DNA from: Haplodiscus bocki
Taxonomy: Eukaryota
Assembly: GCA_965655095.1 (NCBI GenBank)
Contig: OZ296652.1
Coordinates: 88,598,001 to 88,662,000 of the forward strand
Direction: 5' to 3'
DNA length: 64,000 nucleotides
How positions within the stretch are numbered: position 1 is the stretch's first letter; the number at the start of each line of letters is the position of its first letter. A model generated the notes under the pieces. It was not told the DNA's origin and did no database searches. It worked only from the letters and a program-made list of their open reading frames with translations. Below, in pieces: positions 1-64,000 of this stretch. Position numbers and translations under genes: made by a program.

Positions 1-117
1 ATCTTTTGTTTCGTAGGCTTTGAGAAACGAATCAAGAGCTCTGGTTCCAACAAGGAGTTCCATGATTTCAAAAAATTGACTATCCCCAAACTTGAAAGAA
101 GAAAAACCGATTGCTTT

Positions 118-1927
118 TCTTGATGACTGTCAGTTCTAAATCTCGCTCGTTTACAAGAATAGAGAGTACAATAGTTTTAATCATATTGATAACTCACTTT
201 ACGCTGTTGAGTCCAATTACTAGCAACACAATACAGTATCGTTAAAAACGTTACTGTAGATGAATCAACTGAGTTTTTTCCATTTGGAGGAACTGAATAG
301 ACAAATCCTGTTCTTCTTCGGTATCGCCGAAGCTTTCATAAAGAAAACACAAACCCTTTCTTTTGGATTTCCCTTTGGCTGAGTTTTTCCAGGTTACCAC
401 ACATTTTTACCCTGATTGTAGCTTCCTTTGAGCTTTACTCTGAGCAGCTAATCTTTCGAGAACAGCGAAAAACGACAACACAAGATAATGACGATCGGAA
501 ATGCAGAGAATAATGGGATCTGGAACCAAAATTGAGGGAATGGAAACTTGAAAAAGACCTGTTTGCCTATCTGTTTTGTAGTCTCTGTCTCATCGTACGT
601 TTATTCTTTGACACAGATTGTTTCAAAAGCAAAAACGGTGAAAATAAAAAAAAGCTTTCGCGCCTTTTAGGGAATGTTGAATGCATCTAATTTGTCAAAG
701 AAAAGTTTCCCCTGAACTCCTGGAATATCATCGGGGGAAAACGTTTATTCTTTGACACAGATTGTTTCAAAAGCAAAAACGGTGAAAATAAAAAAAAGCT
801 TTCGCGCCTTTTAGGGAATGTTGAATGCATCTAATTTGTCAAAGAAAAGTTTCCCCTGAACTCCTGGAATATCATCGGGGGAATTTGTTGCAGACGCTCA
901 CCACAGTTGGCTAAGTGTCTTTCTGGGTTACCAGTTTTGGAGATGATTGTGTCACCTGTACTATAGCCAAGAGTCATGAAAAAAGAATTGATGTTGCTGA
1001 CGCAGCAAATGTGAAGTTTGTAATGTAAGAGCTTGGTGTTTTTTTTCAAACATCGAACTTTTTTTCACGAGCAAGCTCTCCGTCATCTAAATTGATCGGA
1101 GTCTTGATGACTGTCAGTTCTAAATCTCGCTCGTTTACAAGAATAGAGAGTACAATAGTTTTAATCATATTGATAACTCACTTTACGCTGTTGAGTCCAA
1201 TTACTAGCAACACAATACAGTATCGTTAAAAACGTTACTGTAGATGAATCAACTGAGTTTTTTCCATTTGGAGGAACTGAATAGACAAATCCTGTTCTTC
1301 TTCGGTATCGCCGAAGCTTTCATAAAGAAAACACAAACCCTTTCTTTTGGATTTCCCTTTGGCTGAGTTTTTCCAGGTTACCACACATTTTTACCCTGAT
1401 TGTAGCTTCCTTTGAGCTTTACTCTGAGCAGCTAATCTTTCGAGAACAGCGAAAAACGACAACACAAGATAATGACGATCGGAAATGCAGAGAATAATGG
1501 GATCTGGAACCAAAATTGAGGGAATGGAAACTTGAAAAAGACCTGTTTGCCTATCTGTTTTGTAGTCTCTGTCTCATCGTACGTTTATTCTTTGACACAG
1601 ATTGTTTCAAAAGCAAAAACGGTGAAAATAAAAAAAAGCTTTCGCGCCTTTTAGGGAATGTTGAATGCATCTAATTTGTCAAAGAAAAGTTTCCCCTGAA
1701 CTCCTGGAATATCATCGGGGGAATTTGTTGCAGACGCTCACCACAGTTGGCTAAGTGTCTTTCTGGGTTACCAGTTTTGGAGATGATTGTGTCACCTGTA
1801 CTATAGCCAAGAGTCATGAAAAAAGAATTGATGTTGCTGACGCAGCAAATGTGAAGTTTGTAATGTAAGAGCTTGGTGTTTTTTTTCAAACATCGAACTT
1901 TTTTTCACGAGCAAGCTCTCCGTCATC
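118..1927. repeat. Perfect tandem duplication of an 826-bp unit (118-1087 including the inner duplication; 1102-1927) with a 14-nt filler
   Basis: 118.. matches 1102.. (offset 984); 741-1087 matches 1581-1927 (offset 840, giving identical 72-aa ORFs 831-1049 and 1671-1889); junction filler TAAATTGATCGGAG at 1088-1101. Confidence 0.95.
597..883. repeat. Nested 143-bp tandem duplication (597-739 = 741-883)
   Basis: ACGTTTATTCTTTGACAC...ATCATCGGGGGAA repeated at period 144, only in the first copy of the larger duplication. Confidence 0.95.
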
Positions 1928-3214
1928 AAAATCATTGTTGTGAAGGAAAAAATGATCTGCAAAAGATGTTTCATATGTGGGCGATTGTTCATGAGAACAC
2001 CTTGGAACTTTGAGATATCTGCTTACCCGGAGTTGTTCACGAAGGATTGAATTTTTTTGAAATCTCTTCTTCCAACATCTCATAGCGGTGCAGATGTACA
2101 GCGACTGCTTTAAACAAACAAAAATTGTCATTGTAGGTTGTCTGATTTACCTCTCAAACGTTAGACACTTGGCACTATCGATTGTCAGAAGCGGTTTTAG
2201 AAGTACAGCGTTTTCACACCCCATGAGAACATCTTAGATCAACGAAGCAAAAACAGTCAATTTTTGTATGCTTGTAAAATCTCCATTTAGTTTTATCTCG
2301 TTCCCAGCTGCAAATGTCAAAAAGTTCCGTTTTCTGTAGTCTCTATTTTAGATTTTTTATTTCGTCTGCAAAACAATCAAGTTTTGACTTTCCAAAACTG
2401 TTTTGTCTTCGTGAGCAATCAGATATCTACAAGATCCAGTTTCAACGTTTTTCAAAACAAATTTGATGGCGAGGTTGTTTTTTTCGCACAATTGAGCTCC
2501 TTCACGTTTTTCTTCTCCTCAACCAGAAAGTCCCTGAAGTTTGACTTGCTGAAATTGAATACTCGACACCTTCTTTTGTCGAACCCAGAATCTAACAGCA
2601 ATTGTTGACTTGTCCGCAGCTCTTCTTTGAGCTCTGTTTTGTCAACTCTCTCCAAAAAAATCCAAACCATCGTTGGATTACTTTAGCTGAACTCCAAAAT
2701 GACTACCTTTGTGTTTTATGAAAAGAAAAAAACCAGAGGTCTTCTCATTACAAATTTTACACTTGAAAGCAACATCAAGTTTTGGAGCGCTATATTTTTA
2801 GGCTATATGATAATTCAAGTTATCTTGGTTCGTTGTCGAGATATTGGGCTATTTGGCGCAATACAACGTTCAAATGAACATCTTTTTTTTGTGACGTCCA
2901 AAGTTAATTTTTGTGGTTTTGGTACCACAATTCTCACAAGTAACTTTCTCTTCGCGATTGAGGAAGACCTTTGAGTATTGAAAGTGTAACAGAAAAATCT
3001 AAAATGAACATAAAAATTGTAGCAACTTGTCTGCACTAATGCAAGAGAAGAAAAGGTTGAAATGTGTAGAATATTTTCATCACAATAAACCATTTTTGGA
3101 AAAAACCATAATTGGAATAATCAACCATGGAAAGATTTATCGACTCTAGAATGAGTTGTCTCACTTTCATTCACCCTAAAAAGCGACTTTCATTTTAAAA
3201 TACAAACTAAAGGA

Positions 3215-3442
3215 AAGACACAGCTTGTCTGTGGAAAGTTTTCGAGTGGAACTAGTTCCATGACTAAAATGACACACTGTCTGAGGAAGTCAATCGAGTG
3301 GAACAAGTTACCCTAATGTGGTGGCAGAATGACTGAAAGAATTAGTTGAGTGAATGTTTGTCCCTTGGTTAGGAGATGGGTTGTCTGAAAGAATCAATCG
3401 TGTGTATTGAGTTCCCCTGATTAGGAAACAGCTTCTCTGAAA
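3215..3442. repeat. Degenerate 52-bp tandem array (4 units plus a partial fifth) upstream of the PolB start
   Basis: Core TTGTCTGAAAGAATCAATCGAGTG...AGTTCCC recurs at 3225, 3277, 3329, 3381 and 3433 (period exactly 52). Confidence 0.8.
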
Positions 3443-3831
3443 AAAATATATTGTTCATCTTTTTCAGTTTCATCTCAATTGTCGAATAAGGAGACCTCCA
3501 ATAAAAAACGAAACTCAAAACTAGCACATTTACTGTAGTGTGGAGCTGAAAAGTGTTGAAACATCATCCAGCATGAGAGTGTACTTCAGCTAAGAGAACT
3601 CGTGATCCGAAGCTTTCTTCCACTGAACTACAGCTTCATAAGTCCTTATCAGAAAAGAAATACCTCATTCTGATTCGTTACGAAAAGGTGTTGCCCGTGG
3701 TGTTGCCATCGCCTAAAGTCAAAATTTTCAACCAATCTGCATCGTTTTCATAGCTACCCCATCAATATACTCATTTTGCAAAATTACTGAAAAAAAGGAG
3801 TTCATTTCTGTCAAAAGCAAACTCCCAGTTT

Positions 3832-4340
3832 GTGCAAACTGTTTTCATTTTTTCTCGGAGAATTACTAGAAATTTTTCCGGAGAAAAGAGACGTGGATAT
3901 TTTTTTTACCACAACAGTTTTGACATTCCCCAGTCACAGCATGGAATAGCACGAGATAGCAAAGTCTCCAACAAAAACTTTCTTACAAACAAATTGTTCC
4001 TTCTTTTGCCATTCGAAGACACAGCTACGTTACATCCTCCAAGAAGAATTGAAATTTTCCAAAATGGAATTGGGTTGTCTGATCAACAATTCGCGCAATT
4101 TTCCCAGTTTTTGATCAAACTAGCAAGTGTTTGCAGATTCTATTACCGATATCTAAAAGTGAGAATGCATATGCGAGATCAAAAGGCAATCTGTTCACTC
4201 ATTGCTCTAAAGATGTCATTGAACATTCAGAAAAACAAATTCGAATAGAGTTGGGTTTTGAGAAAACTAAATCTTACATCCTTCCGATCAAAAATTTGAA
4301 CGAAACGGTAATCGGGTATTACTTGCAGAAATTATCCTGA
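3832..4340 (+). pseudogene. Maverick accessory gene remnant, possibly PC4-like
   Basis: Overlapping ORFs 3832-4248 and 4131-4340; segment IEIFQNGIGLSDQQFAQFSQFL resembles the PC4 GI-L-xxQ(W/F)xxL pattern. Family assignment is inference. Confidence 0.35.
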
Positions 4341-4853
4341 GCCTTTTCGAAATTCACTATCTGTAGGAGAAGCAATATTAATTTGCATATAAGTGTGAAA
4401 TAGATGAGAGCAATTACAATATGGAACAGGTTCAGCCCTGATTATCAACATGAGAGAGGCTATAGGCAATTTTTCGAGAGCGTATCTTGTCCAAAAAAAT
4501 GTGTTCTTGTGTTTTTTGCGGGCACAAAAAGACTTTGCCACCTCTCGCACAAGTTTTCATGAGTGCCCTCCATGTGCATCTTTTTGTCAGGCCGTAAACC
4601 TCTTTCAAAAACAAACAATCATTTTTCCTGATGTGTAAGCGAAGAGAATTGCCTTTTTGATGGGACGCGAAATACAATTCATGTTGCTGGAATTGTGTAT
4701 AGCCCAAAAGGTGAAAACGAAAATTGTGGTGACATTTCAACTAAACAAAAAGCTGAAAATAGTTTCTACGACTGCAAAAAAGTAAAGAAGCAGGCTTCAC
4801 GTGTTTAATGTTTTAATATCGAAGAAAACTGTGGATGTCTAAATTCAGTGGAG

Positions 4854-5620
4854 ATGGTACACATTGATCCTCCAATCGCTATCAACCACGCCCAAACCCG
4901 AACGGAAAAAGACAATCATTCCATTTATAGCACTCAACCTTGTGGAACTCGGTCTGGTTGAGACAAAATTTTCAATGTTTCTCATCGAAGCTCATTTTAT
5001 ACAAGTTTAATATAAAGGTAAATTGCATGACTTTCTCAATTTCCAACGATATGATCTAGTGGTATCTCGACTTTGGACTAGACTGTGTTGTTCTGGCAGT
5101 AAAAGATTTCGTCCAAGAGATGGTAATGGGCTCTCAGAAATTTTCTCTGTCAGCTTGGAATTTGTTTTCGTCTCAAAGGCAGGAAATTTTTGACATCAAA
5201 TAGCTCGAATCCCAAAAACGTCCAGCCAGAAGGGACCACATGAAGTAAAGGAGGACGTTCTCTCTAAAACTGGAACAAAAGACATGGTTACCAGTGGCAA
5301 TGAGCTATCAGACTTGGAAGGGGAAGATATTAAGTTTTTCCTGGGAAAAACCACAGTTGAATGTAGATGTTGTGTTTAGACCAGGGAATCGTACCCCCCT
5401 TTTCGCACGACAGCGTTTGCTAACTTGCAAAAATGAGGTTCAGTAGAAAACCGCATTCTACTAGAGGATGAAGACGACAAGGAGCTGTCGCCACTCACAA
5501 CTCCAATGTCTGAGAAACACAACAGCCATTGCGTCGCTGAGTATTCGCCCATTTGGAAGAATAGATGAAAATATTCCTCAATATGTTTACAGTGATTTGT
5601 TTCAAAAAGTTTTACTGCGT
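4854..5620 (+). pseudogene. Maverick hypothetical acidic, Pro-rich protein remnant
   Basis: Fragmented frames MVHIDPPIAINHAQT..., DVVFRPGNRTP..., GSVENRILLEDEDDKELSPLTTPMSE; resembles from memory an accessory ORF of this element family. Confidence 0.35.
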
Positions 5621-6059
5621 TCGTATTTCGAATCAAAACATGATTAAATTGTTTCATTTTATTATAACCTTTTTTTAGGAACCATTCAGACGTGCGTGAG
5701 ACAAAAAAGTTGTTTTTTTTTGCCTTCAAATTGTTTAGTTTTAGAAGCTAGTTGCTGCTAAGATCGAGCTCTTCTCATACAGAGTGGAAACCGGGACGCC
5801 ACAGCGCAATCAACAATTGAAGCCCTTGGGAAAACGATACTGGAACTGTTTTTTGAACAGCGAAGGCTATCATCTACCTGACGAAAATATTGTAGGTCGT
5901 TGCGGCTCATGGTGGTATCGAGAAAAGCATTGTGAAAAGTACATATGGTGGGATTAAGTTAGACTTTGAAGTTAGAAGATTTTTCCTCAAATCAGGTTGA
6001 AAATATGTTTGAACAAATTTTGGAGCTTTTTTGTGCATTTTTCGGCTTTTAGTAAACCT

Positions 6060-6280
6060 TCTTGAACTTTATTTTTAGTTCACAAATCTGCATTCAAATT
6101 TGAGTGCTCAGTCCTGACCCTAACGTAAACTTTAGAAATGATGCCTAAAATTTGAGTGCACCTTCCGGAACGTAACCTTAAGTTCAGAAATCTGAATTAA
6201 AACTTGAATACACGTTCCTGAACTTTCAAATTCAAGTTCAAAAATCTGAGTTCAGGTTTGAGTATAGGTTCCTGACTTCA
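6060..6280. repeat. Degenerate ~52-54-bp minisatellite (4 units)
   Basis: AAATCTG..TT.AAATTTGAGT.CA.GTTCCTGA-like units at 6084, 6136, 6188 and 6242. Confidence 0.7.
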
Positions 6281-7542
6281 AATTGTTTCCATTACCCACT
6301 GTTAAGATTACAAAACGAGACAATATCAAATCAAAATATATTCGTCTAAAAATTTTCTTTTTCAAAATTAGGCGCCTTAAAACATTTGACACTCAAAATA
6401 TAACACGATTTAGGAATTCTGATTCAAAGTCTGACACGTTGTAGGAATAGTAATTGAAAATCTTGCAAAGTGCAAAAAACAATTCAGAATGTGACACGAC
6501 ATAAAATTTCAAATCTATGAAATCTGTCAATATTGTTTTCCAAGTTCTGCCAAAAAAATGTCTAAACTGAAAAAAGAATCCAGGAGTGCTCAATTTTTTC
6601 CCGGATGAGCTGTGGAGTCCGTCTTTTTGTAGGTTTCTGTATTGTTTTGAGACTGATGATTACAGTGATGGCTGGTTCATTTGCACTAGCAATTATCCTA
6701 TAAAGATCTCTTTGCGGTTCCAGAAAGGGTTAGTTTATGAAGATTTCCTATTGAAAAAAAAATAAATTACTAGCATAATTGTCAAGACCATCGAGGAAAC
6801 AAACTACAACTTAGATTATGTGATTGTTTGCAGTGCTTTTTCTTAAGAGTTTTTTCATCGCAAAGCAGGGCAACACGTCCACTCCTCTGGCTTTCTGACT
6901 AAAGTACACTGGTTTCTGCACAATAATAAACACTTTTATACTCCTGACGATAATTCTGGAATGTGTATATAGTCAATCCACGTGTTGGTTGGTGAAACAG
7001 AGTGCGTTAATATTCCGCAGCAACTCTTCAATGTCTCCATTAGGATGTTGAGAAATCTAGAGTTGGGTTGGAAGCACGTCTTGCCATCGTGACGTGTAAA
7101 ATAGTAGTTTTTATTCGCAAAGTATTTTGCATATGTGTTTGCAGAAAAGAAGACTGATTTCGGAATAGTTCTCGTAAAAACTGGGTAACACTTGTAACAT
7201 TACAGATGTCACCTGACATTTTCTGAATAAATGGTACTAGAAACCAAGTAGTTTTTTTGTAGAAGTTGAGCAAGATAGGAAGGAGGCCACTTATACGGAA
7301 AAAAAATCGTTTAATTGAGCAAAAAGTGAAAAGAATCTTCTTTTATGGGATTAACATGTGACAATGCTCAAAAAAGGAAAGAATCTTTTCGCATGGAAAC
7401 ATCACGTGACAATGACTGCAAAGTATATGCAGAATTTTTTAAACAATATTTTGCAGCTCCAAATATTTTCTTGTAACTTTCGTTCTCAAGGAAGAGACCA
7501 GTTTTTCCAGCTGCCAGTGTAGTATCCCGAAAATCAAAACCC

Positions 7543-8123
7543 ACGGCTTACAATACTACTGGTTCGATGGACAAGTCAACTTGTACCAACTACGTAGACT
7601 TTGGAAAAAGTCAAGAGAAATTGGGGTATTTCTTTTGGTCCAAAAATGTCTCCAACTGCTTGGATGTTGAACAAGAAGCTATCAAGAAAAATTGAAACAA
7701 AGAATCTCGACTAGTACAAAATTTTACCTTGGGAGAGTCAGACTTGGAACAACTTCTGAAATTACGAAATTGGCTAGTTATTGCACAGAAAACACCAGCA
7801 GAGACGAAAACTTTTACCGCGTGCTGATTTCAACAAGGTGCAGGGATAAGATTGAACAATTCAAACTGGCTCACAAAGTAGTAGTTGGCGCTGTCGACCG
7901 ACCAAACAGAAAACTTCGTGTGATTCTCCAGCGGTACAAAGTGGAATGCCAGAGAGTTCATGTGTGCAGTCCAATTTTTTGCACGAATGAAAGAGCGAGA
8001 AAAGTTTCAACCAGTTGTCTAAGTAAACTACAAACTTGATGATTTCATATACTTTTGCGATGTAATATGGTCTGTATTTGATAAAGTTGTAGGGGATCAG
8101 TCCATTTGTAATGTTCGTTCTAA
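7543..8123 (+). pseudogene. Maverick accessory protein remnant (possible tandem PC4-like ssDNA-binding fold)
   Basis: Start mutated to ACG: AYNTTGSMDKSTCTNYVDFGKSQEKLGYFFWSKNVSNCLDVE; continues as KLAHKVVVGAVDRPNRKLRVILQRYKVE (ORF 7692-8039) and ends QSICNV; frameshifted. Confidence 0.5.
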
Positions 8124-9458
8124 AGTGTTTGCAACTGTTTTACTCTTTATTATTCCACTTTCTATTCGCTTTAGGGTAAGTTGAAGTTTTGGGTATAACA
8201 AAAACCTCTTTCTCAAGCTAGAATCAAAATTAAATTGGCACCTTATCATGTTGTACTTACAACTCCAAAACCTTCTCGCGAAAAACTCACGATAACTGCA
8301 GTTGAAATTCAACACTTACCAGACATTAAAAAACTGATTCCGAAGAAGAAAGCTCCTGCCTCGGAAGGATACCATACAATGGGAGACGAAAAGAAATGGG
8401 TGAATTTTGGGAATTACAAGACTGATACAGACAATTTCAATGTTGTCATCTACCGTTACTGACACAATTTGTGCCTGAAAGATAATGAAATATATCCGAA
8501 GTTGACAAAATACCACTCACTTTTCGGAAAACGAGTTCTTCCATTGAGTTACATTGACATATTTTCCAAGTGACTGGAAAATGCTTTGTACTGCATGAAA
8601 CAACTGTTCATAAGAGAAACAAACTCCGTCAAGAAGGAATATTATCGTTCTAAAGAGCATTTCCCGCCCTTAATCAAAATAGGGACTTTATAATGTTGTA
8701 CTAACAATTTCAAATTTTTTCTTGCAAAACCTGCTCTAACTGAAATCAAAATGCAACAATCTGTAGACTATAGAGTGATTGATCCAAAAGACGAAAGTAC
8801 TTGCTTAAAATAGATAAATTATAGTGGTTGGAGAAAAGTTTGTGTAGAGTTCGAAGACAGACAGAGAAGTTAAACATTGTCGTGCAACGTTACTGAAAAA
8901 ATTTGAACCTTGAAGATAATGAAATCGATCTGAAATTAACAGATTACCAAAACATTCTAGCAAAACGAGTGTACCTAGTGAGATACATTGACGTTTTTTT
9001 GAAACGCTTCATTGTTGTGGTTTAAACAACGGTTCATAGTTGAATCAATTTTCATCAAGAATGGATGTTGTTTTTCTTTTGAGCACCTTTCCATGCTACT
9101 CGAGTAAAGTTGTCCTTTGATTACAAAAGTAGTCACAAAAACCTACTTCCCATTTCATGTGTCTGTTGGGATTATAGACGTTTTTTACGTGAGACAGACC
9201 CAAAATTTATATTTGATGGAATCATTGGTTATGGGGACTCTTAGTTGGAGTTTATGTTTCGTCTCCAAAAATTTTAGAGTACATGCAATACTACAAGATG
9301 CTGTCGGAGCAGAACGGTCACATTGTGGTGTAGGCCTCGGCTACTGTTATATGATTGGGCGAGGACCAAATTATGTGTGCTTGCTCACCTGACTGGACTA
9401 CTCTTTCGCTTTTACGTAAAACTCTGCCTTCCATATAAATTATCAACTTCTGAAGCAG

Positions 9459-9502
9459 TATGTCTTGCATTGTTATAGATTATGTCTTGCATTGTTATAG
9501 AT
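9459..9502. repeat. Perfect 22-bp tandem duplication
   Basis: TATGTCTTGCATTGTTATAGAT x2; frameshifts the gene start. Confidence 0.95.
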
Positions 9503-9945
9503 ATTCAGCTGGCAAAAAAAACCTTTTTGGGGAGATAGTAGCTTCTTTTGATGGGAATGTTAACGGGTACTCATTTCGTCCTCCAAAAAATTACAGACCC
9601 ACAAAACAAGCTTTTTTGGTGTACAACAAAATTTCACGGAATTGTGTGGAACTGTGGATCTTTGGATTGCAGTGAGATTCCGGTCATTCTTTCCTCACAT
9701 GGGGAGGCTGATTACTTTGCGAGAGGGTAAAAAAACAAGATTTTTGCCCAGATATTGAATAACGAGGTGGAAAACTTGGATGCTCATGGCTGCCTTAATA
9801 TTCAAGATCTGGCTGATCCTGAAGCAGTTGAAGAAGTGTGAATTTGTTCGAGTAACCCTTTCTAACACCAGACTAGATATCACTGTGCAGAGTTCAAAGT
9901 AAATCGTTTGCCGACCGGGTAATGCAGCAATTGAAATTTTACTTT
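9460..9945 (+). pseudogene. Maverick small DEDD/DnaQ-like nuclease-fold gene remnant
   Basis: MSCIVID(I)... FDGNVNGYSFRPPKNYRPTKQAF / WCTTKFHGIVWNCGSLDCSEIPVIL...DYFARG / VENLDAHGC...HCAE, spread over ORFs 9460-9675 and 9548-9730. Confidence 0.5.
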
Positions 9946-10302
9946 TTTTTGTGGATTGCTTTGTTTGTGTCTACTTGATGAAATATTTCAAATTGATTCA
10001 TTCTTTTTCACATAACTGAATGCTGAGTTTTTGCGCGTTTCAGCTAGGTGACAGTTTAAAAAGTTGAAATCAATCTTCGCAAAATTGTCTCTGACCACCA
10101 CAATCAAGAAAGAAAACCGTGGGCCTCTATGGGACAAAATTATTTCAGACCTGCGATTTTCTTTTGTCCCAGCTTTTTGTCTTTTTGCTGTTTATCTTTG
10201 GTTGCTTTTGGAAAATTCAGCGTTCAGAAGCTTGTGAAAAATCAAAGGTTTTGTTGGGAGTTTTGTTTAGTGCAGTCGGATACACTCTAAACTGACCAAC
10301 AC

Positions 10303-11216
10303 TAAGAGCAAGTTATTTTCTCTAAAATTCTTGTCTTTATAACATTGGTTGGTCCGTCCGAGACGGGAAAATCACAACTAGTTTTTAATTGGCGGAAAAT
10401 TGGAAATTCTTAACCGTGTTTCAACAAAATTCACTTTTATCAACACTGCCAGCTGTTTTAGGAAGTTATGCATTAAGAGATTGGGAAGCTCAAGGTGTAA
10501 ACTTTGATATTTTAGGTTCTCTAGAAAACAACGGTACATAGTAAATATATTTTTTTGACACATCATTTGCTGAATTTTTGCTATTTCAAAGCCCTTGTTG
10601 ATGTTGCTACAGCAGGAAAACACCGTGGATTGAAAGGATCTACCTTAGGCCCAACTTTTTTCATCAAAGTAAACTAGGGCAAGACGTTGTTCAAAACACG
10701 CACCTTGTTCTCCCAATTCTCCCCGTGCTTTGTTGCAAGTCATGACGCCCAGTGCGCCATTGGGGCTCAGAATAGAGCTGGTTGGATAGTATGACAACAA
10801 CGCGTCTGTTTCCTACAGTCATTTGTTGACTGATTTGTTGCTACGAACAGACGACCGATTACCTTTTTATAAAAACACTGAATCCATTCCCTCAATGGTT
10901 TTTATCCTCAGACGCTCGAAGCATATAAAGTCTTCGGACGATAGAAACATTAAATTTTCCTACTCTCCAGGTGTTCCAATCCTTTTCCCGCTCTTTTCTT
11001 TCACTCTCGCCCAAAATATATAATAATATAATAAATAATAATATAATAAATAATAATAGTGAGTCCGCTCGAAAGAAACTTGGAAAGCTTATAAGACATC
11101 ACGTGACAAATTTAACCGTTTTCTCGAAAAAAGCAACTCTGGGAGCAAAGAAGAGGCCCTCTGGCTTCCGCAAAAAGGTGAAAGCTCATAAAAGTTTTTA
11201 CGCCTCCCATCATTAA
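10303..11216 (+). pseudogene. A32/FtsK-like genome packaging ATPase, degraded
   Basis: Walker A LVGPSETGKSQL (~10346-10380); hydrophobic Walker B-like IFFD (~10550); VATAGKHRGL (~10603-10632); QNTHLVL; HLLTDLLLRTDDRL (ORF 10823-11023). Confidence 0.85.
11018..11059. repeat. AT-rich (ATA/AAT) microsatellite inside the ATPase 3' region
   Basis: ATATAATAATATAATAAATAATAATATAATAAATAATAATAG. Confidence 0.8.
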
Positions 11217-11230
11217 CCACTCGCCTTGAA

Positions 11231-11636
11231 ATGGAGCAGTTTGCCCTCGTCCCTGCTTCTGTGTACAACAAGTGTTTGAAGAGCCAGGCCTTTACAAAAC
11301 AGAAACTCCCAAAGTATCAAGCTGAACAAAATCCCCAGTACAGAATTGATTCAGTTGAACAGGAGATAAACAGTTTTTGTCAAAGCAGACTCTTCAATAG
11401 ACAAAGTTTCGTCTTGTCCACGTATGAAGCAGTCAAGTTCGCAGACTTTAGGTTTGTATGGTTGCGAAACTGGAATTAAGCTGTCAAACTCCGCTCAGGA
11501 ACTGCGTCGAAAAGAGGCAAACGTTCTAGACCTTTACTTTACTTTACCTGGAGCTGCTGGTTTATCTCCGACTCTGGTTTTGAATCAAAATGCCACATAC
11601 AAAGATTGAGGAAGCTGGTTCCCTTCAAAAATATGA
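11231..11636 (+). pseudogene. Maverick hypothetical protein between ATPase and integrase
   Basis: ORFs 11231-11479 (MEQFALVPASVYNK...) and 11424-11609 (...LRRKEANVLDLYFTLPGAAGLSPTLVLNQNA) joined by a frameshift; tightly packed between neighbouring genes. Confidence 0.6.
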
Positions 11637-12533
11637 ACGTCAAAAGCTGCAAATATAGTTTTCACAAGATGCTGCAGGTTATGCTTTGTTGCAAACCTTA
11701 GTCAGAGCTAGCAGTCTACTAGTATCAAAAGTGAAACAATTCTCGCTTTCAAAACCTTGGTATACAAAGTTTACTCTCGCCACGCGTAAATGCGTAAATT
11801 CAAGAGATTGGACGTTTTTTTCTAGATTCCAATCTAAAAATTGGTTTTTGGATCTGACATTTGTTGATGAACTAGTCTCAGATGTTACCAGTGTAAATTA
11901 TTCTCTACTTCGTCAAAACTTGATTGAAAGAACCGTTGATGCAAAAAGATGGAAGAGAAATGATTCCGAAGAATCTTTTCGAGCATTTTATCATTGATTA
12001 AAAGAAAAAAATCGACCATAAATCATTTGGGCTGACAAGGGTACAAAATTTGCTGGAGCGTCTAAAAGAGTTTGCAGCGTAGAAGGAATTCAAATTTGTT
12101 CTGCAATGATTAACACAAAAGCTGCCTTCACTTAACGTACAACACAATCCCTGGTGAATGTTTTTTAACGTTTTTTGGAAGATCATGGATACAAATACAT
12201 ACACAAATTGTCTCAACTTGTCACAACCTTGAATTCCAGAGACAATTGCTCGATAGACTTGACCCAAAAAGAACAAGTTTTCGACGGTTTGTCCATTCTG
12301 TACAGCGATCCAGTACAAACTATAGAAAACCCAACTTTAGAATTAGAGATAGAGTTTGCATCGCCATGTCTGATTTACGTTTGAGGAAATGCTATAAATC
12401 ACAGTTTACTTAAAAACTTTTCTTTATTGTTACATGTCCTTTGAAAAACCCCCTTATAGACACAATAAAGGAAGAACGGAATGAGATTATATGTGGTAGT
12501 TTTTATCAAAAAGTGTCCATCAAAGGGATTCAA
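11633..12533 (+). pseudogene. Retroviral-type (rve, DDE) Maverick integrase, degraded
   Basis: KVKQFSLSKPWYTKFTLATRK; WFLDLTFVD (first Asp); IWADKGTKFAG (~12025-12057, second Asp); KAAFT*RTTQSL (Glu position is a stop); MEDHGYKYIHKLSQLVTTLNSR; C-terminal TIKEERNEIICGSFYQK. Confidence 0.9.
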
Positions 12534-12535
12534 CA

Positions 12536-13340
12536 ATGGATTTTCTTAGAGAAGAGTTGGTTTGTAGTTCATCTGCACAGCTGTTTGCAGACAATACACT
12601 CAGCTCTTCTACGAGATATTGCCAGAGCAACTGAATCTGGAACGTCAACGTGAGGTTCAATTTTTGGAAATAACCTACCTGTCATTGTATCAAATTGTCA
12701 CAGACAAAAAGTTCATGTTTTTCGATGAAAAACGTTCAGAAACGTCTGTTTTACTATCCCGAACCCGGTTTGAACCCTTCCACAACGAATTTTGTTGATG
12801 CCTTGAACACTCATTTTCAAGAAAGACACAAGCACTGTGAAACCTGTGTTACAGTTAGTGTCTCGGCGAACGCAAAAAGATGAATTTTGCTTTGCAAAAG
12901 AAATATCTGACCTTGTTTGCTTCAGTAACGATTTGGGTCACAATTTTGAAAGTATTGTTGGCGATGAATTTGGAGTGATTCTGAGTGAGAAAGGACCTTA
13001 GAAACCAGAAATTGCTTACAAAATTGTCAGCATACACCCTCTCATGATAAACAGAGGTCTGATTGGGTTCAATGTTACAATATTGATGGACAAACAAAGT
13101 CAACCTGGTTGCGTTGCTGTCCATTTACTTTTAAATTGAAAAAAGAACGTTTTAACCACTGAACAGTACATGAACTACCAGACTTTCAGTAACCTACATT
13201 TCAGACCGCTGCCCAAAAATTCTTTTCATAGTCTTCACAAAGACTTGACAGATATGAGCGATGAAAATATAACCTTTGGAGCTTTCGGTGTAACTCGACT
13301 TCTTTTGATGTTTAGAAAAGCTTCCAACATTCATTCCAAA
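12536..13340 (+). pseudogene. Minor capsid (penton) protein, degraded
   Basis: ELVCSSSAQLFADNTLSSS..LPEQLNLE..EV; YYPEPGLNPSTTNFVDALN; C-terminal MNYQTFSNLHFRPLPKNSFHSLHKDLTDMSDENITFGAFGVTRLLLMFRK, the pattern of Polinton minor capsid proteins. Confidence 0.8.
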
Positions 13341-13358
13341 CGAAGAAGACGCTACAAG

Positions 13359-13730
13359 ATGATTGCCTCAATACAAATGGAGATTCCTTACTTCAGAAGC
13401 CTTGATTGACAGCAAGGAATGGGTGGAAGGCGTTTGCTGCACTTGCAAAAGCTATTGAGAGAACAGCATTTCCATTTTCCTATTTCCTGAAGTTGTCGTC
13501 ACAGCTAAAAAACGTGTGGATGTTACTTTGTTGAAGTCTGCTGCGCCAGAAGTTGCAGATGTTTTTAAGGGTGAAAAAGATTTAAGACGGCAGCAAAGAC
13601 TGTGGGAATGCAAACATTCAGAAAACCAATGGGTTGTGGTTATAAACAGAGGAAAATCATTCCAACAATAACTATCAAACGGACCAGTCACCAGTCGGTC
13701 GTGGAGAGACGTTTTTACAAAAACTTTTCA
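13359..13730 (+). pseudogene. Small basic, Gly-rich virion protein remnant (putative membrane-active or core protein)
   Basis: MIASIQMEIPYFRSLD*QQGMGG..FAALAK..IERTAFPF..VVTAKKRVDVTLLKSAAPEVADV; located between penton and major capsid. Confidence 0.5.
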
Positions 13731-13756
13731 TTGTCCTTTTCGAGCAATTTCTGGTA

Positions 13757-14452
13757 ACACTCTGTAGCAGTTTCTTGGATTCTTGGAGGGAAAGTCCCAG
13801 TAGTTGAAGATGTCTTGTCGCCCCATGAACAGAAGTTTATCCGACGACAACACTCCATGAAAACTGCGTAGAGTTTGAAATTCAAACGGATCGAAAATAT
13901 TACGTTGATTTGCGTAAACTGTAGTGGAGTTCAAGGATTTGGATACTCTAGCAAAGATTTCGCTCATTCCCACCAGACAAAGTGAGTTAATTCAACAAAA
14001 CATTTCCGACGATTCTCCCAGTTCGTCGGATTGCTATTGGAATGATCAGAATTTCTACTTCCACTGGATCGTACACTGAAAATCCATTCTGGTATCAATG
14101 TTTTGATCTGAGACACTTTTGAATACTCAGAGGTGGTCAGCCATTTATAAACTTTGCTGCTGTTGATAATTGTCGCTTATACGTTATGACGATGAAAGCA
14201 ATGAACTTCCAAGATGATATCCCCCCTCTTCCAATTGATAAGTTCAGAGACCACTATCTAAAAGCGTTTGATCTGACTTCAATGCAAAATGGCACTGAAA
14301 TTTGTCATTACCCAGAACTGGATGGAGAACCACTGACCCTTGAGCTAAACGTTGTTTTTCCTCTAGAACACGTTATCGAACTAATTCTATTGTGAGAACG
14401 AAAGTCTTTGGTTACAGTTGAAGACTTCGGTGACATTTGAAAGAAAATCTAA
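13757..14452 (+). pseudogene. Major capsid (double jelly-roll, hexon-like) protein with a large internal deletion
   Basis: N-terminal GGKVPVVEDVLSPHEQKFIR..HENCVEFE..TDRKYYVDLR joined at ~13920 directly to C-terminal VEFKDLDTLAKISLIP.., FTGSYTENPFWYQCFDL, MTMKAMNFQDDIPPLPIDKFRDHYLKAFDLTSMQ...GEPLTLELNVVFPLEHVIELIL. Confidence 0.85.
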
Positions 14453-14453
14453 C

Positions 14454-14838
14454 ATGGACAGCGTTGCTCTCCAGTAAAGAATCAACCATATCCTTCTAGT
14501 GCAATGTCGGTTCTTTTGATCATTCCCTCAAACTTTGTCTCAAACTCTTCCTAATGAAGTTTTTGCCATATTAAGGACGCAACCGAGCGAATTGCTGGGT
14601 GAACATTGGTGAACGATGGCAAACTCTCATCACGAATTGTGTTTTTCAGACTGTCTCGAAAGCGAAACGTACAGTTTCTTCAAAAAACATTTCCAGCAGA
14701 TGTTGCCAGAACAGCTACAGACCTATCCCAGCGTTTGCGGTTTCAACACGATATATGCAGCTTTCCTTCTCTACACTTTCAGACAAAAAAATGATTGTTC
14801 ACTCTGATAGTGTACTTTCATTTAACAAATGTAATTAG
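14454..14838 (+). pseudogene. Adenain-like (C5 family) cysteine maturation protease, degraded
   Basis: FAILRTQPSELLGEHW (His), LCFSDCL (Asp), EQLQTYPSVCGFNTIYAAF (Gln, Cys); in-frame stops present. Confidence 0.85.
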
Positions 14839-17258
14839 TTCTTATTTTCGATGTAAAAGTGCAGGTCTTTCAATGTTTTTCTGATCATTTGTACTCTCTA
14901 ACTAACTACTTCAAACCTTGAACCCAATTTTAACAGAACATGGAGTCACAACAGTATCGGCAGGCATCATAAAATTTTCTCAGACGATATAATTAACTGC
15001 AGACGTAGTACTTGTCCGCAATGCGCTCGCGTGCTGCCCACAAAGTTCATCAAAAAATTTCGAAACATTTTCTCAAAAAAACCTCAGAATATCAATGAGT
15101 TTTTAAACCCAATCCCTACCGTTACATTTTGCAAAAATCTTTTAGCCTAACCTAAGACATCGCTGTAAAAGCTTGATAGATTGCTGAACACTCTCGGATT
15201 TTGTCCGAAAATGAAAAATTGTCGGCAGCTAATCAGAATCAAGCACGAAAACCCTTGAACATCGTCAGCAAATCAAAATCGAAAATCACAACGACGAAAA
15301 AACACCCGAGAGACCTCGGTGGGCCGAATTTTTTGATAGACGGAACTTTTTGCTGGCAAGTTTTTGCCCCAAAAAAAATAGAAAACCTAGGCTTTTTTCA
15401 GTGGACTAGTGTTACTCTGTTGCACTTCTCTTGCTCAAAATCCCATGTAGGGCATCCCAGTAATGGTTAGGTGATGCAATATGACACGTTAGTTGCATTC
15501 AGTCTTCAGCCGATCTTTTTCTAATTGTTCACAGTGTTTTGACCGAAAATTTTTGAGGAAGAAAATGAATATTCAACAAACTATCTGCATTGTCTGAAAT
15601 TTAGCGCATTCAGCATGCCTCAAGAAGATGCATATCAACTGAATTGAAAAAAAGTTCAAGCAATATGTACAGAAGTGAGTTTTGATGCAGGTTTGGACTG
15701 CGAACGAACTTTTCTAATGGATTTTTCGCCGAAAATTGTTTAAAAAAAGGCTTCTCCAACCTTCGCGGACTCTTCCAAAAACTTTTACATTGGGTTGCAC
15801 AAACAAAAAAAAGTGAACTGGGCTTAGTGGTGCCAACTGGATTGCGTGGAGAAGCAGTCCAGAGCATTTCAGAGTACGCTCCGTCTTAAACAGCTAGTCT
15901 GGCCAAGGTGCTGTTTAAATGTCGAGAGTTTTTTTCATTTGTTGTTGCCCTGTGCGATATTTTAAAGCGACTCTCACCACCTGGAAAATTTTCTCGAGTC
16001 TGTGTCGTCTAACAACTCTCAACATCTTCTGAGTGCCCATGTCACCATGGGGTGGTGCAGAAAGTCTGTTGGTCGCTGGGAAAATTTATCGATAAAAGGC
16101 TTTTTGGGAAGATTTTTTGTTTCCGGATTCGTATCTTTTCACCTGACACCTAGTTGTCAATTTTTCGAAATTTGCTGCTCTGAGACGGTATTTGGTAAAC
16201 GTTGGCTGGCTTTTGCTTGTCTTTGAGATGATAATTTTTTTCTCAGCTGGATTTTGTTTGAAGTTATGATAGTTACCTTGAACCTCCGCTGTTTTCTCAT
16301 GTTGTTTTCTGCCTAATATCTTCGAATTTTGCTACAGGTTCTCTGGCTTTGCATAAACATGTGGTCAGTGTTGTAGTCAAGAGGTTGAGTACCTTAGCGA
16401 TCCTTGCGTTAAGCACCTTGGCCCTTATGTTTTTTATTTTCTCTCGTTCTTTTTGGAACGAAACATTTTTTGTAAGTTGGCGATGTTTTGATGATCAGCC
16501 ACGGAGAAATTGTATGAATTCAATAGCAGTTCGAAAATGTTTTTCTGTTGACGTGGCCGATTTGATTTGGCGTTAACTTTTTTTCACGGCCATGTCATTT
16601 CAGTTAGAGATAGAAACGTCGTTTTCATCATTATGCTTGCTTGAAGACAGTCCACTCTACGTCCCTAAGTTTTTACCTTTTCTTTCTTCTGTTACAATTG
16701 ATATTTTTTGAAACTTTTCATGGTAAACGAAATTTTCAGCAACAGACCACAGTTTGATGAAAATCGTCAAAAACCATTCTGGATTGAAACGTCTAAATTT
16801 ATGGAAGATTCTTCTGAGACATTTTTATTAGAGTCGATTGACAGACCGAGAAGGGCTGAATTTAAATTCTTAGTCTGGAAAAAGCCGATTCTTGTAATCA
16901 GTTTTCTTTTTCTACGATCACAATGTGTTGCAAGCTTTTCCTCTGAACTTTTATCCCTAGAACCGCTTTTACAGCATGCCAGTTCAGTCAAAAACAAACA
17001 CGCACAAGTTCTCAAAAACACCAAAGGGTCCCCCTTACGAAGTTTTTCGCAAATGTGAGACAAAAATCTTCGACTAAAAAATTTGCGTCAAATTTTTGTG
17101 ATACATCCTCCACGGCTTAGCCAAATGTTCGCGCCTGGCAGATGGGCAGCGCCGACTTTGAGCTGCTTTCGGCTTGATCTCGTTATTTTCCTCATTAATC
17201 GCAATCGGACCCTCTGCCTAAGCGTTCCACTGAGATTGTATCCTTGTCTCTGTTCCAG

Positions 17259-19429
17259 CTCTTGATTACGAGAAAACTGAAACTCTGGAACGTAGAGCAG
17301 TGGTCAAGAATTTGCTTCTTCAACAGTGCGAGAAGGCAAACATCGTGCTTTGCGATGAAAGTACTACGGCAACACAAACATTTTTGATGAAAAATTTAAG
17401 ATCGAATCAACATATCGTTTTATTCTCATCACTGAAAACCAGCCCGACAAAACACCAACCTACAACAATGGAGAAACTCTTAGGATCTTGTCTCCGCTCA
17501 ACTTGTCAGATAGCACGTTTCGCAAACAGTTATATTGAAAATGGGCCTAAAAATATTATACCAGCTTTTCCGTCGAACAATTTGGAAGGTGAAATTGTTG
17601 ACATTAGTTTCGTAAAAGACGATGCCTCTACGTACGATATTTTTGTTGCAAAGTGCTATGACGCAATTCGAGAGAACGTAGAAAAAATAATGGGTGCTGA
17701 CCACGTCCTAGTTGTTCCTTTTATGGAAACGGATGTTCTCGAAAAGTTGATCAAAAGACTGGAATATGGAAATATTTCTTTTTACTGTCATTTGGAAGGT
17801 TTGCTTGGTCCTGAGCATCAAAAACAAACCACAAGCAGTCATTTCAAGCCAGATGTCTTTCTCTGTGACCCCTTCAAAATTGAAGGTTGCGAATTCCCTA
17901 TCGTTTTGATTCTGATAGATGCTAAAGATTTGGAGACATTCAAGTTTAATCTAGACGGTAATAAATTCACCACTGCCATTACTAGAGCTTCACTTAAAGT
18001 GAAAATAATTGTGAATCATTTCAAAAATGTTGACGATGAAAGAGTGGATACAGTATTAAAAAAGGTACACGACAAAAAAATACAAAAATTTGTCGACGAA
18101 AACGGCAATAAGACTACGGGAAAGACAACGGTTCTCATTGTCGGCAAAAAACCACAGAACTTACATTTATGGAAGAAAAACCTCAACGAAGAATCCATTC
18201 CCAACGTTGACAACATATCGCTTTACGTTGGTAATCAAGGAAGTTTCCTTCACCTTGACGACATTTATTTGGAATCCGATTTTCTAAAATTGCAACAGTT
18301 TGGAGTTCAAAAAATTTTGCTTACAAACGAAAATGTTTCAAGTTTCTGGCATTACTTCTATGTATATGCATCTGCCTTGTGTATATCGAACTTTTGCTAT
18401 AGTAATCCGAAATCTTTCGCGCTAGCAGCTCACCTTTACAACCCCAAATTAATGAAATATCAAGTGAACCTGCATCTTAATTTTTTACAATATCAATCAG
18501 GAGACTACTCTGTGAAAATTCCCAGCTTTTGGTTAGATTTTGAGACAGAACCCATTCCAAAGCTCCATGGAGATAACTGGAAGACTTGGAAATCAAAAGC
18601 TGAAGAATTGATGAGATTTGGTGCGGCAACTCCTGCAGTTCATCTCTATGAGTGTTGTATCAAACTACTTAAGCAGCGATTAATTTCTAATGACGAAACG
18701 GAAGACAGCAAATTAGTGGTTGACGAATTGGTCTCTTTATCAACAACTGCTTCAAGAATTTATCTAGAACACACAAATGATATTGTTGAAGGAAGTAAGT
18801 TCGGATATGATTTTCGAGAACTTGTGGAGCAAGATTGTTTCATCAAAGCTTACAGAAACGTATTCAGTGCTATCAGATGGAAGCCACTCAGTCAAGAAGG
18901 GTACGGGATAACTACCAAGATAATGGAAAAAATTAAAGAATTCGCTGAAACTTCTGCTCATTCAACAGAGATTGCAAAACGAACAAATGAAGACAAACTG
19001 AGGAAAAATATCTACACATTTCGACAAGCTCCACTGTGTCCATTTACTGAAAATCACCCAGATTTTGAACATCAAATGAATGAATTGGACCACCTTGTCT
19101 CTGATTACGATGCGAACCGATTTGAAAAAAGGAAAAGCATTAACGCGCTCATTGCGCTAAGAAAAGACATTTCCAGATTAACTAGGAGCGCGTCTGAAGC
19201 TGCTTTTGGCAAAATTTTGGAGCAGTATGTTTTAGATACACCGGCGAAAGAATCTTTCCAGGTGCAGTTCACTGCCACAACTCAAATATTCGACTATTCA
19301 GTACAACTGGGATTGGAAGCGTTATACTGGGATCCTTCAGACCCAAAATGCAAACAAATCTTGCTCTCAGCCCTTGAGCACTTTGAGCTTAGCTGTGAAC
19401 GTTTGAAGATTTCATCATCCTTTGTATAA
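17259..19429 (+). CDS. Probable 3'-terminal exon of a host gene: SF1 (UvrD/Schlafen-like) helicase C-terminal part plus TPR-like helical region
   Basis: Open frame of ~720 codons (track ORF 17300-19429 starts at GTG). Pyrimidine tract plus CAG acceptor (TCCTTGTCTCTGTTCCAG) ends at 17258; in-frame stop upstream at 17231. Motifs: NIVLCDE (Walker B), LGSCLRSTCQIARFAN (motif IV), IEGCEFPIVLI (motif V), TAITRAS (motif VI); WKSKAEELMRFGAATPAVHLYECCIKLL is TPR-like. No Walker A in this exon. Confidence 0.8.
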
Positions 19430-19890
19430 ACTGAGAAATTCTAGTTTAGAAGATGAGTAATTTTATTCAAAAGTAAATAATCAATCATCATGATTTTTAT
19501 AAAAATGTGAAAAAATTTGTAGATATTTAACGAGTTTATTTCTGTGAAAATGGTATTTTACATCCAAAAGTTTAACACTGTGAACCTAACCAATTTAACT
19601 AAGAGACCATAGGTAAATAATGAAAAAAGCCAACTTTTGAGTTTGCTCTATGTTGTTTGTAGATTTTTGAAACAACGCTATGAAAACAATACCGGAGGGG
19701 GGGGGGAAATGTCGGTAGAATGACTTCATGAATTTTTCGTAGAATGTGAAAAAACATTACATTAAAATCGTCGAGAAACTATCACGCTACACATTTACCA
19801 GTGTTAGTTGTTGCATGGGTTGAAATAACACTCGTCAAATCTATTAATTTCTCTTAATCTGAAAGATGCTATTTATGCACCTTTTTGATA

Positions 19891-20617
19891 CCCGGGTCGA
19901 AATTTTTTTGAGATTTGCCGCTATTTTTCTGAGATCCCCGGTAATTCCGCTGATGCTGCCGTTAATCTTCTAAGAACCGCCGATGCGCCGTTATCGTAGA
20001 ACTTCTGCAGAAAATTGAGGTTGACCGCCGCTATTCTTTAACAAAAAGCCGTTATTTCCGCCGATATCCCACAAAAAACGCCGGTAAAATTTTTTGATAC
20101 TGATGCAGAAAAAGGCATACCCAATCGGAAAATCAGATTTCCCCAAAAGAAAAACGAAAGACGTTGCAATTTTTTTTCAAAATGCAGGCCATCGTACTCC
20201 GAAATCTTCGCCTAGAAAAGTCAGTCAAAAAAGTGGAAAAATCAAATTTCATACAAAAAAAAGAGACATTCGATTCCATCATCATCAACTTTGTCTATGG
20301 AAGGCAACATTGTCCGGCAACTTGATCTACGTTTTTTTTTTGACTAGCTAGTTGAGGAGGTCCGAAGTTGAAGACTTTCGCTGTTAATGTTGAACGACAG
20401 CGGCGAAAAATATATCGGCGAAATTTTGCTAAGATAGTGGCGATTCGACGTCCGCCGTTATTTTTCTAAGATATGGGTGGTAATTTATCGGCGGAAATTT
20501 ACTAAGAAATGCCGGTAACCGCAGTTATTTTTCTACGAATTACCGGCGGTTTTACGATTTTTTCACCGCCGATCTGTCGCGATCGTAGAAAACTTTCAGC
20601 CAAAATTTCGACCCGGG
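19891..20617. mobile_element. MITE with 16-bp perfect TIRs and TA target duplication (Tc1/mariner-type)
   Basis: CCCGGGTCGAAATTTT (19891-19906) and AAAATTTCGACCCGGG (20602-20617), flanked by TA (19889-19890, 20618-20619); internal CCGCCG/GCCGTTA subterminal motifs; no transposase ORF. Confidence 0.9.
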
Positions 20618-22734
20618 TATCATTTGTGGGATAGAAAGTATCTGATGCGCCCGTTTGATGTTGATATATATTTATGGCTTATGCGTGGCATTTCAAAGTT
20701 AATTCCCGCACATTAAGAACGGATTGGTGTCTTCATGTCTGACGTGTCAGGATTTTTTTCAAAATTTGTGTTGCGTTATTTTCTATTTTCTGTCACATTC
20801 ATAACAAGGGGCAAGATTAACTCCGGGCTATTTTCATAAACTCTTAATTCCTAATGAATTTGCTAAAACTGCGTTGTCAGAAGTAAGCAAGAAGCCTGTT
20901 TTGGGAATAACCGATTTCTTTCACAAAGTTTTTTTAAATGCACTGTTTGGCAATTTTCTTACCTTACCCTTACGAAAACAAAATCAAATTTTGTTCTAAA
21001 CTCTAAAAACAACCCTGAAAATTGGTCGAAAACATTTTTTTTCAGAGAACTAATATATGACACGCATTGTACAGAGAATATGGAAAAAATAAATTTGGCA
21101 AAAAAAATTTTTGACTGTTTTAAAAAACAAACCTGAAAGTTGAATGATTTCCTTTCCATTACTGAAACAAATCAGGAAAGCATAGACTTGGAAAATCAAT
21201 CAGGCAAGTCGTGTGCAAATATATGATTCGAAGTAGCAAGCCGTTAAGTTGGGTTTAAAATGCATATAAACTGCTAATATTTCCTAGGCAAGGATTTTTC
21301 AACCAAAATTTTTAAAGCAAAATTCCGAGCTGTTGTTGAAACTCTTGCATATAGTTCAGCCGGGATAGTGCTGGACAGCCGTGTGTATTTGAAGAGAGTC
21401 CCAATCCTTTGGAAAGATGATTGCAAGGCGATGAAGAAGTCACGGAAGCATGTGGAAACACTCCAGAGCCGTTTTTCAAGTCGGCGGAAAACGCTCACTC
21501 CCGACAGCGAGCCGTCTGCAAAAAGTCACTCATTGTCGTCCAGTCTGGTCTGCCTTTCAATCTTTCTGAACGTCGTCTGTCTTTAGTTCAGTCACCTGAA
21601 GCAAGAAAGCGATAGTGCTCTGAACATTCTGTGATCATCCATTTATCGAGGAAATCACATGGAAAGTTTTGGGCTTAAGCACATCTGGAAAATCTCAGCT
21701 AATGTGCACAAACAAGGGCTAACTTGCTGGCTATTTCCATTCTTTGTAGAGTTCTACGAAGCAGTCCTCAAAACTTTCTCACGATCTTCTTTGATTCCAT
21801 AATCAACTCACTGGTGCTCAAGAATCTAGTTATTATTTCCCAAATCATCATTATCACCACCGTAGATGATGGTGTGCTTTGCATCCATGTGTACAATTCC
21901 AATCCCTTATATTCAAGTCAGTTTAACGCTCTGTAATACTAACTGATTGGACCTCCCATTCCAGCGCACAATACAATGTAATGGTTACTGCTGAAGCTGT
22001 TATGTTACTACATTAATCTACTTTACCATTTATTCATTTTTCTTATTGATGCTTCATTTCTCTCTCATTTTTTTTTTCAATTAGGATCCACAAAATTCAA
22101 GAGGAGAGAAACAGCCGGAGTCGACAAGAATAACCATTCTTCTGATGCTTGTTAGAATTAACATTTGCTTATATATTTTGAACATGGGTCTTCAAATAAT
22201 TAATGACAAAATTCTGAAGAATCTATTATTGCAATAATTTTCTTGTCAAACATGGTTTCCATGAATTAGTGTACACACACGCCTAATGAAATGGAATACT
22301 GAATTAAACACCCAAACGGCTTTTGAGTTTTTAATCGGTCCTTGTAGTTAGTTAGGGGTCAATAACTGACAGGGTCTTTAATGAAGATCGGAGAACTTTA
22401 TAGAATTTGTCGCCAAAGGTATTAATTTCAATTAGCGGTAGCTAGCGATAGCTGTAAGGTAGAATGAAGACAATTGGCGATACTACGGAAACTGATTTGG
22501 CGAAAAGTACTTTTAGGAGTTTGCCAAATATTTGAATCAAATTTGAACAAGACACCCGGCTACCACCGGGATATTTTGCGCTCTTCAACTTTGTTAAAGA
22601 TGAACCAACTTTACTTTGTTAAAACGTAATTTTTGGAAAAAAAACTTATCAAATTTTTCACTTTCCGAATTTCAAAAAGTCTATTTTCGCAAAAGCTTGA
22701 AATAGGTGGAGAAAAGACATTTTAAAAAATTTCA

Positions 22735-23160
22735 ACTGCAAGTTTGCCACCTTTACTGATTTTAATAGAATCCAAGTTTTTCAAATTGCGAACGTATTTG
22801 AGAATTTTTTTATTTCACTTCCATTCTACGGCAAAGTTAATGTAATCCAGTGGAACAATTTGTGGAAAGAAAAATATGTTTTGTGAAAAAAATATAGTTT
22901 TTTATTTATTTTGGGACTCTGAGCGAAAAATGTTTCGACTTTTGGCGAAAAACATTCTTTAGGGAGGGTGGTCAGAAGTGCATTCTGCGTGTCCAGAGGA
23001 ACATTTCGAGAAAAAATAACTAACTTAATAACCTTACTAACCTTGCTAAACTTGCTAACCTGCCTACCGAATTTCCATACCAACCTAAAAAAAATGTTCC
23101 ATCTGAGAGGCAGATTTTGCCTCCCATATTATGATTAATATAGCGAAGAATAACAAAAAC
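22735..23160 (+). repeat. Interrupted copy of a dispersed ~300-bp repeat
   Basis: CATTCTACGGCAAA (~22822) and GTTCCATCTGAGAGGCAGATTTTGCCTCCCATA (~23096) match the copies at 23245 and 25845; ~230 bp of unrelated sequence lies between them. Confidence 0.55.
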
Positions 23161-23244
23161 TATTTTGATTCCTCAAAATGCAAACGATGTGTTTGAGGTA
23201 AGATAAATGAGGCGCGTTCTTGCAGGTTAGAAGGTTTCTCATCT

Positions 23245-23465
23245 AATTTTTTAAAAAAACCAAAATTCGTTTGTTTCGAGAAATCATACTCGCATTCTAC
23301 GGCAAATGTTCTACAATTTGGTCAAAAAAAATTTCACGATCAGAAACGTGAACGAACATTGTTTAACGTGAACGCAATTGGCAAAAATTGGGTTTAAAAA
23401 ACGTTCCATTTGAGAGGGAGATTTTGCTTCCCATAATATGAACAATATGGCGCAAATCAACAAAT
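23245..23465 (+). repeat. Dispersed repeat copy (same family as 25845-26146)
   Basis: CTACGGCAAAT..TACAATTTGGT..AAATTTCACG..CGTGAACGCAATTGGCAAA..ATTTGAGAGG.AGATTTTGCTTC shared with the 25845-26146 copy. Confidence 0.75.
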
Positions 23466-23559
23466 AAGAACGGCATTGAGTTTTGTACGCAATAGTTTTA
23501 GCTCAGTATACCAGGTTAAGTAAGGTCCATTAATATAAAATTCGGAAGTGGCGTGACAT

Positions 23560-25700
23560 CAATTCCTCCCCTTTTGTAAACGCCTCCAATTGACTGCATC
23601 AAAAAATTCAAATCATATGAAATACTTTTGTTGTCCACAACTTGTTTACATTTGCTCTGAAACTACTTGGCACTGTACATTACTGAAAAGCTAGTTCAAA
23701 AATTAGCAGTTTCAATTGTACGAAAAGTTTGTGGGAAAATATGAGTTTCGAGGCTCTTCCTCGAGTAGTGTCACTGGCAAATATTTCATGGCTTTACTCT
23801 AGATAACATGGCGGGAACAGGACAAAAATACATACCAAAGAAACTTCCTATATTCTGACTTAGAGTGTAATCTGGGTCAAAGCTCAAAAACGTGTTGGTT
23901 TTTGTTCGTGCAGAATGCGATTGCGCTTTGATTGGCAATCATCTCTTCCACAGACAGACATTTTGCAATGCTTTGAGCTACCCCTACTGCGGAGACAACC
24001 AAAGCATAGTTTGTGCATCGTTACCTGTGAAAACAGTTGCTCCTATGATTTACTTCTGGAATCGGGGCAAGACCAACTTTTGTGTAAGCGTTAGCACAAT
24101 TTTTACCTTTTTCTGGAACCAAATTGGTATTCTTCACGTTCGCACCGAACGGAGACTTTGATAAATTGGATTTTTTTCCAGTTTTAGCAGTGACAGAATT
24201 TCCTTCCTTAGCTGAAATTTGGTCATGGATAACTGCATGTATAAAAAGCCACTCTGACGTATGTACTACTAATGGCGTTCAATTTTTTATTTCAGTCCAT
24301 TTCTTCCAGGAGTTTGGTGCTTGATTTGCTAAAATCAATTTCACAGTGCAGTCAGTTTTCAAATCACATTCGTACTGGCAATGGAATGATTTAGTTTCGA
24401 AAATATCCGCATGGTACGCAAGTTTGACGATATCAGCAGAATCGATGAGGTTGTGTCGGCGGTTTTTATTGTACTAATTAGCATATACAAAACTATGTGT
24501 TTGTCCTAAGTGTTCATTCAAAATTTTTCAGACAAGTTTTCACAATGCACCATCGCAATCCAAACAGTTCACAGTTTGCTTCGTTTTGCCTTCTAACGAT
24601 GATTTTAGATGATACATCGTTTGGGAAAACGGAAATGCAGCATTATTAAGAGTAGCTTCAAATACTCTGCACCACTCAGGCCATTCAAATGGATTGCCAT
24701 CAAAGGTACTCAACTTTAATTTAGTAAAGAGTTTCCAATTTCTATCGGTGTTAAAAAGGCTATTAAATGCGGAATTTTTTTACCCCTAGAAAGTTGGTTT
24801 GCATGAATGTAACGGATAGAATCGTAAGTTCCACCAGATGCTGAAAGAATTGACTCACGAACTTTTTTCTGCCACAGTCATGACTAGAATTCATGCATGT
24901 TTTTTCTTCAGAGCTCTCGATAGCTACGAACTTGATAAGGGTATTTGGAGGACACTTGCCGTTTGTTTGTGCTAAGGTTCTCGTATCGTGGTTAATCTGA
25001 AACATTTTTTTATCAATCACTCGTTTGTCAATTGCTCAAAAACAAACAAGCCTTGTTCAGATCAGACTTCAGTTGTGCGATAAAGTGAATTTGCTGAAAA
25101 ATCTCGTTTCGACAATCTCCCTTACCGCTTGTCTCATGATGGAGTCGTTTTTTTAAAGATTCATTTTTTCTGTTCTACAGCAATGTCAACAAACTCCTAA
25201 TAGTGTTGTTGTGCTTCCTCTGAGTCCTCATCTATTTGCCGAAATTTTCAAAAAATTACTGGAACCGAAGAAAATCATGTTTTCTTGCCACTTAGTCGAT
25301 AGTTCTCGTTTTCCATCTCAGAATTGGTATAAGTTGATTGATTGCCTGCTAATGCATTCTTGTGTATGATCGTCTCTTGTTTTTAGATATGAGTGCAATT
25401 TTTTGTACTACCTGGGACTCACTCCCTCAGTTGCTGCTTCTTGGAGAAAATCGAATGCATGAAAATAACGTTCGTCAGTCACATAGAGAGCTCTTTGTCA
25501 TGGCTGAAGGGTAGTTTTCTTCTAATCGCCGAAGTAAACTCTTAAGACGGGTACAACATACACGGCGTTCGGAATCTGCAAGTACTTCTGCCTTCATGTG
25601 CAGATTTCGTCTGTGATGGTTATAAGCCTTTCTCGTTCCTTTTTTCGTTGTAGAGTTGATTTTCCCTTTGACGACCTAGATGGAAACGCAGCTTCTGATA
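23560..25700 (-). mobile_element. gag: BEL/Pao LTR-retrotransposon relic (gag only), degraded
   Basis: Minus-strand TKLKLSTFDGNPFEWPEWCRVFEATL...MYHLKSSLEGK (DUF1759-like, ~24590-24730) and Cys/His knuckles HKLCFGCLRSRGSSKHCKMSVCGRDDCQSKRNRILHE (~23905-24020); PPT-like AAAAGGGGAGGAA at 23563-23575. Outer limits approximate. Confidence 0.7.
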
Positions 25701-25844
25701 ATGTGAACGAGCAAGCAGGGACAGAAGTTGTTACATGCGAATGCACAATTTCTGAACGTGAATGCTGAATATTTTCCGAGAACGTCGTTGTAGAAGTTCC
25801 CTTAGAAAGTTTTTTTTAGGTGACGGTTTATGAAATTAGACCAT

Positions 25845-26146
25845 TTGATTCACATTTTACAGCCAATTCGCCACCTTCAGCGATTTAAAAAAAATTCAAT
25901 TTTTTTCGAAAAACCCATCTTTTTTCTGAAAAGCCCAAATTTTGAACGTTTTGAGAAGAAAATCCTACTATTTCAGTCGCACCCTACGGCAAATTTGCTA
26001 CAATTTGGTTTTAAAAAATTTCACGTTCAGTAAGGTGAACAAACGGCCGATGTGGCGTGAACGCAATTGGCAAACATCGTGTTAAAAAATGTTCTATTTG
26101 AGAGGAAGATTTTGCTTCATTTTATAAATAGTATGGCTCAAAGTAA
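25845..26146 (+). repeat. Dispersed repeat copy (longest copy in the window)
   Basis: Aligns by eye to 23245-23465 and to both halves of 22735-23160. Confidence 0.75.
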
Positions 26147-27607
26147 GATTCAGTGGAGGGGCTCAAAAATAACAATGCGCGTTCAATATATGCGCTTTGA
26201 TGAGACACAGAAAAATTTGTGGTCTGCCACATAGTTTTAATTCATCGGAGATAAGACCCTTCTACTGTTAAGTAACAATGGATAACGTTTTTCCATAGCT
26301 TTTCATCTGCCTATTGGACCTGGGCGCCTTTGTACTTGAACCAGGCCCTTGTAGGTTATGACCAGTCTTCAATGAGGGAATGAACTGAACCCTACAACTT
26401 GTCAAACCTACTTTCCAAATCCTTTGTCTTGGCGCTTACGTCATCAGTACTTCTCTGACAGCCTGTACGTTAGCTTGTAAGCCTTCTGTTGAATCGCGAG
26501 GTGACTTTCCTTCCAGGTTTTTCTAATCTTCGATACTAAGGTTGCCGCCTTAATGATCAGTCTTTTTTTCAACGAACGAAGTTCTTTTAAATAACTGGTG
26601 TACCGTTGGTTATTCTCTTTGCAGAGTCAAAAGAAAGCATAAATTGTTTCAAATCTTATTTTTGCAGCTGATGTTAAGCGATAGAGTCTTTCCAAGGTGT
26701 TGAACTCAAGTATAGCACTTGATGTGAAGCGACGTTAGTTTTAAAAGTGTGGATGCAGGTCAAAGGTTTTTAAGAACAAATCGAATATTTTTGCTACTTG
26801 GAAGATGTATTTTTTTCCACTTGTCTTTGCGCTAGATTTGCTAGTTGGAAAGTTGAATAGCGTGGTCGCGTGATCCAACAACTCAAGCATCTCACTGCCA
26901 GCTAGTTCGAGTGCTAATAACAGCTACGTGACACATCGTTCATCGCAAGATGGCTATCGCTAATGTGTTGCGCAAAGTTTTTACAGAAGAAATTCTCTGT
27001 TTAAAAACAACCGAAATTGTTTTATCTAATTCAGTCTGGCATTTTGGTTTCAACACTGACATTGTAATTGAAAAAACTAGCCAAGGTAGCTTCAGGTGCT
27101 GTCACGAGATCACTTTGTGATGGAAATGTTTATGTTATGCTGGTGTGTTAGCTGTTTTGTGACTGTGTAGTGTATCCATCGGTATCTAAGACCTGACGTG
27201 TAAATTAATTTCTCTTGTGAATTAGATATGAGATCAGTTGCCCCATGATGTCTTGTGAAGTCTCAAGACTTAAGTCTCCTGAGCTGATTACAAATGAGGG
27301 CTTCAAATATTAGGCCTTAAAATGCTAGTCAATCAAGCACTGATGAAATATCCTTGACAAATCATCAAGTGTACGAAATTGTGATTGCGCTTGTGTAGCA
27401 TATTAATTGAACGAGGTACCGCGTTTTTTTGCGTGTATTTGAATGCCAGACCGTCGACCTTTCGTGTAATGGATTGTGACCTAGCAAAATTCATTACTTC
27501 TGGTTTATCATTCAACTGTATGACTTCCGATGGCTTGCAACATTTATATCTTCGCTGGTAAAGTTGGTGAGTCCAGGACTTCACATGGAGTGTAATGACG
27601 CCTCAGT

Positions 27608-28936
27608 TAGGCTGACCAGGCGTCCCGCTCACACAGGGACCGTCCCGTTTTATAGCTTTTTGTCCCGCGTCCCGTTTACTGAGGCATTTGTCCCGCTCAA
27701 TATATACGGGTTTTTTTTCGTTATTCCCCCAGCCCTACTGAAAAAATTTTTATCCCTTTAGATGAGGATTAGCTAAGCAGTATGGTTCAAGTTTCAGATT
27801 AATAAAGTCATTGGAACTACCTGTTTCTTTACTATAACTAGCTTCAAAAAGCAGTTAAATTCTTGGAAGGTACTTGAGATTTGTAAATTGCATATTCACT
27901 GTTTAATGACTTGCAAAAGATGTATTCAATGAATACACTGCTGTGATAAACGAATGAAACATAAGGCTACGAAAAATAAACGGGACAGCTGAGAATCTGA
28001 AGATCTACCGAAATTAGAAGAAAGTTTCAGGAACAAAAGTTTCTAACATTTTTACAAACTGGAAAAATTTGTAGAAGAATTTAATTTTATAATTAAACTT
28101 CAACAGACTTTTCAACAGGTCTATAACTTAAACTTTTTTTCCGGTTTTCTTAGGAAAATCGAAATTTTTTTCTCGATTTTTTAAAAAGTTTTAGAAAGAA
28201 CCATTTGTTTCAGTTACGTCGGAAAAGGGGTAATTTTCGAGAAAAAAAACCCCATTTACCAAAAAATCCCCAAACTTTTCTCGAAAAACCCCAATTTTTG
28301 TTGTTAAAAAATAAAAACGTGTTAACGAATATCTAAAAAGACGTAAAAAATATGGTCAATGGCGGGATTCGAACCCAACACCTCCGGCTTCCGAACCGCG
28401 GTGACACCCGAAACTTGTTTTATACAAGACACCAACTCTGCACACTTGAATTCTGCGTGTCATGGTCAATTTCAGGAAAAGGAAAAAATGCCTATTACTG
28501 AATTGAATATTTTCCTTTCGAAAAAAATTTTCGCCGGAAAATAGTAGTAGAAATAAGGACTCACAACTTCACTCCTGTAGCAATCATTTTTCACAAATCT
28601 TGACATAATTAAACGTTTTAACCAATTTGGTAAAAAGTTTTATATTTTGAGCATAACATCCTTCAACTTTTGAAAGCCATAAAGTGCATTTTAACCAAGA
28701 AAAATCTGTCATTCTCAACGAAATCGTGGCCTTTTCACCGTGAAAAAAAAACGAAATTTTACATGAAGTAAACTACAAAATTTGAGGTTTTGATCACCCA
28801 AAATTATAAATGTTCCAGAATTGTATACTGGAGGTGTACCAGAGGCTTCAGACGAATCATCAATTTTAAATCTGACAATTTAGAATGAATCATTCATTTT
28901 GTCCCGTTTTGGTAGTTTTTGAATCTGGTCAGTCTA
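27608..28936. mobile_element. Non-autonomous hAT transposon
   Basis: TIRs TAGGCTGACCAG (27608-27619) and CTGGTCAGTCTA (28925-28936, 1 mismatch); perfect 8-bp TSD GCCTCAGT (27600-27607, 28937-28944); subterminal GTCCCG repeats. Confidence 0.9.
28353..28415 (-). other. tRNA-derived sequence (3' half with B box), SINE-head-like
   Basis: Minus strand ...CGCGGTTCGGAAGCCGGAGGTGTTGGGTTCGAATCCCGCCATTGACCA: canonical GGTTCGAATCCC, imperfect anticodon arm, no clear D arm. Confidence 0.55.
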
Positions 28937-29747
28937 GCCTCAGTCCTTTCAATGTCTAATCTATTGTTTAGTAAGTCATTATGTTTGTGCCTGTGTTTTT
29001 TGCCGCCTATTACCGATGTATATGAAAATATGGAATTTAATTGTTATCGCTTCTAGTTCCATATTTTTAAGTAATATAGCCTAGCAAGCCTACCAGTTTT
29101 CATGCTATGAATGGGGGAAAATACGCAATAGAATACAATGAATGGTTTTCAACTTTAAAAAGAGTTTTCCGTTGCTGCAGAAGGGGCTATATGAGTTTTA
29201 GTCGGCGCTTTAGGAATTACTAAAAAGCCCGACTATAGTAGGAGTTTTTGTTAGGATGACACACGTCTCTCTGTATACGACGTTTTTACTGAGCTTACCT
29301 ATTTTAATAACTTCGTGTATCTATACTCATTCTAACCCGAGAAATAATACATTACGTAAATTCATAAGAAGAACGCTCGAAAGGCCTGAGAGAAAGCATG
29401 GGTGAAATTTGAAAGACTTACGCAATTGCAGATAATTTTTCTGGTGAAATGTCAAAATTGTTTTTTTTAGATCCATTTGTAAGAATTTTGTGACCCCCTC
29501 GATTCGGCAAATTCTGTGATTTCCTTGTGAGAAGTATCGAAAGTTTCGCGATACCCCCCTATCATCGTTTTTTCCTTGAAACTGTTGCGTAAAATTTTCC
29601 GAAGAGCCGAAAGTTTTCAAACATCAAAAACTGAGGTACTATGAGTATTTTAGGCCTGCGGGAGGCACGGACTTGGCCGTTTTGAGCTTGTTTAGTGCTT
29701 AAAATTCAAAAATCTTCAGACTTTGAGGAAGTGGATTATCTCATTAA

Positions 29748-30693
29748 AGTTCCTTTCTGTTTCCGCGTTTGTTTCTACAACCAGGAAAGCAATATAACTG
29801 GCGTGCTTGAAAAAATAGCGGCACAGTCAATTGAGTTTAGTATCTTGTTTGATAACACCTATTCGAGCCTGCATGGAATTTTTAGCGGTTCCTGTAAGGT
29901 GCCTGATACTTTTTACAAATTTTCACATGATGCATGTAACTTTTCAAATGCTTGAAAAACTTACTGCTGCAGAATTTTTTCTACAACTTTTTCCATGCAA
30001 CATGCAAAATCTGATGCAGCAAACATTTTACTAACTTAATAAGAATTTTTCATGCAGCATGTGAATTTATGCAGGCACTATTCCAAATATTATGAGCAAT
30101 CAGAACTTTGTCATCGTGATAATTTATCCATTTCACGGATTTTCTATTGTGCCCCCTGAAAAGTTCCATATGCAACACTTAATTCTCATTAGGTAAAAAC
30201 AGGACGTTTTAGTGTAACCTATGAGCAATTTTTTGATGGAAAAACAATTTTTTTTGGAAAAATACTGGAATAAATTGTTGGAGGGTAAAAGCTAGTTTTA
30301 TCAAATTAGGCAATACATATCCTCCATATTTACAAACATTCTGCATCGTTTAGTCGATTTAGTCTGTCGGTTTCTGGAGAGGGCACAAACGGCTAGTACC
30401 ACTTTGCGTAGGTGGAGTAGTGCATAAGAAAGACTGGGAAGTCACTTTTTTAATGATTTGTTAATAATTTGCATGGAAAATTTCATAAAAAATTTTTTAT
30501 GTAGCATGAAAGTTTTGCAAAAATTTTCCATGTTTCATTGAAACTTTGTAACACTTCTCCATGCAAGATGTCTGGATTTGATATAATTCTTTCAAAAGTT
30601 TTAGCTGCATGCAACATGTAAAACTTGATTGCAAGGTCGACTAAGAACTCTGATTATGTTGACTACACTCAAATGAAAACAGTAAACGGAACT
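29748..30693. mobile_element. Non-autonomous TTAA-target DNA transposon (Kolobok-like termini)
   Basis: TTAA|AGTTCCTTTCTGTTT ... AAACAGTAAACGGAACT|TTAA (TTAA at 29744-29747 and 30694-30697); imperfect TIRs starting AG; internal CATGCAACATG-type repeats in both orientations. Confidence 0.65.
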
Positions 30694-31607
30694 TTAAGAG
30701 CAACGTGAAGTTAATGATTAGTTACCAACGTACCAATCCAGTTGAACAAGATGCCATTTATAAAGGCAAATAACTTAATTAAATCGTAGTAAGAGAACTG
30801 AAACTATCGGAGATGAACCCGGCCGAGGCACCATGTAGCCACAGGACGCGCTTCATTGAAATTCTATGATATAAAAAATTGAACCTTGTTACATATATCC
30901 CCCAGTTAATTTTATTCACTAGAAGAAAAGTTGAAATTCCCTTGCCATGTTTGTGAAAATCTTCAACATCATGATCAGATAATTGTCTAAATACTCATTT
31001 TGCGAAAAGCAGTTGGTTTAGTACATTAGAATCCTTTAGATAGCTGGAATGGAGTGAAAAAACTGGCAAATTCAAGTATTTGAATGCAATATTCATTCAT
31101 GTCAAATACAGCAGTTCGCTTACAATGCATGATATTTACGGTAAAGGTTACCATTGTTGACATATGTCGAAATAAAACAGCATTCTATGTGAATTTAGAC
31201 ATATTTTGTACGTTTTGTTGACGTTATTAGTTATGTCTTCCTAACGCGTTTTGGCGGAAAAGTAAATTAAACAAACGCGACTGTGAAGTTCAACCGGTGA
31301 AGAGTTTTTTCTTTTCCACAATTTTGTTCGGATGCGTGAACGGTTTTTGTAGTAAGTTTATTGTTTTTCGTTTTGAGATTGCTCTTGAGAAAAAGAATTA
31401 TACTTTTCAAAGAAATGAATAGAAAAAGTCATGCTTTAAAGTAAAATTTGCGAAGTAGCAATATCACTGAACGGCATTGAATGAAGAGAAAGTGTCAGCG
31501 GAAGGTTGAAAAAATAGAAAGTTACTGACTGGTGATTAGGGTTCGAGTTGTTTTTGGGTCTACTAGTTGAGAACAGGGTTGTGTCCCGGCACACCTGCCA
31601 CGCCTGC

Positions 31608-32130
31608 TGTGATAAATGTGCGCTCTCGGGTCATAATTAGGTCTTAATGTCGGAAAGTCGATATCCACGAGATTTTTTTCATCACAAGTCTCATCATTCC
31701 TGTCTTGATTTGTGCTTAAGTCTAATCGGCTAGAGGCCGACATGAGCGGAGTATCACCAGTGTTCCATAAAAAATCCCTTCGATCAGGGTTTTGGATTAC
31801 AGTTTTGAGTCCATGTCCTGTCGAACCTATGATTGATCTCACGGCCGTCTCAACTGATGGAATTATCACTTTATCCAACGCTGTCAAACTCCAAATGCGA
31901 TTTTCGACAGTCAAAACGTTGTCCGATTTTGTCTCAATATTATTTTTTTTGACTTTGTTGACTTGCACTGTCAACAAACCTCTCAAAATCGTAACGTTGA
32001 CAATTAGTCCGATGTTATAGAGTCTCGCTTTCCATTTCACTCATATTAGTGCTGTTACCAAAAACAAAATCTTTCAAAGTCTCATTCAAATGACATAGCT
32101 GCTTTTTCTGTTGATTCTTCTCTCACGTGT
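31608..32130 (-). mobile_element. 3' part of an LTR of a related Gypsy family, containing gag N-terminal coding sequence
   Basis: ORF 31522-32040 (VLTVENRIWSLTALDKVIIPSVETAVRSIIGSTGHG...QNPDRRDF...PTLRPNYDPRAHIYH) recalled as a Gypsy gag leader; the gag-like part ends ...TTTATCACA at 31608 with no TGG PBS after it. Other end and TSD not found. Confidence 0.5.
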
Positions 32131-33295
32131 AACAACCATTTTTACAGCTTTTTGAATAAAAACAAAGTTTCAAATTTCAACGTGCAACAAGCAATTATAC
32201 TGAAGTATCAAGGAAACGTTTAAAATTGAATGCAATAGTTTCAACTAACAAACTGTGTTTTAACAACTGAATAATTGAATTATCGTCTTGAAAATGTTTC
32301 CGGTTGATTTCTCTAAAAGTGTGATGATAGTGTGAACTGATCGGTGAGGAAGTTTTTCTCAGTGTCTCTTTCGTTTTCTTTTGTTCGAACCGGGTCGGGA
32401 CAATTTACTGTTTTCTTTTTATTCGTTATCCAAATGAAACTGTCCTTTTGGTGTCGTGGATTGTGCGATTGCGACTGAAACTGTAACATCAAAGTGAAAT
32501 TACCGGTTATTCGTGACATCACCTTTACGTAGTTCTAAAAAAACTTTCGAGATTCTAATTATAAGTCATCAGAGGATAAAATACCGCTTTTTCGCATGAC
32601 AGTCAAAATTATATATATTATCAAGTGCAATAGCAATGATGTATATAGATAACTGAATTTCATGTAAATTTACAAATACTGATAAAAGGAGAAGAATAAA
32701 TCATGTCATAATTTAATATATATAAAATCGTTATGACATAGCACTAAATGAACTCATGTATAGGCAGAAAATAGTCATGTCTAAAATAGAAAATTTGCCG
32801 TGTTTTTGACCTTAATCGTCAACTACTTTACTCTATTTCATAATTACACTACTGAAACACATCTAGTGAAATACTACTACAAAACGTGGTTATTTAATTT
32901 TTATGTAATTTCACGAGAATTTATTATTAACACTAATATGAACACTGTGAGTAAAAGTATTGGCGTCATCTTTCATGCTACCTCTCCTTAACGTCAATAT
33001 TTTGGCAAGTGACATAAATAGTACATAAGTACTGAGTAGTAGTGCAGCGGGGGGTGTAAAGGCTTGGTTGCAGGCAGCTACGTCAGAAGCACGTCAAAAT
33101 CACTTTTATTGACATGATGAATTGAAAGCGCTGACTTTGTGGTTAGTAGCTGATATATCTATGAATATGTCAGTCTATGTGTCTATATTTTTGTAAACTT
33201 TTACTAATATACCTTATTTTTAGTATTGGAATAAAAACAAAAAGTTTCCTTGGGTTCCTGGGTTGGGTACTACTTGTTTATTTGATATATGATGC

Positions 33296-34941
33296 TGTTA
33301 CAACCGGCAGCCTGCGACGCTTACGGTCAATCCTCACCAGCAGAAAAGACACCCCAAGAGTCGGCATAAACTCAGACTTTCACGTTCAACGAAACAAACT
33401 TTCATGTGCAACTTTATTGGTCACACACGTATACTGATACGTATCATATACGGATCACTTTACTGAAATGATCTAGATTAGAAGAGAACTGTTAGCAACA
33501 AACGAAGAATCGCCGAGCCTTTCCATTCAAAAGGCGCCATTTGTTTTGATCTATAGAATTTTCAATAGAAATCCACCTGAATGACTGACTGATTCGAACG
33601 ACTGGAAAAAGTGCTTGATAAATTTTAGTGCAGGTTGTTACTTGAGCTAACATAGCAGCGTGACTTAATGCAACGCGGATGATTCCAAGAGTGAATATTT
33701 GTTCCGTACCTGTTCCGTCGGTGTTAGTCTAGTCACGTCACAACCAATCCAACTACTCTGCTAATGCGCGGTGCTGTAATGAATACGGAGTGAATCCATA
33801 TTCACTCCTAACTTGAGAGCTGTTTGAATGACTTTGACTGATGCTACTAGTGCTCACGGAAAGTCTTCGGAGACTACTAGTGGCTGCTCGATTAAACGAG
33901 GAGTAGACTACTAGTGCTACCAGTTTCTCTTCATTTATGACAATGAAGGACTGACGCACTAATGAAAAACCTGTGAATGAGATGCTCTAAATGTTTTTTA
34001 CTTTCAACTTTCTTTTTAGATCTTGTTCATGCTGAAAACAGGCATTTTGTATTTCCTTCTGCTTTTATTTCTCTTGATTAAGGATTTGTTCAAAATTTTC
34101 CAAATAGGGACTATACATTATTTCGCATGTAAACAAAATATCGGAGCAGAAGTAAACACTTTCATGTCAATCTCTCAAGGATTGGATCCGTCCAATTTCC
34201 GTTGAAAAGTGGAAATGAATTGTCCTATGAGGAATGAGATGGATAGAATGCTGTTTATTTCCCGCCAGAGTCGGCATTTCCGGTCTGATTTTCCTTGATG
34301 TAAGCACTCTATCCTGTTTGTACGTTTACATGGCGTGTAAACAATTATATTTCACGGCAAGGAAAAAGTATTAAGAAATGAAATGAAAGTACAAGACGCC
34401 CAATAATAAATGCACTGATGCTGTAAGCATTTAACGTATTTGTCCAAGAATTGACTTTTGAATTTCCCGACTATTTCAAATTCTCAATGGTTAAATCAGT
34501 ATTGAAACTTTGCTGATTTTTTTTCCTTTTTCGAGATATGGCAACTCTGAAGAATTTGAACAAATTTAGCAGCCATCAACAGGGAGAATGGTGAAGACCA
34601 TCCTAGGAATATTCAGGCAAGAAACACAAATTCTATTAGAACCTAAGAAGATGATTTTACTCAAGTGTCAGTTGAAAATAGGGGCAGACTGACAAAGAAA
34701 TTGTCTCAGCGGTTGAGCAGGACGAAAGTTTGCATTTTGGTTGCCTTTTCTTGGCGAGATGATTTTTTTCAAAACCTACAAGCTCGAGACGACTCCGGAC
34801 CCGTTCCAGGGACATCTTGGACTTTAAGTAGAAGAAACCAGGAATTGAATGAGAACAGCTCCCAGAATCATCCTCAACCTGAAGTGGGAGTCTCTATGAG
34901 CCAATCTACTCGGGATTTAGGCACAGAGGAGACTTCTTGCA
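33296..34941 (+). repeat. 5' LTR (~1.65 kb)
   Basis: Starts TGTTAC, ends TTGCA directly before TGG; collinear with 44882-46374 (e.g. CCAGCAGAAAAGACACCCCAA, TTTGTTCCGTACCTGTTCCGT, CCTGAAGTGGGAGTCTCTA). Confidence 0.85.
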
Positions 34942-36122
34942 TGGTGACAAGTTTTCAAGAAGAAAAGCCTCCTGGCTCACCTGGGACTTCTCCAGAAAAA
35001 CAAAAAAAATTCGCTCCACAGGTCAGCCTCAACTCCGCAGTAAAAACACCTCAGCGTCATTTGAAGCAGACAGCAGACCAGACTTTGTAGGCACCTCAAC
35101 AGTTTGCGAGCGATAGCAACTCAGCCAACTACAACAACATCAGTCGACTTTTCAAGTTGCCAAAGTCACTCGTCACAACAATGCCCACTTTCAACGGTGA
35201 AGCGGAGAAGTTAGAGCTGTTTGAAGATCTCTTTCAAACAAGCACCAAGATTCACAATCAGCTGCCTGAAAATAACAACTAATTATTTCCACTTTCTCTT
35301 GGATGGGTATGCGTTGCAAGCATTCAAAAACATTAGCATTCCACCCCCAGAGAACTTGGGACAAAGTAGCAGTTTTTCACAGAATACGTCATGCCTCAGT
35401 CACTGGCGAGAGCAGAACAAAGTTTCAGAAACTCGTTTTCAAACCTTAACAAGAAAAGTTGGTAGATTTTCTCAATGAACTCCGAAAACTATCAAAAAAA
35501 CAAAACACGCATTCGGATTTGCTGCTCAAGCTCTCATCGAAAAATTCATATTTGCCGAAAAGCCGCCACACCTGAAAAAATCAATGAATTAGGCCCACTT
35601 GGAAAATGGTACCTAAGGACCGATTGTCACGCACTTGGAACGAGAGGTAGAGTTGAATGGCTTGGAAACTTCTGATAAGCTAAAAGTAAACACGGTGAGC
35701 CAGTATGCCACTAAAAAAGCCAAAAAACCCAAACCAACACGCCACTACTGTGATAAATTAGGACGTCGTAAACGTCAATGCTGTGAGCTGAAGAAACAGA
35801 AGGAACAAACTGCGGATACGAAAGACAAACCTAGAAACAACAACAGTGAACACACAAACTCTAACTCCAACAACAAAAATAACAACCGCAATAACAACAA
35901 AAAAGCCAGAAAACCTAGATTTCTCTAATTTCCCTGTGAGACATGGGGTAAAACGAACCACTCTACAAATGTCTACAAATGGTTGTTAGTATGGTGCTAA
36001 TGCAGCAAACAGACCACCTCTCTGGAACAGAACAGAAGAACGGCTGCTCAAAGCCAGGTGCAACACAATTACACCCAAAACACTGCAAAAACTTTGTCAA
36101 ATTGCAGCTCAACCTATAAACT
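34538..36122 (+). pseudogene. gag: Gypsy gag, degraded; ATG lies inside the 5' LTR
   Basis: MATLKN..KLAAINRE; VENRGRLTKKLSQRLSRTK; KLPKSLVTTMPTFNGEAEKLELFEDLFQT; LEREVELNGLE; decayed knuckle PTRHYCDKLGRRKRQC; Asn-rich tract. Confidence 0.8.
34942..34958 (+). promoter_or_regulatory. Primer binding site
   Basis: TGGTGACAAG immediately after the LTR-terminal CA; cognate tRNA not identified. Confidence 0.6.
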
Positions 36123-36479
36123 AGATATGCCACGTCTTCACTCGGGAGATGCGATTGGGAAACCTGAGATTATCAAAGAAACACTTCCAATAATCCCAGA
36201 GGGTGTCTGGCCGCAACCTCCGTAGTTGTCCGTGGAAACGTCAAAGTTAGTTAATACTCATAATGACCCGACCATTAACATTTCCCAAACTAATCAAACG
36301 CCTAAGCCCAACAAAAACTTGATGTGGAATCACAAATGTCGCCACCAGAGAGAACTTTTTCTCAAAAGTATGGTTTTACTATGGAACCGTTTCAGGAGAA
36401 TGACCAAGGAGTAAACCAGTACCGCCCTTCAACAAGTCCCAGAGCAGTCAATTGGAAATCCAAAAAACACAACGAATCA

Positions 36480-39400
36480 ACTACTATCAGCGTTGGAGTT
36501 CGCATTGATCCTCTTTTCACAAAATAGGCGCTACAGATTGAACAGATGCTTGTGAGAGATGAGAAAACGAAGGACTTTTACTAGACACTGTCTTCGACTA
36601 GACTCCTTAAACGGAAAAAAAGAGAAGCTGTACATCCCTCTGGATTTCAGAAATGGCCCAACAACAGACGCCCTAAATGACTCGAGAACTTACGTCAGTG
36701 CAATCTCTGAAAATGAACTAGTAAGATTGAAATAACGAGCCCGCACCAAAAATCATGAAATTGACGACCCTCCACATTTTCAAAATCAGCTGGAATATGG
36801 TCAGGTAGAAAAACCCAAAGCAAAAGCTGCTCTCAAATTCGGTATTTGAGATGATACTTTCTCAGAACATCTCGTCATATTGAGGAAACTAGTAAGGCCA
36901 GTCTTTGGGTCGCACTTCACGAGACACAACAGAGTACTGATACCCACTGCACAAAAAACATTCACTTTCTTCACTTGACAATGCAAGTCAAAAGCACTAA
37001 CAGCAAAAAAAGCAAAACCCCAAATTTCCCTAGCAATGGCAACATGAAACTTCCTCCGAATACAACAAAAGCAATCATTGCTTTTTTGGATAAAACATCA
37101 GAAAGGAAAACACAAGTTACTGTGACCCCATTGAAAAATTTTAACGAAACGGCAAGTTTGTTGATTTCCCAGTTTTTATCAACAATATCTGACCAAAAAC
37201 TAGTACTCAGAGTGACAAACACAACTGAATCACCTCACCCTATCAGAAAAAAACACTCAAATTGCCGTGTTCTGTGATGTAAATGAAGAGCAATCCAAGT
37301 TCACAAAACCAGTGGACACGGCATTTTTCAGCACGACACACGGAGCTGATCTGGACCTGACTGCATACCTGAATGAGCTACTTAAAACAGTTTGATGAGA
37401 ACAACAGAGCGACACAGTTTTGTTTCTCACACCCGAAAATCCAGGCAAACTGAGGGTTAAACCTTAAAGAGAGACACGAATCTTCAAGGAAATGAATGAA
37501 CTAAAAGAGAGAAAAGAAAGGGAGAGAATCAAACTCAACAGAAAAAGCTCATACAAGAGGGAGATGTCGTGAACAATTTCATTGGACAGATACACTGCTC
37601 AATGAAAAACAAGCAGTCAAAACAACCTTAGTTGAGTACTATGATAATATTGCCAAACACAGAAAAGACAATGGGTTGAACAGAGTTTAAAGGGAAGCGC
37701 ACACCCAAAGATGACAAAGGTGTCCACAGCCAAAACCCACCAATGCCAATGCACCTGGAAGAAGACGTCATCGTTGAGTTTGCCGGGATGCACAAATATG
37801 GGATCATGACAATACTAATTTTCTCCAAGTAGACAAGACTAATTTTTGCAGAGAAAACCTAATGGAAAACTACGGCTGGTTGCGGATTTGAGGAAAATCC
37901 ACAGCTTGATTACAGATGGCTCTACGAATAACAATCTCCAGCGAGCACTCTGTCAGACGCAGCACAAGACTTGCCAGGCATATCAGTTTTTGCAGATGGC
38001 GGATCAACGGTCAGTGGAGACGCTTGCAATCAATTTTGCCAGCAGAACTTTGCCGACAAGAGAATTGCACAAGGTCCGAGCAGATCTGCGTCTGCATTTT
38101 CAAGCTTCTTGTGCGAGTATTTGGACCCAGTTCTCAACGCTTCCCAACGGGCTCAATATGTGGACAATAGTGGAATTGCAGCCATTAATGCCACGGGTTT
38201 TACCGGATCAATCGGGCAGTCTTCTTGTGCTTTCACAAAGCAGGATTGAAACTAACACTAGAAAAAGGCCATTTTGGGGTCAAGCAAGTCAAATTTCTTG
38301 GTAGGGGCGTCTCACCGGAAGGAATCTCAACACAATCTCGCAAAAATAAAAATTTTCTCAACAAGTTGAGATTACCTATATCAAAAAAGGCTTTGCAACG
38401 CTAGTTGGGTTTCGTAATTAACCACACAAACATTATTCCCAGGATGGCCGAAAAACTCAACCTATTCTACTTTTTACTGAAAGCAGAAGCCCTAATTAAC
38501 GCAACGTCAGAACTCAATGATGCTTTTCACTTGGTCAACAAAGCCTTCATTGACGCTTGCGAACTTTAACTAAAACAGCTTTTTTCAGAACAAGAACTTG
38601 TAATGATGACGCATGCGAGCTTCAGTAATGCTGGATAAGCTGAAATGGTAGACGACAACCATGAGCAGAGATGTCCAATCAGAAAGGAGCACCTACGCAA
38701 TTGTGGCTTGTGGCGTTGGAATCAAATTTTCTCTCCCCTGCACAACACAAAATGTCAATCTACACGGAAGAATTCTTGGCAACTTACATCGCATTTCAGG
38801 AGTTTGCACAGCTTTTTCGGGAAGCGGCCAAGCCAACAGTTGTCTCAACAGATACTAAATCATTTACACGTTTCCTTTGGTCAAAAGCTATTCCACCGTC
38901 ATTATGGAATGCGTGCGATTATGTGTTGCATTTTAATTTCAAAACAGGACGCATTGCCGGTTCAGTCAACACAGCTGCTGATTTTTTTCCTGACTGGAAC
39001 TTAACGTTACGGAGAAGATCTGTCTCAATGTCCAGGAGGAGACACAGGCAACACAAATGGAGATAACAACATCTGCTCGGATGTCTCAGAAGAAGAACAG
39101 TTCTTCTTCTTACATACAGATGGTGAAGACGAGATTGAAAACCAGACCCTTGATCGAAAACAACAACCTGGGATACTTGTGACAGAATCGGTAGCAAAGG
39201 AGTAACCGTCCCGAAAGAGCTCTGTTATCAAAAATTCTAGAAGGACCAACGGAAACCGTACTTCATACTCCATCAACGGAATCAAAGAGACTGCACGCAT
39301 ATGATTGGTATAAGACGTCGATTTAGTATTAAAGAATAAAAAACTGAAAAAACTTGGCCAACCACATGAAGTGCTACCAACAAAAAAACGACGGTTTAAT

Positions 39401-40880
39401 ACTACAAAAAGAACGAAGATCTTATCATATTCAAGGATAGACTGCTCCTCCGGAAACACTAGGGAGAAACTGGTAGCGTCCAATGCTTCCAACTTTTTAG
39501 ACCGCGGCAGTTGACTGACGGATTACTCCGGAGCCTGCACGGATAATTAGGAAATAACCCCGGAATTAACAGGACAAAAACTGCCTACAGACAGTAATGC
39601 TTTTATCCATACATGGCGCAGCTAATCAGAAAGTGGGCCCTTTTGTGTGAGAAATGTGTCAAGGAATCTTAAATTGACTGCAGGCGCACCCGCCTATTCC
39701 TTCGGAACCCTAGTGAACACATCGCCTGACCAGGAGACGCCATGAAGGTCGATTTATCTGCCAACCCAACAAAAATTCAGAATGCAAAAACATTAACCAG
39801 AGTCATATTCAACATAATGATCAAGCGCGCCTACTTACAACGACCTTACTTTCCGTGATCAAAGAAGTAGCTGAAGTTCTCGGAGTGGCACGGCAGCATT
39901 CCACAACAAAGCACCCACACACAATTGGAAAGCCTAGACGAGCACACGCTTCGCTCAAAAAGGCACTAGAAACTGAAACAGGTGAACGAAGATCAATGTG
40001 TTACAACTATTTGGACATCGCAGTCTGAACTACAACATGTTTAGCCATGCAAACATTGGGTGGGAACCTAGGAGAGTCTTCCTTTCCGTACAGCGTCTTT
40101 TATTTGAATTTGGGCATTCGGCCCCATAAGTCATCCACGCCAAATTCACAGGTCACCTAAGATGTTTTAGAACAAAGAAAAGTTTTTCCAAGACGTTTGT
40201 AAGAATGCCATGCAGGCCTACATCAAGTGCGAAAAAAACTATGACAAAAAGCAAATGCCTCATAACTAAGAGAACGAGAATACATGTATGTCTTACAGCC
40301 CAAATCAGATCATCAAGAAAGTAAAACTCGCTCTACAGATTTTAGGTCGTCTTGTCCTTATATTGTCAAAACACTTTCGCTAAAACTTAATTGTTTGGTA
40401 AATTAAATCGGAGCGGACAAAATCCAAGTGCTTCAACGCATGACAACACGCCCTTTCACGACTAGACAACCAGTACCTGATGTACAGACCAAGTAACAAG
40501 AATGGAAGCTCGACTCTGAGGTGATCATTAAACATTAATCTTCTTACACTAGAGAATGGGATTATGAATATAAAAAGTCTACTTCCGACAACAACCAAGA
40601 TGAATCGGACAAACGTAAATCGCTGAAAATTGCAGTACGATCTGACGAGGCAAACGAAGAAACGAAGACCATTCCAGGCACATTACCAGAAAGTTGTTCC
40701 GATGTTTTTCCGGTAGATGACGGGATACAAGACAGAACGGACACGGATGATATTACAAGCTACACACGGCACACGCATTGGAAGCATCGTAACCCTAATT
40801 TGACCAAACCCCGAAAGACAAAATACGATGTGCGTTGTAATCCGAGGTTGAACTGCAATGACGATTACAGACATTGATTT
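36480..40880 (+). pseudogene. pol: Gypsy pol (protease, RT, RNase H, integrase), degraded
   Basis: Protease ALNDSRTYVSAI (~36670); RT QRKPNGKLRLVADLRKI (37846) and AQYVDNSGIA (YVDD decayed); RNase H LVMMTHASF, KMSIYTEEFLATY, VVSTDTKS, IAGSVNTAADF; integrase remnants 39480-40300 with part of the core deleted. Confidence 0.9.
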
Positions 40881-43800
40881 TTTGTACCTCATAGAAACCT
40901 TTACATGAATGCTAAAATGCTATCTGGATCATTTATGGGAAGAGGACATCAAGGAAATTTCAAATCTGATTTACCAAAGATAACGGAATGCCTGCTGTTA
41001 ATGCCTAGTTTTTGAGGATATTCCCTGGCTTAAAGCCATTGTTCTACTCAACCTCATCATCTACATCAAAGACTCGATCTAATCTTCACTTCGGACTAAA
41101 TACTACAAATTGCAAAAAAATAAATATGCAAAGAAAAGATAGCCAGATTTATCGGCGAGACATTTGGAACACAGGAGCAACACGGCGTTCACGACCGCTT
41201 TTGCAGGCCGCAGATCATTCCAAAACTTCCATCCAGAGCAGCCACAAAGTGGGGTCTTGTCCCAAACTGACGCGCGTACAGGGATTGACAGGTGGACTAG
41301 CGGCCGTTGAAAATTTCTATTTGGTGAGTAACGGACTGCTGACCCTTACCCTGTTCGCAGCCTCTCCGGGACTACTGATGTTGTGACTATTTCCTGGGAA
41401 GCACGGATCACGTGGGTCGTCGGGTCTGACTTCTACCCCCTCACCTTCGACAATGTTAGAGAATCTCACTGCCGTTCGGCATATGGTTTCATCCACGACA
41501 GAAGACTCCAACATGCCAGCGTAAAATCTCGCTCAAGGATATTTTTTGAAGCTTTGCGTCGTAAAAGCAAATCCTTCCGACAACGCCGCAGATTTTCAAT
41601 AACAGCAGCAGTTTAGCGGAGACGATCAATCTCCCGAAGATCAAAAACAGTTTGAGCACAAACAATATTAGCAGAAGCAATGGCAGCATTCGGCACACAA
41701 ACGAAACTCCGCTGCGTGAAATGCAGCCACCTCACGAAGTCCTCCATGCGAGCTGTTGCGAACGTCACATCTTGGGCAAGAATCGAATAGTGTTTGTTTT
41801 TAACACAATCCAATATCACAACATAAGGGCAAATTGGACTTTCGAGCGTTTGCAGGATCAGAGCAGTTAATTGAAAGATCTAAAGCACAGTGTATTTGAG
41901 CAATAGCATTGCCACAGACAGAATCCGTTTTTTTGAAAAAAAACTCACCCGGTACAGGCCCTGGCGAGCACGAAATCCAGCCTTACAGACACAAAAGGAC
42001 AGGATGTGAACCACATCAGTACGCTTCCTTTTGGAATGGTGTTCCAGCCGCCTCTGCTTTTCACGAAAATTTGGAACTCTGCTTTGGACAGCTCCACCAC
42101 AGACCCTTTGATTTCCCAGAATCCCAAAAAGATGTTGCCCAAACAAATAGAACACGGAGTGCTCTTCCCCGCACAAGACCAAGGAACACACGTTTATGGT
42201 CACCATTGACAAATGAAGCCAGAAAAATACTCTGCCTCAGTCTTTCCAGTTCTTAATCAGGAAAAGGATTCTCATCGATGTCACGAACCAACCAAGCAGG
42301 GGTTTCCAACCGCACTCGCCTATCCTGTGGGAAATGACGGGCACCCTGAAAATGCCAGAGAGTCTCGTATGGCCCATGAGTCAAGACAGACACACCCTTG
42401 CAGCAATGTCTGAAAAAGAAATGAGTTGGCAGCATCGGTGAGTCACGAAGAGGCGTCCCAGTTTAGCAGTGGCGTATGACTTTTCCATTTTATTGTTTTT
42501 TTTTGCTGACAACACTTCGACGCCCAGGAGCCCAGACTGACTCATCTGCACTCATGTTTGTTGTTGTATCGACACGCTTGCGACTGTTGACGACTCCTTG
42601 AACCAGCTTGTCATGAATTTATTTCAGATTGGACAAGAAAACGAGAACATTGAACATCTCAAACCAGGATGCTCCGTAGTGCATAGGGAAAGATACTAAC
42701 TGCTCATCAGAGGTTCCAGTAACTCTAAAGACTCTCTCTCACAGACTGGCAGGCAAAAAGATACGAGGAGTTGAGTGGTGGAGCTTTTGCTCGTAGAAAG
42801 AATTTCTGCAGTCAACTTGTCTAATCAACTTGTTAAATGAAGAACGATTCTGCAAACTTCCCCAGACAAACTAAAGCATTAATCTCATCAAAAGCCTGTT
42901 CCAGCAAAGTACAACTGCGATCAGCACCAAAACTGGCTCTTACTTGGTGATAACGGCTTTCAAAAAGAGGAATCAAGCGTCTACTCACAACTGCTTTCTT
43001 CCTCCGAACCTAGCTCTCGCTCTCAACGCCAAAAGAAATTTCCTCATGCCCGGATCTGGACAGTTTGTCTTCATCAGCACGTATACACCAAAATGTTGCA
43101 AAGACATGGATGCAAAAGAACCGAGGAACTATGTTTTATAAGATGAAAACCAATTCTCGAAGATCTCCTTGCGACTGCATTTCCTGGAAGCCCTCCATCG
43201 CATCTCGACTTCAGATGTTACGCCACCAACTTGAGCTTGTGATCCAAGCAGTTCAGGGAACATTGCCTGAGAACACTCCCAACGACTAGCAGGTTCTCCA
43301 ATAGAACCATACAATGAAAAACATCAACCTCATGATGCCATCAGGATCTATTTCGCACGGAAAGAACTTGCGTGAAACAGAATTACTTAGTGACCAAAAT
43401 GTGATTTTTTATAGGAAAAGCTGGAGGTTAGTGAAGGTAAGATAAAACAAAACTTACAGAGCGGAAGGCCAGAAGTATCAGGAACCCTGCCTGGGTCTCG
43501 CAGGAAAGCCTGGCTCACAGACTTTTCGAAGGTGAACACCTCAGACTGCACACCACAACTCAGTGGGGTACTGCTCCCAACCGCATCCACATATTCTTCT
43601 GCCTGAGCAGCATCGGCAGCGGCACTTTCTTTGAGCATGGGAGGGTCGTGATCGTTCTTGGTCGCGTCTCCACAGGGAAGAGAAAACTGCACAACCAAGT
43701 TTGTGCAGCGCAGACAATATCATTCCGGACTGACACCAGATTCCTCAAACTAGCCTCTTCCTCATTGCTCTCCAACATCTCAACGGGGATTTCAAGAAGA

Positions 43801-44870
43801 TTAGGGGAACTTATCGCTCTCCTGCTGCAGCAGAACGAAAGACGAACTGACCTGGAGATGACTCGACACCTTCCACTACCACAACACGTTTCTCTGCATT
43901 GACTGACATGTTTTTTCGTTCATATTGAAGAACCCGGCTATCAGGCTTTTACAGGCTGGGTTTACATATTTCAATCATTATATTTTTGTTTTAGTTGTGA
44001 CTGGTTTGTCTGCAAGCAATGATGTCGGCATCATATTTGCAGGACACGCTCAGGAACAAAACTCGAAGTTTCCTCTTTACCAATTTTTGTTCCTGGGTTT
44101 GTTAACAACGCATGTTTTTCAGTTATGCTGTCAATTACTTGACCTAATCTTTTTAAATTTCCTCCTCGGGAACCTCAAAGCATTTCCCGTGAAACGTAAC
44201 TCGCCTGCCACCCTCTGGTTTACTTCGTTACTTTTTAAAGTCACTTCTATCAATTTTAGTAGCTAAGGCAAATCTTTAATTTTCACCGCTATGTTTCGAG
44301 TCTTTTCTGCAGATTCCCTTCGCACAGACTCAAATTTTTTCTGTCTGCAAAGCGTTCGATAAGAGAGCGCATCTTAACCAGGGACAACTCTCCAGAAGTC
44401 CTTAACTCTACCCAATTGTCGGGAGCATTGGCACGCGAAGTAATCACCATCTCCTCCGTAACATCACCGGAGCAACAGATTGTGACAAATGAGTCAGATT
44501 CAAACGAACCTATAATGCCCTCTGGCTACCGGAGACAGCAAGCGATCATTCGCCTTAGCTTGAACGATTTAAATCTGCATCCGGGTCTGTTTCAACGCGA
44601 TGACGCCATTATCACCGGCATCGGTAACGGAGCCAATATCACAACCTGCTGCAAAAGAAAACATCTCGATACAAGACGAACCGGTTGATGTTTCCAACAT
44701 AATATTACCACCAATGATGTTCAGTTCTATTAAGGCTTGGGAGACATCTTCAGACGTTCGATTGTTTTATTAAGATGAACCGCGACGAAAAACTCTTGCA
44801 TCGAGCCAATCCCCCACGCTGCCGCCACCAGGAGAACATAAGTGAAAACTGACACAGCGGAAGTTTTTCC

Positions 44871-44881
44871 ATGAAAAAGGG
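44871..44881 (+). promoter_or_regulatory. Polypurine tract
   Basis: ATGAAAAAGGG immediately before the 3' LTR. Confidence 0.6.
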
Positions 44882-46374
44882 TAGTAGCGTAGCGCACCTG
44901 CAAAAGCCTGAGATCAACTGTTACCAGCAGAAAAGACACCCCAAAGCTCGGCAAAAACTCAAACTTTCACAGTCAACTTAACAAACTTTCAAATATAAAA
45001 TTGTTTGCCATACCTGTATACTGATGCGTATCACGTACGGATCACCTTAGTGAACCGACCTAGTTTAGGAGAGAACCGACAGGAGCGAACGAGTTTCCAC
45101 AGAGCTATTCCATTGAGAAGGTGCCTTTTGTTTTGATCTTCATTAACTTTCATTAAAACCCACATTTGTTCCGTACCTGTTCCGTTGGTGTTATTCTGGT
45201 GACGTCACATCCAATCCAACTACTCAGCTATGGCTCGCTGCTGTACTGAATACGGAGTGACTCCGTCAAATTTCTTAATTTGAACGCTCTTTGAGGGACT
45301 TTGACTGATGCTACTAATGGCCAAGGAAATTCTCCGGACACTACTAGTAGCCGCTCGCTTGAACTAGGAAAAAACTAGCAGTGCTACTAGTTTCTCCTTA
45401 TTATGTCAAGGGTTCACTGACGCACCAATCAAAACACTGTAAACGAAAGGCCATAATTTTTTTTTCAATTTTAAGATTGTTTTCTTATTCTTATACACGT
45501 AAAATTCATACATTTTGCATTTTTTCTGTTGATTAAGGAAAGGTTGAAAAGTTTCCAATTGAGAACTAAACATTATTTCGCATAAAAATAAGCCGGCGAG
45601 GGGACAAACACGTTGACGACGTCAATGCCTGACTGATTTGGTCCGTCCCAGTTTTGTCGAAGGATGGAAGCGTTGCGTCCATTGAGGGAAGAGATGGATG
45701 GAAACTACGTTTGTTTCCCGCCAGAGTCGGCTGGTCTGGTCTGACTTTATGTGAGTAGTTTTCCCTGTTTGTACTTTGACTTTGCGTGTAAACAAATATG
45801 TTTCGCGCCAAGGGAGAGGGAAGAAAGGATATATGATAATGCAGGACAAACAAAAAGATAAGCACTGATGCTAGGAGCAACTAACGCACTTCTTGAAAAC
45901 TTTACTTCTGAATTTACCAACTGTTCCAAAATATTATTAGTTAGTTTCCTACTGAAACACTGCTGAATGTTTTTCCTTTTCTTCAAAAAGGGCAACTCTG
46001 AAGGATAAAAGAAAGTTAGCAGCCACCTACAGGTGTATTTATGAAGATCATTCTAGGAATCACTAGACTCCGGAATCTAATTCTTTCAGAATTTGGGATG
46101 AAAATATTACTGACGCCTCAGAGGAAATTGGGGGTAGAGGGGCAAAGAAACTGTCCCAGGTGTTCAGTGGGGCAGAAAATAGAGTTTGGTCGGCTCATCA
46201 GGACTGGATGAACCCGACAGTTCTGAACCCACACGCTCAGGCTCACTCCGGAACAATTCCGGAGACATCTCGGATTCTAAGTAGAGAAAACCAGAGAACG
46301 CATGACGAATCCTGAAGTGGGAGTCTCTACGAGCCAATTCTCACAGCATTCAAGCCCAGAAGAGACCTCTTAGA
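44882..46374 (+). repeat. 3' LTR (~1.5 kb)
   Basis: Collinear with 33296-34941, roughly 70-80% identical by eye; lacks ~120 bp present at ~33578-33695; ends GAGACCTCTTAGA versus GAGACTTCTTGCA. Confidence 0.85.
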
Positions 46375-47459
46375 CGTTGAAACTCTTATTGAGTGAAAAT
46401 TTCAGATTTAATTCGCACCACAATCCTTCTGTGTAAGGCTCAAGGCGTGGGGCAAAACATCTTGGAAATAGGTGGGGCAAAAATACAAAGGAGTCCAGTG
46501 GGTGAATTAATATACTGTAAGAGACAGGGTTTTTCTTCATGAACCCACGACGATTTGTTTAAAGTGTTGAAAAGTCTATGAATGCCAGGTTTTGTGTCAA
46601 GTGTCCGGTGTTTGGATAGTGCTTTGAAAAAGGTCTTCTACAAAATTCGTGAAAAACGACATGTGAAATTTTGCTTTTATAAGAGAAGTGATAAGGCAAA
46701 GAAGGCTTTGTCTAAGGGTACTTCACTCAGTTGACAAGTTGACAAGTCTTGCTATAATAAAAAGATTTACAGTCTTTCTTCGTTTTTCAACTCTGGGTCC
46801 ACTAGTCTATTTGCTTAAAAAATCTGTCTGCCACTGGCTGTGTTTAGCATTCTCATCTGCTTTTGGCTGCTTGTTTAGTATTCTTGTTTGCTACTAGCTG
46901 CTTTATGAGTAACTTGGTCCGAAATTATCCCTGCGTAACAAGAGGCTCGCATATTCTCTCGTCCTGCAATTGGTCACGCCTGAATGCCGTACCTTCAGTG
47001 TATTGTGCTGCAATTCTTGCATTTTCTTAGGGTTTCTCCGGTTGATCACCTTGTCTCCACCACTGATGTGATTGATCACCTTCCCACTGAATTAAATCCC
47101 CCGCACTGATCCAACTACCCCCGCTGACTTCACTATCGCCCCTTGAGCTCAACCCGCCTTTCGACACTATAATGGATATGCGGAGAAATTGAGAGGCAGA
47201 ATGGGTCAAATCACGAGCGACTTAAATTTAGCCAGTCAAAGAAGAGCTTGCTTCAGCATGGGGAGGGATGGCGGCTAACATTCTGGTTACTACTGGTGAG
47301 GAGGAGTTAACGAAAAAGACCCAAAAGTTGAATCGCCGGAACAAATTCGAAAAAACTGAAAAGCGTCGTCCCACATCTCCGAACCTCCTCAGTTCTTCAA
47401 CGCCCCAACCCCTTGTTTCTTCAACCCACCTCCCCCCCCAAAAAATTACAGTATAATTG

Positions 47460-50400
47460 TGAGTGGGGTTTGTAGAGTGACGGGACGTATGATGAATTGG
47501 GGGTGGGGGTTGAGGATGTGGTGGGGGATTGATGATGTGGGGGCGTTGAAGGAATGACAGGGGGCTCGAAGAAATGGGAGGGGGCTTGAAATAGTTGGGG
47601 GTTTGAAGGGGACGGGAGGGCTCAAAGAAATTGTCGGGATGGGGGCCCTGAAGAAAAGGTGGTGGCGAGAGGGGGCTTCACTGGGTTGGAGGCTTGAAAT
47701 TGTGCGAGAGGGGGGGGGCTTGAAGACGTGGAATGATTGGGCTGGAAGAGGTGTCGAGGGCTGCCTCTAGATATGGACGGGTTGAGGATTTGCGAAGATG
47801 AGCGAGTAAGTGGTTTGGAAAGCTCGAAGAAGTGAATGAGAGCTTCAAGTAGTGTGGAGCCTTAAAGATGGTGGAGTAGGGGTCCTGATGAAGTTGGGAG
47901 CATGAAGAAGAGAAGGGGGGAGCTTAAAGAAGTAGGGAAGGGGGGCTTGAGGAAAGGAGGTTTGAAGAAATTGGCAGGGGAATTGAAGAAGTAAAGAAGG
48001 GAGTTTTGAGAAATGTGGGGAGGGGCCTTGAAGAAAAGTGGGGTAGGACTCGTTGAAATTGGAGGACGGGCCTAGAAGTTTAAGGGGTGTGCTTGAGGAA
48101 CTGGGACGGAGCTTGAGGAAGTCCGCATGGGGTGGGAACAAGTGGGTGGAGGCCTTGAAAATATGGGAGAGCGCTTGAAGAAGTGGGGGCCTTTAAAATG
48201 CTGTATGGGGTGGCGGGGCTGGAGGAAGTTCGGAACCCGAGGAGATGGGGAGCTCAATGAAATGGGGGCTTAAAGAAGTATGAATGGGGCTGGAAGAAAT
48301 TGGAAGGAGGCTAAAAGAATTGATTGGGAGAGGGGCTGGCAGAGACTGCGGGGAATGGGGCTTGAAGTTGTTGGAGGCTTGAAAGAGTAGGGAGAAAAAG
48401 GGGCTAGAACAATCTGAGATGATGGGCTTGAAAAAGTTCGAGGGCTTGGGGGATGTGGAAGGCTATTGAAGAGGTGGGGAGCTGAAGGAGTTCGGAAGGT
48501 TTGAAAAAATGGGAGGGTTTGGGCTGGAAGATGTGAGGTGGGATGTTTGAAGATGTGGGTGGGTCTAAGAAAACGGACGGCTCGCGAAGAAGTGTAGGGG
48601 GTGCTTGAGGAAGTGAGGGGATTTTTGAAGGGAAGGGGAATTGCCTTAAAAAGTCGTTGGAAGTCCTGAATAAGCTTAGATCCAGGTTAAAAAAATTTGG
48701 TAGGGCTTGAGGAAGTGGAGGGTGCCTGAGGAAGTCGGGAGATGGGAGCAGGAGGATCGAAGAAAAGGCGAATGAGAGTTTTCAAGAGGTGCGGTAGGTG
48801 TCGTTCAGGATGTCATGGAGTGGGGTTTGAAGATTGAGAAGCCGATTGAAGAAGCGTGGTTTGGTTTAGGAAGTTGAGGTTGGTTCAAGGAAAGTGACGG
48901 GCCAGAGGAGGTAAAGGGCGACTGAAAATTGGGGGGGGGGGGGTGTTGGGACTAAAGAAGTGGGGAGGGCTTGAAGGAATGGAGCGGCTGGTTTGTAGAA
49001 GTTAGAGGTGAACTTGAAAACCTGGGTTGATGGGCTCCAGCAAGTGGAGGTGGGGTATGAAAGAGTTAAGAGTGATCTTGAGGATGTGCCAGGCGCTTGA
49101 TGAAGTGACAGGCGCGGGCCTTGAAAAAGTTGGGAGCATGAAAAAATGGAGAGGCGAGGCTGAGATCAATGGATCTCGGAGAAATGGGTGCGACGAGGGG
49201 GTGTGGAGCTGGAAGAAGCGGAGGGAGTATGCTTGAAGGAATGGGAGGGAATTAGGAACACAAAATGGGGGTTTGACGAAATGGGGAGTGCTTGAAGAAG
49301 TTATTTGAGGGGACCTTGATGGATTTGGGGGCTTGAAAAATAGGGAGCGGGGGCTGGGACAAGTGGAGTTCGAAGAATTGGGGCGACGAGGCATGGGCTG
49401 CCCGAAATGAGGGAAGATGCTTGAAGATGTGGGGAGGGCTTGAAGAAGTTGGGCAGGAAGAACTGGGGAGGGCTTGAACAAGTGGAGGGGGTGGATTCTA
49501 GATGTTGATTTTAGGGGGGACGGGTCTTGAAGAAGTTGGGGGCATAACGAAGTGCGGAGGACTTGAAGAAGTGGGGGTGCCGAAAATGAGAAAACGGTTT
49601 GAGATGTGGCAGGCTGGAAAAAAGGTTGTGGAAGCTGAAGAAACAGTTGAAATGGGCCGGTACAATTGGAGTTGGGACTTGAAGAATTTGGGTACAGGCT
49701 TGAGGATGTGCGAGGGGCTTGAAGAATTGGGCGGCTTCAACAAATAGGGGCTTGCAGAAGTGTGAGGGGCTGGGACAAGTGGAGAGGTTGGGCTGGCAGA
49801 AGAAAGGAGGGCTGCCTGAAGACGTGGACGGGTTGAGGATTTGCAAAGAGGTGCGAAAAAAGTGTTTGGGGGCTCGAAGAACTGAGGGAGAGCTTTAAAT
49901 GGTGTTGGGCCTTAAGGATTTAAAAATGGGTGTCATGGAGAAGTTGGGGTCATAAGGAAGAAAGGGCTCGAAGGAGTAGGGGAGCGGGCTTGAAGAAAGG
50001 GAGTTTGATGAAAATGGGAAGGCTTGAAGTTTTTCGGGGCGTGTAGGACTGGTGACATCTTGAAGTTTAGGGTGGCTGCCTTGAAGAAGTGATAGGAGTT
50101 TTGAAGAAGAGAAGATGGCTTGAAGAAGTGGTGGGGAGGGAGCTGAGACAAGTGGAGCTTAACGAATTGGGGAAAGAGGGGGGAGTGGGCTGAACGAAAA
50201 AAAGGAATGCCTAAAGGTGTGAGCGAGGGCTTCAAAATATTGGGGGCATAACAAAAAGTGTAGGGTTTGAAGAAGTAGGGGGGTTCATTTTTGAGAGTAC
50301 GGTTGAAGATTTGGGGGGGGGGGGGGTTCGAAGAAGTGGGAGGGCTCCCGAAGAGGTGTAGGGGGTGCTTGAAGAAGTGAGGAGATTTTTGAAGAAAAAG

Positions 50401-53400
50401 TGAAATGCCTTAAAACTTTGTTGAAAGGCTTGAAGAAGCTCGAAGCCAGCTTCACAAAAGGGGGGGGGCTTGAGGAAGTGGGGAGGTGGAAGCAGGAGGT
50501 TCGAAGGAAGGGCGAATGAGGGGAGTTTTCAGGAAGTGCGGTAGGTGTTGTTCAATATGTCAGGGAGTGGGGTTTGAAGATCGAAAAGCAGGTTGAAGAA
50601 GTGTGGTGTGGTTGAGGAAGTGGAGGGGGGTTGAAGGAAATGGATGGGCTACAGGAGGTGAGGGAGGATTGAAGTTTTTTCTGGTGGGGGGGGGGTTGGA
50701 AGTTGGACGTTAGCTTGAAAACCTGGGTTGATAGGCTCGCGCATTTGGAGGTGGGCATGAAAGAGTTAAGGGTTGTCTTGAGGAAGTAGGAAGGGGCTTG
50801 ATGAAGTGACAGGTGCAGGCCTTGAAGAAGTTGGGGGCTTGATAAAACGGAAGGGTGGGGCTGGGATCAATGGGGCTGGAAAAAATGGGTGAGACGAGGG
50901 GGGTATGAAGTGGGTGGGGCTGGAAGAAGTAGAGAAGGATGCTAGAAGAAATAGGAGAGAGCTATGAAGAAGTTATTGGAGGGAATCTTGATGAACTCGG
51001 TGTCTTGAAAAATAGGGTGGCTGGGACAAGTGGAGCTCGAAGAATTGGGGCGACGAGGCTTGGGCTGCACGAACAGAAGGGAGATGCTTGAAGATGTGGT
51101 GGAGGGTTCGAAGAAGTTGGGCAGGAAGAAACGGGGAGGTCTTGAATTGGAGTCAGTGGGCTGTAGATGTTGTTTGTAGCGGGAGGTATCTTGAAGAAGT
51201 TGGGAGCATAACGAAGTGCGGAGAACTTGAAGAAGTGGGGGGAGTATCAACAATGAGAAGACAGTTGAAACTGCGGGGGGCTTGAAGAAGTGTGCGGAAA
51301 CTTGAGGCAGCAAGGAACTTGGGCTCGTACAACTGGAGTTGGGACTGGAAGAAAATGGGAATAGGGCTGGAGGAACTGCGAGGGGCTTGAGGAATTGGGC
51401 GGCTGGGACAAGTAGGTGCATGAACAATTGTGCTGGGCTTGGAGGAGTGGAGAAGTTAGGTTTTGAGAAGTGGAGAGGACTGTCTGAAGATGTGAAATGG
51501 TTGAGGATTTGCGATGAGGCGCGAAGAAGTGGTTTGATGGGCTCGAAGAACTGAAGGAGAGCTTCAATTTGTGTGTGGCCTCGAAGATGTGGGAATGGGT
51601 GTCCTGGAGATGTTGCGGTTATAAGGAAAAAGGGGCTCGAAAAGTTAGGGGAGGGGGGCTTGAAGAATCGCAGTTTGACGAAATCGGGAGGGCTTGAAGA
51701 AGTTGGGGGCTGGCTTGAAGAAGTGTTGGGGAACTTGAAGAAGCAGGGATGGTGGGCACGCACAAGTGAAGTTGGCACTTGAAATTGGTGGGTATACGGC
51801 TTGACAAAGTGCGAGGGGCTTGAGGAATTGGGCGGCTGGAACAACTAGGGATTTGAACAGGAGTGCCGGGCTGGGAGAAGTGAAGAAGTTGGGCTTGAAG
51901 GTCTGGAAAGAGCTCCCTGAAAATGTGGAAAGGTTGAAGATTTGTTAGGTCGCGTGAAGCAGTGGTTTAGCGGGATCGAAGAACTGAGGGAGAGCTTCAA
52001 TTGAGACATATCACATAGGTACATATAGGATTGAACATATAAGAACGGGTTTCTTGAAGAAATTGGCGACGTAATGAAACAGCGGGCTTGAAGGGGTACG
52101 GGAAAGGGGGCTTGATGGAAGGGAGTTTGAAGAAATTGGGAGGGGACATGAAGAAAATTTGAAGGGAGTTTTGAAAAAAAATATAGAGGGCGGATGCTTG
52201 AGGAAATGAGAGGGGGGTTGAAGAGAAAGGTATGAATTGATTGGGAGGGCTTGAAACTGTCGGATGAACAAAAAAGTGACGGAGGCTGGAAGAAGTAGAG
52301 GGGGTGGATTATAGAGGTTGGGTATAGGCGGGATTGGGGGGGGGGCGTTGAAGAAGTCTGGGACGTAACAAAGTACGGAGGGTCTGAAGAAATTGGCGAC
52401 GTAATGAAGAAGCGGGCTTGAAGGGGTACGGGAGGGGGGCTTGATGGAAGGGAGTTTGAAGAAATTGGGAGGGGACATGAAGAAAATTAGAAGGGAGTTT
52501 TGAGAAAAATATAGAGGGCGGATGCTTGAGGAAATGAGAGGGGGGTTGAAGAGAAAGGTATGAAGTAATTGGGAGGGCTTGAAACTGTCGGATGAACAAA
52601 AAAGTGACGGAGGCTGGAAGAAGTAGAGGGGGTGGATTGTAGAGGTTGGGTATAGGCGGGAGCGGGGGGGGGGCGTTGAAGAAGTCTGGGACGTAACAAA
52701 GTACGGAGGGTCTGAAGAAGTTGAGGGCTTGCTGGATTAAATGTGCGGGAAGTTGAGGAAGCATGAATGGTGGGCTCGTACAAGTGGAGTTCAGACTTGA
52801 AGAAGTTAAGGATGGGGCTTGAGGAAGTTCGAGGGGCTTGAGGGATTGAGCGGCTTGAACAATCAGGGGCTTGGAAAAGTGTGCGAGGTTTGGAGATAAG
52901 AAGTTGTGCTTGAAGAAGTGGGATGGGCTTCCTGAAGATGTGGAAGGGTTGAGGATTTGTGATGAGGCGCTAAGAAATGCTTTGGGGGCTTGAAGACTTG
53001 AGGGAGAGCTTCAAGTTGTGTATGGGCTTGAGGATGTAAGAATGGGTGTCTTGAAGATGATGGGGGCATAAAGAAAAAAGGGTTCGATAGAATAGGGAGG
53101 TAGTCTTTAAGAAAGGGGTTTTCAAGAAATTGGGAGGGGAAATGAAGAAAAAAAGAAGGGAGTTTTGAGGAAATTTTAGAGGGGGATGCTTGAAGAAATA
53201 GCGGTGGGGCATGAAGAATGTGGGGGCTTGAAGAGTTTGGGGTCTTGAGGAAATTGGTAAGGCTAGAACTTTTTGGGGCGGCGTGTAGAGTTGGTGAGGT
53301 CTTGAAGATGTGGGGGCTGCCTCGAAGAATTGAGAGGGGGCTCGAAGACGAGAGGATGGCTTGAAGAAGTAGCAGGAGGGGGTGACAAGTGGAGCCTAAA

Positions 53401-56400
53401 CAATGGGGGAAGTGGGGGTTGGGCTGAACGAGAAAAAAGTAGATGCCGGGAGAAGTTTGAGAGGGCTGGAATAAGTTGAGGGAATTAAGAATTGAGGCAG
53501 GCCTGAAGAAGTGGAGCGGATGGTTTGTAAAGGTTGGGTGAATGAAGAAGTAGGAAGTAGGGATTTGAAGAGTTTGGGGGCATTGCGAAGTGCAGAGGCC
53601 TTGAATCAATGTGTGGGGCGGAGGCTTACCAACGAGTACAGTGTTGAAGATGTGGGGGCTTGCTTAAAGAAATGTAGGGAACTTGGATAAGTAGGGATGA
53701 TGGGCTCAAACAAGTGGAAATGGGAGTTGAAGGAGTTGGGGATAGGGTTTGAGGAAGTGCAAGGCGCTTGATGGAATGGACGGCTTGAACATGTTGGGGC
53801 TTGAATAAGTGTTCGGGACTTGGAAATGTGAAGAAGTTGGGCTGGATGAAGTGGGGAGGACTGCCTGAGGACGTGGAAGAGCTAGAGTTTTGCGGGGAGG
53901 CGCCAAGAAGTGGTTTGGGGGCTCGAAGAAGTGAGGCAGAGCTTCAAGTAGTCTGGGGTCTTGAAGTTGTAAGAATGGGTTTCCTGAAGATGTTGCGGCA
54001 TAAAGAAAAATTGGGCTCGAAGGTGTATTGGAGGGGAGCTTGAAGAAAGGGTGCTTGAAGAAATTAGCAGTGGAAATGAAGAAAATAAGAAGGGAGATTT
54101 GAGAAATGTGTAGGGATTGGAGAAGTATGGTAACGAGCTCAAATTTCTGTGGGGTCTTCTGAGGAACTGGGAGGGGGCTTGAAGAGGAAAGGAGAGCTTG
54201 AAGAAGCAGGGTTGATGAGCTCGAGCAATCGGAGTTGGGGCTTGAAGATGTTGGGGATAGGGTTTCCGCAAGTGCTGGGGGTTTGAAGAAATGGGGGGGG
54301 GGGTTAAAGAATGAGATGTTGGTTGAAGAAATGGGTGCTTGAAGAAGTGGGGGTCTGCTTGAAAAATTGTGCCGGTATCTTCAAGTAGCTGGGTTGATGA
54401 GCTCTTTTTAAAAAAATGGGGGTTTGAAAAAATTATGGAGGGGGCTTTAGGACACGCGAGGGTCTTGAAGAAGTGAAGGAGGGGCTCAACCATGTAGGAC
54501 TTGAAGAATTGCGGCGTCAGGAAGTAGGGAGCGGTGGTTGGTGGCTTGAAGAAATGTGTGTGGGGCCTGAAGAAGTGGGGGGTTGGGTGAGGCGGTTTGA
54601 AGGAGTTGGAGGCTTGAATGTGCGGGGGGCTTGAGGAAGTTGGGAGGCGGGCTCGGAGAGATGGGGGCATGAAGAGAAGGAGCTAGAGCAAGATGGGAGG
54701 ACGGTCTTGAACAAAGAGACAGGGGACTTGAAGAACTTCAGTGAACTTGAAGATGTGGGAGGAGACTTGAGGAATTGTGGGGGGGGGGGGGGGGTTGAAG
54801 TAGTTGAAAGGGTTTGAAGAAAATTCGGGGCGGGGGCCTTGAAGAAGTGGGGGACGGAGGAGGGTGCTTGAAAAAGTGGGAGGGGGTTGAACAACTGAGT
54901 GCTTAAAAAACTGCGGTGATGGGTTGGGTTGGGCTGGAAAACGTGAGGTGGGATGCTCGAAGATCTGAGAGGGTTGAAGAAGTGGGAGGGGCGCGATGAA
55001 GTGTGGGAGGTGCTCGAGAAAGTATGGGGAGGATCGAAGAAAAAGGGGAGAAGGTTTAGTTTGGGGTGGGCTTGAACAATTAGGAAGCGAGCATGAAACA
55101 ATGGAGTGGGGGCTTGAACCAATAGTGGGGGCTGGAGGAAGTGGAGCGTACTTGATGAAGTGGGAGGCGAGCTGGAGGAAGCTCGGTGGGGGTTCGCTGG
55201 AACAAGTGTAGGGGAACATGAAGAAGCTGGGATGATGGGCTCTGATAAAAGGATGGGGCCTGAGGAAGCTAGGGAGTGGGGTTTTGTGAAATCCGAGGAC
55301 GCTGAAAATGTGGTGGGGGCTCGACCAACTAGCGCTTGTAGAAGGGGGGTGAGGAAGTGGGAGGTGGGTAGGTGGTTTAAAGCGGTGTGTGTGCGGGAAG
55401 GGGGGCTTGAAAAAGGGGGGGTTGGGAGAGAGTCGGTTTGGAAGAGGTGGAGAATTGACTGTGTGAGGGGGATGCTTGAAGATTCCGGAGTGTTTAGGAA
55501 GTTGAAGTGGGCGCGAAGATTCCGGTTAGGTGCTTGAGGAAGTGATGTAGGTTTTCAAGAAGTCGGGGCCTTGAATATGTCGGAATAAGCTGTCTGCAAG
55601 AAGTTGGGGCCATAAAAGAGAAGAGACCTTGAATAGGTGGGAAGGAATGATTTGAAAAGTGGTTTAAACGATCGGGAGGGGGGTTAAAGTTTTGGGAGGG
55701 GGCTGAAAGAAATGTGGTGCGGGCTAGAAGAAGTGAGAGTACGAGCTTGAAAACTGGTGAGGTGGCTGCGGCGTTCAAGAAGTAGGCGGGGGTTCGGAAC
55801 AAATGGGTGGGGGAGGGGGCTTGAAGAAATAGGAGTGGGCTTGAAGAAGTGCTGAGGGGGGAAGTTGGAGATTCGAGAGGATGTTCGAAAGTGGTTTGAA
55901 AATTGAAAATGTGCCGGAGCTGGGTTGGAAGAAAAAGCAAACGGTTGAAGAAGGGGGGGGTAGAGATTGAAAATGCGGGAAGGGGGTGCTCGAGGTTTTT
56001 ATGGGGTTGGGCTTGTAAAAGTGGGGAGGGCTTGAACGAATGGAGAAGCTGGTTTGTAGAAGTTGAGGGAGGTGGGGTGGGGCTTGATGATTTTGAGGAC
56101 ATGGAGAGTTGGGGAAGATGTGAAGGAGTGGGACGGGGGTGGGAGTGGTGGGGGTTTGAGGAAGTAGAGGCTGAAGAAGGGCTTGAAGAAGTTACGCTGA
56201 CGTGCTCGGACAAGTGGAGCGGGATAGGAAAGTGTTAGGTGGTCCTGAGGATGGAAGTGGGGGCCTAAAAAGTGCGGAGGGCTTGAAAAGTGGCACGAGG
56301 GGCCCTTGAAGATATCGGGGGATGAGAGATGGGGCTTGAGAAAGTTGAGGGCTGGAAAAAAGGGGATGAGGGAGACTTGAACAGTTGCAGCTTTAAGAAA

Positions 56401-59400
56401 TGGACTGGAGAGTGGATGACCTGAAAGAAAGACGGAGTGTTTCTTGACGTTTTGGGACAAGGGATTGAAGAATTTCGGTGTTTGAAGGAATGGGGGAGCT
56501 TGAATAACTTGGGGGCGTGAAGGACTTTGGAGGGCTTGAATTGGTTGGTGGGAGTTCGAAGGATGAAAAGTGAGTTGAAGAAACTGGGGTGGTTTGAAAG
56601 ACTGTGGGTATGCTTAAAAAAGTATGGGGGAATTTGAAGAAGCTGGGATGATGGGCTCTGAAAAAAGGTTGCGGGCTTGAGGAAGCTGGAAAGGGGGGCC
56701 TTAGGAAATGCGAGGGTCTTGAAAAAGTGGCGGGTTGATCGACCATATAGGGCCGGAAAATTTGGGGGATCAGGACGTGGGAGGGGGGTTTTTGGTGTGA
56801 CGAAGTGTGGTTTGAGCTGGAAGAATTGGGGTTGGAGAAGTTGGAAGCCGGCTTGAAGAACTTGGGGTATGGAGAAGTGGAGAGGGTTCGAAGAGGTGTC
56901 GGGGGGGGATTGAAGAAGCTAGGCTGACGGGCTCGAATAAGTGGAGGGAGGATATGAAGGAATTGGGTTGTCTTGAGGAAAGAGGTGGGGTGTTGAAGAG
57001 TGGGGATGGTTGAAGAGCTGGGAGGGGCTGGTTGCGGTACTGGGTGGGGGCTTTGAAGAAAGGTTGGGGGGAGGGTTGAGGGAAGGGTGGGGGGTTGATT
57101 AAAATTTGGAGGGCAAAGTAATTGGTGGGGGTTACTTGAAAATTTTGGGGAAGTGTTTCAAGAAATGAGAAAGATTTTCTCGAAGATGTGTCGGTTGGAG
57201 GTTAAAAGAACGGTTGGACGGTTGAAGTATTGGGGTGAATTGAGGAATTGAAAACCGGTGGGTTGTTTCATGGAGAGATGAGATGGAGAAAGCAAATGAA
57301 GAGGGGGCTAATGGAGAAGAGGGTTGAAGGACAGTGGTTGAAAATGCGGGGCTGGTGTAGGTTGAAGACGTTTTGGTAGAATGGTTTGAAGAATGGGAGG
57401 ACAGTTGAAGTAGATGGGGGAAAGTTGGGATTGTGAAAACGAAGGCGATTGAAGAAGTGGGGATTGAAGTACTGGGGGAAAGGCTGAAGTGTTTGGGGCT
57501 CGAGGAAGTGGGGGTTGAAGAAATGGGAGGGAGGTTGAAGAAGTTGGAGTGGGGTTGAAATTGAATAAAGGGTTGTGGAATGGGGGATTGAGGAGTTTTG
57601 GGGTTGGGGGTTGAAGAAATTGGGGGGGGGGGGGTGAAAGAAAGGGCGTGGAAGAAGTGGGAGGGTCGTTGACGAAGCGAAGGGAGGCTGGAATAAATTG
57701 GGAGGTGGGGGTTTCAAGAAAAAGTTTTTTCGGCTTGAAGGTGAACGGGTTGATGCTTGATAGAATGGAGCTAGGGAGGGTACTTTTAAAGAAGTGCAGA
57801 AAGGATGAAGAAGTGTGTGGTTGGGAAATATGGTTGAAGAAGTGAGAGGGTTGAAGATGTTAGTGGTTTTGAAGAAAAGGAGGAAAGTGGTAGAACTGAT
57901 GACGGAGAGAGAGATGTTCAAGAAAAGGGGGAGTAGAGTAAGTATAGGTGGAAGGGTTAAGAAAGAAGGAAGGAAGTAATAATAGAAAAGTGAAGGAATT
58001 GGGGGAGACGTGAACAAAAGGGGAGGTGAACAAACATCACATCTTTAAGAAATGATGTGAAGGACTCGTAGAAACAGGGGGCATGAAAAAAGTGGTGGGG
58101 GAGAACGGGGGCTCAGCGAAGTGCAGATGTTGGTAGGGTAATCAAGGAAGTGGGGGTGGGGGGGTTGAAGAAGTCTTGGGAAGGGAGAAGAAGTTCGAAA
58201 AAATGGGGGCGTGTGGAAGAAGTATGCGAGGAGGTTTGACGAGGTGTTGAGTTGAAGAAATGGGGATGGGATTGATGAAGTAAGGGGAGGTTGAAGAAGT
58301 GGGGGATGAGGTTAAGTAATTAAGGAGGGTTCGCGGAATGGGTTTGTTCAAGGAGTGAGGGCGTCTTGAAGAAATACGATTGGTTTCGATGAATTGGGAG
58401 AGTGGTTGATGAAGTGGGTGGGTGGTTGAAAAATTGGTAGGGGGCTTGAAGAGTGGGAGGCTTGAAGAAAAAGATGTTGGGAAAAGAGGATTGAGTGAGT
58501 GGAAAGGGAAAACAAGGGGATTGAGGTATTGGGGGCGTGGAAGGTTTGAAGAAGCGAGGGGGTCTAAACAGGTGTTCGAGTGGATTTCAAAGAAAGGCGG
58601 GACGGTTGAAAAAGTAACTGGAAAGGGTTGAATAAGTTAGGAGCGGGGTCTGGTTGAAAGAAGCGGGGACGGGAATCGAAGAAGTAATGCAAAGATTTTG
58701 AAGAAGTTGGCTGATGTGTGTGAGTTGGATGACGTGGGGTGAAAACGTTTGAAGAAGTGGCGGAAGTGAGGGTGGGTTTGAAGAGTTGCGGCGGAGTAGG
58801 CTTGAAGAAGTGGGAAGTGGTCGGGGGCATTATGGTTGGGGGGGTTGAAATTAGGAGGCGGGTTGAAGAGTGGGGTATTGGAAGTTGGTTGAAGACTGGG
58901 GGGCTGAAAATTGGACGGTTAAAAAGTGAAGGTGGGTGTTGGATTTTTGGTGTTTGGAAGACTTGGGGGTTGAAGATTTTGGAGGTTGATGAAATGGGGA
59001 GGAGGTTAATGAATTGGGAGCTGCATGGAGTGGGTTGTTGGTTGAAAGATCGGAGTGTTGTTTGATAAATTGAGAGGATGGTGAAGAACTGGAAGGGGGA
59101 TGTTGAAGATTTGGGTGGGAGAGTCGAAGGAGTGAGTGGGTAGAAGATTTGGGGAGGGGTTTGAAGAAATAGGGGGAAGAAAAAAAGGTGTGGGAGTTGT
59201 TTGAAGAATCAGGGGGACGGGGTTGAGGAAGTATGGGGAGGGTTTTAGGAAGTGTTTTTGGGGGGGGGGGATTGAAGAAGTGGGCGAGAGGATTGAAGAA
59301 CTGGGGGGGGAGACGTGGAGGAGGTTGAAAAGAAGGGGGGCTGAAGAAAACGGGGTTCAAGGAAGCAGTAGTGGGTTGAATCAAGGAGAGGGCAGCTGAA

Positions 59401-62400
59401 AAAAACTGGAAGGAGATCCTGAGATATTGGGGAAGGGGGTAGGATCGAGGGGAGTTTTGAAAACTTCGGGGAGTCTAGGGAGTTTTGAAGAACCTGGAGG
59501 GTGGAAGTTGAAGAAGTGGTGTATGCGGTTGAAGAAGTGGAGGGGGCTGAAACAGTGAGAATTGGGCAGAGCTGGAAGAGATTGGGAAGGGGAGGGGTTG
59601 ATGAACTCCTGGTGGGTTTGAAGAAATGAGCGAGGGGCTTTTGAAGAGAAAAGGATGATTCAAAAAAAGGAGAGGATGTGAACAGATGGATTGAGGGGTG
59701 AAGAAGAAGGTGGGCTGGAACAATTGCTTGAGGTGGGGGCTTGATGAAGTGAGGACAGACCGGGGGAAGTTTGAAGAAAGGGAAAGGGGAGGTCCGAAGA
59801 AGCGGGCAATGAGGGTAGGTAGGAAAAAATATGGGTGTTGAGGAACTGTGAGGGGATCGAAAAAAGTGGTGGGGGTTGAAGCAACGGGAGGGGGTTTGAA
59901 AAAAACGGCTGGAAAGGGGATGAGGAAGTCGCGGGTGGGCGGGACGGGGGCGTCAAAAAGTGAAGGGGGGTTAAAGACTTGATGAGGTGGATATGGATGA
60001 AGTGGGAGTGGGTTGAGAAGCCGTTGAAAAATTGGGGGGTTGAGAAAGTGAAGGAAGGCGGTGACTTTTACAGAAATGTGAGGTGGGTGTTGATGAGGTG
60101 TGGGAGGGGTTCTGAAAAATAGGGGGGGGGCGGATGGGATACTGGTTGAGGGGTTTGAGGGTTTGTGGAGGATTGAGGATGTGGGGGTATGAAGATTTAG
60201 GCTTTTCTTTCTTTTGAATAATTGGCGTCGGCAGTGTTGTAGAAGTGCTGTTAGTGATGAAAAATGAGGGGGGTGCGGGGTTACAGAAGGGGGTTGTTGA
60301 GGAAATGGGGTCGTGTTGAAGAAATAAGAGGGGTTTGGAGAAGTGTGAGGGTGGTTGGAAAAGTGGCAGGTTCATTGAGGTAAATGGTGTGGGGCTGAAA
60401 AAAAGGGAGGAGGGGCTTGAAAAAATAAGGTTAGAGTGGAATTTTGAAGAAGTCTTGGGAGCTTGAAGGAAAAGGGAGGAAGCCCTTGAGAAAATGAAGT
60501 TGGAGTGGGATTCTGAAGAAGTGTGTGGAGGGGGGCGGTGTTGAAGATGCTTTGGTGGTCCTAAAAAGTTGGTACGGTTGTAGAACTGGGGGAAAGTAGA
60601 AGTACTTGGGGGTTTGAAAAACTGGGGGTTGAGAAAGGGGGGTGTGAATTTGTGGGAGGTAGGTTGGAGAAGTGGGAATGGGTTTGAAGTAGAGGGACGG
60701 GGTGGGGAACGGGGTGATTGAGGTAGTTTGGGGGTAGGGTTTGATGGAAATGGATGTTGGGCGTTGAGGAATGGCTTGAAAGAAATGGGGAGGTGGGGGT
60801 CTTCAAGAAAAGATGTTAGGGGCCTGAAGATATGCGGGTTGCGGTTCGAAAGAATGAAGGAAGGGAGGGAAATTTTGAAGAAATGCCGGGGGTTTGAACA
60901 AGTGTGTGGGTGGGGTTGATGAAATGGGGTTTTCAGGAAAAGGTAAGTTGAAAAATGAAAGGGTGGGTTGAAGAGGTGAGGGGGTATAAGAAATTAGGGG
61001 TTTTCAAGAAAGGGAGGAAGGTGTTAGAAGCGATGAGGGGGAGGCAGGGTTAGGAAACGGGAGAGTTGAGAAGGTTAAGGGGGGTTTCAGGAAGGGGGTG
61101 GAAGAAGTTGGAGAGATGTTGACGAATTGGGAGGGAGGCGTGAACAAATGGAGAGGTGGGGGTTTGAAGAATTGATATGAGGGTTTTGTAGAAACAAGCG
61201 GGCATGAAAATGTTTGGGGGAGGTGAAGGAGCTGAAAGAACTCGAGGGACGTTAGGGGGCTCAAGCAAGTGGGAAGGAAGGTAAGGGTTCTGAAGAAGTG
61301 TGGGTGGGATGGAGATTCGGAGGAAAAAGAGGGTTTGTGAGGGAAGTTTCCGAGGGGGCTTGAGGAGGTGGAGGTTTGAGAAAACGGGATGGTTTTCAAG
61401 AAGTGGGAGGGTGGTTGAAGAAGTAGGTCGATGGTTGAAGAAGTAGGTGGGTGGTTGAGGTATTGGTAGGGGGCATGAAGATGTAGGGGGCTTGAACAGA
61501 AAATGTTGGGAAAAAGGGATTGATTAAGTGGAAGGGGAAGACGAGGGGAATGGAATATTGGGGGCGTGGTGGGTTTGAAAAAGTTGGAGGGGTATTGAAG
61601 AGGTATTGGAGGAGGTTTGATTGGAGGACGGTTGGGAAACTGGGGAGGGAGGATTAGGTACTGGCGGGAAGGGGGTTGTTGAAAGGGTCGGGAGGATGTT
61701 CGAAACGTGGGGGGCTAGTTTCAAGAAGTGGGAGGGGCCTTTTTCAAACAAGTGGGGGGTGTTCACAAAATGCGAGGAAGGTTGAAGTTGCGTGGCAGGG
61801 GGGAATGAGAAAGTGAAGAATGGTGGAGGGGTTAATGAAATAATGGGTGAAGAAGTGGAGGTTGAAGATGTGTGGGAGGTTGCGTCAACAATGGGGCGAC
61901 GGGTGGAGTAGTGGAGGGAGAGAGTTGAAGAAGTGGGAACGTGGGGTTGGGGGCGGTAGGGTTGAAGAAGGGGGATTGAACAAAGGGGTTGAAGAAAGAG
62001 GGTGTAGTAAACAATGGGGTGTTGAAGAAAAGGCCGTTGAAGAAGGGGAGGTTTGGTGATGTTGTGCTGGTTATGAAGGAATTTGGAAAGGCAGTTTGAC
62101 GTATGGGAGGAGGTTGAAATAATGGGCGGATTGTTGAGCACGTGGAAATAGGGGAAGTGTAGAAGTGGGGTGGTTTAAGAATTGAGGGGGGGGGTTGATG
62201 AATGGGGAGAACCGAGGAAGTTCGGATGTTGGAAGAAGTGAGGGAAAGATGGGGAATTTCCATGAAGTGCAAATGAAGGGGAGGTTTTACGAAGTGTACG
62301 GGGGTTTGAGAAAGGGACGTTGATGAAATTGGGGGGAAGGCGGGTTGAAGAAGTGTGAGAAATGTGGGATGGTGTTTAAAAAATAAAAGGAGTGTTGAGG

Positions 62401-64000
62401 AAATGATGGGAGAGGGTCAGGAATTGGGATGGGGGAGCTTTGAGTAAGATGAGGTGGGAGGAATTGCGGAAGGTGGGTTGGAAGTACGAGGGGTTGACAA
62501 ATTAAGAGGGAGGTTTGTAGAAATGGGGAGGTACGGGCTTGAAGAATTGATGTTGGGGGACTTGAGGAAGTTGGGGCGGGGGCATGAAAAAAAGAGAAGA
62601 GCGGCAGGGGGCTCGAAGAACTGGAGTGGAGGCGAGGGAAGGGATGTCTTGAAGAAAAAGAAGGTCGTTGGAGAAAAAGGAGGGTGGTTGAGGAAGTGGG
62701 AGGGTGGCTGAAGTATTGGTAGGGGGCTTGAAAGAGTGGCTTGGGGAGTGATTGAAGTTGTTACAGGTTGGCTTGATGGAATGGGGAGGGGGTTTGAACG
62801 AATGAGGTCGGAAAGGGGGCTTGAGGAAATGGAGGAGGAAGTGAGGGGAGTTGAAGAAGTGGGGTGGCATGGGTTGTTTGATGAGGCGGGGAGGTAGGCT
62901 GGAAGTTGCTTCGGAGGGGGCTCGAAAGGATGACGGTTGGAGAAAAGGGGAAATGATTAAGAATTAGTGGAGGGGTTAAGGGGCGTTGAGGGAAAGGTGG
63001 GGGTTTGTTGGAAAAGTGGGTGGCAGGGCGGTGGCAATTAGTGGTAGTGAGTTTTGTTAGATACGTGGAAGGAGGCTAGGAAGGAGGGAGGACAGTTGAA
63101 GTAATGAAGGGAGTGGGAAAGAGAATATTGGGGGGTTTCTTCAAGTGAAAATTTGATGAAGGAAAGTTGAGGAAAGGGGGTTGGAGGAGGGAGTTGAAGT
63201 AGGGGGTTGACGATGTGGGTGGGGATTAAGAAGTTTTGAGAGCAGGGTTGGAAGGATGGGAGGACGGTTAAAGTAGTGGATGGTTTTGAGGTTGTGGAAA
63301 CGGGAGAGGTTTGATGACATGGGGGTCATGTTGAAGAGTTGCGGGGGGGGGGGGGTTGAAGCAGTGGGGGGGGGGGGGTTTGAGATATTGGGGGATCGAA
63401 GAAGCTGCGGTTGCAGTACGGACGTGAGAGGAAAAGTGGTGTGGGAGGGAGTTTGAAAAAGTTAGTTTGGGGACGTAGTAGAAGTAGTCGGACGGGGGAT
63501 CAAGAATTTGGTGACTGGAAAACTTGAGGTTTTTATGTAGTTATATATGGGGGGACTCTGAGGAAGGGGAGTGGAAGAAATGGGAGGGGAGTTCACGTAA
63601 TGTGAGGGAGGTTGGAAGGAAAAAAAATGGGGGCTTTAAGAAATATTGTTGGGGGCTTGAGGAAGCAGGGTTTGGGCTGTGGAAAAGTATAATGGAGGGA
63701 AGGGATGTTTGAATGGGTGGGGGGTTGAAAAAGTGTGCAGGATTGAAGAAGGGGGTTTAAAGAAGTGGATTGAAGAAGTGATGGGGTGTTAGAGAAGCGG
63801 AAGGGGGTCAAAGAACCGGAGGGAGGATGCTTGAAGAAGTGGGGGAGCGGAAGGGATTATTGATTGATGAAGTGGGTGAGGACGGGGATTTTTGATGGAA
63901 ATCTGGAGGGGTTGGAGAACTGGGGAAAGGTTGAAGTACTTGGGGGTTTGATGAACTGAAGATTGAAGAAGGAGGGGGATTGAACAACATCGTTTTGCGG
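47460..64000. repeat. Purine-rich degenerate satellite, ~18-21-bp monomer with core GGGG(C)TTGAAGAAGT, running to the window end
   Basis: Very many diverged TTGAAGAAGT/TTGAGGAAGT cores separated by G runs; strong G+A bias on the plus strand for >16 kb. Confidence 0.95.
52055..52719. repeat. Recent ~330-bp tandem duplication inside the satellite
   Basis: TGAAGAAATTGGCGACGTAATGAA at 52055 and 52385; both copies end GGACGTAACAAAGTACGGAGGGTCTGAAGAA; few mismatches. Confidence 0.9.

What the first reader, a model, noticed from the sequence alone, without database searches (positions are those of the whole stretch)
17259..19429. Lone intact SF1-helicase/TPR exon in a transposon graveyard, next to an endogenous virus
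Seen: the only long unbroken frame in 64 kb, with SF1 motifs II, IV, V and VI, a degenerate motif III, ~180 aa of unassigned alpha/beta-like sequence, then TPR-like helices; a good splice acceptor at 17258; no Walker A. Established: UvrD-like helicases occur in Schlafen antiviral proteins and are fused to TPRs in TRANK1. Inference: this is the last exon of a lineage-specific nucleic-acid sensor or innate-immunity gene under purifying selection. No Walker A exon was found in 14950-17250, so the Maverick relic may sit in its intron.
Basis: partly seen in the sequence, partly recalled or inferred. Interest (0 to 1): 0.75.

Follow-up and report, generated by a model that had tools for sequence, protein, structure and literature searches.

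The report
Last exon of nuclease-helicase gene
The long open frame is real and appears to be the second, last exon of an uncharacterised animal gene that joins a nuclease-like (NERD) domain to a very divergent SF1 helicase and a helical tail, with its first exon about 109 kb upstream, outside the window.

Summary
The frame is open from 17234 to 19429, and chance would give this about 3e-22. A polypyrimidine tract and AG end at 17258. SF1 motifs II, IV, V and VI are present and motif III is degenerate. No conserved Walker A is present.

Pfam, NCBIfam, PADLOC and PDB sequence searches all found nothing. An AlphaFold model (pLDDT 78) matches the SF1 helicase 2A domains of SLFN11, HelD, RecD2 and PcrA. 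An alpha/beta domain and ten helices follow; no TPR model matches them.

Relatives are rare: 131 clusters among 1.84 billion. Uninterrupted relatives carry a NERD domain and a Walker A just before the part that matches this exon.

A 430-codon ORF with exactly those features lies on the window's own contig. It is on the same strand, 109 kb upstream, and has a phase-1 GTAAGT donor that fits the phase-1 acceptor. Three paralogues show the same two-exon layout, with gaps of 7 to 37 kb. The two pieces tile the uninterrupted relatives.

An immune role is only analogy. The Maverick relic at 14950-17250 was not confirmed. No RNA evidence was available.

The parts
1..17258 (+). 3' part of the predicted intron. 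The whole intron is about 109.2 kb and the rest lies upstream of the window. This part is filled with repeat relics.
   Evidence: Exon 1 candidate P0175 lies at contig 48708-49959. The window starts at contig 141943. A six-frame profile search finds no exon-1-type sequence anywhere in the window.
17238..17258 (+). Pyrimidine-rich tract and AG splice acceptor (...ttccag).
   Evidence: Sequence read. A matching tract plus AG sits at the same aligned place in five paralogous loci. It is phase 1, matching the donor of the upstream exon.
17259..19429 (+). Terminal coding exon: two bases of a split codon, 722 codons, then the stop codon at 19427-19429.
17342..17359 (+). SF1 motif II (Walker B, IVLCDE), in the last part of the RecA1 lobe.
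   Evidence: The C-D-E triplet is shared by the relatives that cover this part.
17414..17431 (+). Degenerate motif III position (IVLFSS). Most relatives have FSSD or FTSD here.
17468..18025 (+). RecA2 (2A) lobe with motif IV (17489-17527), motif V (17882-17896) and motif VI (17972-18010).
   Evidence: Invariant columns. Foldseek probability 1.0 to SLFN11, HelD, RecD2 and PcrA over about 250-290 columns. Viral SF1 helicases match the same region.
18128..18496 (+). Conserved alpha/beta domain of unassigned fold (exon residues about 290-412).
   Evidence: Model pLDDT about 81-93. Invariant LFVG..P and H.DD columns. Shared with the acoel protein P0089 and the jellyfish protein P0076. No family hit.
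18578..19426 (+). All-alpha C-terminal domain: ten helices, helical-repeat-like. Not a recognisable TPR by sequence.
   Evidence: No TPR hit. Invariant W..W..KA.EL columns.
18104..18127 (+). Chance Walker-A-like string (GNKTTGKT). Not part of the ATP site.
   Evidence: Not conserved in any of 12 relatives. Coordinates.

Best explanation
Window 17259-19429 is the second and last coding exon of a two-exon cellular gene, one of a multi-copy family in an unnamed animal-like eukaryote (ENA assembly ERZ26859043, contig ctg87558).

Exon 1 lies at contig 48708-49959, outside the window. It supplies the start codon, a small N-terminal domain, a NERD (PD-(D/E)xK-type nuclease-like) domain, a helical linker, and the first part of the helicase core with the Walker A loop.

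The window exon supplies Walker B, the whole second RecA lobe with both arginine-bearing motifs (IV and VI), a conserved alpha/beta domain and a ten-helix tail. The predicted product is about 1140 aa.

Inferred mechanism. The product is an ATP-driven SF1 translocase on DNA or RNA, tethered to a nuclease-like head. The C-terminal alpha/beta and helical module probably serves as a partner- or ligand-binding part; relatives replace that module's end with a beta-helix and a zf-MYND finger. The most likely biological role is surveillance or processing of foreign or aberrant nucleic acid, by analogy with Schlafen group III and bacterial nuclease-helicases.

What is shown and what is inferred:
- Shown: exon anatomy, fold, family, constraint, and the partner exon on the same contig.
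- Inferred: actual splicing across 109 kb, enzymatic activity, and the biological role.
For: Exon status:
- Pyrimidine tract plus AG at 17258, repeated at the same aligned place in five paralogues.
- Coding conservation runs 5' of the first ATG, through motif II.

Partner exon:
- Uninterrupted relatives of 1000-1600 aa have a Walker A about 70 residues before the part that matches the window exon, and a NERD domain at about 78-190.
- L005 has a 419-codon NERD plus Walker A ORF 7.3 kb upstream on the same strand.
- A word search with that ORF found 64 similar ORFs. One of them, P0175, is on the window's own contig, same strand, upstream.
- The same pairing occurs on ctg185708 (27.5 kb apart) and ctg82172 (36.8 kb apart).
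- P0175's best match among all exon-1 ORFs is the partner of the window exon's best match, so the two pairings are congruent.
- The donor is A|GTAAGT, phase 1, at the same position as in the paralogues. The acceptor is also phase 1.
- The tail of exon 1 and the head of exon 2 abut on the uninterrupted relatives.

Fold:
- AlphaFold2 pLDDT 78; SF1 hits at probability 1.0.
- Exon 1 has NERD at 26.3 bits against a cut-off of 22.1. Foldseek points to PD-(D/E)xK restriction enzymes, SduA and Can2/Card1.

Constraint.

Not mobile-element cargo:
- Copies are only 27-41% identical.
- Flanks are unrelated.
Against: - There are no transcript data, so splicing across a 109-kb intron is unproven.
- About 82 kb of the contig between the two exons, from contig position 60001 to the window's start, could not be read. 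A nearer, uncalled exon 1 or other exons there cannot be excluded.
- No canonical AATAAA lies within 300 nt of the stop. The nearest signal is ATTAAA at 19761.
- Motif III is degenerate. In the NERD domain, the position where the family profile normally has an acidic residue before the lysine is N or S in every relative examined. Helicase coupling and nuclease activity are therefore both uncertain.
- The exon 1 model has only moderate confidence (pLDDT 66), and its Foldseek E-values are weak, 7e-3 and worse.
- Nothing ties the family to immunity. PADLOC gave no significant hit; the only match was a marginal one in a distant relative.
Confidence: 0.68

Rival explanations
1. Orphaned exon. The gene was once of the two-exon kind, but repeat insertions have pushed exon 1 about 109 kb away, or the true exon 1 is lost. 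The intact frame would then be an unexpressed or recently dead remnant.
For: The gap is three to fifteen times longer than in the three other pairs, which are 7.3, 27.5 and 36.8 kb. No exon-1-type sequence lies within the 17 kb upstream that the window holds. No canonical polyadenylation signal lies close to the stop.
Against: A 731-codon open frame in 37% GC DNA cannot persist by chance. The exon keeps 87% of near-invariant family columns, as do other singleton paralogues. Its partner P0175 is itself intact, with all invariant Walker A residues and a consensus donor. The two pairings are phylogenetically congruent.
Confidence: 0.15
2. Cargo or gene of a mobile or virus-like element. The ORF would be carried by a transposon or endogenous virus, and multiplied with it.
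For: Dozens of copies exist in TE-rich assemblies. In L001 a polB-like ORF lies upstream on the same strand. In the L001/L004 pair, DNA homology stops sharply near the exon ends.
Against: - Copies are old, 27-41% identical in protein, and all keep an intron at the same place and phase.
- The flanks of six loci share nothing but scattered repeats.
- The window's relatives of the L001 polB-like ORF lie 14 kb away on the opposite strand.
- No transposase, Rep or integrase domain is part of the protein.
- Viral structure matches cover only the generic SF1 core.
Confidence: 0.05
3. Stand-alone protein translated from an internal start (for example the ATG at 17387, as the gene caller did): a Walker-A-less pseudo-helicase.
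For: The automatic gene call P0001 starts at 17387. Homologous ORFs were likewise called as separate proteins of 665-777 aa.
Against: Those calls come from a caller that does not model introns. Sequence conservation, including the motif II C-D-E triplet, continues upstream of the first ATG to the acceptor. Uninterrupted relatives show the two halves as one protein.
Confidence: 0.05
4. Same gene model, different role: a genome-maintenance nuclease-helicase (repair, replication or RNA decay) rather than a defence or surveillance factor.
For: Nuclease plus SF1 helicase is also the plan of DNA2 and of bacterial repair enzymes (established knowledge). dN/dS of 0.31 is plain purifying selection, with no sign of positive selection in the one pair tested. 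There are no defence-family hits.
Against: - Housekeeping helicases are usually single-copy and widely conserved. This family has only 131 clusters in 1.84 billion representatives.
- It has many divergent paralogues per assembly.
- It has interchangeable C-terminal modules.
- Named members occur only in two acoels and one jellyfish.
Confidence: 0.2

Closest known systems
Uncharacterised NERD-helicase proteins of acoels and a jellyfish: XP_075261236.1 (Convolutriloba macropyga), XP_063714187.1 and XP_063717907.1 (Symsagittifera roscoffensis), and EukProt Sanderia malayensis P011829
   Same: These are true homologues. They are collinear over NERD, Walker A, helicase core and alpha/beta domain, and in part over the helical domain. 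Identity is 22-34%.
   Different: Several are uninterrupted ORFs or have other C-termini, such as a right-handed beta-helix or zf-MYND. None has a name or a studied function.
Schlafen group III proteins (SLFN11, SLFN13, SLFN14)
   Same: An N-terminal nuclease is followed by an SF1 helicase-like ATPase. SLFN11 is the best PDB fold match of the window exon (7zel_A, probability 1.0, 268 columns). Both are lineage-specific multi-copy families.
   Different: The head domain here is NERD (PD-(D/E)xK-like), not the Schlafen core. No Schlafen or SLFN-helicase Pfam model hits. This family has an extra alpha/beta and ten-helix tail.
Bacterial NERD-domain SF1 helicases and nuclease-helicase defence proteins such as Nhi (recalled from memory)
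   Same: Domain order: a PD-(D/E)xK-type nuclease-like head, then an SF1 ATPase.
   Different: There is no hit in PADLOC or NCBIfam. This gene is eukaryotic and has a spliceosomal-type intron. It has a different C-terminal module. The acidic residue before the NERD lysine is N or S.
UvrD/PcrA, RecD2 and HelD helicases
   Same: The fold of the 2A lobe, and motifs IV to VI.
   Different: There is no sequence-level match. There is no 2B insertion of the UvrD type. Motif III is degenerate.
TRANK1
   Same: A P-loop UvrD-like ATPase combined with helical repeats.
   Different: No TRANK1-type relative came back from any search. No ankyrin, TPR or UvrD Pfam model hits. The helical part here is C-terminal.
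DNA2 nuclease-helicase
   Same: The nuclease precedes an SF1 helicase in one chain.
   Different: No Dna2, AAA_11 or AAA_12 hits. DNA2 is single-copy and universal in eukaryotes, whereas this family is rare and multi-copy.

Membership tests
SF1 helicase superfamily | Two RecA-like lobes by structure | tested here: met
   The window exon model matches SF1 helicases at probability 1.0. The first lobe is split between exon 1 and the exon's first 60 residues or so.
SF1 helicase superfamily | Walker A (motif I) | tested here: met
   It is not in the window. It is present and invariant (G..G.GKT) in the partner exon P0175 and in 24 of 24 relatives, and in all uninterrupted relatives.
SF1 helicase superfamily | Walker B (D-E) and the arginines of motifs IV and VI | tested here: met
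   C-D-E at 17351-17359. R in CLRST and R in TRA are both invariant.
SF1 helicase superfamily | Motif III (G-D-x-x-Q type) | tested here: not met
   FSSL in the window, and FSSD or FTSD in relatives. There is no Q.
SF1 helicase superfamily | Match to a curated helicase sequence model | tested here: not met
   No Pfam, NCBIfam or PDB-sequence hit for the exon. Exon-1-type ORFs give only sub-threshold AAA_19 and PIF1 hits.
NERD domain (PF08378) | Score above Pfam's gathering cut-off | tested here: met
   P0175 scores 26.3 bits against a cut-off of 22.1. P0184 scores 28.7 and P0152 scores 30.1. The domain lies in exon 1, outside the window.
NERD domain (PF08378) | Acidic residue two places before the conserved lysine (canonical PD-(D/E)xK triad; recalled from memory) | tested here: not met
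   N in 23 of 24 close relatives, and N or S in distant ones. The E-I-D and K positions are invariant.
Schlafen group III | Schlafen core (AlbA_2-type) N-terminal domain and a SLFN-type helicase model | tested here: not met
   No such Pfam hit in either exon or in full-length relatives. There is fold resemblance only.
TRANK1-like | Ankyrin and TPR repeats plus UvrD-helicase models | tested here: not met
   None hit.
TPR repeat proteins | Match to a TPR sequence model | tested here: not met
   No TPR family at E<=1. The model shows stacked helices. Foldseek probabilities to TPR or designed repeats are 0.44-0.93 with low TM-scores.
Known anti-phage defence families (PADLOC) | Match to any of the library's models | tested here: not met
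   No hit for either exon or for P0089 and P0087. P0083 gave one marginal RecD hit, E 0.004.
Transposon or virus-like element cargo | Copies bounded by shared termini, young near-identical copies, or linkage to element genes | tested here: not met
   Flanks are unrelated. Copies are 27-41% identical. Element-type ORFs are not consistently adjacent.
Expressed, spliced gene | Transcripts spanning the predicted junction | not testable with these tools
   No RNA data were at hand.

The most novel reading that the evidence does not exclude
This is a member of an undescribed, expanded animal family of NERD-nuclease/SF1-helicase proteins with interchangeable C-terminal modules (helical repeat, beta-helix, zf-MYND). 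The family would act as a combined sensor and effector against viruses or mobile DNA. That would make it an analogue of Schlafens and of bacterial nuclease-helicase defence, independently assembled or anciently inherited, and confined to a few marine invertebrate lineages.
Probability: 0.3. Interest if true: 0.75.

Novelty: new variant of a known kind. Interest (0 to 1): 0.5.

Why it matters
If the model is right, this is a real, constrained gene that automatic annotation misses. Its two exons lie about 109 kb apart, and no curated sequence model recognises its helicase.

The family joins a restriction-enzyme-like head to an SF1 motor and a variable tail. That is the same logic as Schlafen proteins and bacterial nuclease-helicase immunity, yet the family is unnamed and seen so far only in acoels, a jellyfish and unnamed assemblies. 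It would add a candidate to the list of nucleic-acid surveillance genes of early-branching animals.

It is also a worked example of recovering split genes from metagenome-type assemblies. If the function turns out to be ordinary genome maintenance, the finding is a modest annotation gain.

Tried and rejected
Searches of the exon and its family that found nothing significant:
- Pfam, NCBIfam, PADLOC and PDB-sequence searches of the exon.
- PDB-sequence searches with the family profiles.

Searches for the upstream exon that failed:
- tblastn of upstream open stretches between six loci. No shared upstream coding sequence lies within 10 kb.
- A Walker A pattern scan of the window upstream of the exon. 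The only hit is a 35-codon open stretch at 10306-10410 (GPSETGKS). It does not match the family's exon 1 profile and was rejected as the missing exon.
- The polB-like ORFs upstream of the paralogue in L001 looked at first like linked genes. Their window relatives lie at about 100-3000 on the opposite strand, so the adjacency is coincidental.

Other checks:
- The 'Maverick relic' at 14950-17250 gave no Pfam hit in its longest open stretches.
- Rfam found nothing in the window.
- Literature searches for NERD-helicases in animals, for Nhi and for TRANK1 architecture returned nothing bearing on this family.
- The source organism could not be named.

Steps left out or unused:
- The third word search was left unused.
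Each exon was searched and folded on its own.
Full report
1. THE OBSERVATION

The + strand frame is open from 17234 to the stop at 19427-19429, which is 731 codons. No other ORF in the 64 kb exceeds 300 aa. The runners-up lie on the minus strand of a G-rich low-complexity tract, where stop codons are rare by composition. With the local base composition, a stop is expected in 6.6% of codons. An open run of this length therefore has a probability of about 3e-22.

The reading frame has codon boundaries at 17258/17261, so an exon starting at 17259 opens with two bases of a split codon. That makes the intron phase 1.

2. WHAT THE EXON ENCODES

No curated sequence library recognises the exon. The searches were Pfam at E<=1, PDB sequences, NCBIfam and PADLOC.

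A word search found 12 relatives of 665-777 aa at 29-41% identity. All come from two ENA assemblies, and one of them (ERZ26859043) also holds the window itself.

The alignment shows these invariant features:
- C-L-R-S-T...F-A-N (motif IV).
- E-G-C-E-F (motif V).
- T-A-x-T-R-A (motif VI).
- A shared C-D-E after a hydrophobic strand (motif II).

The motif III position is F-S-S-L in the window and F-S-S-D in most relatives, so it is degenerate.

An AlphaFold2 model built on that alignment has mean pLDDT 77.9. Foldseek against the PDB gives probability 1.0 matches over about 250-290 columns to SLFN11, the HelD C-terminal domain, RecD2, PcrA and SLFN14. Against viral models it matches only generic SF1 helicases over the same stretch.

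After the helicase part come three further elements:
- A long helix.
- A conserved alpha/beta domain at residues about 290-412, of unassigned fold.
- Ten helices at residues about 440-721.

No TPR model matches the helices, so 'helical-repeat-like' is as far as the evidence goes.

The string GNKTTGKT at 18104-18127 fits the Walker A pattern but is unique to this copy. It is chance.

3. IT IS AN EXON, AND WHERE THE REST IS

In all five paralogous loci fetched, the frame closes a few codons upstream of the conserved sequence. A pyrimidine tract plus AG sits at the same aligned place in each.

The full HMMER search with the family profile found only 131 clusters among 1.84 billion representatives. 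I used it because the family scans left the protein open. Among the hits are proteins of 1000-1600 aa in which the window-like helicase part starts near residue 425-490. All of these have a Walker A about 70 residues earlier, several have a Pfam NERD domain at about 78-190, and several end in a beta-helix or zf-MYND.

Named members are few:
- 'Uncharacterized proteins' of the acoels Convolutriloba macropyga and Symsagittifera roscoffensis.
- A EukProt model of the jellyfish Sanderia malayensis.

In locus L005, a 419-codon ORF with NERD and a Walker A lies 7.3 kb upstream of the paralogue, on the same strand. A retroelement integrase on the opposite strand lies between them. A word search with that ORF returned 64 ORFs of about 415 aa. 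The contig lengths in that table pointed to the contigs of known exon-2 copies, and look-ups confirmed it.

The four pairs, each on one strand and in the right order, are:
- The window's contig, ctg87558: P0175 at 48708-50000, with the window exon at 159201-161371.
- ctg185708: the two ORFs 27.5 kb apart.
- ctg82172: 36.8 kb apart.
- L005: 7.3 kb apart.

4. TESTS OF THE PAIRING

(a) Congruence. P0175's best match among all exon-1 ORFs is P0184 (51%). P0184 is the partner of P0002, which is the window exon's best match (41%).

(b) Splice signals. P0175's frame contains ...TCA A|GTAAGT. The paralogues have G|GTAAT and G|GCAAGT at the same aligned position. All are phase 1, as is the window's acceptor.

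(c) Tiling. P0175 aligns to residues about 3-420 of uninterrupted relatives, and the window exon aligns from about 429 on. A fragment alignment shows exon 1 ending, and exon 2 beginning, within some 15-20 residues of each other. No intervening exon is needed.

(d) Nearer partners. No exon-2-type sequence lies within 10 kb downstream of exon 1 in three loci. No exon-1-type sequence lies anywhere in the window.

The resulting model is:
- Exon 1: contig 48708-49959.
- Intron: 109,241 bp.
- Exon 2: window 17259-19429.
- Product: 417 + 1 + 722 = 1140 aa, close to the 1066-1172 aa of collinear relatives.

Window bases 1-17258 would all be intron.

Each exon was handled on its own.

5. EXON 1 IN BRIEF

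NERD scores 26.3 bits against a cut-off of 22.1. The model is of moderate confidence (pLDDT 65.6). Its best PDB fold matches are PD-(D/E)xK enzymes: BstEII, BspD6I, SduA, Can2/Card1 and EndoMS. These are weak, with E-values of 7e-3 and worse.

The family keeps E-I-D and a lysine invariant. The residue two places before the lysine is N, or S in distant relatives, where I recall canonical NERD domains having an acidic residue. Nuclease competence is therefore open.

6. CONSTRAINT AND THE MOBILE-ELEMENT RIVAL

The window exon keeps 71 of 82 near-invariant columns. That is in the range of other paralogues that have no close sister in the alignment.

The closest pair available (L001/L004, 82% aa identity) has dS 0.30 and dN/dS 0.31. 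By region, dN/dS is 0.31 for the helicase, 0.18 for the alpha/beta domain and 0.43 for the helical tail.

Copies are old and their flanks share only scattered repeats. The polB-like ORFs next to one paralogue have their window relatives 14 kb away on the other strand. No transposase-type domain belongs to the protein. This argues against cargo of a mobile or virus-like element.

One oddity remains. In the L001/L004 pair, DNA similarity stops about 10 bp before the acceptor and about 50 bp after the stop, although dS is only 0.30.

7. HOW IT MOST LIKELY WORKS

Shown: an ATP site can be assembled from the Walker A in exon 1 and, in exon 2, the Walker B and the two arginines. There is a RecA2 lobe of SF1 type, a nuclease-like head, and a conserved C-terminal module.

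Inferred: an ATP-driven translocase on nucleic acid, coupled to cleavage or recognition. The tail would serve as a binding or regulatory part.

A defence or surveillance role is suggested by three things:
- The plan is the same as Schlafen group III and bacterial nuclease-helicases.
- The family is rare, multi-copy and divergent.
- The C-terminal modules are swapped among relatives.

No direct evidence supports such a role. PADLOC gave no significant hit, and plain purifying selection is all that the one pair tested shows. A genome-maintenance role is a live alternative.

8. COMPARISON AND NOVELTY

The gene belongs to the SF1 superfamily by fold and motifs, and to the NERD family by score. It fails the tests for Schlafen, TRANK1, DNA2 and TPR membership, and for every defence family in PADLOC.

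Its true relatives are unnamed proteins of acoels and a jellyfish. I rate it a new variant of a known kind (nuclease plus SF1 helicase fusions).

9. SURROUNDINGS

- The region 14950-17250 gave no Pfam hit, so the 'Maverick relic' is not confirmed.
- Fragmentary polB-like pieces lie within about 100-3000 on the minus strand.
- An RT RNase H relic lies at 38665-39063.
- From about 47.7 kb to the end of the window runs a C-poor G-rich degenerate repeat.

10. LIMITS

There are no RNA data. About 82 kb of the contig between the exons is unread.

I left out any database search seeded with the polB-like relic. I could not tell whether that would count as fetching relatives of a virus-like element of animals.

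Noticed in passing
window 47700-64000 (runs off the 3' end): More than 16 kb of strongly strand-asymmetric DNA, with GC skew +0.6 to +0.79 and GC about 0.50. It is built of irregular, degenerate G-rich units around a core CTTGAAGAAGT. 98 of 100 matches with at most one mismatch lie here, all on the + strand, against 2.8 expected. The only clean tandem is a 328-bp unit at 52055-52723. The long minus-strand ORFs here are a by-product of composition.
   Followed up: partly
window 100-3000, minus strand: Fragmentary pieces 31-48% identical to polB-like ORFs seen intact-looking in locus L001 (4750-7911). The pieces occur twice, about 985 bp apart. An exact 144-bp tandem lies at 597-883. No database search was seeded with them.
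   Followed up: partly
window 38665-39063 (+), within about 34600-45000: RT RNase H-like domain (PF17917, 25.6 bits) and reverse-transcriptase-like open stretches: a decayed LTR-type retroelement.
   Followed up: partly
window 10306-10410 (+): A 35-codon open stretch with a P-loop (GPSETGKS) preceded by a hydrophobic strand. It is unrelated to the family's exon 1 profile. It may be a relic of some element's ATPase.
   Followed up: partly
L001 10071-12383 versus L004 9930-12269: Two paralogues in another assembly are 86% identical in DNA across the exon only. Similarity stops about 10 bp before the acceptor and about 50 bp after the stop, although dS is just 0.30. Conversion limited to the exon, or very fast turnover of flanks, might explain this. 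It remains unexplained.
   Followed up: partly
L005 5216-9098 (minus strand): A retroelement with integrase (rve, Integrase_H2C2) sits inside the 7.3-kb intron of the paralogue P0007. This shows that the family's intron is a sink for insertions.
   Followed up: no
relatives P0076, P0084, P0087 (L011 3001-7797): Uninterrupted 1350-1600 aa members of the wider family end in a right-handed beta-helix (PF13229). One also has a zf-MYND finger, in place of part of the helical tail.
   Followed up: partly
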